In this document: positions 1 to 64,000 of the stretch, piece after piece
Layout: each line of letters opens with the position of its first letter
How positions within the stretch are numbered: position 1 is the stretch's first letter
From: Tubulanus polymorphus
Taxonomy: Eukaryota; Animalia; Nemertea
Direction of reading: 5' to 3'
NCBI RefSeq assembly: GCF_964204645.1
Contig: NC_134026.1
Location: 12,175,950 to 12,239,949, forward strand
Length of the DNA: 64,000 nucleotides
Notes under the pieces: model-generated
Told to the model about the DNA's origin: nothing
The model's input: the letters and a program-made list of their open reading frames with translations, nothing else
Databases searched by the model: none
Position numbers and translations under genes: made by a program

Positions 1-161
1 TTAACTAGAATCGCAGTAGTTGAGTATTTAGGCAGTCAAGGTCAATAAATTTAGGCTAATTTTCATTCAACTCTCGCCTCATTAGAAGAAGCTTTTTCAA
101 TCGGTCATAGCTACGAAGGTTTGTCTTGAAACCCATATTTTCGAGTTCAGATTTTATTCCA

Positions 162-2583
162 GCTACAGTGTCACACCCTCTGTGACAAGCACTGTACTTT
201 CAATTTCGTCCGAAATTTTTGATTTCTTTCGTTTCGCCCGTTCAGCTTTTTCAGTGCACCAGTACTTTTCATTTCTCTTAACATAAGCTCTCTTATTACG
301 GGCATGACCTTGACCGGCTAAATACTCAACTCATTTTATAACAATTAGGGCATCAGTTGGCCCATCCGCTCTGTTACACTTCTGGAGATGAATTCTCTTG
401 AGAATATCATTAACCTTTTCAATGCCCTGGCCACTATAAGAACACAAAGAACTAAAATTGGATAACATATACGGCACATGATACAGCATGATATGCATAT
501 AAGGAGTAATGTTGCTTTTCTTAAAACCTTTTCTTTTGGCTCCTAAATCTAAAAATGCTTCAATCCAAGTTTTAGCTCGGTCAAAAGCTGCTGTACAACT
601 ACAAGACCGGGAATCAAAATAGCTAATGAGATTATGTAATTTCATGAAATCGCCCCATAACTTTAACATTGCTAATTTTGTATCTTCATGTACAACATCA
701 CTTTCACTCTGCAGTAATAAAGGAAGCTGGGTCAACAGCTTTTTCATATCACCTCCTGTTAGGGATGACCATTCGACCTGTCCAAGACCTTTATTAGTTA
801 CTGGGTCTCTCTTTTCCCAGATATTGAAGCATATACCACATTGTCTGATCAAAAAGCACAGTTTTTTCAACCTGGAACCGATAGGTGATTGACTTTCGCT
901 ATTGATTCCATGAAACGTATCATGATCATCAGAATCCCGGACATCAGTTATAATGTTCCTTAACAAAATATCCCCTATTCTTAACAAAAGATGAAGTTCA
1001 TCAACGAGAATGTTTCTAGGTTCACTTTTGAAAATTGGAAGCTCCTGAAGGCCATTATTTAGGGCCAGTGCGTCTGGTGTCATATCCGAGTATGTTCTTT
1101 TCATAGGTGTTCTAGAATAGTTATCCCAGGGCTTAGAAACATCATTTAGATTTTCATTCCTAACACTGCACCAAGGACAGCACTGTGTGGCGGTGGATCC
1201 CTTTAGCCCACACAGAATTTGTAGAAACTTAAGATCAGAACCCAAAACAATGTGGACATAATATTTTTGGTCTCCAATAAGGATGAACCCAGAATCTATA
1301 ATACAGTTAATTTCATCAATCAAAGTTCTGAATCCACTTTTGATGAGGTCATACGACTCGCCTCCCTTTATGATACTAAAAACAGATGGGATGCCAGGTT
1401 TTGCGCCAGTATTCAAAATGGACATGGACAGATACTTTTGACATTTCACTGGGACACTTTTGACATTTTCGCTCCATCGCCGCCAATTTTCACTTTTACA
1501 CATGGTTGGTTTTTTCCACCAAGTTTAATCAACTCTATGAGTTGCATTTTGAAACTAATGTATGCACCAGGTTTGCCATTTTCACACCTTTGAATATCAA
1601 TGGTAAAATATTGACGACAATCAATTACCTGGGATTTAGGCCGTAAAGTATTTCCAGAGTACACACACAACTCATGATATGCTTCATCTGAAACATAAAA
1701 TGAGTCTAAGATATACAATAGATCTTTCACTTTATCTTTTTCGGATTCACACAGCTTTTCATAGCAAGAATACTTCCGAACAGCAAAATCAGATTGAGGA
1801 GAAACATTGATCACAACATTTTCTTTGTCATTACTTGAGATAAACTGCAAGCTTTCAGGTAATAGACCAAAAATTCTCTGCAAACCATAATGCTTTTTTA
1901 CTTTGTGAGGCTAACGTTTTCAATTTACGAGATTTTTGGTGACTACCTACTTCGTGGTATTACTTTCCCAAATTAACTTTTGCTGGTGTTTGCATTATCG
2001 AATTCAGCTCGTTGTTAACTTCAGTCAATGCTGTGATTTTAGAATTTTTTTCGTCTAACTTACATAAGAGAGATTCCTGCTTCTGAATCTCATCCATTAA
2101 CTGGGAATACAGAGTTTGGTAGCGCGCATCAAGCGAGGCATTCTGTTTTGTCAGAGATACATTTGAAGTTAATAAATGTTTCTTCTCAGCACTAAGATCA
2201 AAAAAAGTTTCAGAAGAAAGTTCAAAAATGTCTTCTTTTTTGACAAACAAATCCCTTTCCTTTCTCTTAAAAGTAAGGAAGTTTCTACCATTCGATTTTC
2301 CTTTTTTACAGTCAGACGAAACTTTGGAACAGAGTTCTTGCAATCGCTTATTAAGACGACTACTGTTTTTCAACTTAACAAATCTTAATCCCTTATTTAC
2401 AATATCGATGTAAGTCATGAAACTCTTAGTACTTTTGTAACTTTTCAACTCTAAAATAAAACCTATTTGTAACGACAAAACTATTCCATAAACTTCATTG
2501 TCAGAATTATTTTTGGTGCTGATAGATACTTGATAGATGAAATCTAAATCATCCGTGTTTATAGCATCTTTAGAATTGGACAT
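162..2583 (-). pseudogene. RAG1/Transib-like DDE transposase, frameshifted (ORFs 1960-2583, 1446-1883, 331-1503 plus read-through tail)
   Basis: Motifs appear in RAG1-core order: VKVKIGGDG (D1), VLGSDLKFL...CCPWC (D2 plus CxxC), LVDELHLLLRI, TPYMHIMLYH (Zn His pair), GQGIEKVND (E). The basic tail RNKRAYVKRNEKYW continues past the stop at 331. Confidence 0.7.
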
Positions 2584-2585
2584 TT

Positions 2586-2990
2586 TTACAGAGTTTGTAA
2601 GTCACATGCAATGGACTCCGCTTTCAGTTGAATATACTCAGTTGGTTTCCTGCTCTCTTTCGTGATATTGTTATCACCAGTAACAATATATCGACCTCTT
2701 GAATGTCAAAACTGGACGGACCTTTATTGGAAAACATAATTTTGTCCCCTGTCCAAACTTATCAAGACAATAATACCAATAGTTTGGTAATGGCAGCAAT
2801 AGAAAATCATCTTGAGAGTACAACTTATGACCACCAGCTGAATCGGTACCTTTCCCATAGAATATGTGCCGATAAATATCTAGTCGAAATGGTATTCTCG
2901 CTGTTAGAATTCCTAGAATTTTGTATAAACATGATCCGCGAAGACATCCGCTGTATTCAACAAGTCAATCTGCTCAACAGGTGGGTCATC
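2586..2990 (-). pseudogene. Fragment of an accessory ORF directly upstream of the transposase
   Basis: Manual translation gives ...YSQDDFLLLPLPNYWYYCLDKFGQGTKLCFPIKVRPVLTF, then a frameshift; it ends TAAAAATG at the transposase start. Confidence 0.35.
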
Positions 2991-2991
2991 A

Positions 2992-3215
2992 TACCGTAAA
3001 TCGGGGTGACTTGAGACACTTTTTTGTGATTTATTTAAATACAGCTCGTGGACCTACTTACAATCCACCCAAATGATGATTATTTGAAAAATAATTGGTC
3101 CCTCTTCAGGTCTAGGCATGATGGAAAAATGTGTCTAATGATTTTCTCAATTTTTTTATTCAATAACAACTGTCTCATGTCACCCCTAGGTGAGGGGTGA
3201 CTCGAGACATACAGA
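2992..3215. mobile_element. Probable end of a Tc1/pogo-like non-autonomous DNA transposon
   Basis: TACCGTAAATCGGGGTGACTTGAGACA, with subterminal copies of the GGGGTGACnnGAGACA motif in both orientations at about 3171-3210. The partner TIR was not found. Confidence 0.4.
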
Positions 3216-3865
3216 AAGCTATGTTCTTTCCAAGGCCCTTCCGAAAAAATAATCAAAATATTAGTTGAAAAATCGTTTTTATTTCAAAATAAAACGTTGA
3301 ATGAAAAATTAAGTCGGGACTCTTTATTGTTTCAAACATTTAAGTAAATCATTAACATAGAACTCTCAAACGAAAATTAACTTATCATCGCTTGTCAGAC
3401 CTTGATTGGCGCACGCCAAATATCAAAGCAACACGAACCCTTGCTGCAAACCTTTCATTGGTCTTATTACACACCCCAAGATGTCTTGGGCGGACAGTTT
3501 AACGCTCAGTGCCCACCAGTCTATAAATCTAGCCAATAGTCCGTCGTATTTTACTGGCAGGTTTGCTCTATGAATAGCAGGCATCTGATTGGCTAGACTG
3601 GTGGGCGCTGAGTATTTATCTGTCGGCCTAAGAAATCTTGGACAATGTAATAGACCAATGAAGGGTCTGCGGCCGGGTGTATGTTGCTGTGATATTCGGC
3701 GGGCAGCAATCAAACGAAATGATTTGTCAGACTTGCTTATGAATGAGTAAAGTCTTTAGTTAACAACACCTTTCCATTAATTGATATCAGTAATTGGAAA
3801 AGTAGCCTTTCAGATCAGAGGTCGAGACACCACTCATCACCACAAATAATTTTTTTCCCTTATAA

Positions 3866-6680
3866 ATGGAGAATGAACAACAGCCAGAAAACAATAATGT
3901 CAATAAAAATCAATATTATTGCCAATATTGTAAAAAATACATCGATAAATCCCAAAAATCACGACATGAAAAATCTGCAAATCATATAAAAAATGGAATA
4001 GATTTTGAAACTCCAGAAAATTCCAATGAAAGAAAAGAACGATTAGATGATATGAATGTGGATGAAATAAAATGTGAAGTTTGTAATGAATTTATAGTAA
4101 AAAGGAATTATAATAGACATCTCGAATCACAAAAACACCATCAAAATTTGAGTAATAATGTTTTAGGAAAAGATTATTTCGATGATAAACCTCAAAAAGT
4201 AAAAAAAACCAACTTCAAAAACTAAATCCATTTCAAATAAACCTTACATGGAAAATGTTAGAAATTATATCGATACTCTTGAAATAAAAGATACAATTGA
4301 AATTTTAGAAACATTACATAGTAAAATTGGTCCTGCAGCTATTATATTTAGATTTTTTAAATGTACAACAATAGAAGATTATAGTAAATTTAATGAAATA
4401 ATAGAAAAAATACTAGATTTGATAACAGATGTTGAATATCCAAAAATTAGTATCTCTGGGAAAGTAAGTTTTATAAAGTCAGAAGAAAAAATGAATTATA
4501 ATATTCAAACACTCTCTGAAGAAATAATTTCAAAAACGCAAATAAAAGAGAAGTTAGAAAAAATATTTAATGAATTTAAACGTCATATTGAAGAAAGATA
4601 TTTTGAGGGTTCTGGCTTAACATTGAATGAAATTGTATATTTAGATTTAAATGTTTATAATACAAAAAGAAATAAAACATCAAAAAGTATTAAGATGTTT
4701 AAAAATGATTCAAACTTTACAACAGAAAAGGATATTAAAGCATCATCTTATATTAAATTACCATTTACAACAAAAGCAGTAATAAATATTCAAAATTAAG
4801 ATAATAAATGTTTTCTATGGTCAATTATTAGTTGCTTACATCCAACACAGGAAAATGTTTGTAGAATAACATATTACCGGAAATATGAAACATTATATAA
4901 AATTGATCAATATCCAGTAACTATAAAAATGATACCCAAAATAGAAAAAATTAATACTTCAAAAATAAATGTATTTGAATTAATGCAATTACCAAATACA
5001 AAAGGTGAAAATATTAAAGATTATACATTGGAAGCTTTATATTTAACAGAATATTATGATGATGAAAATGCTATAGATTTGTTATATTACAAAAAAGATG
5101 GAAATGAACATTATATGTGGTTAAAACAAATTGATTTATTCTTTAGAACAGAAAGTGATCACCATAATAAAATGTATCTATGTAGAAAATGTTTATCTAA
5201 ATTTATGACTGAGAATACATTATTAAAACATTAAGAATTATGTGATAATAAAGGTTTTTGTAAATTAATAATGCCAACAGAAAAAGATTATAAATTGAAA
5301 TTTACTAATCATAAATTTAAGAATATTGTTCCATTTGTAATTTATGGGGATTTTGAATCGTTGAATAAAGAATTAGCTGATCAAGATAGAAAATAAATAT
5401 ATAACAAAAAGCAATTATTAAAATCAATGGATAAAGGAAATGAATTAAATGAAGACACAATACAAGACCCACCAATTATAAATACAATTAAAAAAGTTCA
5501 TCAAAGAGCTGCTGCTTATGGAATTTACATAAAATCAAATTATCCTGAATTATATGAAAGTCAATATATTTCTTTTTGAGGTGAAGATGTAGTTAATAAT
5601 TTTTGTAACAAAATAATTGAATTAGAAAGTGATTTTGCAGAATTATTAAACAAAAATAAAAGAATAGTTATGACAAAAGAAGATGAAATTGATTTTAATT
5701 ATGCAACTCATTGTTGTTATTGTGAAAAACGTTTTTATTCATTTGATAAAAAAAGTTAGAGATCATGATCATTTAAATTCAAAATATCGTGGAGCTGCTC
5801 ATGAAGATTGTAATTTACAAGCTAAAAGAGTTAATTTCCTACCAATATTATTTCATAATTTATCAGGTTATGATACCCATCTATTTATAAAACAATTATC
5901 GGGAAAATTGGGCGCAATTAATCAAGAAATAGAAGAATATAATGCTGTGAATGGTGTAAATGTAAGAAAATATGATTTTAAAATATTAGCTAAAACCTCT
6001 GAAAATTATATTTCATTTCAATTTGGTTCCATTAGATTTTTAGATTCTTATAGATTTCTAGCAAGTTCATTAGATAATTTATCAAAAAGTTTAGTTGATA
6101 ATGATTTTATAATAACTCGATATTATTATCCAAATGAACAAGATTTTAAATTATTGAGATATAAAGGCGCAATACCTTACTCATTTTATAAAACGCATGA
6201 TGATTTCAAAGAAACAAAATTAATGAAAGAACAATTTTATGATCAATTAAAAAATGAGTACGTGAAAGATGAAGTGTTTAATAGAACATTAAATATTTGG
6301 AATTATTTCAAAAAAGAAAATCATAGGCAATTAGTAGATTCATATTTAAAATCAGATGTTATGATAATAGCCGATATATTTGAAAAATTTAGAGAAGTCA
6401 ATTTGAATCATTTTAATGTTGATCCCTGCTATTGCTACTCTAGTCCAGGTTTAACCTGGCAATGTGGTTTAAGATTTACAGATATAAAAATGGATTTGTT
6501 AACAAATATAGATATGGTTTTATTGTTTGAAAAATCTATTAGAGGTGGAATTAGTGGTGTTATGGGAGATAGATATTTTAAATCAAATGATGAATATAAA
6601 TTATTATATATTGACGCCAATAATTTATATGGTTGGGCAATGATGCAACCTCAACCATATAAAAATTTTATATTAACAGT
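3866..6680 (+). pseudogene. polB: Polinton protein-primed PolB, N-terminal two thirds, disrupted
   Basis: C2H2 fingers, IYGDFES (ExoI), EndoVII-like VRDHDH...YRGAAHEDCNL, FHNLSGYD (ExoII), FLDSYRF, IRGGIS and LYIDANNLYGWAM (motif A). Several stops and frameshifts; truncated at about 6680. Confidence 0.93.
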
Positions 6681-7029
6681 ATTAAAAACAGGATATTTCA
6701 TATACAGGAACCGTCAGGAACATATAAAATATGTCATTTATAAGGCATATTCATCGCGGAACTTACCTAAAATTTCATAGATGCGTAAAATATCGTAAAA
6801 ACTCTATTCTTCAACCGATATCAAAAATTTTTTCACCGAGGAGTAGCTCTCGTGGGTGCAGCCATTGTGGTGCTAAATGCGCATGCGTGAGTTGTATACG
6901 TCATCTAAAAATTACCTAAATGGATTGCATTTAGTCGCAACGCGCGACGCTGCTATCCAGCTAGGTCGAATCCCGCACACCCGTAAATGAGTGATTGACG
7001 GCGTTACTGATCCAACCAGTGTGTAATAC

Positions 7030-8094
7030 ACTGATATAGGACGAGCTTCCTCCTGTTCAGATAATTGCTCGTAGTTCAGACGAACAAGTGTGGGTAAGTG
7101 AACTGTTGGGAGTGATGATTTACTTGGAGTCTCTTGAAGATTGGTCTGGGGGTTGGACTGGCGGCGATGGCACTTTGTGGCAGGATGATTTGCGTAGCAG
7201 ATGCGACACTTGTGTGCAAAGCTGCAGGTTTTTCTGTTGCACGAGTCAGGACTGTTGAAAGCGTAGCAGTACCTGGACCATCGGTTTTGTTGCGTACGAA
7301 ACAGCTTCTTCCCGTTTTGTATCGGAGCGCCTCGCGTCTTAGCCTCCATCCAAATCTCCCAGTTTATCGAATCCCATTTACTACTATCATTATTTGCCCG
7401 CAAAGCACGAAAGTTTTGATCGTAGAACGCCCAGTCCCCACCCTGGAGGGCCAAGTTCTGGACACTCCGACCATACTTGATAAGTGAGATCGCCGCGTCC
7501 ATATGTCGGCGCAGATAAACGGTGGAGAAAATCTCGAAAGCCTGTAGCCATTGGCTGATCGACTTTATAGCCGAAGCTTTGCTGGGAGCGATTGAAAGGG
7601 AGGGGATATGTTGCCCCGGAACTGGGACAACACTGAAAGCATAACTGCACTCAGGCTTTCGTAGCAAAATAGAGAAATCAACAAACTTCCCTGCCCAAAC
7701 AGATTGCTTGATCCTTTGTGGTACGAGGGCATCTAAGGCCATGGCTGATGATTGGAACTGATCAAAATCATTTGCTTGGGGGTCGTCTTGTACGTGAAAA
7801 CCTTGCCGCTCCGGATTAATTCCTCCACTATCAGACGACTGGCCGGATGCTTCTTCCTGAAGCACACGTTCTTCTCTTGATGGCTGAGTTGGATTAACCG
7901 GTGTGACCGGTACGAGGGATGCAGCCCGCTAACAGTGATTCGATGAGCTTGTCGACCCTAGTCTGCTTGTCTGCTAAATTTCTCAATGCATCGTCAGGTA
8001 TCGATGTGCTGGGCGGCTGACTGGGAGCTTTTCCCCTCGCTGAAGATTTGCGTCTTTTTGGCTTAGAGGTTATCTGCTGCGTTCGTCTTTTCAT
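7030..8094 (-). pseudogene. Gag/ORF1 of an Ngaro/DIRS-type tyrosine-recombinase retrotransposon, 3' truncated
   Basis: VWAGKFVDFSILL, QWLQAFEIF, WAFYDQNFR and a CYAFN..C..C.FAHKCRIC..NHPATKC Zn knuckle. The N-terminus lies in the frameshifted ORF 7894-8094. Confidence 0.8.
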
Positions 8095-8142
8095 TTACGT
8101 ATAATCGAAGAGAAAACGGGGTTTGCGCCATGTATGCCACTT

Positions 8143-8850
8143 TACCCGAAATGGACGACGGGTAATATTATGCTCGAAATAGACGCCGAACTATAATTAA
8201 TCATTTATTTACTATGTACCCGAAATAGACGACGGGTAGATATTATGCTCGAAATAGACGCCGAGCTACAATGAGTTATTTATTTTCAATTAATTATTTA
8301 TTTATTATGTACCCGAAATAGACAACGGGTAATATTATGCCCGAATTAGGTGACGAGCTACAATTAATTTTTATTTACTATGTACCCGAAATAGACGACG
8401 GGTAATATAATGCCCGAAATTGACGACGAGCTACAATTAATTATAGTATTTACTATGTACCCGAAAAAGACGACGGGTTATATTATGCCCGAAATAGACG
8501 ACGAGCTACAATTGATTATTTATCTACTATGTACCCGAAATAGACGACGGGTAATATTATGCCCGAAATAGACGACGAGCTACAATTAATTATTTATCTA
8601 CTATGTACCCGAAATAGACGACGGGTAATATTATGCCCGAAATAGACGACGAGCTTCAATTAATTATTCATCCACTATGTACCCGAAATAGACGACGGGT
8701 AATATTATGCCCTAAATATACGACGACCTACAATTAATTATATTATTTTCTATGTAGGCCTACCCGAAGTAGACAACGGGTTATGCTCGGGATAGAGACG
8801 ATGAACTATGATTTATATTATATTCAGCTAATACCCGAGATATACGACGG
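8143..8850. repeat. About 74-bp tandem repeat (about 10 units), two stem-loops per unit
   Basis: Unit TGTACCCGAAATAGACGACGGGTAATATTATGCCCGAAATAGACGACGAGCTACAATTAATTATTTATCTACTA; starts near 8143, 8217, 8310, 8383, 8458, 8532, 8606, 8680, 8761, 8832. Confidence 0.95.
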
Positions 8851-9167
8851 CAATCAATTATACTTATGCATCCAAGTTATGTTCGGCCCAACAATTGACG
8901 GCGGGCTGAACCAAAATAATGTAGTAATTGCTAAGATCTTTTTGCTCAAGCCGGCCGGTTGAAAAGGAAAATCACTGAAAATACTACTCTTTGTTACATG
9001 TGTGAACTTCAAAGATCAGTTCAAGTAAGGGTCAAGCAAACGTCTATACGGGCATAACATCTTCTGGGTCAACCTTACTATGATTGATTGATTGATGTGT
9101 TGTAAGGTAGGCCTATATAACGATGAGCTGTTCGGCATTATTTTATAGGTCAAACAGGAGTTTTCAA

Positions 9168-9770
9168 CTACAGACGTTTCGCTGCATTTACAATTGAACC
9201 ACGGATGCTTCTAAACAACTTAAGATTACCGGCATTATTGAAGTGGACACCGTCAGTCAAATACAAATGAAACCTGGAGTTCCATAAACCCCCGTGTCTC
9301 CAAGAAAATAATTGTTTGCATTCTTGACAAGCCGCTTTTAAGAAATTCCCTGGCTGGTGAACCCTCTTATTCCCCTCAATTTCGTTGAAATTTCGCTATT
9401 TTAACCTGCTTATGGGGTCACAAATATACACGATAGCACCTGTAACGTCGGTGACGTGCGTTGTAAATTGAAAAATTTTCATACCAATGAATGCCGGAGT
9501 TAAATCTCGGTCATTCAAATCATTCCCTCCAATCTGTAAAATCACAATATGCGGCATATCTATCGTTATGGATGAAGTAATACCCATGTCATGAAATTTA
9601 TCTATTGTGGCACCACCGATACCGATTAAAATGGGGGCAGCAATATCTATATCGGAAATACCCCAATCGGCCGTGAGGGAGGGGAGATTACCTGTGTTCT
9701 CCAACACAAACTCGCCCAAACGACGGATATAACTATGGCCAACATTAACAACTTTACGTGACATTTCCAC
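9168..9770 (-). pseudogene. SGNH hydrolase of the type carried by Ngaro retrotransposons
   Basis: Block I VGHSYIRRL, block III LQIGGNDL, and after a disruption WRHGGLWN...TDGVHFNNAG (block V), with a stop at 9168. Confidence 0.82.
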
Positions 9771-10619
9771 AACGGACGTTGAAAATATAATATTATGATG
9801 GAAGCATGCGAAACCGAAGGATTACAACCGATTTAAAACGAATAAAAAAATTCTTTACTACTTTTCGTTCTGTCCTGTTGTGGTGCAGAAGAAAGAAAGG
9901 CTTGACGTTTATTATCAGAATACAATTTACGTACCGGTAATATTTACAATAAGCATATTAGGGCAAACGCACCAGCTGTTTGACCTAATTAAATCAACAA
10001 GGAATTTAATGTTGACCTACTCGTTACCATGGCAACCCCATGATGGCAACTAGGCTAAGACAACAAATGGTTGTCATGGTAACGTATAAACTGAACGTTA
10101 CAAATCATAAAAAATGGGGGTATTACGCCACCAAGCCTTTCTAGTCGCAAAAAATGCGATGTGCAACCAGTCACATATCTTTGCTTTTCGGAAATTTTGC
10201 TCAAACAAATAGATAAAAAGGTCAACTTTCTATACGATATTGCCATGAGTCAAATAAAGTTAAATTTCAATGAGCAACCCAACTGCACATTACTCATTCA
10301 AATTGAACTAACTTTGAATCATTGGGAAAAAAGTTAGATGGATATATTGGGAGAGATTTTGATGATTCTCAAATCCAGCCAAGCACACTAAATGGACACA
10401 CTTCCTGCCAAACATCAAACATCAACATAAACATCAAGCACATATCCGAACCATTTTTTCTGCCATGATAAATATAGTTGCAAATCAGCAATAACAGGTT
10501 TCTGCACATCCTTGTTCGTATTCTTGATCTTGTCTGGATAATGTGTCGACCACGATCGCGTGTACCCGATGCAGCCAAACCATGCCATAAAAATGAAGGG
10601 AATTTAGAATCCTGTTCAA

Positions 10620-11060
10620 CCGTCAACACGGTTTTATAAAAGGACGGTCGATAAACAGTCAATTAGGCCTACTTTGAAACCATGGATGTCTGGACCAGAT
10701 AGTTATTTGACTCTGGAAAATCGACTGTTGGGACTATTAGTATTTATGGATTTCGAAAAAGCATTTAATTGATAATAAACAACATCAGCGATTAATAAAC
10801 AAGCTATTCGGAAACGGTATCAATTATGGGTCGTTTAAATGGCTTAGCAGATTTCTCTGAACGAAAGCAGGTGGCCGAAATCAAAGGAACTGTCTCATCT
10901 TGGAATAAATCGGTCTAACTAGTGGAGTCACACAAAGTAGTATCCTAAATCGACTTCTCTTCAATATCCTAATAGATGATATACAGAATAATTCAAAATG
11001 TACAGAGTATATTTCCAAAACGATCTTAACAAGCTGTGTTCTGTTCATGGTCAAAAAGTT
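10620..11060 (+). pseudogene. Highly decayed CR1/L2-group LINE reverse transcriptase fragment
   Basis: QHGFIKGRS, FMDFEKAF and SGVTQSSILNRLLFNILIDDI, matching the SGVPQGSVLGPLLF consensus. Confidence 0.7.
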
Positions 11061-11134
11061 GGGCTTCTAATCTACCTGAAAGGCATGATATGGATATTGG
11101 ATAACAAGAAAACCTAGGTTCAGATTATGCTTTT

Positions 11135-11385
11135 GTGTTCGAATGAGAAGATTATTTTGTTTGAATTAAGAATACTTATCATAACGAAGACCATCTTATT
11201 TCACCAAAATTTTGCTCTTTGGAACGAAAAACTCTTCGATCGAACAATATATCTGTTCGAACAAAAACGTAATGTTCTGCAGGAAATCTTGTTCAAATAA
11301 AAACAATTCTGTTTGATCGAACAATACGCCTTTTGTTCGAACGAAAACTTCTTCGTTCTGACAAAAAAATTTGTTTGAATAAAAA
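11135..11385. repeat. Degenerate short-period repeat with a TTGTTCGAAC core
   Basis: Recurrent gttcgaa/tttgaa cores at roughly 21-bp spacing. Confidence 0.5.
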
Positions 11386-11770
11386 GCATTAGAGAAAAAT
11401 ATTAAAGCAGTAGAAGAATATAGAGAAAAAAGACAAAATTATATGGTACATATTGATAAAGAATTACATTATCAAAATATTTCACACCGAGATTTTAAAT
11501 CAGTTGATGAAGCTATGAGTTTATATAATTCAGTAACAAATCGTGAACAATTACATCTATATAAACCAAATTATCAGATCATTACCCACCGAGTAAAAAA
11601 CAACAAAAATATGAAATAATTTGGATTTTAGGAGGAACAATTATTGTTATATTTGTTGCATATAAATTTACTAATTAGTAATTTTTTCACAACATAAATG
11701 GAAGATAAAATGGATGGCGTTAACAATATTCCTCATCATATAAATAAGACTAAATTGAAATCATATTAAG

Positions 11771-13466
11771 ACTTGGGGTCCAGGGACACCATGCCCACTT
11801 GGGAAGTGGTTTCAAATGTCCAACAATCTAACAATTTCAATATATAACGCCCCATGGTGACCATATACAAAAACCAATGACCTTGAAACCCACCACAATC
11901 ATAGAACATGTCAGCAGCTACGATTTTGTAATTGATTGTTATAACAAAATATGCCTCGTTACCAATTTAATATGGAAATACTAAGTTACTCTACTATTCG
12001 ACACCCCCTGGTGACCATATGCAAACCCAATGACCTTGAACCTCACCACAATAATAGCACATGTCATGAAATACAACTTTGCATTTGATTGGGGTAACAA
12101 AATATTCCTAGGTACCAATCTAATAAGGAAATACTTAGATATTCTACTATTCAACGCCCCCTGGTGACCATATAGAATAACTAATGCCCTAAAAACTCAC
12201 CAAAATCATAGGAAGATGACATGAGCTACAACTTTGCAATTGATTGTGGTAACAAAATATGCATAGGTACTAATATAATATAGAAATACTAAGTTATTGT
12301 ATTATTCAACGCTGCCTGGTGGCCATATACAAAAACCAATGACCTTGAAACCCACCACAATCATAGAACTTGTCAGCAGCTACGATTTTGTAATTGATTG
12401 TGATAACAAAATATGCCTCGTTACCAATTTAATATGGAAATACTAAGTTATTCTACTATTCGACACCCTCTGGTGACCATATGCAAACCCAATGACCTTG
12501 AACCTCACCACAATCATAGCACATGTCATGAACTACAACCTTGCATTAGATCATGGTAACAAAATATTCCTAGGTACCAATCTAATAAGGAAATACTTAG
12601 TAATTCTACTATTCAACGCCCCCTGGTGACCATATAGCATAACTAATGTCATAAGAACTCACCAAAATCATAGGAAGTTGACATGAGCTACAACTTTCCA
12701 ATTGATCGTGGTAACAAAATATGTATAGGTACTAATATAATACAGAAATACTAACCCTGGTGGCCATTTACAAAAACCAATGACCTCGAAACTCACGAAG
12801 ATCATAGAACACGTTATCAGCTACAACTTTCCAATTGATTATAGTAACACAATATGCTTAGGTATCAATTTAATTTTTCCCACCTACAAATGAGTACTGT
12901 TGACACCAAGATGGCCGCCAATTGCGTCATAATTGGCCAATCAAAAATACCTGTCTCAGGCATAAAACATCCTTTTCCATAGAATACCCATCACAAATTG
13001 CAATGAGAAATGGCAAACCAGTAGGCAGCTACAGGACCCGGAATCCGGCCAAAATTGACATTTTTGGGCACTATAAAGGTCCTAGGACGGCCATCTTTAG
13101 TCCGATCGACCTAATTTTTGACATGCTGATGGGCACTTGGTAGATTCAAGTATAGATACAAAAGATCAAGGTAATTGATCAAAGCGTCTTTTCCTCAATT
13201 TCCCTCAAAAACTTCAAAAATGGGTAAAAAATGCTGATTTTGGCGAGCAACAATGGCTGCCAGTCGGCCATCTTGATTCTGACAGGGCCAGTTTTTGGGC
13301 TGAAGATGAGTCTAGGGTAAATACAAGTATAAACCAAATATCAAGACATTACGTTGAAGCGTCTTCAAAACTTCCCAAAATAACTGGATTCCGTCTACGA
13401 ACGGACGGACGACGGACGAAAAGTGAACATAATAGCCAGCTGGGACTAAAGTCCCAAGTGGGCTAA
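11771..13466 (+). mobile_element. Non-autonomous Helitron/Helentron-like element with an internal satellite
   Basis: Interrupts a Polinton gene in an A-run with no clear TSD. Ends in a (GGAC)n microsatellite and a 3' hairpin GGGACT-AA-AGTCCC flanked by AGCC/GGCT. Confidence 0.65.
11845..12875. repeat. About 154-bp satellite organised as an approximately 462-bp three-monomer higher-order repeat
   Basis: Monomers start near 11847, 12001, 12154, 12309, 12463, 12616 and 12755. Monomer n resembles monomer n+3 most closely. Confidence 0.9.
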
Positions 13467-14399
13467 AAAAACGGATATTAGAATTTTAAAATAATTTAAG
13501 TAATAAGAAAAACTATTGAAAAAGTAAAAATTAAATATTATTTTATTATTAGTGTTTCTGTTACAATTAGTTCTGTAATAACATTTTTTGCAATGTTCAG
13601 CCCATTAACACCTTTAGCTATATCAATTGGTGTTTTAGGTTCAAGTGTTCTAACTGGAATAAGTTCAAAATTAAATATAAAAAGTCATTAGAAAAAATTA
13701 AATCTGATATAAAAGAAATAAATGAATTAAAAATACATTAGATTAAATAATTAGTTTAAATGGAAATATTACAATTGAAGAACAAGATAAATTATCAAAA
13801 GAATTCATTTATTATTAATTTTTTCATTATATAGATGGGAGATAATTTTCCAAGATCTTTTCAATATGATAAATCAATTAAATATAATATTCCGGCAATA
13901 GATTTTAATTAAAATGTTTCATATAAAGATTTAGTTTTTAATTAATTGATGAATTTAAATATTTATGATACTGAAACTAATAATTTTAATGTTAAAATGG
14001 AAAATATATTTCATGTATATTTAATTGATTTTAAAAAATTGAAAGATGAAAACCATTGGTTATTAAAGTTTAATATGATATATTGGCAGAATCAATTAAA
14101 TTTTGCAGTTTATTGTGCAACAACAGGATGTGGAATAAGTTGGATTGATAATTTAAATAATTCAAAAAAAAATTAATTCAAAGTTTATTTAGATTTCATA
14201 CTTATTTTCAAATTAGAATAATACTTAATGAATTAGAATGTCCATTACCGGGATCAAAATATATTGAAGAATTAGATGATAATATTAATTTATCAAAGTT
14301 TTATAAGATTTGTAACGATTCTAATATAAATATAAATAATTCCAATTTTAGAACAAAAATTGGAACAATTAGATCAATTCCTTGTCCTGAAAATATGTT

Positions 14400-17300
14400 A
14401 GAATATTGTGTACTTCCCCTAGGCAGCTAACGCCCGAACCGACTTTTGATAGCGGCGCCGTAACATAGCGCCATCTGGCGAGACGCCATCATCTTTTTGC
14501 GGCAATAATCACTCAATCGCCTGAGGGACGGCTGTATGGGAATACCCGTGTATTTTCCCAGGTAAGTATTCCTCGTAAATACCAATTTTTGAACAAACTT
14601 GTAATATTTACTTCGAATACCCTGGGAAAATACACCATAGCCAGAATCTCAAAGAATGGAGGAGGGAGGCGACCAAAAGTCGATTTAAATTCTCTACACT
14701 TGCACACACCCTAAAACTCTCAGCAGAAAACCGCAACAAACCCCAGGTGAGCCGTGGAAAACCAAAAATCAGGGAGCTACCGTGTCGCTCCCTTTTCAGT
14801 TCCTAACTGTACTGGTACTTATAACATGCCTATTATGACCCCGTTACACTTGAGTCGAAACAGGAAATCAAACAACCCGGTGTCAACTGACTCCCGAATA
14901 CCTTAGTAAGGCACTGCCATTACCTCGATATTAACCTAAACCAGAAGATTTAAAAAAAATTAAACTCTATACGCAGCCTTGCCCAGGCTATATAAATGAA
15001 ATCATGATTCATGTCTAAACATAATACCTATAACAAAAGGATCCCTTACCACTAACTGTCTTAGGGTAACCTAGGCCCTGTAAAAGGTGCCCACAACTTA
15101 TATACATCAACTTTCTTATAGCTGAATACAGAAGAAACCCCTTCGTCCCCAGGACCTGGTTTAAAAAGGTCTAACTGGGCCTGATGTTTTTTGGGGGTTT
15201 TTGTACGCTTATTCGTTGTGCAGTATCAATTGGACCCAACGTGGATAGTGAGCCTAACTGTCCAGAAACGTCCTTCAAATGAAATGACGAGAAGGTAGAT
15301 GGAGACGTCCAGAAGGCTGAACGACAGACCTGTTCCAAGGAAGCCCTCTCGCCAAGTCGTCTTGAAATGTGGACACAAACACCGGACACCTCGCGTTGAA
15401 GCGAGTGGCAAACAGGTCAGCGTTCGGACTTCCAATTAGGGCCCTGACTTGATTGGCTACCCTGACGGCCAATGTCCCCTCGGTGGCTACTGGCTTGTCT
15501 TGGCCACCACATTCAGGCTGCCGGCCAGGTGGGATATCGAAAGAATAATCCCTTGAGCCTGGACCCAAGTCAGAATCTGAGCTGCTAAGTTGGATAATGC
15601 TGGGGACCTTGTTTCCCCTGGTTGAGCAGATAAGCCTTCACTGTTGAGTTGTCCGTTGACAGCCACACACGATGACCCCCTAACCTCCTTTTGTTTGTGT
15701 TTGTTTGAAGGCCTTTTGAACCGCTAACAGTTCCAGGTGATTTATGTGGAGATGAGCTTCTGCTCGAGACCAGTTCCCAGCTTTCTGAAGACCTTCTACA
15801 TGTGCTCCCCAGCCCTGATGGCTGGCATCTGTGAATAGATGTATCGGGGCCTTAAATGGTGCTAGGGAGGTGCCTCTTGTCAAGTTCTGTGCGAGAGTCC
15901 ACCACTCGAGGTCGGGGATTAGGTTCACCGGTGGTACCGGCAATAAGGTATCCCACTCTTCCCCTTCCGATCTCTAAGCTTGCTTCCAGAATCTTTGAAG
16001 AGGACTGCTCTGTAAACGACCGACCGGAACTACGAGTGCAACTGAACTCCTCTGGCCCAAAATCTGAGACCAGTAGCGAGCTGATCTGGGCGCCCCCGTT
16101 AGGAGACCGAGAACTGCCTCCCTCAGCTTTTGAACTCTGGCCGGTGCTGGTCTGACTAAGGCCTACGTCAGGTCGAAGTGCATACCTAGGTACGTGAACC
16201 TTTGAGAGGGGGTCAACTGGGACTTCTCTAAATTCACTATGAAACCTAATTGACGGATCAAGGCCAGGGTCTTGTCTAAGGCTTCCTTGCACTCTGCTTC
16301 CGAATTTTCCACAACCAGCCCGTCAATCGTCCAGGTAACAAAATATGCGAACTCCCTTCGACTGAAGGTGTTTCTGGACCCTTTTGACGAGAATGCCGTA
16401 GACCCAAGGGGCTGAACTCAGGCCGAAGGGCAGAGACCGAAATTGGTACGTTCTTCCCTCCAACGAAGTCTTAAATACTTCCTTGAGTTCTTGTGTATTG
16501 GTACTTGGAGGTATGCATCCTTCAGATCTATGGATGCTGCCCATTGGCCTGGTTTCAGCCCCTGAATCACCTCCTTGGGTGTTGTTAGCTTGAATTTTGG
16601 GGCTATGATATTCTTAAGCCCCCGGATGATTTTGGGACGGTGAAAATTCTTGAATACCATCCCGAAGATCCTAGAGGGATTTCTTCCAGCGATCTTTTTA
16701 AAAATCATCTCGTTGATCGCTGGCGTAACGTGGGACTCCTGCCCCCACTTTGGCCTCATTTCCACCGGCTGATGAGATAGATGCGGTTTGTGAACGAATT
16801 TCAGTCGGTATCCTTTGGAAACTATCTTTGTAGCCCAAGTGTCGCCAAATTTTTCTAGCCAGTGGGAAGAGGCGTCTTGAAGGCAAGAGCCCACTGGCCT
16901 GACATCTTCAACGGGTACCTGTGTTGGTGCGGCCACGAAAGGGCCGGTTGAGGCCCCTACGTAATCTAGCCCTACCCCTTTGGGGATTGTCATTATAAGA
17001 ACTTTGAGAAAAACTGTTATAATTGTTATTGTTGTTGCTTTGAGCTCCCTTGGAGCTTGTCCAACCCGCTTTTTGTAGCTAAATTTGCTGTTGTCTTGCG
17101 ATTGACTGTATCCAGGCTGATTTTCCGGTAAGTATCTGTAAGTAGAGTTATCGGCGTAATTACTAGGCTTTTTGGTGTCTTCCATGACTGCCTGTCGGCC
17201 TTAGCCTGAGATTCTCTGATCTTGGTGCCCTCCGCATCGGCCGATGCACAGCATCCAGAGAAAACCCGTGAGGAATTGCCCAGCGGTGCTCTGTATAGTG

Positions 17301-20300
17301 CTACTTTCACCGGTTCTGGAAGTTTGGAGTCGGCTAACAAGCTATATCTCCTGACCAAGGCTAGGTTAGCCTGGATCCTTATACCCAAAGGTACTTGGTG
17401 ACACAACGCCTTGGCCATAGACTGTAGAATTCTCTCTATGGTCGTTACGTGTTCGGACATTGTCCCTGGGTCCGGATTATCCTGGACCAGTTGAGATTTT
17501 ACTTTTTCTAACTCGCCGTGCATGGCAACCAGTGAAATATCTTGGAAAGAAGCGATTTGACAAATGCTTCGAGCTAATCGGTTCAACGCTCCCATTGCTT
17601 GTTTTGGTAAAGTGTAGGTGGGCGGTGGTTTTTTGGGTAGTCCTATCGTAGTTGACCCATCGGAGTCTAACTCAAAGCGTGGTTTGAATCCGGGGTCATC
17701 AGCACCTGGTGTGGCGTAATAATAACGGTTCCTGAACTTCGCTGAAAAAGCTGAAACGCTGAAATAAAAACGCGGAAATTTCAGGCAATTTCCGAAAAAT
17801 GCCTAAATTTCAGGGAATTCCCGAAAAACGCTGAAATCGTGCTAGGTACCGACAAAACACGTTTTGAAAATTTTTCCGGGCCGGTGTCCGCTGCCGAGTC
17901 CTGAACCGTGTTTTAGTCTTTACCTCCGGTGACCGAGACATGCCTTAAGGTAGTCGTCATGTTCGACTTGATCGATTGCGGATGGCATCAGACCACAATT
18001 AGGTTAGTAGCTCGAAGATGCGTAGGGTCAGACCCCAAAAATAGTACCTAGAGTGAAGAAGAGGTCCGTTGCCATAATTTCTGCAAATGGGATAGGTAAC
18101 GAATTTCGTTAATATGTATGAAATCCATCGAACCTGAGGGACAGATTGATGATGAAATGAGGGATTCCCTGGACTTTTTTGCTTGGAGTAAGGGTACCAA
18201 ACACGGTGGGGGATTCCCTTAGATATTGGGCTCGGATGTACAGGCATACCTGTACTGGGATACCCCTCCTTTCTAAAGGTTTGATTATTTCAAAAGTTAG
18301 GTTGGGTATGTGGGGCGAAAACCACTTCAGTGTGTAGCTTAAGATGCTGGCCTATGAGCCATAAGCAGGATTTCCCCTGAATTTACGCGCTTATATGTGA
18401 ACTAAACTCTCGAATTTCTTGTTTTTACTATAGGATATAGAAGATTTTGGAATAGTGGTGTGAGCTCGGATTGCGTGGATTGTTAGATGTGTTTTTTGTT
18501 TTATGTGCAAATACCGGTACGATCTAACAATGAAGTTATCACTTCATTTGAATAAATTCTTAATTACAGTTATATTATTTCTCAATATTTTTTCTTATGT
18601 TTGGTGATTTCTTGCAACTTATCATACAAGTAGTTGCTGAATGTAAAGTACAGTTAGGCTGAACCCGATAACCGAAATTAAGTGCTAGCATGGAACTTAT
18701 GATTATTTTGATTCTATTTTCGGTGTCATGGAAATTCGTTAATAAAGGTTCAACCGTCATAGTATTCTGTACTTAGCATTGCTACGATTGGGTGCCATAT
18801 TTCTACAAGGAGGAAGGAGTCTTGAAGTGTCTTTCGTTCCCGGGTAGGGTACGGGGTAAATCCTGGTTTACTTTTATCTTTCAACTTGCTGGAGACTACT
18901 ATCTGCAATGTATTGCATGTTTTGATATGTCTGGCTTATAAGAGTCGAACGACATTTTCCCATACACAGGCTTGGTTTTAGTGTAGATGATGTGTAGAAG
19001 TGTAGAAGGCTAGGCACTGCACATTGTGGATTGACTGGAACTCTAAACTCACAAAAGTAAACGTGTCAACTAGAAAGATCCAATAATTGGACGTTTGTCA
19101 AACTATATTTAACAGCTTAAAATAATACATAACACATTGTAATAATACAATAATACATTGTGCAAGAGTACACAAAGGAAATTAGTTCTTACATTATATC
19201 AGAATCAATAGTTCGCTTAACTCGGGCTTGAATTCTGGTTCCATTGCTTCATATTCTAATGAAATCCACTAGTATGCCTTCGAATATCGCTTAGGTTAAG
19301 ACTAAAAATTTGGTACCAGGAAAACGGGGAAGTAAAGTGGGTGTACTGTACATCCGCAATTGACTTATTTCTCTCTGGTTGAATCAAGTTATTACTGAAA
19401 TAGCATTCGAATAGCCATTTTATTTTTAGAAATTGTCTCGTTCAGCTATCCTGCTGCAAATTTCGCAGTTGAAGTTTACTGGTTCCATCTGATTTCTCAG
19501 TATCTCAAAAAATTTGCACATTCTTACCCCGAAAAAGGTGCATTTAAGTAGGAAATAAAAGAATAGTGGCTAATACACCTTGGACTATATAGCCTATGGG
19601 GTGGGTGGGCCTAGTTTGAAAGCACTGAGGTCCGAGGGAACAGCACTAAAAACAGCAAAATACAGCACAATAAATACTGAAATTAAACTTACAAACACCC
19701 AGTACTTGAGATGATGTACTTGACAAGAAGTGTGTCCAGCTAAGCAAATCAACTTTGTCTATGATTCTTCCTTTTATAGATACAGTAGTAGTCTAAAAAT
19801 AAGAATCGGTACATATTTCTAACAGTAGGTATGTCATTTCTTCAAAAAAAACTAATTATTATCACACCACAGCAAATAAATTATTCACAGTTTTAGAATG
19901 GTTTGCCCGATTTAGATTAATCGGTTGATGCTAACTAGTATGACCCATACGTAGGGGCCTACTGCATGCCACTGGCGTCAATCCATTCCATTCCACGGTG
20001 AATTGAAAAGAAATTTAATCAGATCTCTTTTGTCCAAAAGCTGCATCATTTATATAACTAGCTATCAAATTTAATTTACCTCCTTCAGAGGATACCATAG
20101 TCCGACGTGTTGACTAAGAAAAGTTGCTTCTGACGTAATCATGTTTTATACATGAACGGTGAGATAAGATTTTTGCGTCTTGCAGAAGTAATATTCTTGG
20201 AATATTGAGCATAGTGTTTAAGTTGGCTTGCACGGTTCGTGAATGAGTTTTCCTCATTATGCTGCCTGTATACATTTAAACATCCGGATTTCAAGGAAAT

Positions 20301-21065
20301 TAATTTGTCCAACAAATGGCCCTCTAGAAGTATACTCCCCACATACTGTCCATGCATGTCTCTGTTACCAAAGGTAGAGACTAAAACACGGTTCAGGACT
20401 CGGCAGCGGACACCGGCGCGGAAAATATTTCAAAACGTATATTATCGGTACCTAGCACGATTTCAGCGTTTTTCGGGAATTCCCTGAAATTTCGGCGTTT
20501 TTCGGAAATTCCCTGATATTTCAGCGTTTTTATTTCAGCGTTTCAGTGTTTCAGCTTTTTCAGCGAAGTTCAGGAACCGTAATAATAAGTCTTGTACCCC
20601 GATATGGGCGGGTACAAGGGAGAGAAAAATTTTGAATCCTTCATGCCTGCCTCTAATGGAGGATAATCCAAGTGTTGTCGGTACGCTTACCACCCCACAG
20701 TGTCGTGTCCAAAGTCTCGGGCTATTCTTCTCTATATGCAGAATGTGGTGCCAAAACTAACTCTTCGGTGTCGTCGGATGGACTGAATATTTTGGCGGCC
20801 GACCCTCTAGGCTGGGTGGGTTTAGGTTTGGCCTTGGTACCTCCATATCTGGAGAAAACTTCTTTTACTAAGTCCTTGAATGGAATGTCCCCCGTCCCTC
20901 CATTGTGGATGGTGACGGAGAGCACGATCCGTCCCTGGTTAGATCAGGATCTTCTGGATCACGAGATTTTTCCTCGTCAGAAAATTCGTTGACATCATCC
21001 AACACTAACCCATCTATTGGGTTGCAGGACGGCTATGGGCGGCCATCCCCGCCAAAAAGACAAAC
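14400..21065 (-). mobile_element. DIRS1-type retrotransposon, decayed, internally deleted and interrupted at 17726-20579
   Basis: Gag 17026-17716 plus 20589-21065; RT (SIDLKDAY, LPFGLSSAP, CYLDD) about 16300-16900; RNase H (LFTDAS..GWGAH, HINHLELLAV); methyltransferase-like DLFATRFN joined directly to the recombinase C-terminus (AFWTSPSTFSSFHLKD); ICR-like inverted repeat GTGTATTTTCCCAGG/CCTGGGAAAATACAC at about 14548-14635. Confidence 0.88.
17726..20579. mobile_element. Non-autonomous long-TIR DNA transposon, probably Mutator/MULE
   Basis: TIRs of about 220 bp (CGGTTCCTGAACTTCGCTG... / ...CAGCGAAGTTCAGGAACCG) and a 9-bp TSD TAATAATAA at 17717-17725 and 20580-20588. Removing it restores the DIRS gag reading YKTYYYATP. 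Confidence 0.88.
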
Positions 21066-21344
21066 TTCCTGTGTTCGTGAAAATGACATGAATGCGTGAA
21101 AATGTCAGTAGGTGGCGCTGTTTATCAAAAAGATAAACTCGTGTTTTCGTAAAAAAGACATCGATGCATAAAAATATCTGTAGGTGGCGATACTAGAGCA
21201 TAGTTGTAAACCGGAAATCAATTACTTTGAATAGATAAAATAAAATTAATTGAAATTGAATCGAGGTCGTGTGGATAAACATTCTTATGAATAAAGTCAA
21301 AGATCCGTGATCTGTCGTCAATCGGCCCACACCACTCCACAACT

Positions 21345-23380
21345 ATGGATGAAAGTCTAAATGCGCAACAATATTTCATGCGGAAATTATCGCACTTAAT
21401 TGAACAATTAAGTTTCACGAATGATTATGATTCGCTTATACACCAGCTTGACAGATTAACCAGAGATATGATTCAGTTCAATTTCGACGATGCTGCAATA
21501 ATTGTTGCAAGAGCGCTTGATGTAATGAAAAACAATTCAAAATTACTCACTGATGATAGTACTGCTGTCAATAATGTACCAATGACTACCAGAGGGTTCG
21601 TTAAGGTTCTATGTAGGCAAGTTGTTTTAAGAATTTGATATAGGGCCTAATGCCGACGCAGCATATTATTCCAGCTAGGCCTAATGCTATTTTGTCGACA
21701 TATCTACTAGATTAGATATTTATTGCGGTTTAGGGTCCGTTTTTGGCTTAAAGGCACAGGGGCTTAACACATAAAGTTTTTGTCCCCAGTATCAATACCC
21801 ACTTGTATCCCGGATCAAAATACTATTAAGAGAATATTCCATTTTTAATCTTAGCACCAATCTAAATTTTAGATTATTTTGAATATGGCTTTTGTCAATT
21901 ATTCTCTTTAAATCTCGCTTTCAGAAAATCAATTTACAGTCAATCAGATGGCTGAAATTATGAGAATTAGTAAACGTACTATTGAGAGAAGGATGCAACA
22001 GTTTGGTATATCAATGAGCCAATCGTATTCTAAACTTACAGATGAACAACTGGATTTCAAAGTGATAGCAATATTGAAAAACTTTCCTAACTCAGGTAAA
22101 AAAATCTGATTACATGTCCATGTATATGTAGTTTAAAATTATTATCTTGTGTTCCCCTCGCTCTCACCTCCGAATCTCCCTCTCTATACGCAGGGTTCGA
22201 TAATTAATCTTTTTCAAGGGGAGTAAAGACAAGTGTATCGGCACATTTGCTGTCCGCTGGCCATAGATTACAGAGGAGTCGTGTCAGGCAGTCTATGTGG
22301 CGTGTTGAGGAAGTGAAATAAGAAGTTTACAGCATAGAATTAAGCACAGAGCTTACAGTGTACATGGGCCCTTGTACTTGTGGCATATTGATGGGTACCA
22401 TAAACTTATAAGGTAAGTTGGCAATGATATCTCTCATATAAGGAAGCGTTCAAAAAGTATGTACAAAATATCCTGATCCGCTGGTACGTACCATGCAAAT
22501 ACCCCACCCCTCCACCCAGGTATTGATGAATTCTTATCAATATTGTTATTTGGTGTACAAGAGTCAACTAAACTTAAGAACCATATATATCATCATGAAA
22601 GAGATACATGTATGAAGATACATCTTGCATTTCAAACTTATTTTTCATTACAGATGGAATTTCGTTGTTCATGGTGGAGTTGATGGATATAGCAGGGCCA
22701 TTGTATATCTGTCCTGAAGTGACAACAACCGTTCAGAAACTGTACTGAACGTATGTGGGGAAGCTGTTCAAGTGTGGGGATTACCAGTCAGAGTAAGAGC
22801 TAATCATGGTTCTGAAATGTAGATGTAAAAAGGTTCATGTTTAGCCACCCATTGCGCGGACCTGATAGATCACCTTTTATCGTAGGTCGATCAGTACAAG
22901 GATTGAACGCCGTTGGCGTGACTTATATGAAGCAGTTAGATCAACGTTCTATGAGCTTTTTTATAATCTTGAAAGAATTGGTGTTTTGGACTTAAAAATG
23001 ATGTACATATGTTTTGCTTGCATTATGTTTTCCTGCCCAAAATAAATCATATGCTGAAAAAATTGGTTGATATGTGGAACAATCACAAAGTCAGGACTGC
23101 AAGAAACTTGACACCACTTCAGCAATTCATAAGTGGTCCAATACATCAGGACAATCATCTAGATGAGTTAATAGATGATTATGGGAGAGAAAACAATGCT
23201 CCAATACCAGCTAATGAAGAAGAATACACTGTCAATGTAGATGGTAAATTCCTAAAGCTTTGTGATTTTGATATGTTAAATCTAAAAGCCACCATAGATC
23301 CATATCAGGGGTTAGATGCAGATATTTTGGATTATAATATTTATCTTCAAACTGTTGAATTTGTAAAAAAATTGCGTTGA
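21345..23380 (+). pseudogene. Intron-containing integrase-core DDE transposase (IS3-like eukaryotic type, possibly IS3EU)
   Basis: Exons approximately 21345-21594, 21925-22095, 22194-22412 and 22654-23380 with GT/AG ends. HTH (QMAEIMRISKRTIERRM), [33 protein letters not shown] and WNNHKVRT. Contains stops and frameshifts. Confidence 0.75.
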
Positions 23381-23904
23381 TACCCTCTCAGAGTCCGAGT
23401 AAACATATAATCCTTGTTGAAAATATGGATTATTTGGCATTGCATTTACTTTATTTGTATTATCATAGTTGTATTCATATTTTACCTGTACGTCTAGCTT
23501 AAATCTTTAACATCTGACCAATAGCTGTAATTATCATCTCTGATAATTGAATCTACATCACTGTAGGCTGCATCAAAGTAATAAAGCAGTTCAAATGGAA
23601 GGAAGTCTGGCTCGTTTCCCTCTGTGTTTCTCCCCCTCGGGCCTATGGAATATTTGACAGTTATACCAACAACCAAATAAGGCTAAAAAGTTATACCTTG
23701 TTTCTCATAATCTTGGGTGTCACCTATGTAAGTAATAACTGTTGGTTCTGTTATCTTTAGTAGCATGATTTACTGGGTATATATGGTATTTACCGGCTGG
23801 GTCAACTTTTAAGGCTCGGCAGATTTGGTTTTATTGGTTGCGCCAGTCTTGAATCCACAGGTATAATTTATAAATAACTACCTATCTTGTTTTATACTGG
23901 ATCA

Positions 23905-24375
23905 CAAAATAGTATGACATGAATTAAGAATATCAAACCTTTATTATGCTGTATACATGGCAGATTATCTATATTGCATTGAATATATAAATGTATATGT
24001 ACATTCATAGATTTATGTAGACTATGTAGGTCAAAACAATACAAAAATATCGTGTTTTTAGTATATCAAAATTATAGTGAGATATGAATTAAGAAGATTA
24101 AACCCGTTATTTTGCAGTATTACATTGTGTATATATTGCATCCAATGTATATGTACATTCATAGATATATCTAGACTCTAAAAACAATACTGGTAGGCTT
24201 AGAAAAATAGTGTTTTTAACATACTACAGCACAAAATTATAGTCAGCTATGAATTAAGAAGATTAAACATGTTATTTTGCAGTATTACATTGTGTATATA
24301 TTGCATCCAATGTATATGTACATTCATAAATATATCTAGACTATTTAGGCTAACAACAATACTGGTAGGCTTACT
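23905..24375. repeat. About 165-bp tandem repeat, 3 copies
   Basis: ATGAATTAAGAA...TATATTGCAT...AATGTATATGTACATTCATA recurs at about 23919, 24084 and 24249. Confidence 0.85.
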
Positions 24376-24409
24376 AGTTGTGAATGAGGATACAAACCAT
24401 ATGAACAAT

Positions 24410-25158
24410 ATGAACATAGGGGTCCAAGGATTCCATGCCTACTTAAGAAGTGGTTTTGAAATGCTTGAGAATCTGACAATTTCAATATTAAACATCTACA
24501 GAAACTAATGTCTTTGAAACTTGCCACAATCATTGAAATACTATACAGTATCATCATTCAATGCCCTCTGCTGAGTGTATGAGAACAAAAAATAGGGGTC
24601 CAGGGAGACCACGCCCAATATTGTAAGCAATGACCTCACAATTAATTCACCACAATCATAGAACATGTCATGAGCTACAATTTTGCAATTGATTGTGGTT
24701 ACAAAATATGCCTAGGCACCAATAAAATAGGAAAATACTAAGTTATAATGACCTTGACCATACAACATATCACAAGCTACAACCCCCTGGTGGCGAGAAC
24801 AAAACCTGGGTAAAGAAATTCCCCAATTCCACGTGAGGAGATGAATACTATGACAGTGATACTATTTATCAAATATCAAGATTATAGGTCAAAACCTGTC
24901 GATATATTTCTTCAAATCCTTTTTTACTAGGACTGATGAAACTAAGATGGCCGCCAATATCGTCACGCTTGACTGATCAAAGAATCTGTCAGAAGAGCTC
25001 TTCTTAAAGTAAAACCATCGCGAATTTCAATGAAATGGCAAACCATTCGGAAGCTACTGGTCTGGGAATTCAGGGCAAAAATTACCTTTGTGGGCACGAA
25101 AAAGGTCACATGACGGCCATCTTTGGCCAATCAACCCAAGTTTTCTTACGTTGATACA
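24410..25158 (+). mobile_element. Second, truncated relative of the Helentron-like element at 11771
   Basis: Shares the GGGGTCCAGGGA start motif, one satellite monomer (CACCACAATCATAGAACATGTCA) and the AAGATGGCCGCCAAT and GACGGCCATCTTT blocks. Cut by the Polinton terminus. Confidence 0.65.
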
Positions 25159-25327
25159 AGTAATAGGGGTTTAGTTGTTCTAGATCAAAGGTCGACCGGT
25201 CGAGAAATTTTCCAAATGTGAAATAACAATAATTTCTACTTGAATTAGTCGCGCACACTCCTAATTCAAGTAGAAATTATTATTATTTAACATTTGGAAA
25301 ACCTAGAACAACTAAACCCCTATTACT
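25159..25327. repeat. Terminal fold-back palindrome of the Polinton
   Basis: 25-bp outer stem AGTAATAGGGGTTTAGTTGTTCTAG/CTAGAACAACTAAACCCCTATTACT, an inner stem of about 40 bp and a 12-nt loop. Confidence 0.92.
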
Positions 25328-25572
25328 CTTAAAATATTCATATGCATGAATAAAATATATATGAATAACATTTAAATTGACGGATTATTCGATATAAAAG
25401 TGTGAGCTCTTATAGAATAGATATATAGATATATTTTAAACATTATTTCAATATTCATATTTGTATGAGTTAGATTTTTAATCATTAAAAGTGTTAGTAA
25501 AGTGTGATTGAAATAATACATATATAAATCATTGAACTTCTAAAATCAATTTAGTAAAAATATGTATAATAA

Positions 25573-26241
25573 ATGGAATCAGAACAACCACAAACTATCA
25601 ATATTACAAATAACACCGGCGTTATAAATATATACTACAAGAAGTGTTCTAAATGTGAATTAGATAAATTAGCTTTAACAGAATTTAGTAAGCGTAAGAT
25701 TAGCAAAGATGGTTTTCAATATTGCTGTAAAACTTGTACTAAACTATATACCAAACAGTATCGAGAAGATAATATAGAACATTATAATTATTATATGGCA
25801 GAATATATGAGAGAAAGATATAAAACAGATCTTAATTTTAGATTGAAACAATGCTTAAGATCTAGATTAACACAATTATTCAACAAAGAAACGCATTCAG
25901 AAACATTATCTAATTTGTTGGGTTGTTCAGATGAATTTCTCAAATCATGGATTATATTTCAATTCGATAGTCAAATGAATATAGATAATTATGAAGATTA
26001 TTTTCATATTGATCACGTGTTGCCGATTTCTAAATTTGACATGAGTGATGATTTTGATAAGAAGCTAATCTGGAACTGGAGAAATTTAAGGCCTTTAGAA
26101 AAGAAAGAAAATATAATTAAATCTAACAAACTAGATATGAAATTATATTTAGATCAACTGGATAAAGCAAAGACATTTGTTGAATTATGCAATAGTATTT
26201 CACAGAATCAACCGCATTCTGAGGTTTTAATCAGTGGTTAG
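25573..26241 (+). CDS. Zn-ribbon plus HNH endonuclease (giant-virus type)
   Basis: CSKC...CCKTC and FHIDHVLPISKFD...WNWRNLRPLEKKENIIKSNK; paralogue of 51024-51686. Confidence 0.85.
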   Translation: MESEQPQTINITNNTGVINIYYKKCSKCELDKLALTEFSKRKISKDGFQYCCKTCTKLYTKQYREDNIEHYNYYMAEYMRERYKTDLNFRLKQCLRSRLTQLFNKETHSETLSNLLGCSDEFLKSWIIFQFDSQMNIDNYEDYFHIDHVLPISKFDMSDDFDKKLIWNWRNLRPLEKKENIIKSNKLDMKLYLDQLDKAKTFVELCNSISQNQPHSEVLISG

Positions 26242-26608
26242 AAAGCTGGCAATTCTATTTGAGCTTTGTATGTATATAATACATAGCTCTTGTTTACTAC
26301 TAAAACATATGTTGCCAAATATATCTTGTTTTCAATTCTAAAGAATTAATCAATTACATCACAAAGGAACATCTGTTACAATCCAGGCAAACATGCAGAA
26401 ATAATTAGTTTTGTCGAACGTGCGCCACGTCGGCATTTAGAAATCAACTTTCACATACATAGTACGTATTGGATATTCTCTCTCAAAACACAGTTTACAG
26501 TTCTAAATCTAAATGTAAGTACCATTTTTTGTAGTTATTATGAAGTAGGGAAACCTTTAAACATATTTAAGTACAGTAATTCATTTTCACGACATCTTTT
26601 AGATTAAA

Positions 26609-27076
26609 ATGGAATACAGAGATCAACCAGAAATTCCAAGTCAACCATGGGAAGAGGAACCAGAATCGATAGATAGTGAAACTCAGGAATCAATAGAAAT
26701 GGAGGATAAAACTCTCGTAATTGACGAACAAACTTCACAAAAATTACAAGAACATTTAGACTATCATCAAGAAATGGTGAAAATTCTGAGTGATGTAATA
26801 CATAATAAACAATTACCGCGCGAACTACAATTACCAAAATTACCATCAACGCGACTTAAATTGCTGTTGGGACTCAAAGAATCGAAAACTAAGAAAATGA
26901 GTGGAGATATCAGTGCCGGTTTTGAAAGAAAACTGAGAAGAGTAGGTAGATTAATAAAATATGAAAAATTCAAAATATTAGGATTAGCATTTAGTGAAGT
27001 AGTCAGATATTTACCAGAAATTGAAGAAATGATTGGAAACAATACAGTAATTAAAGAATTCTGGACAAAATTATAA
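26609..27076 (+). CDS. Hypothetical 155-aa protein (acidic N-terminus, basic helical C-terminus) within the Polinton
   Basis: Intact ORF, preceded by a possible GTAAGT...TTTTAG 5'-UTR intron at about 26515-26601. Confidence 0.55.
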   Translation: MEYRDQPEIPSQPWEEEPESIDSETQESIEMEDKTLVIDEQTSQKLQEHLDYHQEMVKILSDVIHNKQLPRELQLPKLPSTRLKLLLGLKESKTKKMSGDISAGFERKLRRVGRLIKYEKFKILGLAFSEVVRYLPEIEEMIGNNTVIKEFWTKL

Positions 27077-27182
27077 ATTATAACACTGAAGGTCTTAGAT
27101 ATCAAAAAATGTAATCTCAATTGTATATATCTGTTTTAATATTGTATTGTTTACTGTTAACTAAGTATTGCGCAATAACCGG

Positions 27183-27532
27183 TGTTACGCTCATTCTGTA
27201 CTGTACTTGTTTTTCTATTCTAAATCGAACTGTATGAACCTGTTGAAATATTTGAATTCTCCCGCCATGAATTAGTACTGGAAATCACGTGATTTCCTGG
27301 GCTTGTCGAGAGCTTTGGGTTTTGTTCAGTTCGCTTTGCGTGCTCGTCGTGTGTACATTCCTCCAAATTTTCACGTTAGTATAACTATTTGTATTATGCT
27401 TTTGATATTAATTTTGGTAGTATCTTATCATGTAATAATCCTTTCTTGTAGAAACATGTATTTTCGGTAATAAATCGTTGTAACAGAGAGAATACAGTCA
27501 TACAGTCGTCGTCGTATTTTCTGGTCGTAACA
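27183..27532 (+). repeat. 5' LTR
   Basis: TGTTACGCTC...GGTCGTAACA, a direct repeat of 33742-34092 (about 5 substitutions and 1 indel by eye). Confidence 0.97.
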
Positions 27533-30500
27533 TCGTTTGTGAAAATGGAGGACTTAGAACAAATGAAGAAGTCTCGAGCCGGATATAAAGCTAATGTAAC
27601 AAAGATAAGTAATCGTCTTCGCAAATGTCTCAAAGAGAATAGGAAATTTGAAGAAATCTTGCCCGTTGTAGAAGAATTAAAAGCCGCCTTCTCGAGATTC
27701 TCCGATTCCCATGATTCCGTTCATGAACGCTTACTTTCGGATGATGATATCGAACAATCGTTTATATATTATGACGCAGAAGAAAGCAAATATAAAGACT
27801 TGTTAATCAAAGTCAAGGGTTTAGGCGCTACGAGCCCAAGTCCAAGTCCGTCTGTTCCTACTACAGCGGAATCGGAAATTGACCAAGTCGAAAGAAGCGA
27901 AACCGAAAATATGAAAATGATGATCGACAATTTAATCAAGATGAGCCTCCCACAACAGGAGGTACCTGTTTTTTCAGGCGATCCGTCTGAATATTGTTTT
28001 TTTCTGAAATCGTTCGAAAGCATTATCGAAAGGAAAACTACTAGCAGCAGTGATCGTTTATACTACTTAATGCAGTATACCAAGGGTGACGTCCGCGAGC
28101 TGGTCCGTAGCTGTTTGGTACAGCAGCCCGACGAGGGTTACACAGAAGCTAAGCGATTAATTAAGCAATACTACGGTAATAGTTATGCGATTGCGACCTT
28201 ACTCGTGGATAAAATAATAAACGGGCCGATCGTTAAATCGGATGATGCTCACGCCCTTCAAAACTTGGCGATTCAGCTCGTAAGCTGTAAGAATACATTG
28301 ACCGAAATCGGATATATCAGTAAAGTGGAAAACCACTCCCGTTTGATCTGCGAAAGAAATGGAGAACAAAGGCAGATTATATCACCACATTTGAGGGTCG
28401 TGAGATATCAATCGAAGATATTTCTAGTTTCGTACAAACGGAGGCTCGAGTAGCGAATCATCCTGTTTTCGGGAATATTTCTGATGGGGTTAAGAAACCT
28501 TCACCTCATAAGTTGTCAAGATTCCCAGGGGCTTCTCCCGCTTCCCGAAATTTCGCTACTAATTCTCGATATAATTCAAGTAATGCATGGGTCAACTCAG
28601 CCCGTAATCCGAGAATTTGTAATCCGCCAACGAATAATTCAGCCGGTAATACGGGTACTGGTGCGTTGGTACTTCCAGGGTGCCCTTTGTGTTCGATAAA
28701 TGATCATTCTCTGGTGAATTGTCCAATATTTGTTAATAATTCATACGGGCAACGGGTTGAGTTTCTAAAGCTCAAGCGATTATGCTTTTATGTTTCGGTC
28801 CTAACCATATAGCTCGACAATGCAAAAGCAGAGTATCGTGTAGTGTATGAAACGGAAAACATGACAATCTATTGCATAGATATAATTTTCCCGCCAATAT
28901 TAACAATGACACTGTCGCGCCTACTTGTATCAACCCTACTGGTGTTTCTTCGTCACCCGTAGCGGCAACCGGTAGTAACACTCACTCAAATAATGCGATA
29001 AATCAATTCAATTAAACAAAGTAGGCCTATCATCGGTCGTATTGGTTTACCAATTGTACCGGTTAAAGTTAAGGGTAACGATAACGTTATTTTAACCTAT
29101 GCTTTGTTAGATTCGGGTAGTAACTCTACATTTTGCAAACAATCATTGCTCATCGACTTGGGGTATTCGCCCGACAGTTTAACTCGGAAAAATCTATCCC
29201 TGACAACGTTGACGGAGAATAACTGTTTAACTCAATCGTATGTCACTAATTTGGAGTTATCCGACATTGAGGATAATTTTACGAATGAACTGACTAATGT
29301 GTTTTCACGAAATTCATTGCCTATGACAAAAGACGATATTCCACGACAAAGTGACATAGACAAATATTCATATTAAGGCGACGTGATATTGCCCTTTATT
29401 GACGCTGACGTCGGATTGGTTATAGGAAATGATAATCATCAGGAACCGTTAGAGATTATAGGTAGCCATGACGACGGCCCTTATGCTGTAAGGACAATGT
29501 TCGGGTGGGTAATCAATGGTCCCCTGGGGGATAACGGACGGAGACTTAACTCTAAAAACAAGGTTTTTACTATTAAGACTGATGTAAGTGATGACATTCT
29601 GACCAGACAATTCGAATCTTATTGCAACAAAGAATTCAACGACAGAAATTATGATGATGACGTTTGTATGTCGCAGGAAGATAGGCGTGCACTTCAGATA
29701 ATGGAATCATCGGTTGTTTTGACGAGTGATAGTCATTTTCAGTTGGACTTACCTTGGAAGACTCAGCCGCCTAACTTACCTAACAATAAAGTCGTCGCTA
29801 TTCATCGACTGAGGAACCTTCGTAAACGTTCGTTAGGCGAGGCAAACTTATTTGAAGAATACGCAGGGTTCATCGATAAGATGATCAAGGCCCAGTTTTG
29901 TGAGATGGTACCAGAACACGATCTAGACCGCAGAGATGGCATGGTATGGTACTTACCCCACCATAGTGTGTATCATCCAACCAAAAAGAAAATAAGGGTT
30001 GTATTCAATTGCTCATCGAAATACATGAGAGTCTCACTCAATGACCGACTTTACCAGGGCCCGGACTTGACAAATTCCTTGATTGGTGTTTTAATACGCT
30101 TTAGGCAACAGCGAGTTGCTTTCATAGCAGACGTAGAAGGGATGTTTCACCAAGTGAGGGTAACTCCTAGTATGCGTGATGCGTTGAGGTTTCTTTGGTG
30201 GACAGATCGCAACCTGAACGAAGCAGCTACCGAGTATCGAATGCGTGTTCACCTTTTCGGTACCACTTCGTCACCCACATGCAGCAATTTTGCTTTAAGA
30301 AAGACCGCGATCGACAATAGGTCTCTGTTCGCCTCAGATGTCGCCGATACTGTACTCCGTAATTTCTACGTAGATGATTGTTTAAGATCCGTTCTCAGCG
30401 TCGACGAGGGAAAGCGACTAGTTAGTCAACTAATTCAGATGCTCACCAGAGGTGGTTTTAGACTGACTCAATTCTCGTCCAATTCCAGGGAAGTTTTGGA

Positions 30501-31580
30501 TACAGTTCCAGAGAGCGAGAGAGCTAAGACTGTGAAGTACCTGAACCTCGACAGCGAACAGTTACCGATGGAGAGAGCTTTAGGAATTTTATTGGACATG
30601 GAGTCTGACCAATTTCATTTCAGGGTAAAAAATGACTTGACGTCTAAGCCAAGTACTCGACGCGGTATATTATCCGCCATCAGCACACTATATGATCCGA
30701 TCGGATTTACAGCGCCTGTTTCACTCTCAGTGAAATCTGCGCTTCAAGAATTGAGTAGACTCAAACTGAGTTGGGATGATCCTATTCCCTACTGGTGCGA
30801 AAGACTGTGGAGTGAATGGCTTAAGGAGTTGCCGAAGTTGGAAGATTTGACAATAAGTAGATGTTTTAAACCAGCAGATCTCGACTGTGTCCCGTATACC
30901 GCACGACTCCACCACTTCGCCGACGCATCAGAGATCGGGTACGGGGCAGTGAGTTATATTCGCTTCGATTTTAATGGAAATGCTCATTGTTCTTTTGTTC
31001 TAGGGAAGTCTAGAGTCACTCCAATCAAGACCTTGAGTATCCCAAGACTCGAATTAGCGGCCGCAGTACTGGCGACACTGTTAGACAAGATGATACTGAA
31101 AGAATTGGATCCCCCTACTGAAAGATCGTGGTTCTGGACTGACAGCACTGCAGTGTTGAAGTACATTCATAATGAGAGCAGGCGTTTTCAGGTCTACGTA
31201 GCTAACAGAGTCTCCAAAATACGCGAACATTCGAGCCCTGACCAGTGGCATTTCGTCGAAGGTGTTTCTAACCCCGCCGATGATGCGTCACGAGGTCTGA
31301 AGCCGTCCCAGCTTACGCCTTCATCGAGATGGTTATCGGGGCCGGAATTCCTGTGTATGGACGAGAGTTCCTCGCCGGCATTTCCAGATGACGTTAACAT
31401 GGCAATAGACCCGTCAGATCAGGAATTAAAGAAGTCAGTGCTTTCTCACACCATCATCAAGAATGAAGAAGATTACTTGTTGAAATTCGTAGAACGATTT
31501 TCGTCTTGGCATATGCTGAAAAAATGTGTATCATGGATTAGGAACAGTTTAACACTCATACACTGGATAAACTTTGATAC

Positions 31581-31634
31581 TCACAAGAGCAAGCTTTCAC
31601 CTACATTCTGTAGGCATCGTCAGGCTTAATGTGA
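31581..31634 (-). ncRNA. Minimal type I hammerhead ribozyme (Penelope type)
   Basis: CUGACGA, stem II GCCUACA/UGUAGGU, GAAA, palindromic AGCU stem III, stem I UCACA..AGC/GCU..UGUGA. Confidence 0.75.
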
Positions 31635-32171
31635 CGTCATCAGATGTTGTTGATGTGACGTCACAGCCGGATCTCGTCAGCTGGTCTGTGAAGGCCCCCG
31701 CGCGCCATCTGCTGCCTTAAGGATGTTATTCCATACAGGGGGTAGAGCAAATCTCCCAAAGTCTTTATTCAGCGTGGGGTGTCTCAGGTATATGTAAAAT
31801 GACTCCTGAACACCTCGTACGAACCACCGGGGTTCCACCGTCAAAATGTCTGTGTTGCCTATATCAACAGAGTGATCAGGATTGTCAGTATGGATGTGTT
31901 GGGATACCTCTGACGTCACAGAGCTAGGTCGACGGTGTTCACCAAACCGGGCTCTCAAGGAGCGCTCAGTTTCACCAACATAACTCGCATCGCAAGATTC
32001 ACATTTAACATGGTACACCGGTCTAACTAATAACTGGCGTAACGTGTTCACCGGTTTAAAATACACACTAATGTTGTAGTCTTTCATCACCCGTCTGATT
32101 TGTTCAGACATGCCCTTCACATATGGTACTACGACCGATCTCTTACGTCACATCAACAACATCTGATGACG

Positions 32172-32225
32172 TCACATTAAGCCTGACGATGCCTACAGAA
32201 TGTAGGTGAAAGCTTGCTCTTGTGA
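32172..32225 (+). ncRNA. Minimal type I hammerhead ribozyme, inverted copy
   Basis: TCACATTAAGC CTGACGA T GCCTACA GAA TGTAGGT GAAAGCTT GCTCTTGTGA. Confidence 0.75.
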
Positions 32226-33741
32226 GTATCAAAGTTTATCCAGTGTATGAGTGTTAAACTGTTCCTAATTTGGATATTCCTGGATAGTAAAGAATGTTTA
32301 ATGGTATCATGGATCTTGAGATTCAAATCTATATTCTTACAGAAAATTCGCAAAGAGACGCCTGATACATTTCCTGGTAGAATAACGGTTACTGAACTGA
32401 GACGAGCAGAGCGTGAAATATTGAGTTACGTGCAGCGACGTCACTACCCAGACGAATGTTCTGGTATCAGTGACAAAACTTCTCGACTACTGCCTCTAGA
32501 CCCAGTTCGTATAGAGGGACTTCTAAGAGTTGGGGGAAGATTGAGACGGTCGAGTTTACCCTTTGAGATAAAGCACCCCATCATTGTTCCAAAGTCCTCT
32601 CATATATCTCATCTCATCATTGAATACTATCATCGCATGTTTGCTCATAAAGGTGTAGAGTTTATTTTATCTCAGATAAGACGTAAATTCTGGATAATTA
32701 ACGCTAAATCGATTATTAAGCGTATCTAACGCACATGCATCCCCTGTAGAAAACGAAAAGCTAAAGTAATGGAACAAAAAATGTCTGATTTACCTGGGGA
32801 TAGAGTAACTCCCGATTTGCCCCCTTTTTCAAACGTGGGAATAGATTATTTCGGTCCATTTCTAGTAAAACGGGGCCGGGCTCGCGAAAAACGGTACGGC
32901 TGTTTGTTCACATGTATGGCCAGCCGTGCTGTCCATATTGAAATGTGTCATTCTATGGATACGGATTCCTTCATATGTGCATTAAGGCGTTTCATTAGCC
33001 GTCGAGAATAAGAAGTGATAATGGCACTAATTTCGTCGGCGGACGACGCGAGTTGCGCCATGCGATCGAAAGCTGGAACCAGGAAAAAATTCACGAATTC
33101 TGCCTGCCGACCGCATCGCATATGGGTGGAACTTGGGAAAGAATCATCCGTACGATTCGAGATACTGTCACGGCCATCGCAGGCGAGCAAATCCTGGACG
33201 ATGAACGTTTCTCTACGTTAATGTGCGAGGTCGAAGCAGTAATAAATAATCGTCCTTTGACCGCAAATTCCGACGATCCTTCAGATTTGAACGCGCTATC
33301 ACCGAACCACTTGCTTCTCGCGAGATACGGTCCTCGGCTACCGCCCGGTAAATTCACTGAACGCGACAATTATTTAAGGAGATGGTGGCGTCAGGTACAA
33401 TATCTTGCGGATGTATTTTGGCGAAGATGGCTGTCCGAATATGTAGCCGTTTTGCAAAAGCGCTCGAAATGGTTTCGTCTCCGTAAAAACGTCCAAATCG
33501 GTGAACTTGTGTTAATTGTCGATGATAAAATCCCTCGATGCTCGTGGCTACTGGGGCGTGTAGTTTCTACATATCCCGATCAGGACGGGGTTGTCCGATC
33601 TGTCAAGCTGAGAACGCAAAACTCAGAGCTGATGCGACCCATTCAGAAGTGCATTCAATTAGAATGCTCTGTAGATGATTAATCTAATTGTAAATTGCTT
33701 CTTGTGATTAAATGCTAAAGCCTATTTAATGGGGCCGGAGA

Positions 33742-34092
33742 TGTTACGCTCATTCTGTACTGTACTTGTTTTTCTATTCTAAATCGAACTGTATGAACCT
33801 GGTGAAATATTTGAATTCTCCCGCCATGAATCAGTACTGGAAATCACGTGATTTCCTGGGCTTTGTCGAGAGCTTTGGATTTTGTTTAGTTCGCTTTGCG
33901 TGCTCGTCGTGTGTACATTCCTCCAAATTTTCACGTTAGTATAACTATTTGTATTATGCTTTTGATATTAATTTTGGTAGTATCTTAACATGTAATAATC
34001 CTTTCTTGTAGAAACATGTATTTTCGGTAATAAATCGTTGTAACAGAGAGAATACAGTCATACAGTCGTCGTCGTATTTTCTGGTCGTAACA
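33742..34092 (+). repeat. 3' LTR
   Basis: Direct repeat of 27183-27532, followed by the TSD ACCGG. Confidence 0.97.
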
Positions 34093-34511
34093 ACCGGTCC
34101 GATTGGACCGCTTTTCTATTGTTCTCCATTGTTCTATTATCGATCGTTGTTGACGGAAACAGCTGCTCAATATTGATTGGTTACATTTCTGTATTTCTAT
34201 GTTTGAATGTTGTAGTTTACAGAATAAAAATATAACTGTGTATTGCGCAATAACCGGTCCGATTGGACCGCTTTTCTATTGTTCTCCATTGTTCTATTAT
34301 CGATCGCTAAAATTTACATAATAAATATGTGTTTATGAAATAATATTTCCACCAGTCGTTTCGTTGAATTGATTTTCAGTTGAGGATTTATTATCGAGGA
34401 TCCGAAATGACTTATCAAAAGCAGCGAGGAATGAAAAAGGATGACGTTAGTCGAATAAATGGAGGAGGATTCTAAAATGTTAATCAATTTTAATAAAAAT
34501 TTGATTTATAA

Positions 34512-34727
34512 ATGGAAAGGAATAATGAATACAATAAAAAACTTATTTGGGGTTGGAAAGATTTAAGACCTCTTGAAAAGAAAGAAAATAAAATCAAATC
34601 TAATAAACTAGATTTACAGTTATATTTAGAACAGTTAACAAAGGCAAAGAAATTTATTGACCAATGGAACAATGATCCAAATAATGAACAATACGTTGAG
34701 GAATTTGATATCAAGGATCCGAAATGA
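34512..34727 (+). pseudogene. Duplicated C-terminal module of the HNH gene
   Basis: WGWKDLRPLEKKENKIKSNKLDLQLY matches the HNH tail; the 3' part matches 50694-50945. Confidence 0.75.
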
Positions 34728-35031
34728 TTTATCTGGACAGTTATAATTACTGCTCCTAATAGATAAACAAAAGTAGTGAGATATCAAATAGAATTCAAAT
34801 AAAATACATTAAAAAAACAACTTCAACTAGCCATTATTTCTATTTTAATTTTTAATATTTTCTTTTACAATTCTTTTCAAAAGAGAATACTTTATATCGC
34901 AAATAAAAAATACTAAAAAAACAATAACTAATACTAAAATTCTTTACCTTTAACTAACTAGTATTAACCCAAAGAGATGCTGGTATCATTTTATAATACT
35001 TATATTTTTTTCGCGTTTTTCTCTAATATAA

Positions 35032-35639
35032 ATGTCAAAGAAATCGAGTAAGAATAGTCTTGATATTGAAAAGACATTAGATGATTTGGGTATAAGTGAT
35101 AATAAGGATACAGTTGTAACTAATTGTGCTCAAGTTAATTGTAATATTGATTATGAATACTATTTATATTGTAAACACCATCTTGAATTACTAATTGCTG
35201 GTGGGAAATCTAAAGAGTTTTTAACTAAGACTATTACTTTTCAAGAATAAGATGCTATGAAACCAGATTAAGTAATAAAATATTTTAAGATTTATGAAGA
35301 AGCTAGATTAGCTAGAATAAATGATTTAAATCTATTTCAGATGGTATTGTCAAATGTTACTCTAAGTTATGTAACCAGTTAATACCAATTGATGATGAAA
35401 ATAAATTATATAATGATTTGAAAAATGACTACTTAGTTATGACTGAATTACAAAAATGGGTTGGTTATGCTTCATTTCAATTAGGATCGGTTATGACATT
35501 AATTTCTACTGGTGTCATAACATTTTCGAATATCAAGCCTATGGAATATAAATCAGGTAAGAACGAAACAGATGTACTACAACCAAATGGTGAAACAGAA
35601 AATGAATCAGAACAAAAATTAACTAAAATAAATGAGTGA
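35032..35639 (+). pseudogene. Polinton hypothetical protein, homologue of 51912-52514
   Basis: Near-identical translation, with internal stops and a frameshift. Confidence 0.9.
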
Positions 35640-35979
35640 TGGCGTTAAGAAAATGCCTAGATCCGAGAAACAAATTAAATGGGCAAGAGAATTAGGTAAA
35701 AGATCTGCAGAATTATCTGATATTGATTCAAATAATAATCCATCTGATTCTTCTAATAGTGGAAGAAATAATTACTTATATATTACAATTGGGTTAATCA
35801 CAATTATTATATTATCTGGTGTAATATATAAATCAAAATTCAAATCTGATGATAAAGATGATTCCAATGATGATCGGAAACTTAGTTATCCGTGTACAGA
35901 CAATAAACCTATCATACCAGAAAATAAGTCAAATCATAAAACCATTGAAACTAAATCTAAATTATTATTAATGGATTAA
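35632..35979 (+). CDS. Polinton single-TM protein, homologue of 52507-52893
   Basis: Near-identical, with an in-frame deletion. Confidence 0.8.
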   Translation: MSDGVKKMPRSEKQIKWARELGKRSAELSDIDSNNNPSDSSNSGRNNYLYITIGLITIIILSGVIYKSKFKSDDKDDSNDDRKLSYPCTDNKPIIPENKSNHKTIETKSKLLLMD

Positions 35980-35985
35980 AATAAG

Positions 35986-37057
35986 ATGAAAAAAGAACAA
36001 TATTTAAGAGATTAATATTATAACCCAGAAAGTGAAGTATCATATTCTAACGTTTCAGAATTATGGAATAAAATTAAATCTGATAATGAAAATATAAAAT
36101 ATAGTGAATTGAAATCATGGTTACAAAATCAACCAACATATCAAATCCATAAGAAAATGGATAAAACTTATTTAACAAGAAAAGTTATGGTTTCATATAT
36201 CGATCAACAATAGCAAGCAGATTTAATTGACATGAAGAACTTAGAAGAATACAACAAAGGATATTTCTGGATATTAAATGTTATAGACATATTCAGTAGA
36301 TACGCATGGTCAATTCCAATCAAAAATAAAACTGGTATAGAAGTGACAAATGCTTTTAAATCAATATTTAAAGAAGTTATTCCAGATAAGATACAATTTG
36401 ATGAAGGTAAGGAATTCTATAACAAACATTTTACTATTATCTGATAACGATGTAGAATATTTTTCAACACACTCAGATAAAAAAGCATCTATTATAGAAA
36501 GGTTTAATAAAACATTGAAAACTAGAATGTGGAAATATTTTACTGCTAATGAAACATATATTTATATCGATGTAATAGATGATTTAGTGAAAGGTTATAA
36601 TAATTCTAAACATAGTTCTATACATATGAAACCTATGCAAGCTAGAAAAGAAGATAATTCGGAAATAGTTTGGAATAATTTATATGGAGCATTTGTTACA
36701 CATGATTTTGGTGAACCTAAATTTAAAATAGGACAACACGTTAGAATATCTAAATATAGAAAAACCTTTTATAAAGGTTATACCCCTAATTTTACAGAAG
36801 AAATATTTAAGATTAAAAAGATAATATTAACTAAACCTTTTGTTTATGAATTAGAAGATTTAAAAAATGAAGAAATATTAGGTTATTTCTATGAACAAGA
36901 ATTATCACTTGTACCAAACCCAGATGAAATAGAATAGAAAGTATTGAAAACAAAAACTCTTAAAGGAAAAAAGTATTCTTTGGTGAAACATAAAGGATAC
37001 GATGAAAAATTTAATGAATGGATTTTATCTAGTAAAATTAAAAGAATAAATGAATAA
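35986..37057 (+). pseudogene. Retroviral-like integrase plus chromodomain, disrupted
   Basis: Copy of 52900-53985 with stops and frameshifts. Confidence 0.93.
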
Positions 37058-37661
37058 AGATTTATTTATATTTGAACCGCATAATATGTTAGTTACTGGA
37101 GTAACCAATTGTGGTAAAACACATTTCATATTAGATTTGTTAGAAACTATTTATAAGAATCATTTTGATAATATAATATTATTTTGCCCTACTTATCAAA
37201 TGAATAAAACATATAAAAGAGACATAGTTAAGATAAAAAAGTTTATTATATTAAATCCTAAAACAGTAAAAGAAAATTTAGATAATTGTATAAAAATAGC
37301 AATTGATACTTATAAAGGATCAAATACATTATTCATTATAGATGATTGCGCAAATTTACATGATTCAAAAGTGAGAGAAAGTGAGTTATGTTATTTAGCT
37401 TTCTCTGGGAGACATTTCGGGATAACAACATGGGTTTTAAATCAAAAATATCATTCAATTGTTAAAGACTTTAGGGAGAATATAAGATTTCTAGTTTTAT
37501 TTTATAACAAAGATAAAAAATCTATGCAACAATCATTAGAAGAAAATCAAATTATACCTACTGAATTACATGATGAATATATGAATAAATTAAAGAATAA
37601 TAAAGGTTCAAAATTATTACTGAGACTACAATTTCCATATGAATATAAATTTATAAAATAA
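37050..37661 (+). CDS. A32/FtsK-like packaging ATPase
   Basis: Walker A GVTNCGKT, Walker B LFIIDD, SGRH, and LNQ..IVKDFREN. Confidence 0.92.
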   Translation: MNKDLFIFEPHNMLVTGVTNCGKTHFILDLLETIYKNHFDNIILFCPTYQMNKTYKRDIVKIKKFIILNPKTVKENLDNCIKIAIDTYKGSNTLFIIDDCANLHDSKVRESELCYLAFSGRHFGITTWVLNQKYHSIVKDFRENIRFLVLFYNKDKKSMQQSLEENQIIPTELHDEYMNKLKNNKGSKLLLRLQFPYEYKFIK

Positions 37662-37675
37662 CTATTTATATACCT

Positions 37676-38060
37676 ATGTATTAGATACCCTATTAGATAC
37701 CCTAATACCTGATGCCCTATTAGATACCCTAATACCTGATGCCCTATTAGATACCCTAATACCTGATACCCTATTAGATACCTTAAATACTTAAAACCCC
37801 CTTTTTTAAAATAAATATTATTTATACAATTTTCAACCAATTTATTTTTATTTTTTCAACTAATATATGAATAAGTTTGAAAATAATAAAGGTTATTTAT
37901 TATTACTGAGGTTTCAATTTCCATATGAATATCAGTTTATAAAATAAGATATTTTATGTATTAGATTGTATTAGATATGTATTAGATACCTTAAATACCT
38001 TAAATACTTAAAACCCCCTTTTTTAAAATAAATATTATTTTTACAATTTTCAACCTTTAT
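37676..38060. repeat. 27-bp minisatellite and local duplication 3' of the ATPase
   Basis: (CCCTATTAGATACCCTAATACCTGATG) x3; the block ACCTTAAATACTTAAAACCCCCTTTTTTAAAATAAATATTATTT is repeated at about 37780 and 37997. Confidence 0.85.
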
Positions 38061-39358
38061 TACTTTTTGAGTTAAATATAATTAATATCTTAATCACTTT
38101 CACTATCAGACCCCCCTAACAATTTATTCAAATGCTCTATCGAATCTTCTTCTAATTCTTCATTGTTTTTGACGCCTTATAAAACGTTACCATTATGAAA
38201 CCTAAACAATGATAACCATTCAGCGTCATTTTACAAACGACAACCTTAAATCGATGTGCAAAACGTCACAGGTTTATGTGTACACATACAAGCTATTTGG
38301 CAAAATATTATTGATAAAGATGTAGAATGGCTCCCCGGGATTATATAATGACCTCTATTTGAACGTTGAAATGTTATATCGCATTGAATATCATGAGAAG
38401 ACGTATTGTAATAGTAAAGGATGTATGATTATATCAGGGGCGGCAGGGATAAATAGAAATGATAAGTAAATCGGATTATTCGGTTAAATGGCGGATGTAT
38501 ACACGATTTGGAAGTCTGATATAAAAGTCAGACCCTGACATGGGGATGCTAGTGGAATGACGAAGCTATCTACGATCTGAGTTGGGCCGGCGTGAATTTC
38601 ATCGGCGGCTACAAGCGGTCTATATAAAAACGTGTAAACATATAATTTCAATATTCAAATGTTTTAGAAAATATGTTCGATATTAGACGTATGCAGGTTT
38701 CATGAGATTAGCAATTTATAATAGCATAGCTGTCATATACGGCTCCGCGTCCACTAATGGCATGTGTATAAGGTGACAATTAAATTCAATACTTTATTGA
38801 TCCTTATTACATTGAAATTCCGGGATAAAATTCCAAAAATCAATACATTTACAAATTTTAAAATAAGAAAATACAAGACACACGGGTAATTCATACAGAA
38901 TAACATGAATAAGTTAATTATATGACAATGTCTACTTCTACCCAGACTCAAGTCTAGGATATCAAGTGACAGCCAGACCGGGCCCCAGGACCGGGCTGGC
39001 TGGCTACACGCTATATGCTCAAAGTCATGATGAAGCAGACATCAGAAGAGCTCTTTCTTCAACCATGGAGGCAATGAAGTTGCAGACCAGCTTAGAGGCA
39101 AAAGTGAATCGAAGTCACAAGTTGACAATTTTTTTTTAATGAGACCAGTCGAAGACTGTATCATCTACCCAATCGCCAAATCTCATAATTCCCGAAATTT
39201 CTTAAAACTTCGATTTCAAATTTGCAATTCCACATTAGCTTATACCAGAAATTCTACATTTTTTCGCAGGCGTCAAATAATTTATTAAAGTTAATTTTCT
39301 TGTTATACTTATTCTTCACCCTTTTTACCGCATCATCAATAGTTGTTTCATTGTTATG

Positions 39359-40097
39359 CTAATTCATCCAATCAAATTTATCATTATTTTCTACTTTATG
39401 TTTCATAGAATCTTTATTATCAATATCTGTAACTATTTTTTTATTATTATCTTTATTAGTGTTTGCTCCTAATATTTCATTTACAGTGTTTGGCTCTAAT
39501 ATTTTATTAGCATCAGTTAGATCTAATTCATCTTTATTAGGTGTTGCTAATAATAAATCTTCATATAATTCTTTACCATTTACTTTTTTTATTTGAAACA
39601 AACTTTGTAACATATTTAAATGGGTGTTCTATAAATTCTCTTAAACCAACACGTTCTATTACATTAGTAATATGTACCTTTGTATTCATATGTTTATTCC
39701 AATTTGATGGAGCGTTTGAAAATTCACCTTTACAATAATCACAATAATTTCTTTTTTCACTAATATTTAATATTATTTCATTATTTGATGTAGAAGGTAT
39801 TACATTATTAGATGTAGAAGGTATTGCATTATTAGATGTAGAAGGTATTGCATTATTAGATGAAGAAGGTATTACATTATTAGATGTAGAAGGTATTACA
39901 TTATTATCAATTACATTACTTAAATTATCAACGACACCACTTTTATTATTATCGATTTCTATTAGTTTAGTTTTATAAATTTTGAAAATAGGATCAAATA
40001 TCAAAGCTATATTACAAGGTATTACATAATATAAACTATCATTATTTTCATGTGTATCGATGTATGGAATATGTTTATATACTTTACCTCCTTCCAT
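39359..40097 (-). pseudogene. Polinton Zn-finger protein with an NNVIPSTS octapeptide repeat (positional equivalent of 55241-56397)
   Basis: MEGG start, 24-bp repeats and a YCDYC...WNKHMNTKVH finger. Two overlapping ORFs suggest a frameshift. Confidence 0.7.
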
Positions 40098-40130
40098 TTA
40101 TTATATAAATTTTTATTAAAGTTAAAATTC

Positions 40131-40872
40131 TAATACATAACACTATTTAATTGAGAATTTACAATATTTAATTGCGCGTCAGATATAATATAAATGTGCA
40201 TTCTTGATTCCTTTATTCTTTGTCATGAATAATTGTATTCCATCTTTAGTGTTCTGTAATTTTTTTCCAGAACCATGCAATGAATTATCCTCTGTTGTTC
40301 TAAAATTTAACCATAATGCATATTTATTACCGGTATAATAATCAATTTGATTAATATTACAATTTTCAGATGATTTTACTTTTTCATTCATAAAATGTTT
40401 TCTAATTTCTGGCCATTGATCAATCATTCTCATTCCTTGACAAAATATTTTATTTGCTATTCCTTCGATAGTTATTTCTACTTTTGTTATTTCAGGATTA
40501 TAATAATTATCAACATTTATTGCAACATTAGTATATGTTGCAATGGTGAAAAATATTAATATACCTTTAGTAGATCTTCTTGGGAAGTTAATATTCTCAT
40601 TAATAATTTCATCTTTTGCATTAATAGTTACAGTTTTAAATTTATCAATATAATCATATAATAATGAAAATCCTTGATTGTATTTAGTTTGAAATATACT
40701 TGAAATATTTTCATTAGTTACTGTATCATATTCTAAACATATATTCGATAATTTATAACCCATATCTTTATTAATGCTAGATATTACAATTTCATTAACA
40801 GGAGCAAATGTTATCTCAAATATAACATCTTCTTGAATTGCGTATTTATATAAAGGTGCATTATTATTTATC
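40131..40872 (-). pseudogene. C-terminal part of the Polinton major capsid protein
   Basis: Near-identical to the C-terminal 60% of 56430-57677; truncated at about 40872. Confidence 0.88.
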
Positions 40873-41779
40873 AAACCAGTGACACTCGGGTCATCAATGT
40901 TCAAATCGAATTGAAATAAGATAATTATTTATTGTGGGATTCGAATCTAATTGAAACGGAAACATTGAAGTCATCAAAACACACATTCATTATGCGTACT
41001 GACATGACCCAGTTTTGAAAGATCTGACATGTAGTGACGCCTGCGCACTCAACCGATTTCTGGACTAAGAGAATTTCCCCCAACACTCACTAATGCACAT
41101 GTGTTAAAAACGGAGACATTGGAAACATTACGGTTTTTGCCGTAATTCTAGCAGCCCTCCGCGACTCAACGACCTTGATTTAAACTTGATCAATTCAAAA
41201 TCTGTTTATTGACGCTTTTGGTTACATGAACTGATCAGCAATATACTTAAATGAAATAACCGGAATAACAAGAAATCAAAAATATTAAAGAGGTAACAAA
41301 CAAATGCCCGTAAACCTGTCAGACACGCGAACGCCGGACTCGTAAACTCTTGGACTCGGACCAGCTGAGCAATAAATTCATAAAATTGACTTTGAAATTG
41401 ATTGTGGAGAAGAGAGGGAATAATTCGATAGCTCTTCCTCATAAAGAAGGGAGAAATTTCGGAAAGAAAACACAACATGGCTACTAATTGAACGGAGCCA
41501 AATTTCCGATGTTTACGGCTCGACAGTGCCTTTATAACGTGGATTTATCAAAATTCCCATGCAGTATCTGGAGATTGAAGTGAGCTGAAGGATATCATAC
41601 GGATTGTATCGGCGACAGCGGTAAGGTAAGGAAGCCTTTACACTTTTAACAAAAACTATGTGGAAAAGGGAAAAAAATGATAAATATAGCTGCAAAGCAG
41701 CAATATCGGGTTTCTGCCTTGCTGGATACAATGTCGTATAAGGGTGCGTGCAAACATTTCACCGAAAGCAGTTCATAAC

Positions 41780-43100
41780 ATTCCCCTTTTTAAAGGAGCG
41801 CCACCTAGGAGTCAACTTATGACATGGATATGTTGACCCACAAGGGCTACTACGCGCACATTGCAACCTCGATTCTATCGCCAACGGTTAAGCACCTAGT
41901 AGCAAAAATCATTGTTTTCAAGGTCCCCTGGTGGCAGCTGTATGAACTAATTATGCAGGATGGCATATTACACATGTCTTTGTACTTATACCAAGTTTTG
42001 TGATTTTCATAATAAACAGACCGCATTAAATGCGAAAAGTGGATTCTGAAATCGATTTTTCAAAATTTACGCCCCCTAGTGGTTAAAATGGGAACTAATC
42101 ATATAAGGGGTTCGTTTCGTTTAGTAACCAGGTACAATGTCAATTTTCATAAAAATCCATTGATACCCTTAGTCGATATAGATGAAAATGTGAATTCCAG
42201 CGTCTTATAGGTGGCGCTACTGGCGAACCATATGAGCTACATAGTTATACCATACATCAATACAAGCGTCTTCGCAAGGGCTACTGGTCACTCGTTGCAA
42301 CCACAATTCTATCTCCACCGGTTAAGGAGCTAGGAGCAAAAATCTCTTTGAAAAATTTGGTGGCCCATTTTCGAGCACGTAAAGCCCAAACGGTTAATCG
42401 CAGATAGGGCGTGCCATTGACTTTTTTTAGCCTCCAGGCTGTTATGAACAACTTTCGTGCTCGGCCGAAGCTGAAAACTCAAAGACAAAAATTTTTCTCA
42501 TACAGTAACTTTTCGATGTCAGAATTTTCAAAAGTAAAACGCCCCCTGGTGGGTGAACGGGGACCCCAATCTAAGATCCCTTCGACTTACCTCAAGGTAC
42601 TTGTGATCCGTACATCTCACGAAAGTTTCAAGTAAATCCGTCAAGGAATATTGTAATAAGATACTAAAAAACTACAGATCTAGTACACACGCTCTATCAC
42701 TGCTTATAGGGACACTGACACAAACAGACGCACTGACGCGCTGTGGGAATGACACGTAGGCAATACACATACGTAGATGGATACTGTTTTAAACGGGCTT
42801 AAATTTCGATGTTTAGAGGCTCACAGTGAGTAAACAGTGCAATTCTGATTAATATCACGTACAGTATTTGTCAATGCAGCGTAGTACTTGTGATACAGAA
42901 TGGCTTCACCGACAGTGAAAGTAAGTTGCAGTTGTTTACATCCTTTCAGTAAGATCCAGTGTGAAAAAGAATATAATAATAATAATAATAATAATAATCA
43001 GCAGGAATACAATAGGGTTTCTGCGAAAGCAGCAGAAACCCTAATAAGAAACACGCGAATCTCAATAGGGTTTTCTGTGATGTAACAGAAAACCCTAATT
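41780..43100 (+). mobile_element. Helentron-like non-autonomous repeat with two tandem 3' hairpins
   Basis: GCGCCACCTAG/GCCCCTAGTGG motifs, an (AAT)n run, and hairpins TAGGGTTTCTGC..GCAGAAACCCTA and TAGGGTTTTCTGT..ACAGAAAACCCTA. Confidence 0.6.
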
Positions 43101-43570
43101 ATTTTGTTCATTATAGAATGTTAAAATTTTACATAACAGAGAAAATGAAATTAAAGAAAGTTCATAGATATAGTGAATTTAATCAATCGAAATGGTTAGA
43201 AAAATATATAGATTTCAATACTCAAGAAAGAACAATTTCAGAAACAGATTTTGAAAGAGATTTCTTTAAATTGATGGATAATAGTTTTATGGTGAAAAAT
43301 GTGAAAATATTAGAAATAAAATTGATATTGAATAAGTAGATAATTCTGAAAGATTAAGACATTTCCAATCAAGTTCTAGACATTTAGGAAATAAAAGATT
43401 TGAAGATTATTTAACAGCAGTAAAATTAAAAGAACAGCAATGAAATTTAATAAACCAATTTTCATAGGTTCAACTGTTTATAAATATCAAAATTATTAAT
43501 GTATGATTTTCAATACAATGTTTTACAACCACACTTTGACGAAAAACATATTGAAATACTATATTTTGAT
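43100..43570 (+). pseudogene. polB: Polinton PolB palm fragment (motif B to motif C)
   Basis: FNQSKWLEKYIDFNT, FFKLMDNSF, KFNKPIFIG, MYDFQYNVLQPHFDEKHIEILYFD; aligns with 63138-64000. Confidence 0.92.
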
Positions 43571-43990
43571 TATGTAACAGCTGATACTCCAATATTATTA
43601 AAATACAATAATGAAATGTTAATAAGAAGAATTTCGGAATTAATACCTAAACAATATGAACTTAATATTTCATATGGTGAAAAATAATTAATACAAATAA
43701 ATGGATTAAGGGATGTTTGGACAAAAGATGGATGGACAAAATTAAAAAATATAATTAGACATAAAACAAATAAAAAGATCTATAGAGTTAGAACTAAATT
43801 AGGATTTGTAGATGTTTCTGAAGATCATAATTCAATAAAGAATAATTGTAATGAAATCAAACCAACTGATATAGAAATTGGAGATGAATTATTACATAAA
43901 AGATTTTACTCAAGAATGAATCATATGTCATTTGATGAAATAATTGATTATATCTATAACATAGAACCTGATACATTAGAAGAAAAAAAA
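43571..43990 (+). other. Intein N-terminal splicing (Hint) region inserted in PolB motif C; decayed, C-terminal half deleted
   Basis: YFD|YVTADTPILLK (block A), VWTKDGWTKLKNIIRHKTNKKIYRVRTKLGFVDVSEDH (block B), IKPTDIEIGDELLH. In frame with PolB, with one premature stop at 43685. Confidence 0.88.
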
Positions 43991-43994
43991 TATT

Positions 43995-46900
43995 TTAGTG
44001 AATATTAGTTTATGTAATTCTTTTCAATATATATCATATAAAACTATTGAACATAGAGAGTTTTTACTTTAACCTCAGGAACTTAGAGAATGGAATTGCT
44101 TATATCTAAAACCAGGATTATATAATTCAGAAACATTAGCACAAGAAATTAATAGAAGAGCTCGAATAAAACTGGGTTGTGATGTCGGATTTGGAATTAG
44201 ATTTATTATAAGTGATAGTTCCGATAGAATAAAGATAAGGTTAGCTAACGAAGAACAACATAAATTTATGGTAAGAAAACCATTTAATCTTTTGACTGCT
44301 CAAGATGGCGACTGACGACAAGTCGTGTGTATATTCGCTCTGCAAAATATGGATTTAAAAGTAGAAACTGGCTTCAAAGACATTATATGTTGAGCAGATC
44401 GAGTGGTATGATTAAACCATTTCTTTCTGAAGTGGTTTTAAGACAAAACCTCAGCTGTGTAGCTTGTTTGATTTTGATTTGAAACTGTCTAAAATAGTCA
44501 TATGGTCGTCTATACACGTATATTACTGAACACTACTGAAAGATCTGTTCCGCTCGAACAATCATATCAAATACGAAATGCGTTGGCCTACCGTTTGGCC
44601 CCTGTCCAAGTAAACCTGGTGTTTCCGTGAAATTGTGCCAAGGTGATCTGTACTTATGTATGTACTGTAACGATGTAAGGTCCGGAAGAATTAATCCGAG
44701 TAACGATTAACGATCCATGTTGGGCGTACATCATTTTTGGTCTACAATGTTCGACCAATGCCAACATAATAAAAACGGTAGTACGACATTTTACCGGCGA
44801 AGAGATATATGAAGTTATGGTCATTCGCAGATACGCAATACACTGATACGCAATCAACGATCCCTATTGGAGACTTCCTAAACAGACAAGACTCGAAAGC
44901 TAGATCAGGGGCTTCGGCCAATTGCAATGATATTATATCTGCCATCAGGAAACTAGAAACAGTGCAAAAATCGCCATGTGTTGTACTTAATGCTTATGAT
45001 ATCACAAAAATCCCACAATTTCGACCGGAAGAGTTCGATGATGCTTCTACGATAACCAGAATAAACGAGTTAGAACAGAAAAGTCATGAAAATATTGTGC
45101 AGACCAGAGAGCTTATTACTGAATTAAAACAATCCATCGAGGAAATCAAATCTTTGGCTCACGCACCATTGTATTCGTCGGTTGTAAGGGACTGCCCGCC
45201 AGTACCCACCCCTGTGCCGACTGTTCCGACTAATCAGATTGAGAATCCTCAACCAGAAGACACTCCAACTGTTCCGGATACGTTCGACGCAGAGGAGGGA
45301 GATTTGCAACTCGCGGAAGAGGGGGTCGCATTAACAATAGACCACCGTCTGACCGTAATGATCTATTAAATGTAAATGATTACGATAGATACGGATCTCA
45401 ATCATCTATAAACACCAATAGACAGTCTGACAAGGGGGGAACTAACCAATTTACGTACCTGTGGAGCGAGAGACGTCGTCAACGCAGGAAGCAAATATTC
45501 CATGGGAAAAGTAATCTGGAAGGAGGATTCAAGGGCGCGTCCGAACTCGAACGCCACTTGTTCATCTACTGAGTCGATAGTTCAACAACTTCAAGTGATA
45601 TTAAGGTTTATTTAACGGACCATAAAATTGACTATAAGAATGTAATACAGGTGTCTAATGACCTAGATAAATTTAAATAATTCAAATTAACAGTATATAA
45701 ATCGCTATTCTCTCAATTATTTGATGAAGGGTTGTGGCCTGAGGGTACTTGCTACAGAGCATTTAAAACTCGCAGAAATAATTATGGATTCAATAATTGA
45801 TCAGTAAAAGCTTGGTAATTTTGTATATACTCTTAACTACATTTTCTATGATGGGTACTCTTAACCTCGCCTCCTACAACTCACGTGGTTTAGGACCTGG
45901 TAAATCATCATATATTGAACATCTGGCACGGACCAATGACATTACCGGTATTCTAAACAAAATATTGGCAACATGAGGATAGATTGTGTGAACTAACGGT
46001 TCAGGGTTTCAATTTACACGCCAAATCGGGAATGTGTATTACCGAATTACTTAGAGGTAGACCTTATGGTGGCGTTGCTATTATGTGGAGACAATCACTA
46101 GATATTAAGGCTACGCCTATTGATTTTGACTCCAAACGGCTTGTGTCCTTTTAATTCAAAATATGAAGTGTGGAACTTCATTTATTTTGGCGAACGTTTA
46201 TATGCCATGTGACACTTGTTATGAAGAAAACAATGCTAGGGAATTCAATGATATTTTGATACAAATTTCCGAGATTGCAAAGAACTAAGATATAAATGAG
46301 GTGATTATTGGGAGAGATTTAATACTGATTTTACACGAATTAACTCCCTGCATACTAAAGTACTTGATGACTTTTTAAGGAATGAGTCCTTCACATGTCC
46401 ATTGGAAACATTTCAATCTGGTGTCAGATTCACGTACAGCGGCCCCACTAATGTAGAGCACTCAACTATCGATCACTTTATTGTAAAAGACAATATGAAA
46501 GACAGATTACTCTCATACGAATGCATACATGAAGCTGACAATTTTTCAGATTTCACTCCAATTCAAATGGTTATTAAAACAGAGGTAAACAATCTAGCGT
46601 AAACAGTAGATAATAATACACATGGAAGCTGTGGGATTAAATGGCAAAAGGCCACCAAAAGTAACATTGAGTAATATACCTCAATCCTTGACGATATGTT
46701 GTCATAAATTAAGATCCCCATTGATGCATGTAACTGCTTAGATTATAAATGTACACCGCATTGCAGTGAAATAAGTCGATATTATGATGACATTTTACAT
46801 AATATGTCTTTTTGCTGGTTTTCTAGCAATTCCGCATTCCAGAAACACCTCTACAAACAGGATTCCTGGTTGGAATGAAAACGTTAAACAATACAGGGAC

Positions 46901-49740
46901 GCCGCGTTATTCTGGCACGGTCTCTGGAAAGACAATGATTGCCCTAAGGACGGTTTGATAGCAGATATTCGACGAGAAACACGTCGTAAATATCACTTAC
47001 TTATGAAAGATTATCTTTCTGCTCAAAAGTTTGCAGAAGCTCTAAATAATAATAGAAATAGAGGTTTCTGGACTGAGGTTAAGAAAATGAGAAACAGCAA
47101 AAAGGCATGTCCTGCTTCCATGGATGGTTTAACAGTTCTTGTTGAAATTTCCAACGTCTTTTTTGTTAAATACCAGAAATTATTTAATTCGACGCATTGC
47201 AGTCAAGGTGATTTTGACAAGTTACACTTTAGACTAGATAATTTAATTAAAAATAACTGTTGTAAAGCTGATGAATGCCTTTGCGCAAGAAATCACTCGG
47301 TATCTGCACATGATATTAAAAATGCGCTGAAAAAGATACGTAATTATAAGAAGGACGGTACATTACGGCGTCTTCACTGATCACATATTGAATGGTTCTA
47401 ATAAGTTGATGACTCATGCATCACTGTCATTCTCGTCAATGATCAGACATTCGTGCATTCCTGAAGACATTGTGATAACAACTATTACCCAAATACCAAA
47501 CGATAATAGGAAACCCTTGGTTGAGTCCTCTAACTATCGTGGTATTGCACTTAGTTCTATATTCAGTACAATTTTTGATTATATCATTCTTAGTAAAAAT
47601 CTCATACAGTTTGGGTTTAAACCCGCCCACTCAACAATGGGCTGTACTTATGTGTTTGACGAAGTAGTTAACTACTATAATAAAAGGGCTACAGGAGTGA
47701 ATGTTGTATTGTTAGATGCGAGTCAAGCATTTGATCGCGTACATTACAGCGAACTATTTGATATTCTCATAAAGCGAAGAAATTTGCCCGCTATTAATAA
47801 AGTTCATTTTAACCTCTTACAGAAACCAAAAAAATCAGAGTCAGGTGGAATAACACATACTCTAATTTTTTTAAAGCGTCCAACAGCGTGAAACAGGGAG
47901 GTGTTTTGTCTCCAATACTATTTTCCATATACATCGATAAGCATCTGATTAAGCTTAGAAAATCAGGCGTAGGGTGCTACATTGGTAATATATTCTTTTG
48001 GGCTTTAGGCTATGCGGACGACATAATATTACTAGCACCTAGTAAATACTCCATGAATACTATGTTAAGATTGTGTGTAGAATTCTCGGTAGAATTTTAT
48101 GTACTCTTCAATGCTAAAAAGACTGTTTATCTATACTTTCCAGGTGAGAATGAGCATACTTACTTTGACAATAGTATTATTTTTCAAGGAACCATTATAA
48201 AAGAATCACATTCCGCTTAACATTTGGGCAACTTGATAGGGATCAACTTTGACGCTTTACGCGTTCAAGAATGTATATTGGATTTCAACAGACGGGTCAA
48301 TTTACTAATGTCTCAATTCAGTCACGTTAACGCTCATATACGCTTTAAACTTTTCAAATAATTTTGTTCATGATTGTATGGCTGTACACTTTGGGATTTC
48401 ACAAAAAAATAATATAGCAAAAATGTTCACTGCTTGGAGAAAAGCCATCAGAAAAGTACTCGGTTTACCTTATTGTACCCATTGTAACTTGCTCCATTTA
48501 ATTTCGGGCGATGACCCTATTGAACATCGAGTGTATAATAGATTTATTAAATTTTTCTCTGCCATCAAACAATCCACCAATAGAATTGTCAGAACATGTG
48601 GTTATCTTGCTCTTAATGGCAGCGGATCTCAATGCTCAAATTATATTACCTTTTCCACGCGATTTTTCGATATTGAGGACTGAACTTGCAGTACCACAAA
48701 TCTAACGGTTTCAGTCAGATGAAGATACATTGAAAAAGGCCGCCGCAACTATCGACTTCATGCACTTGTCCCAATCTGCAACTGATGAGTGGATTATTGC
48801 GGAATAGCGCGACATTATTATCGAACTATGTATTCCCTGATATGTATATAATGTAACTGGTCAGTGGATATTATAAATTTTGAATTTTGTATTGTAAACT
48901 TCGTTTACGAATAAAATATATATATATATATATTAGGCTAAACTTTTAGGACGTAAGTCCAGATAAAACTTTCACAAATGTTGATGCTACACCAAATACA
49001 ATACATTTTGCGCATTTTTATATTTATTGCAATTCGATAGACCCTGTAAAAACATTCGAAGCAAATGAAAGTTCAATTTGTAATTCTAGTATTTACCATC
49101 AATTTGAAACACAAATAAATTATCTGAATTTTATCTGTGATTTTAAACCTTGTATTTCACAATTTGATAATTACAAATTAGAAATTATAATGGATTTAAT
49201 TGATTCAAATAATTTTCCTGTAATTCATGAAATAGTTGTAATATAAGATGTAAAGAATAATTTTTTTGTAATATAAATGTGAATATTTGTTGGACCGAGT
49301 ACATGTTTTGGATTTGATTTTAAATGTGAGAAAGAAATGAAATTTGATGTAAATGATGTAATAACACATATTAAAAATACTATATTTTTAAATGAAACAA
49401 CATTTGATGATAAAACAAAAAATAAAGAAACTCATAATGTAGAAAAAAATTACTGATTCAATTAGAAATTCTTTTAGATTTTATGAATTAGATGAAGATT
49501 TTATTATTAATGATATAAAAAATATTATAACTGAAATATATGAAAATGAAACTAAAAATAATATAAATGTTGAATGAATTATAACTTAAATAACAAAATA
49601 CTTTGAAGATAGTAAATTTTTTGATATATAAATGTATCCAAAGTGGATAATAAATGGATTATATAATGGCGCCTTATTATCAATGGGAACTGTTGATTAT
49701 ACAATGTTGTTAAAAAATTATTTAAAATAGGAAACGTGAA
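43995..49740 (+). mobile_element. Decayed Polinton segment (penton and homologues of the 61978 and 61621 genes), split by a LINE
   Basis: LVNISLCNS...KPGLYN...HKFMVRKP before the LINE and AKLLG...FYIYCN after it, followed by VGPSTCFGFDFK and KWII..LYNGALL. Confidence 0.88.
44286..48932 (+). mobile_element. Full-length decayed non-LTR retrotransposon (APE-RT; RTEX/Proto2-like, clade uncertain)
   Basis: ORF1 about 44740-45794 ending LWPEG; APE SYNSRG, GRPYGGVA, STIDH; IPGWN; RT QFGFK, LDASQAFDRV, VKQGGVLSP, GYADD; AATAAA plus a (TA)n tail. Confidence 0.9.
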
Positions 49741-50205
49741 TCCCAGAAAAAAAGTTTTCACTCGGTACCTTTGAAGTCGGGTCGGTCGGGTTACGGCAAA
49801 CAAACCATTAATATGGGATGGCCTAAAATTCATATGATGTCACATATCAAAGGGGGCCGAATATATACAATATTCAGCCCTCGACCTATACTTGTAGTTT
49901 GCTGCTTAATATTTTCAGGTCACAAGAAATTACAATTTATTACAAATTCTATCAAACAGAAAACACAGCGCTCATCTTCTGCTACGATTATTCAGCCTAT
50001 TTTCATGTCAAACGTGCACGCGTTTCAGCATCACTTTTAGTAGTGTACTGTACGAGCTTGTGTGTGTGTGTCGTCTAGCACTCCGCGCGCACGTGGAGGC
50101 CTCGTGTAAGTAATTGTTCGCTTACACTTTAATGTCAATCAAAACAATCACCGGGTATTAAAATGAAACAATACCTATTGCGGATGTGTGAAATAATTAC
50201 ATCCT

Positions 50206-50611
50206 AGTAATAGGGGTAATGGGCTTTCAGGCCAAAGGTCGAACGGTCGAGCCCATTAAAAAACAAAATATTAAAAGTAATTAAAAAACTATAATATATT
50301 TTCATAACCGCGTGCATTTTATATCAAAACTAAATATTTATTCTAAGATATCAATAATATAAAAAGCATATTGTATTAAATCAATTGGTCGCTCCACTTC
50401 GCTACCGCTCCGCTCCGCGACCAATTGATTTAATTACAATACACACATTCAAATAATCAAATATATTCAAATGATAATAATTATTCTATTATTCAACTGA
50501 AATGCACGCGGTTATGAAAATATATTATAGTTTTTTAATTACTTTTAATATATGTTATTAATGAACTCGATCATTAAACCTTTAGCCTGAAAGCCCATTA
50601 CCCCTATTACT
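50206..50611. repeat. Terminal fold-back palindrome, 406 bp
   Basis: Perfect stems of 27, 52 and 17 bp separated by unpaired bubbles, with a 24-nt pyrimidine-rich apical loop. Confidence 0.95.
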
Positions 50612-50693
50612 CTTAAAATATTCATATATATATGAATAACATTTAAATTATTGAACTTCTAAAATCAATTTTAATAAAAAATATAGTATTAAA

Positions 50694-50945
50694 ATGGAAG
50701 CAAATAAGTACTACTGCCCAACATGTAATATCGATATAGATAAATCCCAAAAAGCAAGACACAATAAAACTAGAACACATTTAGAGAATAAATTGAAACT
50801 AGAATATTTACAGTTATATTCAGAACAGTTAACAAAGGGAAAGAAATTTATTGAATTATGGAATAATGATCCAAATAATGAACAATACGTTGAGGAATTT
50901 ATTATCAAGGAATCGAAAGAACTTATCAAAAGCAGCGAGGAATGA
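50694..50945 (+). CDS. Small C2H2 Zn-finger protein fused to an HNH-tail module
   Basis: YYCPTC...RHNKTRTH, similar to the first PolB finger at 3866, followed by LQLYSEQLTKGKKFIELWN as in 51024-51686. Confidence 0.7.
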   Translation: MEANKYYCPTCNIDIDKSQKARHNKTRTHLENKLKLEYLQLYSEQLTKGKKFIELWNNDPNNEQYVEEFIIKESKELIKSSEE

Positions 50946-51023
50946 AAAAGGATGATGTTGGTCGAAGAAATGGAAGAGGATTCTAAAATGTTAACCAATT
51001 TAGTAAAAAAATACGTATAATAA

Positions 51024-51686
51024 ATGGAACCAGAACAACCACAAATTATCAATATTACAAATAACACTGGCGTTATAAACATATACTACAAGAAGTGTTC
51101 TAAATGTGAATTAGATAAATCATTAACAGAATTTAGTAAGCGTAAGATTAGCAAAGATGGTTTTCAATATTGCTGTAAAACTTGTTTTAAACTATACACC
51201 AAACAATACCGAGAAGATAATATAGAACATTATAATTATTATATGGCAGAATATATGAGAGAAAGATATCAAACAGATCTTAATTTTAGATTGAAACAAT
51301 GTTTACGGTCTAGATTAACACAATTATTCAACAAAGAAACACATTCAGAAACATTATCTGATCTATTAGGTTGTTCAGATGAATTTCTCAAATCATGGAT
51401 AATATATCAATTCGATGATAAAATGAATATAGATAATTATGGTGAATACTTTCATATTGATCATGTGTTACCAATATCTAAATTTGACATGAATGATGAA
51501 TACAATAAAAAACTTATTTGGAATTGGAAGAATTTTAGACCTTTAGAAAAGAAAGAAAATCAAATCAAATCTAATAAACTAGATTTACAGTTATATTCAG
51601 AACAGTTAACAAAGGTAAAGAAATTTATTGAATTATGGAATTCAACACATAATGAACAATACGTTGAGTCTTTAATGAGTGGTTAA
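51024..51686 (+). CDS. Zn-ribbon plus HNH endonuclease (giant-virus type)
   Basis: CSKC..CCKTC and HIDHVLP...WKNFRPLEKKENQIKSNK. Confidence 0.85.
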   Translation: MEPEQPQIINITNNTGVINIYYKKCSKCELDKSLTEFSKRKISKDGFQYCCKTCFKLYTKQYREDNIEHYNYYMAEYMRERYQTDLNFRLKQCLRSRLTQLFNKETHSETLSDLLGCSDEFLKSWIIYQFDDKMNIDNYGEYFHIDHVLPISKFDMNDEYNKKLIWNWKNFRPLEKKENQIKSNKLDLQLYSEQLTKVKKFIELWNSTHNEQYVESLMSG

Positions 51687-51911
51687 AGAATAATAGATTT
51701 TAAATAAAATATAATAAAAATTACATACCTTCAACTATCTATTATTTCTATTTTAATTTTTAATATTTTCTTTTCAAAAAAGAATACTTTATATCACAAA
51801 TAAAAAATACTAAAAAAACAATAACTAATACTAGAATTCTTTAGCTTTAACTAGCTAATATCATTTGAAGAATACTTATAATACTATTCTTATTAAATTT
51901 CTCTAATATAA

Positions 51912-52514
51912 ATGTCAAAGAAATCTAATAAGAATAGTATTGATATTGAAAAAACATTAGATGATTTAGGTATTAGTGATAATAAAGATACAGTTGTTTC
52001 TAATTCTATTCAAGTTAATAACAATATAGATTATGAATACTATTTATATTGTAAGCACCATATAGAACTATTGATTGCCGGTGGAAAAACTAATGAGTTT
52101 TTAAATAGAATCATTACTTTTCAAGAATTAGATGCTATGAAACCCGATAAAGTAATAAAATATTTTAAGATTTATGAAGAAGCTCGATTAGCTAGAATAA
52201 ATGATTCTATTTCAGATGGTATTGTCAAATGTTATTCTAAGTTATGTAACCAGTTAATACCAATTGATGATGAAAATAAATTATATAATGATTTGAAAAA
52301 TGACTATTTAGTTAGGACTGAATTACAAAAATGGGTTGGATATGCTTCATTTCAATTAGGATCAGTTATGACGTTGATTTCTACTGGTGTCATTACATTT
52401 TCGAATATCAAACCTATGGAATATAAATCAGGTAAGAATGAAACAGATGTACTACAACCAAACCGTGAAACAGAAAATGAATCAGAACAAAAATTAACTA
52501 AAATAAATGAGTGA
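51912..52514 (+). CDS. Polinton hypothetical protein
   Basis: Intact 200-aa ORF conserved in the second copy; TAAATG start. Confidence 0.8.
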   Translation: MSKKSNKNSIDIEKTLDDLGISDNKDTVVSNSIQVNNNIDYEYYLYCKHHIELLIAGGKTNEFLNRIITFQELDAMKPDKVIKYFKIYEEARLARINDSISDGIVKCYSKLCNQLIPIDDENKLYNDLKNDYLVRTELQKWVGYASFQLGSVMTLISTGVITFSNIKPMEYKSGKNETDVLQPNRETENESEQKLTKINE

Positions 52515-52893
52515 TGGAGTTAAGAAAAAGGCTAGATCCGAGAAACAAATTAAATGGGCAAGAGAATTAGGTAAAAGATCTTCAGAATTAAAAAAAGCTA
52601 AGAAAAAGAAATTAACTGATATAAATGAATCTGATATTGATTCAAATAATAATCCATCTAATTCTTCTAATGCTGGAAGTAATTATAAATTATATATTAC
52701 AATTGGATTAGTAACAGTTATTATATTATCTGGTGTAATATATAAATCAAAATTCAAATCTGATGATAAATATGATTCCAATGATGATCGGAAACTTAGT
52801 TATCCGTGTACAGACAATAAACCTATCATACCCGAAAATAAGTCAAATCATAAATCAAATGAAAATAAATCTAAAATATTATTAATGGATTAA
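52507..52893 (+). CDS. Polinton single-TM basic protein
   Basis: Hydrophobic LYITIGLVTVIILSGVIY; conserved in the second copy. Confidence 0.8.
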   Translation: MSDGVKKKARSEKQIKWARELGKRSSELKKAKKKKLTDINESDIDSNNNPSNSSNAGSNYKLYITIGLVTVIILSGVIYKSKFKSDDKYDSNDDRKLSYPCTDNKPIIPENKSNHKSNENKSKILLMD

Positions 52894-52899
52894 AATAAG

Positions 52900-53985
52900 A
52901 TGAAAAAAGAACAATATTTAAGAGATTTATATTATAACCCAGAAAGTGAAGTATCATATTCTAACGTTTCAGAATTATGGAATAAAATTAAATCTGATAA
53001 TAGCAATATAAAATATAGTGAATTAAAATCATGGTTACAAAATCAACCAACATATCAAATCCACAAGAAAATGGATAAAACTTATTTAACAAGAAAAGTT
53101 ATGGTTTCATATATCGATCAACAATGGCAAGCTGATTTAATTGATATGAAGAACTTAGAAGAATATAACAAAGGATATTTTTGGATACTAAATGTTATAG
53201 ATATATTCAGTAGATACGCATGGAGTATCCCGATTAAAAATAAAACTGGTATAGAAGTTACAAATTCTTTCAAATTAATATTTAAAGAAGCTATCCCAGA
53301 TAAAATACAATTTGATGAAGGTAAAGAATTTTATAACAAACATTTTAAAAAACTATTAACTGATAACGATGTAGAATATTTTTCAACACATTCAGATAAA
53401 AAAGCATCTGTTATAGAAAGATTTAATAAAACATTGAAAACTAGAATGTGGAAATATTTCACCGCTAATGAAACATATAAATATATCGATGTGTTAGATG
53501 ATTTAGTTAAAGGTTATAATAATTCTAAACATAGTTCTATAAATATGAAACCTATACAAGCTAGAAAAGAAGAAAATTCAGAAATAGTTTGGAATAATTT
53601 ATATGGAGCATTTGTTACACATGATTTTGGAGAACCTAAATTTAAAATAGGACAACATGTTAGAATTTCTAAATATCGAAAAACATTTTATAAAGGTTAT
53701 ACCCCTAATTTTACTGAAGAAATATTTAAAATTAAAAAGATAATATTAACTAAACCATTTGTTTATAAACTAGAAGATCTAAAAGATGAAGAAATATTAG
53801 GTTATTTCTATGAACAAGAATTATCACTTGTACCAAATCCAGATGAAATAGAATACAAAATAGAAAAAGTATTGAAAACTAAAACTCTTAAAGGAAAAAA
53901 GTATTCTTTGGTGAAATATAAAGGATATGATGATAAATTTAATGAATGGATTTTATCTAGTAAAATTAAAAGAATAAATGAATAA
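52900..53985 (+). CDS. Retroviral-like (c-)integrase with C-terminal chromodomain
   Basis: WQADLIDM, IDIFSRYAW, QFDEGKEF, IERFNKTLK, YNNSKHSSI, and chromodomain YKIEKVL...LVKYKGY....NEWI. Confidence 0.97.
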   Translation: MKKEQYLRDLYYNPESEVSYSNVSELWNKIKSDNSNIKYSELKSWLQNQPTYQIHKKMDKTYLTRKVMVSYIDQQWQADLIDMKNLEEYNKGYFWILNVIDIFSRYAWSIPIKNKTGIEVTNSFKLIFKEAIPDKIQFDEGKEFYNKHFKKLLTDNDVEYFSTHSDKKASVIERFNKTLKTRMWKYFTANETYKYIDVLDDLVKGYNNSKHSSINMKPIQARKEENSEIVWNNLYGAFVTHDFGEPKFKIGQHVRISKYRKTFYKGYTPNFTEEIFKIKKIILTKPFVYKLEDLKDEEILGYFYEQELSLVPNPDEIEYKIEKVLKTKTLKGKKYSLVKYKGYDDKFNEWILSSKIKRINE

Positions 53986-54593
53986 AGATTTGTTTATATT
54001 TGAACCACATAATATGTTAATAACTGGAGTTACAAATTGTGGTAAAACACACTTCATATTAGATTTATTAGAAACTATTTATCAGAATCATTTCGATAAT
54101 ATAATATTATTCTGCCCAACTTATGAAATGAATGAAACGTATAATAGAGATATAGTTTTTAAAGATAAAAAGTTTATTATATTAAATTCAAAAACAGTGA
54201 AAGATAATTTAGATAATTGTATAAAAATTGCAATAGATATTTATAAAGGATCTAATACATTATTTATTATTGATGATTGCGCAAATTTACATGATTCAAA
54301 AGTTAGAGAAAGTGAGTTATGTTATTTAGCTTTCTCTGGGAGACATTTTTGGGATAACAACATGGGTTTTAAATCAGAAATATAATTCAATTGTGAAAGA
54401 TTTTAGAGAGAATATAAGATTTCTAGTTTTATTCTACAACAAAGATAGAAAATCTATGCAACAATCATTAGAAGAAAATCAAATTATACCTACTGAATTA
54501 CATGATGAATATATGAATAAATTAAAGAATAATAAAGGTTCCAAATTACTTATGAGATTACAATTTCCATATGAATATAAATTTATAAAATAA
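53978..54593 (+). pseudogene. Packaging ATPase with a one-base frameshift
   Basis: GVTNCGKT and IIDD. CATTTTTGGG at about 54345 versus in-frame CATTTCGGG in the 37050 copy. Confidence 0.9.
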
Positions 54594-54651
54594 CTATTTG
54601 TATACCTATGTATTAGATACGTATTAGATATGTATTATATACCTCCCCTAA

Positions 54652-55213
54652 TGTCTTTATTATCTTTAGTACTTTAGTACTTTTAGTACATAAAGAATAA
54701 ATCTTTATTTTATTAATACTTTAAAAATAAAATAGAACTACTAAACTACTAAAGATAATAAAGACATAACAAACACCATAGATTTATCATTACTGAATCA
54801 AATATATATAATAAATCTGTAAGATAAATAAATTTATGATATTTATTACATCTATATGTGTTTGTTATGTCTTTATTATCTTTAGTAGGTTTAGTACTTT
54901 TAGTACATAAAGAATAAATCTTTATTTAATTAGTACTTAGAAAAATAAATATATAAATAATTTTTATAAATTATAAATCTATGATATATATAATAAATAT
55001 GTGTGATAAATAGATTTAATTATTGAAACAGTAATATATAAAATCCATCAGATGAATAAATATAATTATTGAAACAGTGTTATATATATATTTATGTCTT
55101 TATTGTCTTTAGTAGTTTAGTAGTTTTAAAAATAATTTTATTCACTACTAATAAAATAAAGATTTATTCTTTATGTACTAAAAGTACTAAACCTACTAAA
55201 GACAATAAAGACA
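54652..55213. repeat. Nested AT-rich inverted repeats between the convergent gene blocks
   Basis: TGTCTTTATT(A/G)TCTTTAGTA motif forward at about 54652, 54868 and 55095 and reversed ending at about 54766 and 55213. Outer arms are about 65 bp. Confidence 0.9.
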
Positions 55214-55240
55214 CAAAGGGTATTATATTCATATTTTAAA

Positions 55241-56397
55241 TTACTTTTCTGATTCTAATTCTGAAAACAATTTGCTCCATGCATCTCTTAATTCTTGCGA
55301 TCTTCTTTCACCTAATAGTTTAAAATGATAACTATTACTATTCAAACCCTTAACCCAGAATTCATAAGTTAAATAAATATATTGGTTTAATTTGTCTTCA
55401 CTTATATTTTTATATTCATTTTTTGCTTCATTTCTTATTTTATTTATAACATCCTGTGAAAAATCTTCATAACTGTAGTATTGAATTATTTCATCAAAGT
55501 TATCATTTATATTATCATTAGCAGCAACTTTTTTCAATTCTCTAAAAAATCTATATTTTTAAATTTTATGAAATAATGTATACTCCAATAATTATTTAGA
55601 TAAATTTTTATAATCGTCCGACGAGTTTTTAGATCTGATAATACTTGTTTTGGATTATTTCTTACATAATCGATAAAAATTGATCTATATAATTTCCTAT
55701 GATCATTATTTTCGATATCAAAAAATACACTTGGTGCTCTATAAAGGTAATTTAAATCAGCAGCTTTTATTGTATGTTCAAAAGAATTATCATGTTTAAT
55801 TCTATCTTTAGGTAATACAACAACATTACACTTTTCACATATATTTCTTTCTATATTATCCAAATGTATCTGTGTTAATTTATGCTTTGAAAAATTACTA
55901 CGACTTATATATTTATCACATTCTTCACAATATTTATCTTCTTTAACATTATCAATTTCACTATCATTATCCAATTCATTTAAAATCTTATTCTTTTTTT
56001 TCTTATGCTTGAGTGAATTAAGATGAGTTGCCCAATTCTTATAACTTTTATACTGTTTACATACGTCACAATATTTTTCATTTGTCTTTTTTGATTCAAT
56101 ATCATAATTCGATGTAGAAGGTATAACATTATCTTCTATTTTAGATTCAATATTATCTTCTATTTTATATTCAATATCATTCTTATCTTCTATTTTAGGT
56201 TCAATATTATCTTCTATTTTAGGTTCAATATTATCTTCTATTTTTGTTTCAATATTCTTATCTATTTTACTTATTCTATATTTGAATTGATTAAAGTAAT
56301 CTCCAAAATACTTACTGTATTCATCATAAGGTAATATATAATATATATCTGATATCATTTCACTTGGAGATTGTATTTCATATATTCCACCTTCCAT
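55241..56397 (-). CDS. Multi-C2H2 Zn-finger protein with an IEDNIEPK repeat (55241-55537 may be its frameshifted tail)
   Basis: YCDVC..H.....H, YCEEC..H.....H and ICEKC..H.....H fingers; 24-bp repeats at about 56110-56260. Confidence 0.75.
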
Positions 56398-56429
56398 TTA
56401 ATATAAGATTTTTTATTAAAGTTAAAATT

Positions 56430-57677
56430 TTAATACATAACACTATCTAATTGTGAATTTACAATATTTAATTGCGCGTCAGATATAATATAAATGTGCA
56501 TTTTAAAATTTTTGATTCCCTTTTTCTTTGTCATGAATAATTGTATTCCATCTTTAGTGTTCTGTAGTTTTTTTCCAGAACCATGTAATGAATTATCCTC
56601 TGTTGTTCTAAAATCTAACCATAATGCATATTTATTACCGGTATAATAATCAATTTGATTAATGTTACAATTTTCAAATGATTTTATTTTTTCATTCATA
56701 AAATGTTTTTTAATTTCTACCCATTGATCAATCATTCTCATTCCTTGACAGAATATTTTATTCGCTATACCTTCGATAGTTATTTCTACTTTTGTTATTT
56801 CAGGATTATAATAATTATCAACATTTATTGCGCCATTAGTATACGTTCCAATAGTAAAAAATATTAATATACCTTTAATAGATCTTCTAGGGAAGTTAAT
56901 ATTCTCATTAATTATTTCATCATTTGCATTAATAGTTACAGTTTTAAATTTATCAATATAATCATATAATAATGAAAATCCTTGATTGTATTGAGTTTGA
57001 ATTATACTTGAAATATTTTCATCAGTTACTGTATCATATTCTAAACATATATTCGATAATTTATAACTCATATCTTTATTAACGCTAGATAATACAATTT
57101 CATTTACAGGAGCAAATGTTATCTCAAATATAATATCTTCTTGAATTGCGTATTTATATAAAGGTGCATTATTATTTATCAATTCAAAGTCTAATGGAAT
57201 TTTATATTTGCTTCCATATATACTTTTTATCAATTTATCTACATCATTTGTTAATATTGCGCTATTAGCTTCTGATCTTAATTTATTTTGGTTTTCCGAT
57301 TGGATGCCTTGAAATATCATATTATTTCTATTTTCTTTAGTTAACCATAAATCTTTATAATGCATAAATAAATTATAATCATCTAATGAGAAAACTGTTT
57401 CCGGACCAATCTTTATTGTTAACTTTTTAATCAAATATCTTCCAACATTATCAACAACATAATTATTATTATTACCGGCTACTGTTATATCGGCTGATAA
57501 ATAAATACTATTTGGAACGTAAAAAGTATTTTGTGTTAATCTAGGAATTCTAACATATAAAGTTTCATCGGGATTAATATTTGAAGGGTTATGAGTAATT
57601 ATATGATGTGATCTTTCTGCTTTAATAGCGTTAGATATTCTAGAAATCTTCGAAGGACTTATATAACTCCCACTCAT
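56430..57677 (-). CDS. Probable major capsid protein (double jelly roll)
   Basis: 415 aa, beta-rich; NPSNINPDETLYVRIP, NVGRYLIKKLTIKIG and YALWLDFRT...LHGSG resemble recalled invertebrate Polinton MCPs; size and context fit. Confidence 0.8.
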   Translation of the reverse strand: MSGSYISPSKISRISNAIKAERSHHIITHNPSNINPDETLYVRIPRLTQNTFYVPNSIYLSADITVAGNNNNYVVDNVGRYLIKKLTIKIGPETVFSLDDYNLFMHYKDLWLTKENRNNMIFQGIQSENQNKLRSEANSAILTNDVDKLIKSIYGSKYKIPLDFELINNNAPLYKYAIQEDIIFEITFAPVNEIVLSSVNKDMSYKLSNICLEYDTVTDENISSIIQTQYNQGFSLLYDYIDKFKTVTINANDEIINENINFPRRSIKGILIFFTIGTYTNGAINVDNYYNPEITKVEITIEGIANKIFCQGMRMIDQWVEIKKHFMNEKIKSFENCNINQIDYYTGNKYALWLDFRTTEDNSLHGSGKKLQNTKDGIQLFMTKKKGIKNFKMHIYIISDAQLNIVNSQLDSVMY

Positions 57678-57702
57678 TTATTTAACAAAAAAAATTAATT
57701 AT

Positions 57703-59169
57703 TTATTTTTTGATATTTTTTGATATCATATTTACTAAACCAAAAATAATAGCACTTACAACCGTAATTAAAAATAAAATAATATGTTCAGCAGCAAAGT
57801 TAATAATGTTTCCTGCAGATTTCAATATAAAACCAACAATTGAAGCAATAACTCCTGGCAATGCTGCAGCAGATTTTTTAGATAGTTCCCATAAATATTT
57901 TGCTAATTTCTTTAAACCATCCTTAACTTTATCTTGTATAGAATTATTACCTGGAGGTTTATCTGGTTTATTTGGAGTAGGAGTAGATTTCAAAGCATTT
58001 GATATTGCTAAACCAATTGTTGTAAATAACATAGTTACAGCTGTTAGAATTGAAAGAATTGTTATTCCTTCTAATTTAAATAATAACTTTATTCTATCTT
58101 TCAATGATATTTCAGAATTTGGTTTAATCAACAAATCTTTAAAAATAACTTTTAATCTATTTATATTATAATCATATGATTTTAACAATAATTTAATTTC
58201 TTCTTTTTGTAATTCTATGTTATATTCTAAATCATCTATTTCTTTTTCTAAACGTAATTCTTTTTGCCTATATTCTATTTCATCAATTACTTGATGATCT
58301 AAATCAGACTTTATTTTTTCTATTTCTTTATTTTTATCAGTTAATTCTTTTTCTAAAGTTCTAATCTTAAAATCTCTTATACTTTTATCATGCGCAATTT
58401 TATCAGATGCAAGTCTTATACTAATAATTTCTCTAATTGCTTTATCAGAAAATATATCTAAATCTTCTAATTCTTGATCTGTTGCATCAAGTAACCCATT
58501 CGGTAAAAGTTTTTCAATTGGAACTTTATTTGATTTAAGTTTACTAGTTTTGGAAGTTATATTCTGTTCAGAAGTTGTTTCTGTTTCTAAATTATTATCG
58601 ATTGTTTCAAATAATTCATTAATTCTTTGTTTAAATACTCTTTCATTTTTAATAATTTCTTCTTGTGTTACATCTTCTGGTTCATTACTATTTCTTATTC
58701 TTTTAATTCAAGATAGGTCTAACTTAAGCAAAGTTGATTCTGCTAATATTTTTTCTTGTTTTTTATAAGAGATATCAATATAATAATCATCTTTCAAACG
58801 ATAATAATATTCACCATCTAAAAACTTTAATTCTTGTACTAAAAGTCTAGCGCCTCTGGTATTGATATTATATCCAGATTTTTCAAATATAGGTTTGAAA
58901 TTATAAATATATTCATTATATTCTAAATTTTGTTTTACTAAATCTGGATTTTCATTTTCAGGATTTATTCTCGATCTAGTTCTTCTATCAAATTCATCTG
59001 TTGATTGACCTTTAGAACCACTATCTGCTAAATTAGAATTATATGCTGATTCATCATCATTATCAATATTAGTTTCATTAAAATCGGGTTGTGGTTCATC
59101 ATCAATATATCCTTCATTATTATTTCCCATTTCTCCCATTTCATAATCTTCTCCACCTTCTACATCCAT
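57703..59169 (-). pseudogene. Acidic/coiled-coil protein with C-terminal amphipathic and TM helices (one frameshift near 58710)
   Basis: ORF 58708-59169 plus an open frame down to 57703; GITILSILTAVTMLFTTIG and AAALPGVIASIVGFILK. Confidence 0.7.
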
Positions 59170-59185
59170 TTACATAATAAAAAAA

Positions 59186-60487
59186 TTAAAATTTAAAATA
59201 TAATATTCCTCCGATTACAATTCCTATACAAGTTATAGCTAATTTAGTATTTTCATGGGATTTATTATCATCATTTAGTTTAATTATATCATGTTGAATT
59301 TTATCAGTTCTATTATTTTCTGATGTATTGTAATCTTTTATTTTAGAATCATTATTTAATTTAATATTATTAGTTTTAGTTTCAGTTGATTGAATATGTT
59401 TTTTATTTTTTTCACCTTCCATTAATTTTGGAGCAGTAATAATCTTTTTATTTATATCATTTAATCCAAATGAATTATTTATTGTTGCAGTTTTAATTAG
59501 ATTATTATAACCAATTATATTTCCCATCTTCAATACTAAATCATTAGAAATAATAAATAGATTAGGGCCTATACAATAATTAAGTCTTACATGAGATTTA
59601 TCTAAATAATTTTGATATCTTATAATGTTTTCTGGAATCGATCTATTTTTATCATTATGTATGGAATCTTCAAATAAAACTTTAAATTGTTTCTGTGTAT
59701 CAAATGAAGTGTTATCATTTCCAATTATTTGGGATCTTGTTTCAACTTGAGCGCCTAAAATACATATCAAATAAATTCTAATAGATTGATTTATTCTTTG
59801 TATACCTGATTTTGTAAAACCTTCACCATTTTCTAAAATGAAATTAACCCAACCATTATTATTATCAATTTTATAATTATGATAACCTCCAATTCTATGC
59901 ATATAATCAATTCTTTTTATTTCATACTGTTCACCAACACCTTGCAATTTACCATGCGCTCTGAAATCGGAATTAATATTTATATTAAATTCATTACATA
60001 TTTTATAAAACTTAGATAGATTAATATTATTATCCAATTCTTTAAAATATTTAGACCCGGGTAAAGGACATTCTAATTCATTTAATATTATTCTGATTTG
60101 AAAATATGTGTGAAATCTAAATATTGTGTGAATTAATTTTAAATCAGAATACTTCAAATTTTTATCTAAGTTATTTAAATGATCATTCCAACTAATTCCA
60201 CAACCTGTTGTTGCACAATAAACAGCAAAATTTAATTGATTCTGCCAATATTTCATATTAGATTTTACTTTATATATATGATATTCATCTCGAGTAAAAG
60301 TAACTTCATATGTATTAAATATATTTTCCATTTTAGAAATAAAAAACTGTGATTCAGTAACATAAATTTCTAAATTAGTTAATGAATTTAAAACTACATT
60401 TTTATATGTAATATTTTTCTTAAAATCTATTGCCGGAATATTATATTTAATTGATTTATTATATTGGAAAGCTTTTGGAAACCCCAT
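59186..60487 (-). CDS. Conserved Polinton protein with a C-terminal TM anchor
   Basis: 433-aa intact ORF; YWQNQLNFAVYCATTGCGISW is shared with the 13.9-14.3 kb copy. Confidence 0.8.
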   Translation of the reverse strand: MGFPKAFQYNKSIKYNIPAIDFKKNITYKNVVLNSLTNLEIYVTESQFFISKMENIFNTYEVTFTRDEYHIYKVKSNMKYWQNQLNFAVYCATTGCGISWNDHLNNLDKNLKYSDLKLIHTIFRFHTYFQIRIILNELECPLPGSKYFKELDNNINLSKFYKICNEFNININSDFRAHGKLQGVGEQYEIKRIDYMHRIGGYHNYKIDNNNGWVNFILENGEGFTKSGIQRINQSIRIYLICILGAQVETRSQIIGNDNTSFDTQKQFKVLFEDSIHNDKNRSIPENIIRYQNYLDKSHVRLNYCIGPNLFIISNDLVLKMGNIIGYNNLIKTATINNSFGLNDINKKIITAPKLMEGEKNKKHIQSTETKTNNIKLNNDSKIKDYNTSENNRTDKIQHDIIKLNDDNKSHENTKLAITCIGIVIGGILYFKF

Positions 60488-60503
60488 TTATATAATTAAA
60501 AAA

Positions 60504-60937
60504 TTAATAATTTATTAATTCTTTTAATAATTTATCTTGTTCTTCAACTGTTATATGACCATTTAAACTTATTATATAATCTAGTGTGTTCTTTAATTTA
60601 TTAATTTCTTTTATATTAGATTTTATTTTTTCTTTATTACTTTTTATATTTAATTTTGAACTTATACCAGTTAATACACTTGATGATAATCCTAATACAC
60701 CAATTGATATAGCTAAAGGTGTTAATGGGCTGAATATTGCTAAAAATGTTATTACAGAACTAATTGTAACCGAACCACTTATAACAAATAATATATAATT
60801 TTACTTTTTAAATATTTTTTCTTTTTAACTTTTAAGTCACTTTCAAATTCTAATATTTGTTTTTCTAAATATGTTTTTAATTTAGTTTTATTTATATCAT
60901 GAGGAATAATATCAATACTATCAACTTTATCTTCCAT
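60504..60937 (-). pseudogene. Small two-TM Polinton protein, disrupted
   Basis: MEDKVDS...SVITFLAIFSPLTPLAISIGVLG; homologue at 11698-13815. Confidence 0.7.
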
Positions 60938-60956
60938 TTATTTAGAATAAAAATTA

Positions 60957-61374
60957 CTAATTAGTAAATTTATAAGCAACAAATATAACAATAACTGTTC
61001 CACCTAAAATCCATATTATTTCATATTTTTGTTGTTCTTTACTTGGGGTATAATAATCTGATAATTTAGGTTTGTATAGATGTAATTTTTCTTTATTGGT
61101 TACTGCGTTATATAAACTCATTGCATCATCAACTGATTGAAAATCTCTATGTGAAATCTTCTGATTATATAATTCTTTATTGATGTAATCCATATAGTTT
61201 TGCCTCTTTTCTCTATATTCTTCTGCAGCTTTATTGTATTTCTCTAACGCTAAGTCTTCTTTGTTCTCCTAATGAACTATTTTTATCAATATGTTTAAAT
61301 AAATAACCACCACCAGTAAATGCTAAAGCGTTAACAATTGCCGATCCTATAATAGTTATAATTGCAGAAGCCAT
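60957..61374 (-). pseudogene. Small Polinton protein with N- and C-terminal hydrophobic helices, frameshift near 61260
   Basis: MASAIITIIGSAIVNALAFTGGGYLF, continuing into ORF 60957-61193. Confidence 0.7.
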
Positions 61375-61399
61375 TTATTTAGCAAAAAAAATTATGCAT

Positions 61400-61621
61400 T
61401 TATATGGGAGGAATATATTTTTGTTTTTCCAAATAATCAATTGTTAAATTAGATAAAGTAACCGCTAATGTTAATTTTAGAATATCATTTATATCAAATC
61501 TATCAACATTAACACTTCCCATTTTGAATACTTTTTTTAATACCATTGAATAACCAACAGTTCCAACTGATAGTAATGCACCATTATATAATCCAGTTAT
61601 TATCCACTTATTATCACTCAT
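61400..61621 (-). CDS. 73-aa hydrophobic Polinton protein
   Basis: TAAATG start; homologue at about 49632. Confidence 0.75.
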   Translation of the reverse strand: MSDNKWIITGLYNGALLSVGTVGYSMVLKKVFKMGSVNVDRFDINDILKLTLAVTLSNLTIDYLEKQKYIPPI

Positions 61622-61978
61622 TTATTTATCAAAAAAATTACTATCATCAAAATATTTAGTTAACTTAGTGATTATTAATTCAACATTTATTTTATTACTA
61701 GTTTCATTTGTATATATTTCAATTATTATTTTTTTAATATCATCTATGATAAAATCTTCATCTAATTCATAAAATCTTAAAGATTCTCTAATTAAATTAG
61801 TAATCTTTTCTACATTTAAAGTTTCTTTATCTATTGTTGTTTCATACTCAAATGTTGTTTCATTAGAAAATGCAATATTTTTGATATGTGTTATTACATC
61901 ATTAATATTAAATTGCATTTCTTTCTCACGTTTAAAATCAAATCCAAAACATATACTCGGTCCAACAGTTATATTCAT
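61622..61978 (-). CDS. Polinton hypothetical protein
   Basis: TAAATG start; homologue at about 49276-49615. Confidence 0.75.
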   Translation of the reverse strand: MNITVGPSICFGFDFKREKEMQFNINDVITHIKNIAFSNETTFEYETTIDKETLNVEKITNLIRESLRFYELDEDFIIDDIKKIIIEIYTNETSNKINVELIITKLTKYFDDSNFFDK

Positions 61979-61994
61979 TTATATAGTGAAAAAA

Positions 61995-62750
61995 TTACTC
62001 TTTACATCTTATAACTAATTCATAAATTACAGGAAAGTTATTCAAATCAATTAAGTATCCATTATGATTTCTTATTTCTAATTTAAAATTATTAAATTTA
62101 GGAATGCAAGGTTTAAAATCACATTCTGTTAAATTATAATTTATTTGAGTTCCAAATTGTTTAACATTTTTTAGTGGTAAAATATTTAGTATACTAGAAC
62201 TACAAATTGTTTCTTTAGTTGCTTCGAAAGTTTTTGTAGGCTCGATTAAATTGCAATAAATATAAAAGTGTGTAAAAGGTATTATATTTGAGCTGCCTTC
62301 TGCGTTTCCAGTAACTGTAAGCGGTTTAATTCCTAACATTTTAGCCAGTGATTTGTTTACCATAAATTTATGTTGTTCATTAGATATCTTTATTCTTATT
62401 TTATTAGTACTATCAATTTTATTAAATTTAATTTCAAATACAGAAGTGCCCCCGATTTTCAACCGAGCTCTTCTATTAATTTCCTGCGCTAATGATTCTA
62501 AATTATATAATCCTGGTTTTAAAAATATATGAAACCATTTATCTTTATTTCTCATATAAATCATAAACCCTCTATGTTCAAAAGTTTTATCTGATATATT
62601 ATAAAAAGAATTACATAAACTTATATTTACTAATTTTAAATCTACACAATTCTTAAATTCTCTATCTAATTGAACTAGTAAATTATGAGATTTATAATTT
62701 GTAAGCCTTCTAGAATCTACAAATATTCTGTATTCTTTTAATTCTACCAT
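61995..62750 (-). CDS. Probable minor capsid protein (penton, single jelly roll)
   Basis: 251 aa; IFVDSR, LVNISLCNSFYNIS, PGLYN, FYIYCNLI and LEIRNHNGYLIDLNN. Confidence 0.78.
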   Translation of the reverse strand: MVELKEYRIFVDSRRLTNYKSHNLLVQLDREFKNCVDLKLVNISLCNSFYNISDKTFEHRGFMIYMRNKDKWFHIFLKPGLYNLESLAQEINRRARLKIGGTSVFEIKFNKIDSTNKIRIKISNEQHKFMVNKSLAKMLGIKPLTVTGNAEGSSNIIPFTHFYIYCNLIEPTKTFEATKETICSSSILNILPLKNVKQFGTQINYNLTECDFKPCIPKFNNFKLEIRNHNGYLIDLNNFPVIYELVIRCKE

Positions 62751-62767
62751 TTATTTTACATATTTTC

Positions 62768-63109
62768 TTATTCGAAATCTATTTCATGGTGCCCTTTTTC
62801 ATTCTTACTTTTGTATACGAAATAGAAATCACCAGAACATAATTCTTCTAGATCTTCACTTGATAATCTATGAAATCTATCTGGTAAATATGTTCTGAAT
62901 TTATATGTATTTCCTTTTAATCCTTCATATTCTAAATGAATTACTAATTTATCTCCATATTTATTAGTAATTGTTTCAATGTTAGTAATTAAATATTTCT
63001 TGTGAATTGTTAACTCAGTTAGTTTTTTAAATTTATAATCTACAGATTTTACATTTGTGGTATCTTTAATTCTATCTAAGAATTCGCTGTGTACTTGTTT
63101 ACTCTCCAT
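62768..63109 (-). CDS. Small protein next to PolB, possibly an OB-fold ssDNA-binding protein
   Basis: KKLTEL..KKYLIT....TNKYGDKLVIHL...YLPDRF. The fold is inferred. Confidence 0.5.
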   Translation of the reverse strand: MESKQVHSEFLDRIKDTTNVKSVDYKFKKLTELTIHKKYLITNIETITNKYGDKLVIHLEYEGLKGNTYKFRTYLPDRFHRLSSEDLEELCSGDFYFVYKSKNEKGHHEIDFE

Positions 63110-63137
63110 TTATTATACAAATTTTTATTGAAATTTA

Positions 63138-64000
63138 TTAACACGCTAGAATCCTTTTCATAATCTCATTTTCTTTTGTTTCTTCTCTTTTGAATTTTAT
63201 ATATTCATCTAAATTGCAACCATAGGCGACTGTGTGGATTCCATCATCTAAAATATATCTTTTATCATCAAATGGGTTTAGACTTATCTTCTCTATCTCT
63301 TCAATATACATTTCATGATCTTCAGATCTTAAACATTTCATCTTATGTTTTCTAACTTCTTCATTAAATATACAATTGATGTAATCTTTAAAATGAATAT
63401 TCTTTTCAACAACGCTTTTGGTTATTCCTTTTAACTTTTTAGCTTCATGTTCTTTAGTTTTATATGAATACATTTTAGATCTAATACCAATGAACTCTAT
63501 CATTTCTTCACCGCCTAATTCATCCTTAAACTTCCCTGGAACTTTTTTATTATCATTGCTAAACAATTCATGATCTTTAGGATAGTTACTAAAATCAAAA
63601 TGATGTTTTAATGTTTTTAAATCATCTGTTATGTTATCAGTTTTTATCTTTAATATGAAACTGTCGGTATCAAAGTATAGAATTTCTATGTGTTTTTCTC
63701 CAAAATGAGGTTGTAGTATATTATAATAAAATTTATACATTAGGAATTTTGAAATTTCTAGAACTGCAGCACCAACATAAATAGGTTTATTGAACTTCAT
63801 TGAAGTTCTTTTCATTTTAACTGCTGCTAAATTTTCATCAAATATTCTGTTACCTATAAACTTAGGATATGATTGTAAATGCCTAATTCTTTTACCATTA
63901 CTGACTAACTCGATATCATTTCTATTTCTAATATTTTCACAAGTCTTACCATAGAATGCATTATTCATTAACTTAAAAAAATCTTTATCAAAATCAGTTT
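63138..64000 (-). CDS. polB: Protein-primed family B DNA polymerase, C-terminal part, intein-free allele
   Basis: KLMNNAFYGKT (motif B), YFDTDS (motif C), GKFKDE, RSKMY, KGI and DDKRY. Confidence 0.97.
   Translation of the reverse strand, partial: TDFDKDFFKLMNNAFYGKTCENIRNRNDIELVSNGKRIRHLQSYPKFIGNRIFDENLAAVKMKRTSMKFNKPIYVGAAVLEISKFLMYKFYYNILQPHFGEKHIEILYFDTDSFILKIKTDNITDDLKTLKHHFDFSNYPKDHELFSNDNKKVPGKFKDELGGEEMIEFIGIRSKMYSYKTKEHEAKKLKGITKSVVEKNIHFKDYINCIFNEEVRKHKMKCLRSEDHEMYIEEIEKISLNPFDDKRYILDDGIHTVAYGCNLDEYIKFKREETKENEIMKRILAC

Follow-up and report, generated by a model that had tools for sequence, protein, structure and literature searches.

Organization of the locus

The window, by which we mean the whole 64-kb stretch of Tubulanus polymorphus DNA that was analysed, contains several clustered Mavericks, and its main features are collected in Table 1. 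Its repeats, BEL/Pao among them, and the type of element point to an invertebrate host. By its gene content, the element that begins at the palindrome designated T2 is a Maverick/Polinton, with an HNH-type nuclease gene, an integrase combining rve and chromodomain, an A32-type ATPase, a probable capsid gene and a family-B polymerase. Polymerase, integrase and ATPase are all encoded by this element. The polymerase piece at the window end gives no Pfam polymerase match when taken alone. Its stretch from 63141 to 63998 shares 83-87% identity with the C-terminal end of proteins of the P0126/P0127 type, which are 1319-1365 aa long and whose middle in turn shares 70% identity with the PF03175 ORF at 5683. 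The capsid candidate has 927 homologs, and nearly all of the 120 listed are unnamed. No adenovirus-like protease was matched among the T2 ORFs scanned, several of which have no match at all, in an element that leaves the window; a matching right end of T2 was likewise not found within the 64 kb. The ends begin with AGTAAT at the boundary defined by the reads and carry the AG...CT end motif of Mavericks.

Nine of the 11 ORFs of the element start in TAAATG and the other two in TAAAATG, contexts that we take to resemble poxvirus late promoters.

Table 1. Features of the window discussed in the text, with positions counted from its first letter.
Feature	Position	Strand	Remarks
T0, end-like site	3789..3826	+	End motif and half box at the same spacing, no fold-back
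Broken polymerase gene, 5' two-thirds	3866..6680	+	45-70% identical to P0126 residues 6-941; PF03175, E 6e-14
T1, terminal fold-back palindrome, 169 bp	25159..25327	+	Truncated Maverick copy, end on the HNH side
T1 outer arm, 12-bp conserved end plus 13-bp variable part	25159..25183	+	Perfect complement of 25303-25327
T1 conserved box, two GGTCGA hexamers 8 bp apart	25186..25204	+	Unpaired bulge in the T1 fold
T1 inner stem	25208..25301	+	Arms 25208-25248 and 25261-25301; 12-nt loop 25249-25260
T1 conserved junction, following the inverted inner copy of the end	25328..25343	+	No depth drop across 25327/25328
Zinc-finger and HNH-type nuclease ORF, open, 222 aa	25573..26241	+	PHROG 1035, endonuclease VII; H-I-D-H...N motif
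T2, branched terminal fold-back palindrome, 406 bp	50206..50611	+	HNH-side end; its Maverick continues beyond the window end
T2 box on the outer arm	50233..50251	+	Pairs with a mismatched counterpart, 50566-50584
Inner part of the inferred ~602-bp terminal inverted repeat	50612..50807	+	Closes with the polymerase gene's first ~38 codons (50694-50807)
Second zinc-finger and HNH-type nuclease ORF, open, 220 aa	51024..51686	+	Copy behind T2
rve integrase with chromodomain	52900..53985	+	PF00665, E 8e-9; PF00385, E 8e-5
A32-type packaging ATPase	53978..54385	+	PF04665, E 5e-9; frame stops early relative to the 203-aa copy at 37050-37661
Probable double-jelly-roll major capsid protein	56430..57677	-	PF16903, E 0.0075 (curated cut-off not reached)
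Family-B (protein-primed type) DNA polymerase, C-terminal part	63138..64000	-	Rest outside the window

Fold-back structure of the T1 and T2 ends

The positions and lengths of both palindromes, their common 12-bp end, the box and the junction all agree with the original prediction. T1 and T2 start with the same 12 bp and are each closed by the reverse complement of these 12 bp; this inner copy stops exactly at the terminal base, and the same junction sequence follows it in both. Folding with DNA parameters predicts for T1 a perfect outer stem of 25 bp, the box as a bulge, and an inner stem of 41 bp that has two mismatches and is capped by a 12-nt loop (-57.8 kcal/mol). For T2 the prediction is a perfect outer stem of 27 bp, the box opposite its mismatched partner, a long stem in the middle and branches at the top (-119.3 kcal/mol). 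The corresponding z-scores are -15.5 and -23.5, based on 60 dinucleotide shuffles each, and in both predicted folds the 3' terminus is base-paired within the fold-back.

The box is matched twice in the window, once in T1 and once in T2, and never in 100 shuffles. Its intact form occurs on the outer arm only, in a single orientation, and we regard these 19 bp as a candidate protein-binding site. The inner stems, which had been described as unrelated, do differ over most of their length, but not wholly, since both apices share the pattern ATT(A/G)G-TCGC...CACT...C(T/C)AATT. Neither palindrome unit is surrounded by a target-site duplication.

Ends, copy number and orientation in reads

Read evidence was drawn from raw DNA reads of run X6, which bears the same species label as the best-matching data set and belongs to a different study, with 12% of the run used; runs X1-X3 consist of contigs that may include the source of the window and were left out as independent evidence. 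No RNA data set was listed as containing the sequence. These reads establish T1 and T2 as true ends of a many-copy Maverick/Polinton. At T1, 411 reads have mixed flanks before 25159, and the depth steps from ~4 to 620-800. At T2, 1705 and 558 reads (2263 together) have loose ends before 50206 and 50205, with an agreement of 0.34-0.36, and the empty site is represented by 969 reads of the flanking repeat that run on past 50205 with an agreement of 0.92. This flanking sequence (49900-50205) is another high-copy repeat, seen in its uninterrupted form in those 969 reads. If the T1 flank is single-copy, the depths correspond very roughly to 750 ends and 200 HNH genes, a ratio of ~3.7 to 1.

T1 had been interpreted as the second terminus of the T2 element, an assignment ruled out by its orientation, which is the same as that of T2. 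It is instead where another, truncated copy ends on the HNH side; that copy shares the HNH gene with the T2 copy and then diverges at ~26240.

Behind the inner copy of the end the depth does not fall (1120 to 1144 at T1, 1672 to 1694 at T2). Loose ends at this place lie outside the six largest classes per run (under 517 reads at T2, under 316 at T1), and the reads on T1 and T2 contain no large class with host flank there. By these counts, neither equal flip and flop forms nor stand-alone hairpin units make up a major class, and minor classes of either, or an asymmetric resolution, may be compatible with the reads.

At T2, an 83-codon ORF that starts with the N-terminus of the polymerase lies between the hairpin and the HNH gene, which qualifies the earlier description of the HNH genes as adjacent to the termini. 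The start of this ORF is 70-76% identical to residues 1-41 of the full-length polymerases P0126/P0127. Where the polymerase match ends, at 50807, 708 reads leave T2 with a mutual agreement of 0.95, and the depth is ~1690 at the junction versus ~830 on the HNH gene. From the depth ratio, the concordant reads and the polymerase start together, we infer a terminal repeat of ~602 bp, one at each end. T2-type elements thus likely carry the hairpin and the polymerase start at both ends within a repeat of ~600 bp, a conclusion drawn from the reads and the polymerase match, the right end of T2 itself being beyond the window.

Concerted change of the palindrome arms

As originally predicted, the stems of T1 and T2 differ and yet stay complementary: their outer arms differ at 8 of 25 positions, and all eight differences are compensated. 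A similar picture emerges within the read population. Among the variants listed for T1 (40 of 42), 16 fall in the inner stem, and 12 of them keep or restore pairing; eight make up four compensated pairs with similar shares (36/42, 22/16, 32/24 and 34/27%), four repair the two mismatches of T1, and the remaining four have no listed partner. In addition, 634 reads diverge from T1 before 25221 and 655 behind 25288, and these two sites are exact pairing partners, so another lower stem takes the place of that of T1 on both arms at once.

Among the 40 of 317 variants listed for T2, 14 are in the hairpin: two constitute a compensated pair, four repair mismatches, three are at ambiguous places, and five have no visible partner and would break pairs unless the partner is among the unlisted variants. 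Hairpin length also changes. At T2, 517 reads leave just after the box, and 11 reads join 50252 to 50594 with 31 letters between them, a hairpin form of ~96 bp, which gives a range of ~96 to 406 bp. The variants are pooled and not phased, with 279 of the 3485 reads fitting two places. They stem from a few subfamilies in which they are common by descent and do not represent independent events; the chance figure of ~1e-4 for matched stem variants is not a significance test because the variants share descent.

The original prediction left the choice between selection on structure and homogenisation of the arms, and proposed covariation testing with R-scape to examine it. The concerted change of the arms is borne out, both between the window copies and in the read population. 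According to PMC8604942, template switching alone homogenises the arms of inverted repeats: the intramolecular route uses one arm as template for the other, and inversion of the spacer arises by the intermolecular route. Compensated arms together with a fixed orientation would fit intramolecular fold-back copying. Since such homogenisation proceeds without selection, neither covariation nor R-scape can settle the choice, and covariation in DNA palindromes should not be taken as evidence of selection, a caution that applies to similar cases. A better argument for function comes from what escapes homogenisation, namely the box, kept on the outer arm only and in one orientation. The exact stop of the inner copy at the terminal base, the retention of apex and junction, and the absence of the box from the inner arm are features that suggest such a function.

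The HNH nuclease gene

The best PHROG match of the HNH proteins is endonuclease VII (PHROG 1035, E 4e-17 to 1e-17). The genes beside T1 and T2 are less alike than the near-identity first reported, at 87% DNA and 83-84% protein identity. In the relative L023 the gene lies between another gene and the integrase, in the relatives L022 and L025 it has no match, and in the copy at 34379 it is largely deleted, with the same joint present in 21 reads. This distribution resembles that of a mobile accessory gene, and a fixed hairpin-resolving role for the HNH gene is not supported.

The AlphaFold model of the protein has a pLDDT of 46, and PDB sequence searches with it returned nothing meaningful. Its Atlas matches are unnamed viral clusters, and the HNH/NUMOD clusters, which score below 0.9, serve as leads only. 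The protein may be a resolvase or a homing-type nuclease. In P0003, an HNH homolog is fused behind a deoxynucleoside-kinase domain (PF01712). A 155-aa ORF (26609-27076) behind the T1 HNH gene has the start context of the element and no match in T2, Pfam or PHROGs.

T0 and other palindromes

A further end-like site, T0, lies 77 bp upstream of the broken polymerase gene. It agrees with the first 38 bases of T1 or T2 at 29 of 38 positions, with a maximum of 28 in 60 shuffles, and its fold z-scores of -0.2 and +0.8 indicate that there is no fold-back. Judged by this resemblance, T0 probably marks where an element of a sister subfamily ends on the polymerase side, with no fold-back; that subfamily may manage without one, or the T0 copy may have lost it. 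Arm substitutions without compensation had been named as the observation that would speak against the original prediction, and they are found in part, as the four partnerless variants among the 16 of T1 and as the T0 site (3789) with no fold-back. The stretch 3789-3865 also contains CACTC, and a 36-bp imperfect palindrome centred on 3783-3788 spans the outer boundary.

Unrelated palindromes occur between genes at 54651-55216 of the window and in L022, L023 and L025, which suggests that fold-backs may arise readily in this family. Those just behind the ATPase gene are A-T-rich and unlike one another in sequence; they are present at 54651-55216 and 51880-51941 of the window and in the three relatives (L022 9082-9359, L023 3743-3825, L025 3183-3255). 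Giant viruses follow a hairpin rule, in which a hairpin serves as a 3'-end signal, and by analogy the ATPase-side palindromes could possibly have the same role.

Proposed replication at the fold-back ends

What the sequence and the reads display directly is that T1 is an end, that it can fold, that its arms co-vary and that the box is on the outer arm. Our main reading, to which we give a rough probability of 0.5, is that the arms are homogenised by fold-back copying, that the displaced strand recovers a duplex origin through the hairpin and that the box marks the end. Copying of one arm from the other by the polymerase of the element would likely account for the observed change of the arms in step. 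In protein-primed replication by strand displacement, the displaced strand would need a duplex end, and an inner inverted copy 170-400 nt away would provide it locally, instead of through a panhandle of 15-20 kb. Through the fold, the 3' end of the displaced strand would regain a replication origin in double-stranded form. If that 3' end were trimmed and re-extended on the inner arm, the outer 25-27 bp would stay perfect and the loop would not be inverted. The box, intact only in the full duplex at the real end, might mark this end for the integrase or for the polymerase and terminal protein, in which case the inner copy would not be used.

We know of no direct test of Maverick replication. 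In the accounts given in PMC4046053 and PMC4196379, it has been modelled from sequence in racket or panhandle form, and for protein-primed elements the prevailing model has a panhandle as origin.

A tentative alternative holds that the palindromes are a neutral by-product: the polymerase would snap back at the ends, thereby creating and homogenising the inverted copy, and only the terminal ~45 bp, comprising the end motif and the box, would matter. That T0 has no fold-back, that hairpin length is so variable and that unrelated palindromes exist inside the element and its relatives would all be expected, as would arm homogenisation by template switching, which in PMC8604942 needs no selection. 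Harder to reconcile with a by-product is that the box has not been copied to the inner arm, though both neighbouring stems have, that the apex motif and the junction are kept across otherwise unrelated stems, and that the fold-back persists in several stem types and at hundreds of ends.

We consider it unlikely that the ends work by parvovirus-like self-priming, in which the folded 3' end would prime synthesis and a nuclease similar to endonuclease VII, either the HNH product or a domain within the polymerase, would resolve the hairpin. Symmetric hairpin transfer should yield equal flip and flop forms; the loose ends behind the inner copy are fewer than 517, compared with 2263 at the outer end of T2, and there is no depth step. 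The perfectly paired 3' terminal base, with a template that continues into the element, would suit self-priming, and so would the endonuclease VII match of the HNH ORF and a weak PF02945 match in close full-length polymerases (E 2e-4 to 1e-2, below the cut-off). The HNH gene, however, is located elsewhere in L023, unmatched in L022 and L025 and largely deleted at 34379, the end begins with AGT as in protein-primed Mavericks, and no Rep was matched (Pfam, PHROG) among the ORFs scanned, of which some remain unannotated. Hairpin priming has been proposed for virophages as well as Polinton-like viruses (PLVs) of protists in a preprint (bioRxiv 10.64898/2026.07.28.741278).

More doubtful still is a combination of hairpin telomeres like those of AAV with a polymerase of the protein-primed type, in which the displaced strand would self-prime and a domain similar to endonuclease VII would resolve the hairpin asymmetrically, returning the box to the outer arm. 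If true, it would represent a hybrid of protein-primed and hairpin-primed replication and would tie the ends of Polintons to those of parvoviruses and giant viruses, which are hairpins. Finally, two inverted Maverick-type ends bound each palindrome and ends outnumber HNH copies in depth, as expected of a small independent mobile unit (a MITE-like mini-Maverick) landed beside the HNH gene, but the absence of target-site duplications around either unit, the same junction behind both and the undiminished depth behind the inner copy make this highly improbable and largely refute it as the main class.

Comparison with known systems

The T2 element is like animal Mavericks/Polintons (adintoviruses), as these are presented in PMC8097293, PMC10748475 and PMC8502044, in its family-B polymerase, rve integrase, A32 ATPase, probable capsid gene and AGT end, and its inferred terminal repeat falls within the range of 46-1447 bp given there for vertebrate Mavericks. 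It differs from them in that the outer 170-400 bp of the repeat are themselves palindromic and contain the end a second time, inverted and further in, and in that the end reads AGTAAT rather than (AGT)2. Neither hairpins nor palindromes are mentioned in the main text of PMC8097293 and PMC10748475, nor hairpins in that of PMC8502044.

As reported in the preprint cited above, endogenous virophages of Halocafeteria seosinensis and PLVs of subtype 4 have palindromes in their terminal repeats next to the target-site duplication, and hairpin priming is proposed as a model for them (bioRxiv 10.64898/2026.07.28.741278). These elements have a protist host, palindromes of 52 nt in the figured subtype and mostly no protein-primed polymerase. 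By comparison, T1 and T2 belong to an animal-type element with a polymerase of the protein-primed type, their hairpins are longer and bulged or branched, and turnover and orientation are documented at the level of reads. Casposons, in the treatment of PMC4046053, are similarly self-synthesising, have internal palindromes in some terminal repeats and have been proposed to use a panhandle origin; unlike the T2 element, they are prokaryotic and use a Cas1 integrase, and their palindromes are not presented there as a fold-back of the whole end. The ends of the Polinton-derived bidnaviruses are stated in PMC4061559 not to form such hairpins.

The T2 element has its own polymerase, no Rep was matched among its ORFs scanned, and its ends do not show equal flip and flop. 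In these respects T1 and T2 differ from the termini of parvoviruses and AAV, which they resemble in being palindromes whose 3' end is paired and whose interior is asymmetric.

The titles and opening abstract lines searched contain no description of ends like T1 and T2 in polymerase-bearing animal Mavericks, though supplements, Repbase or subscription journals may have one. What appears to be new here is the combination of hairpin-ended terminal repeats in a polymerase-bearing Maverick, concerted turnover of the arms and a protected, asymmetric box. With its hundreds of ends, its several types of stem and a short motif spared by the homogenisation of the arms, this family allows structure to be separated from sequence at the origin. 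It also provides a candidate binding site of 19 bp, and the panhandle, local-hairpin and self-priming models can be told apart with it.

Searches beyond the window yielded no relative with such an end. The end pattern had no match in metagenome contigs; in viral contigs it had 3 and 18, none of which (0 of 21) had both end copies or similarity to the window, and these were attributed to chance. The integrase search of viral contigs found no relative, and neither the end motif nor the hairpin was matched in seven metagenome loci with related capsid genes (51-77%), of which the longest stop before the terminus.

Other repeats in the window

A second internal copy of the T2 family, with 88-94% DNA identity, occupies 34379-40874 and is the one in which the HNH gene is largely deleted. 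Older, inverted Maverick fragments, 75-84% identical to T2, are found at 11385-14352, 43052-44282 and 48950-49741. A 312-bp imperfect palindrome at 3402-3713 was rejected as a Maverick end, as it has no end motif. Like it, the tandem arrays at 8132-8850, 11834-12887 and 23883-24373, with units of ~74 and 154 bp, are probably other repeats.

Positions 27183-34092 hold a BEL/Pao LTR retrotransposon whose LTRs are 98% identical and which is flanked by the 5-bp duplication ACCGG. Inside it, a 733-bp insert (31537-32269) has perfect 125-bp inverted ends around an ORF with no Pfam match, which, judging from its motif, we presume to be GIY-YIG-like.

Follow-up and report, generated by a model that had tools for sequence, protein, structure and literature searches.

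The 64-kb stretch of DNA analysed here (the window) is crowded with pieces of Polintons and of reverse transcriptases and also contains one BEL/Pao element; no host genes were seen within it. Its features are listed in Table 1. One stretch at 5674-6780 matches PF03175, the Pfam family of protein-primed family B DNA polymerases (pPolBs). In the frame that begins at 43499, a piece of pPolB ending in ILYFD switches in frame to an unrelated insert, as the original prediction had it; the insert begins at 43571 and is interrupted by one stop. The insertion site is the catalytic D/TDS of family B polymerases, known as pol-c. The polymerase portion upstream of the insert is degenerate, with frameshifts near 43284, 43427, and 43476, and the frame of the insert is continuous with only its last 24 codons (43499-43570).

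Table 1. Features of the intein remnant, the empty polymerase allele and their surroundings in the window.
Feature	Position	Strand	Evidence
Pol-c intein, N-terminal half (142 codons): blocks A and B with linker	43571..43996	+	profile matches, alignment, reads
In-frame stop, private to the window copy	43685..43687	+	translation; reads of run X4
N-extein of a degenerate pPolB: palm region, ending at the Asp that precedes the site	43043..43570	+	tblastn with P0002 spans 43043-44014; three-frame reading
Piece of gene homologous to 61995-62750	43995..44282	+	77% DNA identity over 291 bases
Candidate minor capsid (penton) gene	61995..62750	-	DUF5901 E 1.5e-4, weak, below cut-off
Empty pPolB allele, sister Polinton family, cut by window end	63138..64000	-	reads ILYFD/TDS without insert
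Candidate major capsid protein, empty Polinton	56430..57677	-	Capsid_N E 0.0075, below cut-off
Retroviral-type integrase with chromodomain, empty Polinton	52894..53985	+	rve E 8.5e-9, above cut-off; Chromo E 8e-5
Packaging ATPase of the A32 type, frame truncated	53978..54385	+	Pox_A32 E 4.7e-9
BEL/Pao LTR retrotransposon, animal-host marker	27183..34092	+	Peptidase_A17 E 6e-41, DUF1759, DUF5641

The predicted match of the insert to intein profiles was found. TIGR01445 (intein_Nterm) scored 26.1 bits (cut-off 24.5, E 1.3e-5), and a profile that drew on 120 inteins, all from RNA-primed PolBs and topoisomerases and none from Polintons, scored 121 bits in a six-frame scan (iE 1.9e-38) and 130 bits against the insert alone. 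Of 500 shuffled sequences run against the same profile, 461 were reported, none above 8.3 bits. The insert was the sole match of this six-frame scan, which thus detected no other intein pieces within the window. The intein fragment matched no family in Pfam, and a sequence search of the PDB returned weak matches only (E 0.098 and E 1.4). Residue 1 of the window copy is Tyr, so the Ser or Cys expected of a class-1 intein is missing. Block B reads SEDH, and a compensating pair of indels lies inside the insert near 43835-43843.

Alignment with complete relatives places the break of the window copy just before the first LAGLIDADG motif. The deletion that had been proposed to remove the endonuclease and the C-terminal splicing blocks is thereby borne out: the endonuclease, blocks F and G with the last Asn and Thr+1, and the C-extein are all gone, and the window copy therefore cannot splice. 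Given its frameshifts, stop, Tyr1, and deletion, this copy is dead, a remnant and not an active member of its family. The same deletion, placed near 43990, had also been thought to fuse the intein to the downstream gene. DNA is indeed joined at about 43995, but the intein frame terminates at 44006-44008 and the downstream gene piece occupies a different frame. The junction thus unites DNA and not reading frames, and an in-frame fusion is rejected. About 1.6-1.7 kb would have been lost if the gene order matched that of the empty element. For the candidate penton gene, fold prediction failed (pLDDT 30) and the PDB held no match.

Near its end, the window also holds a pPolB copy that runs through the insertion site uninterrupted (between 63669 and 63668). 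The filled and the empty copy share 75.3% DNA identity over 332 bases, the similarity ending exactly at 43570/63669, and they agree at 26 of the 30 bases preceding the site. The expected empty allele is therefore present in the window, but it belongs to a sister family and not to that of the remnant. Its element retains an rve integrase and an A32 ATPase, both of which are lost from the remnant.

Copies of the remnant in the same species

Same-species reads from four runs of two studies were mapped to 42600-44900, and all four runs cover both the insert and its flank. Raw reads of run X4 cover the insert to a depth of about 200-230 and the flank at 44294-44755 to a depth of 5-14, and depth does not fall at 43570; overall, the insert is about 10-25 times deeper than the flank in the same-species reads. 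The depth ratio together with the even depth across the insertion boundary indicates a multi-copy family, nearly all of whose members are filled. Taking the flank as single-copy, the family comprises roughly 10-25 copies, or 9-10 on the evidence of the X2 and X3 contigs with the greatest depth.

At the first base of the stop, 200 of 204 X4 reads differ from the window, as do 205 of 208 reads at codon 1; the stop and the change of residue 1 are private to the window copy. In X2, the contig with the greatest depth (323 of 327) departs from the window at 43997, which suggests that most copies probably do not carry the window deletion. No complete intein of this species was seen; that such inteins exist is suggested by the read depth and by contigs departing from the window where this copy is broken. 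Across the empty site of the sister family, depth was about 490 at a looser threshold, which means that the genome also contains many empty alleles. Separately, 11 bases from the site, at 63657, 92 reads depart from the empty reference.

Complete inteins in protein-primed polymerases

Among 1.84 billion representative proteins, 1639 match the insert at E 0.001, most of them with an insert after a YGD-like motif. Further sequence searches and cluster look-ups yielded 474 proteins, including 23 complete pPolB inteins. Their hosts were classed as pPolBs by extein BLAST in 19 cases, by Pfam PF03175 for P0388, and, where the flanks were too short for BLAST, by likeness or cluster membership (P0201, P0314, and P0330). 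The best match among the longer proteins, P0002, is a pPolB of 1693 aa (PF03175 E 5e-17) whose 354-aa intein extends from Ser1184 to Asn1537 and is followed by TDS. Over 167 aa, this intein and the window piece share 56% identity, and the two exteins of P0002 are 64% and 62% identical to the empty allele at 63138-64000. Full copies that resume at N/TDS, which had been anticipated, are thus represented by P0002 and 22 others.

The 23 complete inteins are 333-354 aa long and fall into 16 groups at 90% and 5 groups at 60% identity. Every one of them keeps Ser1, Thr+1, the last Asn, the Asp of block F, and the acidic residue in each of the two LAGLIDADG motifs, and block B is matched in 21. The C-terminal pair is HN in 18 inteins, KN in four, and SN in one. 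Eight filled proteins were scanned with Pfam: LAGLIDADG_3 was above cut-off in seven (the exception being P0343) and Intein_splicing in P0375 only. PF03175 was matched in P0002, P0375, P0388, P0343, and P0346. The predicted model of P0201 reached a pLDDT of 91.6, and its best fold matches are homing-endonuclease inteins (TliVMA, PI-PfuI, and PI-SceI; E 6e-20). As modelled, the complete relatives have a Hint fold with an embedded two-motif LAGLIDADG domain. Several intein-bearing proteins also carry an Endonuclease_7 domain.

At 90% identity, the clusters of pPolB inteins reach as many as 136 members, of which many are fragments located on contigs of 100-800 kb; copies that are integrated and decaying would be expected to give such a pattern. 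One relative, P0202, is assigned to a symbiont MAG with a name referring to Ctena, a lucinid clam, so the 2.5-kb contig of P0202 may be host DNA. No intein-bearing pPolB was found in IMG/VR, where the 117 loci from two scans consisted of 110 giant-virus-type PolBs and seven of neither type. When metagenomes were scanned with a pattern for the C-terminal motif, one of 42 loci was a pPolB (L151; 4.2 kb, polymerase only), and the P0002 contig was not among the 42. A single-protein scan found no empty pPolBs, and an Atlas search with P0375 gave only matches under 0.9. Taken with the reads, these relatives make the remnant one dead copy in a multi-copy family, itself within a whole clade of intein-bearing pPolBs, and not a lone relic.

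Origin and movement of the intein

To place the pPolB inteins we built four quick intein trees, with SH-aLRT as the only support measure; 31 of 75 rows were left out of one tree as long, odd or redundant, and 35 rows were left out of each outgroup tree. The pPolB inteins, including the window row, form one clade in all four (SH-aLRT 99, 98, 99, and 99), and the intein lineage entered pPolBs once. The position of P0212 near the window row in one tree is uninformative, as the two share zero columns. The proposed kinship with giant-virus-type inteins holds, in that the pPolB inteins group among giant-virus-type pol-c inteins, with a support of 98 when one archaeal outgroup is used. With three archaeal outgroups, the enclosing branches are supported at 82-93, none of them starred, and no sister group is resolved; transfer from giant viruses to Polintons is therefore likely and not firmer than that. 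The comparison of intein and extein trees that had been proposed gives agreement: the extein tree, from which the intein columns were dropped, repeats the branching of the inteins, and the filled pPolBs form a clade at 100/99. Nested within this clade are two empty alleles, that of the window and P0346. All 11 IMG/VR pPolBs with a parsed site (of 15 loci) are empty and lie outside it.

P0346 is empty and P0343 filled, yet the two are 99.5% and 98.3% identical on the two sides of the site; the cluster that contains them lists 15 members, five filled, one empty, and nine that do not cover the site. P0388 presents a different case. Its exteins have no BLAST match at E 1e-3 to seven other pPolBs, whereas its intein is 39-46% identical to other pPolB inteins and lies inside their clade, a combination that argues for a likely jump of the intein to a distant pPolB class. 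The near-identical filled and empty pair and the kept catalytic residues suggest homing into empty copies.

From these features, a life cycle of the complete allele can be proposed. The intein would split the catalytic D-T-D motif, and the polymerase would be formed only after class-1 splicing. As judged from the conserved residues and the fold, this would involve an acyl shift at Ser1 aided by the TxxH of block B, attack by Thr+1, and cyclisation of the last Asn. Empty alleles of related elements that share the nucleus would be cleaved by the two-motif LAGLIDADG domain, and the use of a filled copy as repair template would insert the intein at the break. After its entry, the intein would have diverged together with one pPolB clade, leaving occasional empty alleles and making one probable jump to a distant class.

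The main rival to homing is that the intein is an ancient passenger, which entered once, has since been inherited only vertically, and still splices but no longer homes, empty alleles being rare exact losses. The agreement of the two trees allows this, as plain vertical inheritance predicts the same, and one gain and two losses account for the extein tree. Moreover, intein and extein identities co-vary across pairs (65 versus 68-70%, 76 versus 71-80%, 55 versus 43-56%, and 43-47 versus 40-52%). However, both acidic residues of the endonuclease are kept in all complete inteins although these are only 39-56% alike between groups, a filled and an empty allele can be 98-99% identical, and P0388 requires a lateral jump. 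We consider vertical inheritance alone unlikely, if the most serious competitor. Slightly less likely still, in our judgement, is a donor other than a giant virus, with Polintons and giant viruses having obtained the allele separately from archaea or phages, or with Polintons themselves as the donor. It would accommodate the unstarred branches around the pPolB inteins under three outgroups, and also the Asgard-archaeal, Bacteroidales and other MAG polymerases that carry the same intein family, with pol-c inteins that are 33-41% identical. It accords poorly with the nesting itself (98 with one outgroup and 93 with three), with the far greater diversity of giant-virus inteins, and with the distribution of the C-terminal motif of pPolB inteins, which sits in giant-virus-type PolBs in 15 of 15 viral matches from IMG/VR and 41 of 42 metagenome matches and was found in none of the prokaryote genomes.

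The host, too, could be other than predicted: the intein might be real and the window derive from a protist, a fungus or a mixed assembly, in which case the claim of an animal genome falls. Many protists contain Polintons, metagenome assemblies are the source of several of the relatives, and the window contributes no host gene of its own. Yet it contains a young BEL/Pao element, whose direct repeats of 351 bases are 98.3% identical, and this class is found only in metazoan genomes according to the available text of PMC3118150. The nearest Atlas clusters of the element are eukaryotic, Arthropoda being the commonest, and the four runs of two studies that cover insert and flank bear one species label. 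The BEL/Pao element therefore makes an animal host likely, as had been predicted, and a non-animal one distinctly improbable. Three further readings of the insert are scarcely credible: an in-frame stretch that arose by chance, a Hint domain of the Hedgehog type, and a Polinton made chimaeric with a giant-virus fragment. Such readings could appeal to Tyr1 and to the fruitless Pfam search, but they face a profile score of 121 bits against 8.3 for shuffled sequences and an identical junction in 23 complete pPolBs with resumed exteins. A Hedgehog-type domain is rejected because the relatives resume the polymerase after N/T and carry LAGLIDADG motifs, and P0002 refutes both a chance insert and a giant-virus chimaera.

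We therefore hold it to be highly probable that the insert represents half of a pol-c intein, the N-terminal one, within one dead copy of a Polinton polymerase gene that is multi-copy in a likely animal genome, with complete relatives that are predicted to splice and have likely spread between Polinton copies by homing. A bolder proposal is that a homing intein derived from giant viruses is established and still moving in animal nuclear genomes, converting empty Polintons in the germ line, crossing between deeply split pPolB classes, and making Polinton replication dependent on protein splicing; this we regard as evenly balanced between right and wrong.

Relation to known inteins and Polintons

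None of the literature matches listed describes an intein in a Polinton/Maverick polymerase; supplements, subscription papers, Repbase, and InBase lie outside this scope and could hold an earlier annotation. A review states, in its available text, that inteins are absent from metazoan genomes (PMC8529194). The accessible part of a survey of eukaryotic inteins covers fungi, algae, some protists, and giant viruses and mentions Polintons zero times (PMC5784728). Inteins are mentioned in general terms only in the available portions of PMC12220804, PMC5718144, and PMC3671162. A clade of pol-c inteins that are complete and interrupt Polinton polymerases, likely residing in animal chromosomes, is apparently undescribed. 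Being multi-copy in a likely animal genome, it qualifies the rule of metazoan absence, with the limit that the intein resides in a mobile element and not in a host gene. It would also be a trace of exchange at the DNA level between Polintons and giant viruses, whose polymerase classes have little in common beyond the catalytic motif, and a natural example of homing between copies scattered through a single nucleus.

Polintons/Mavericks, or adintoviruses, have pPolB, an rve integrase, an A32 ATPase, and candidate capsid genes in common with the elements studied here; in the main text of PMC8502044, a paper on them, the word 'intein' occurs zero times. The HNH and VSR insertions reported in Polinton pPolBs (PMC10748475) likewise place endonuclease domains inside a Polinton polymerase, but they lie elsewhere in the protein and have no described splicing domain, and the main text uses 'intein', 'homing', and 'LAGLIDADG' zero times. 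These insertions fit one sentence in the available text of PMC11071308, which remarks that endonuclease insertions in pPolBs may stem from intein invasions, a suggestion that now becomes testable.

The closest likeness is to the pol-c inteins of giant viruses. The intein of Mimivirus R322 (PMC549080) shares with the pPolB inteins the D/TDS site, Ser1, TxxH, LAGLIDADG, and Asn/Thr at its end, and its length of 351 aa lies within their range; the Mimivirus entry P0436 is 37-43% identical to them. Unlike giant-virus pol-c inteins, those of pPolBs sit in a protein-primed extein without BLAST likeness to viral PolB and are carried by an integrating element that is inherited in host chromosomes. Archaeal pol-c inteins (Nanoarchaeum NEQ068 and those of Archaeoglobaceae, Nanoarchaeota, and Asgard MAG polymerases) have the same site and chemistry but another class of host protein, with identities to the pPolB inteins of about 25% for the outgroup rows and 39-41% for the Asgard-type rows. 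The insect iridovirus intein cited in PMC549080 is likewise an intein in a DNA virus of animals, but it is of the glutamine type, belongs to a large virus, and is not described in the available text of that paper as part of an integrated element.

Repeats and mobile elements in the window

The window contains further Polinton pieces, 79-94% alike to its own element at about 50600-64000, which served as reference for these identities, and a BEL/Pao element. The interior of the latter carries a 125-base inverted duplication (31537-31661 / 32145-32269, 100% identity), and because of this duplication the sequence suggests an internal inversion. We take the 397-codon frame with a RAG1 match to be possibly a Transib-like transposase.

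Further features of the window (window positions)
Feature	Position	Strand	Remarks
397-codon frame	331-1524	-	weak RAG1 match, E 0.085
Separate pPolB, N-terminal part	4203-6780		in addition to the Polinton pieces
Tandem array	8143-8850		periods of the two arrays about 74 and 152 bases
Tandem array	11846-12874		see preceding array
Polinton piece	11385-11771
Polinton piece	13464-14352
Polinton piece	25544-26240
Polinton piece	34520-37699
Polinton piece	40087-40874
Polinton piece	48993-49741
BEL/Pao element	27183-34092		terminal repeats 351 bases, 98.3% alike

Reads near the empty site and additional pPolB domains

At window position 63657, 11 bases off the intein site, 92 reads diverge from the empty reference and the read depth of about 620 drops to 495; the diverging reads could represent filled relatives. 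Public pPolBs, among them the filled P0343 and its near-identical empty counterpart P0346, also carry an upstream Endonuclease_7 (HNH-type) domain (likewise P0329, P0375, P0389, and P0391). In its place, P0388, an intein-containing pPolB of a distant class, has what we take by eye to be a putative VSR-like motif.

Related inteins in other hosts

Many giant-virus-type PolBs (several of P0046-P0070) contain a second related intein downstream of a KxSxN motif. Giant-virus-type pol-c inteins, 34-41% identical, also occur on contigs of archaeal (Asgard among them) and Bacteroidales MAGs (L190, L191, L193, L194, P0443), an assignment that is either real or due to misbinning. Same-family inteins are found at a D|TDG-like site of topoisomerase II proteins (P0008, P0020, P0105, P0138, and others), where they form a single clade within the pol-c radiation and likely reflect a host-gene switch.

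Follow-up and report, generated by a model that had tools for sequence, protein, structure and literature searches.

The element and its gene content

The window, that is, the whole stretch of 64,000 nucleotides that was analysed, holds the left part of a Polinton whose terminus is a 406-nt imperfect palindrome (Table 1), together with a number of fragments of the same family, of which it is a graveyard. The element behind the palindrome is a Polinton belonging to an AT-rich, high-copy family. The G+C content falls to ~23% to the right of the palindrome, and two hallmarks of a Polinton, a protein-primed family-B DNA polymerase (pPolB) and an rve integrase, are present in this main copy. Its rightward gene block contains a small zf-U1-type ORF, the HNH-nuclease gene (ORF2), two ORFs without matches, the integrase gene, whose product also has a weak chromodomain match below cut-off (PF00385, E 8e-5), and a packaging-ATPase gene, while the candidate capsid gene and pPolB lie on the other strand. 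Profile scans of the window ORFs of the Pfam and PHROG type gave no match to a protease. The right end of the element was not found within the 64-kb window, as the element runs off at position 64000.

Table 1. Features of the main Polinton copy, of the diverged copy 2 and of a distantly related Polinton in the window
Feature	Positions	Strand	Basis or remarks
Imperfect palindrome, 406 nt, left terminus of the main Polinton copy	50206..50611	.	Sequence, DNA fold and read boundary
Terminal stem, 27 bp, perfect	50206-50232 / 50585-50611		Base pairing
Outer arm of terminal stem	50206..50232	+	First 11 nt, AGTAATAGGGG, common to copy 2
Outer-arm motif CAAAGGTCGAACGGTCGAG, GGTCGA direct repeat	50233..50251	+	27 nt from the tip
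Central stem, 52 bp, perfect	50268-50319 (outer arm) / 50500-50551 (partner)		
Apical stem, 18 bp, perfect	50375-50392 / 50417-50434		Within 50375..50434
Apical loop, 24 nt	50393-50416		G+C-richer
Inner arm of terminal stem	50585..50611	+	Element interior directly after, common to copy 2
ORF2, zinc-ribbon and HNH nuclease	51024..51686	+	Gene no. 2 behind the fold-back; phrog_1035, E 1.2e-17
rve integrase	52900..53985	+	PF00665, E 8.4e-9, 36.1 bits (cut-off 32.6)
A32-type packaging ATPase, short (135 aa)	53978..54385	+	PF04665, E 4.7e-9, profile positions 10-127 of 242
Candidate major capsid protein	56430..57677	-	Weak match, PF16903 (Capsid_N), E 0.0075, below cut-off
pPolB, C-terminal part (286 aa)	63141..64000	-	YFDTDS polymerase motif; gene runs off the window
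Copy 2, diverged, 169-nt terminal fold-back	25159..25327	.	Same 11-nt tips, same inner junction
Distantly related Polinton, apparent terminus	3789..3834	+	AGTAAT, 27 nt, then CAGAGGTCGA

The putative nuclease encoded by ORF2 has a conserved DH...N...N motif; its match to the Pfam family HNH_4 is only weak. The AlphaFold model of the protein, with a mean pLDDT of 61.6 and values below 50 in the HNH part, is too poor for a fold search, and a PDB sequence search with ORF2 and with the pPolB part gave matches at chance level only. In one homologue (P0004) the HNH protein is fused behind a deoxynucleoside-kinase domain (PF01712).

Long relatives of the pPolB part number 2,520; the closest is 87% identical and 1,363 aa long, and one carries PF03175. 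The part also matches an Atlas look-alike cluster. An Atlas search with a 433-aa ORF yielded no usable match. Full-length relatives of the polymerase (P0006, P0012, P0021 and P0034; 1,143-1,365 aa) have an Endonuclease_7 match (PF02945) in the middle of the protein, at 21-31 bits with a cut-off of 23.6, whereas the fifth relative that was scanned, P0005, has none. A structure-specific nuclease inside the polymerase would fit with ends that fold back. By BLAST, ORF2 and the Endonuclease_7 region of P0012 show no likeness. P0034 additionally has an N-terminal Rho_N match, which occurs in many other pPolB relatives as well.

The packaging-ATPase ORF is 135 aa long in the main copy, as compared with 203 aa in copy 2 (37050-37658), so that the gene of the main copy looks truncated, which suggests, from the reading frames, a decayed provirus. 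The gap between the rightward and the leftward gene blocks is occupied by a dense nest of inverted repeats (54650-55220), whose arms measure 34-93 nt and are 87-97% complementary, along with short tandem repeats. This nest may serve as a terminator for both directions, as a joint for recombination or as a second origin.

Anatomy of the terminal palindrome

The preliminary description of this DNA had claimed a fold-back of 406 nt in which the first base of the element pairs with position 50611, and this is borne out both by the sequence and by the computed fold of the single strand, in which base 50206 is indeed paired with base 50611. The stretch 50206-50611 folds at -119.3 kcal/mol, as compared with -29.1 ± 3.5 kcal/mol in 100 shuffled sequences, none of which equalled it (z = -26). 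The 27-bp and 52-bp stems, which had also been claimed, were recovered as perfect complementary runs, and the three short stems between them (AAAGGT/ACCTTT, TCGAG/CTCGA and CATTAA/TTAATG, separated by mismatches) are present in the minimum-energy fold. At the apex the letters of the loop are as described, while the stem below it is one base pair longer than the 17 bp originally given. The terminal 27-mer has only two sites in the window, namely the two arms, with none expected by chance.

Between the 52-bp and the 18-bp stems, ~55-65 AT-rich nucleotides per arm show neither pairing nor alignment of arm to arm, in agreement with the unpaired AT-rich stretch of the preliminary description. Several of the bubbles described there are private mutations of the main copy: most reads of the family carry other letters at 50253 (86%), 50571 (79%) and 50576 (79%), which would pair better. 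The perfect stems, with 97 paired positions and no mismatch, adjoin unalignable stretches, a pattern that an old duplication decaying uniformly would not produce.

An Rfam search with the palindrome returned only matches to miRNA precursors far below threshold (25.5 as against 81 bits), which are attributable to the hairpin shape. The 27-mer had no match in a phage collection, and IMG/VR gave no match to the 27-mer, to the capsid-like protein or to a degenerate pattern of tip plus motif. Eight letters are shared by the apical loops of the main copy and of L004, a metagenomic relative described below, but a match of this size is within chance and was discarded.

Boundary and copy number of the element

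The boundary of the element was located with raw reads, covering 1.93 billion letters, from run X6, which is labelled with the same species. Just before 50206/50205, 1,883 + 623 reads (2,506 in all) are clipped, or 1,456 + 477 reads under a stricter setting requiring 90% likeness, and the loose parts of these reads agree with one another at only 0.34-0.36, which points to many different insertion sites. Together with the tip of copy 2, which stands behind an unrelated flank, these unrelated clipped flanks identify position 50206 as a real element boundary. It is thus confirmed that the left end of the Polinton is a real DNA palindrome, beginning at the true outer boundary of the element. The left flank of the main copy (49900-50205) is itself a high-copy repeat with a depth of ~1,100, and 897 reads run past 50205 with uniform sequence (agreement 0.92), representing the empty-site form; the main Polinton copy sits inside another repeat. 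Flank and variant letters taken from the loose ends of reads in two queries had no match in the window.

A hairpin spread as a stand-alone MITE would have host flanks on both of its sides, giving a heterogeneous cluster of loose ends at 50611/50612, and would outnumber the parent element; the reads do not show such a distribution. No cluster of loose ends was found at 50611/50612 among the clusters listed, the smallest of which has 459 reads, as against the 2,506 reads at the outer boundary. The depth of the hairpin interior, summed over both orientations, is 945-1,762 and that of the inner flank 1,679-1,774, so that the hairpin is not amplified over the element. Solo hairpins are accordingly not dominant, a minority of solo copies being possible.

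The two tips differ in depth, with 3,056-3,825 at the outer tip (50206-50259) and 1,759-2,235 at the inner tip, a ratio of ~1.7. Part of the drop behind 50262 is due to copies with another interior (573 reads). The ratio means that many termini carry a different inner arm or none, and it is too ambiguous to tell whether a fold-back is missing from right ends. Read joints of the "opposite strands" kind (4, 7 and 4 reads) were considered as possible snap-back molecules and rejected, as mapping to a palindrome alone yields such joints.

The same plan in other copies and relatives

Copy 2 starts, behind its unrelated flank, with the same 11 letters as the main copy and ends its fold-back with these letters inverted, after which it joins the same interior sequence. 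The fold-back of copy 2 has a computed energy of -57.8 kcal/mol (z = -15.6) and carries the motif at 25186-25204. The region of copy 2 (25159-40900) is interrupted at ~27.4-33.7 kb by a BEL/Pao retrotransposon (DUF1759, RVT_1, Peptidase_A17, DUF5641), from which the host genome looks animal-type; the retrotransposon has a 130-nt inverted repeat of its own, 98% complementary (31537-31666/32140-32269).

A search with a close pPolB relative led to further relatives on metagenome contigs. One of these, the independent record L004, has a 257-nt fold-back (190-446; -69.6 kcal/mol, z = -12.9) behind a G+C-rich flank. A small ORF lies 124 nt downstream of this fold-back, and an intact pPolB ORF of 1,363 aa lies 560 nt downstream of it. 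A direct copy of the first 17 letters of its tip (190-206) occurs at 948-964, 44 nt upstream of the pPolB start codon. Another record, L001, begins inside a similar fold-back. In L002 (1-7154) and L004 a 121-aa ORF stands upstream of pPolB, and the genes pPolB, HNH, ORF3, ORF4 and integrase follow one another, all on one strand; in the window element pPolB lies on the far side and on the other strand, and the homologue of the small ORF (62771-63109) lies downstream of it. L004 had been taken as proof that the pPolB-side (right) end folds back, and this was withdrawn because gene order differs between relatives; the end of L004 may correspond to the left end of the window element.

The main copy, copy 2, L004 and the distantly related Polinton at 3789 all start with AGTAAT, followed exactly 27 nt in by CA(A/G)AGGnCGA, and in the first three of these the motif is a direct repeat, GGnCGA-NN-GGnCGAG. 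The Polinton at 3789 has a zf-U1 ORF (identity in the first ORF is 50%), two ORFs and then the N-terminal part of pPolB (5674-6777; PF03175, E 6e-14). Despite the shared tip, register and motif, no inverted copy of the tip was found at this Polinton, from which it follows that the fold-back is not indispensable in the wider group. A G+C-rich imperfect palindrome of ~315 nt (3402-3713) lies 75 nt upstream of this terminus, and the 541-nt stretch that holds it (3330-3870) folds at -103.7 kcal/mol (z = -11.6); having tips unlike AGTAAT, it is probably an unrelated fold-back element.

Covariation of the arms

The fold-backs of the main copy and copy 2 are conserved at their edges and dissimilar within. 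The tips are identical at 11/11 positions, the motif at 18/19, the inner flank at 30/36 and ORF2 at 579/660, whereas only 6 of the 14 stem positions 12-25 are identical, and each of the eight differences has its mirrored counterpart in the inner arm. Between the two hairpin interiors no alignment is possible (local score 22-24, with a shuffle mean of 22). When the terminal stem of L004 is added, 17 of the 27 columns are variable and 13 of these 17 keep Watson-Crick pairing in all three sequences, with 5 of 81 cells mispaired.

The reads of the family show the same tendency in part. Complementary changes of the partner occur in six of the 13 variable arm-to-arm pairs, with frequencies on the paired positions of 24/32, 35/36, 26/81, 50/60, 71/73 and 41/71%, these frequencies being unphased and the palindrome inviting mis-mapping, although only 45 of the 10,106 placed reads fit two places. 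A deletion of one nucleotide is likewise mirrored (50283-84 and 50531). For the other seven variable pairs there is no mirrored partner among the variants listed. In the motif region the two arms have not been homogenised, which means that copying from arm to arm, if it occurs, is partial.

The arms thus evolve together, as read from sequence comparison, and this needs either pairing combined with copying or repair, or a repeated regeneration of the structure. That the fold-back is a heritable structure of the end is supported by its recurrence in copy 2 and L004, with the same plan in other sequence and with covarying arms; recurrence and covariation together argue for pairing of the arms, or for copying of one from the other, in the life cycle of the element.

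It has to be noted that fold-back copying, if it took place anew time and again, would also lead to covariation without any function being involved. The palindrome would then be a neutral by-product, carried along as a passenger, either of a copy-back or template-switch error of a strand-displacing polymerase or of a miniature two-ended derivative captured beside a truncated element, with the arms kept alike by recurrent regeneration or gene conversion. This explanation, which is considered unlikely while deserving serious weight, draws on the related Polinton at 3789, which does without a fold-back, on the free variation of the interior and of the length (169 nt in copy 2, 257 nt in L004 and 406 nt in the main copy), on the rare shorter variants in the reads (11 and 16 reads) and on the bubbles that are private to the main copy, and accidental annealing has been named as an alternative for the comparable protist elements discussed below. 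It is opposed by the finding that plan and register recur both in diverged copies and in a separate record, the motif there too being confined to the outer arm, by the retention of the inner junction between the main copy and copy 2 while the interior has been replaced, by the contact of perfect stems with unalignable stretches, and by the lack of a cluster at the inner boundary among the read clusters listed, according to which solo hairpins are not dominant.

Fixed orientation and the hairpin-telomere question

The intact GGnCGA repeat stands on the outer arm in all three complete fold-backs (main copy, copy 2 and L004), while the inner arm has a degenerate form of the motif in the main copy, L004 and L001 and none in copy 2, where a 23-nt bulge takes its place. 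Among the read variants listed, which go down to 233 reads, there is no flop-type variant at 50564, 50565, 50573, 50577 or 50584, the five positions at which the inner arm of a flop form would deviate from the main copy. The flip/flop isomers of the bubbles that the preliminary description had envisaged were therefore not seen, the orientation being fixed in the three fold-backs and in the read variants listed.

The same description had likened the structure to the telomeres of poxviruses and asfarviruses and to the ends of parvoviruses. In a true hairpin telomere, the free genomes would end in hairpins and prime themselves, the hairpins being either nicked, as in parvoviruses, or covalently closed, as in poxviruses. 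The geometry would allow for this, because the 3' end of the bottom strand is predicted to pair flush with the inner arm and to face the genome as a template, and a nuclease gene lies nearby. An inversion of the palindrome in every cycle should, however, randomise its orientation, and the fixed orientation therefore disfavours a reading of the parvovirus or poxvirus type. Furthermore, neither an HUH (Rep/NS1) nickase nor a RuvC-like resolvase was found in Pfam and PHROG scans of the ORFs of the part of the element within the window, and the element has pPolB. The likeness to these telomeres is not supported, and a true hairpin telomere is regarded as very improbable.

Comparison with known systems

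The GGnCGA repeat resembles the Rep-binding elements of parvoviruses, in which a motif is likewise repeated within the stem at a set distance from the tip. The palindrome shares with parvovirus hairpins its terminal position and a folded 3' end that could, from its geometry, act as a primer; it differs in that no flip/flop was seen and no HUH nickase found, in that it belongs to a double-stranded integrating element with pPolB, and in being much longer and more variable. With poxvirus and asfarvirus telomeres it has in common an AT-rich, incompletely paired terminal palindrome, while the flip/flop isomers that define those telomeres are unseen here, no RuvC-type resolvase was found in the part of the element in the window, and the structure is known here from integrated copies.

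The replication of Polintons is said to have been described by Kapitonov and Jurka in 2006 by a "racket" model. A summary of this model is given in a preprint of July 2026 (bioRxiv 10.64898/2026.07.28.741278), which is also the one description of terminal palindromes in this supergroup that a full-text search of the literature returned; neither "hairpin" nor "palindrom" occurs in the text of the adintovirus paper (PMC8502044). The preprint reports terminal palindromes of ~52 nt in endogenous virophages of Halocafeteria seosinensis (subtypes 1, 2, 5 and 6) as well as in PLV subtype 4, going preferentially with replication genes other than pPolB, and proposes for these protist virophages and PLVs a model of hairpin priming, which can be counted in favour of a hairpin telomere. 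As in Halocafeteria, the palindrome studied here occupies the extremity of an integrated member of the Polinton/PLV/virophage supergroup and adjoins the host junction; unlike the Halocafeteria palindromes, the fold-backs described here are 169-406 nt long, occur in an animal-type genome and are linked to pPolB (at a distance of 560 nt in L004).

Fold-backs and a terminal protein also coexist in the telomeres of linear Streptomyces replicons, where, as reported in PMC4513846, the synthesis of the ends is protein-primed and the 3' strands contain tightly packed palindromes. These telomeres differ from the present element in being bacterial, in using unrelated proteins, in having several short palindromes in place of a single long fold-back and in the lack of integration.

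Models of end maintenance

The reading that is preferred here, with a probability of roughly 0.45, is that 50206-50611 is an inverted duplication of the tip by means of which a displaced strand snaps back and rebuilds or repairs the duplex end for protein-primed replication. It is based on the anatomy of the palindrome, its terminal position, the recurrence of the plan, the covariation of the stem, the turnover of the interior, the fixed orientation and the linkage to pPolB. In this model the outer tip and the motif would serve as sequence-specific sites for the integrase and/or a complex of terminal protein and polymerase, while the inner arm would be a nearby partner with which the 3' end of the displaced strand could pair. 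Such pairing would restore a duplex end on which protein-primed initiation could take place, in the manner of a local panhandle or racket. The inner arm might also act as the template for recopying a tip that has suffered erosion or mutation, keeping the arms identical. By its geometry the folded 3' end would be a primer directed towards the remainder of the genome, so that occasional self-primed run-on synthesis is to be expected as a side reaction, and the neighbouring HNH nuclease would be a putative processor of folded structures.

The proposed step is similar to the adenovirus panhandle and the Polinton racket, in that the intrastrand pairing of inverted termini would restore a duplex end and would allow one copy to be repaired from the other; it differs from these in that the partner is 170-400 nt away at the same end, whereas theirs is the other end of the element, 15-20 kb away. 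Against the snap-back reading stand the absence of a fold-back from the Polinton at 3789, the seven variable pairs without a mirrored partner among the variants listed, the outer-to-inner depth ratio of ~1.7 and the lack of homogenisation of the motif.

A more far-reaching version regards the fold-backs of this lineage, fixed in orientation, as self-templating telomeres, in which each end would use its inner arm to restore its duplex origin and to copy its tip afresh without the far end, could prime itself, and would have its structures processed by nucleases of the HNH or Endonuclease-VII type; this version is conceivable but doubtful.

An alternative of a different kind holds that the palindrome acts in protein recognition or regulation rather than in DNA synthesis, extruding as a cruciform or forming a bipartite site to which the integrase, the HNH nuclease or packaging proteins would bind, with a role in excision, integration, packaging or as a promoter of the first genes. 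The conservation of the direct-repeat motif at a fixed 27 nt from the tip speaks for this, as do a nuclease gene with conserved catalytic residues in second place behind the fold-back and the Endonuclease_7 matches in four of the five scanned pPolB relatives. Binding sites alone, however, have no need of a paired interior that is hypervariable and 170-400 nt long, and in relatives the HNH gene sits behind pPolB, away from the end. A role restricted to recognition is consequently judged improbable.

Significance

To our knowledge, the replication and end maintenance of Polintons/Mavericks have never been shown, and the only model is that of the racket with protein priming. Terminal palindromes as such have already been described; the present element adds their association with pPolB in a genome of animal type, a plan in three parts, the covariation of the arms and the evidence against flip/flop. 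Terminal palindromes are thus not confined to the polymerase-less virophages and PLVs of protists. For annotation it matters that such ends fool TIR finders and short-read assemblers. A conserved and covarying fold-back at the ends of pPolB elements is a testable structure, consisting of a tip, a motif placed 27 nt inward and a stem that is paired but free in its sequence, and a self-folding end, if it acts in copying, would add an unrecognised step to the replication of such elements.
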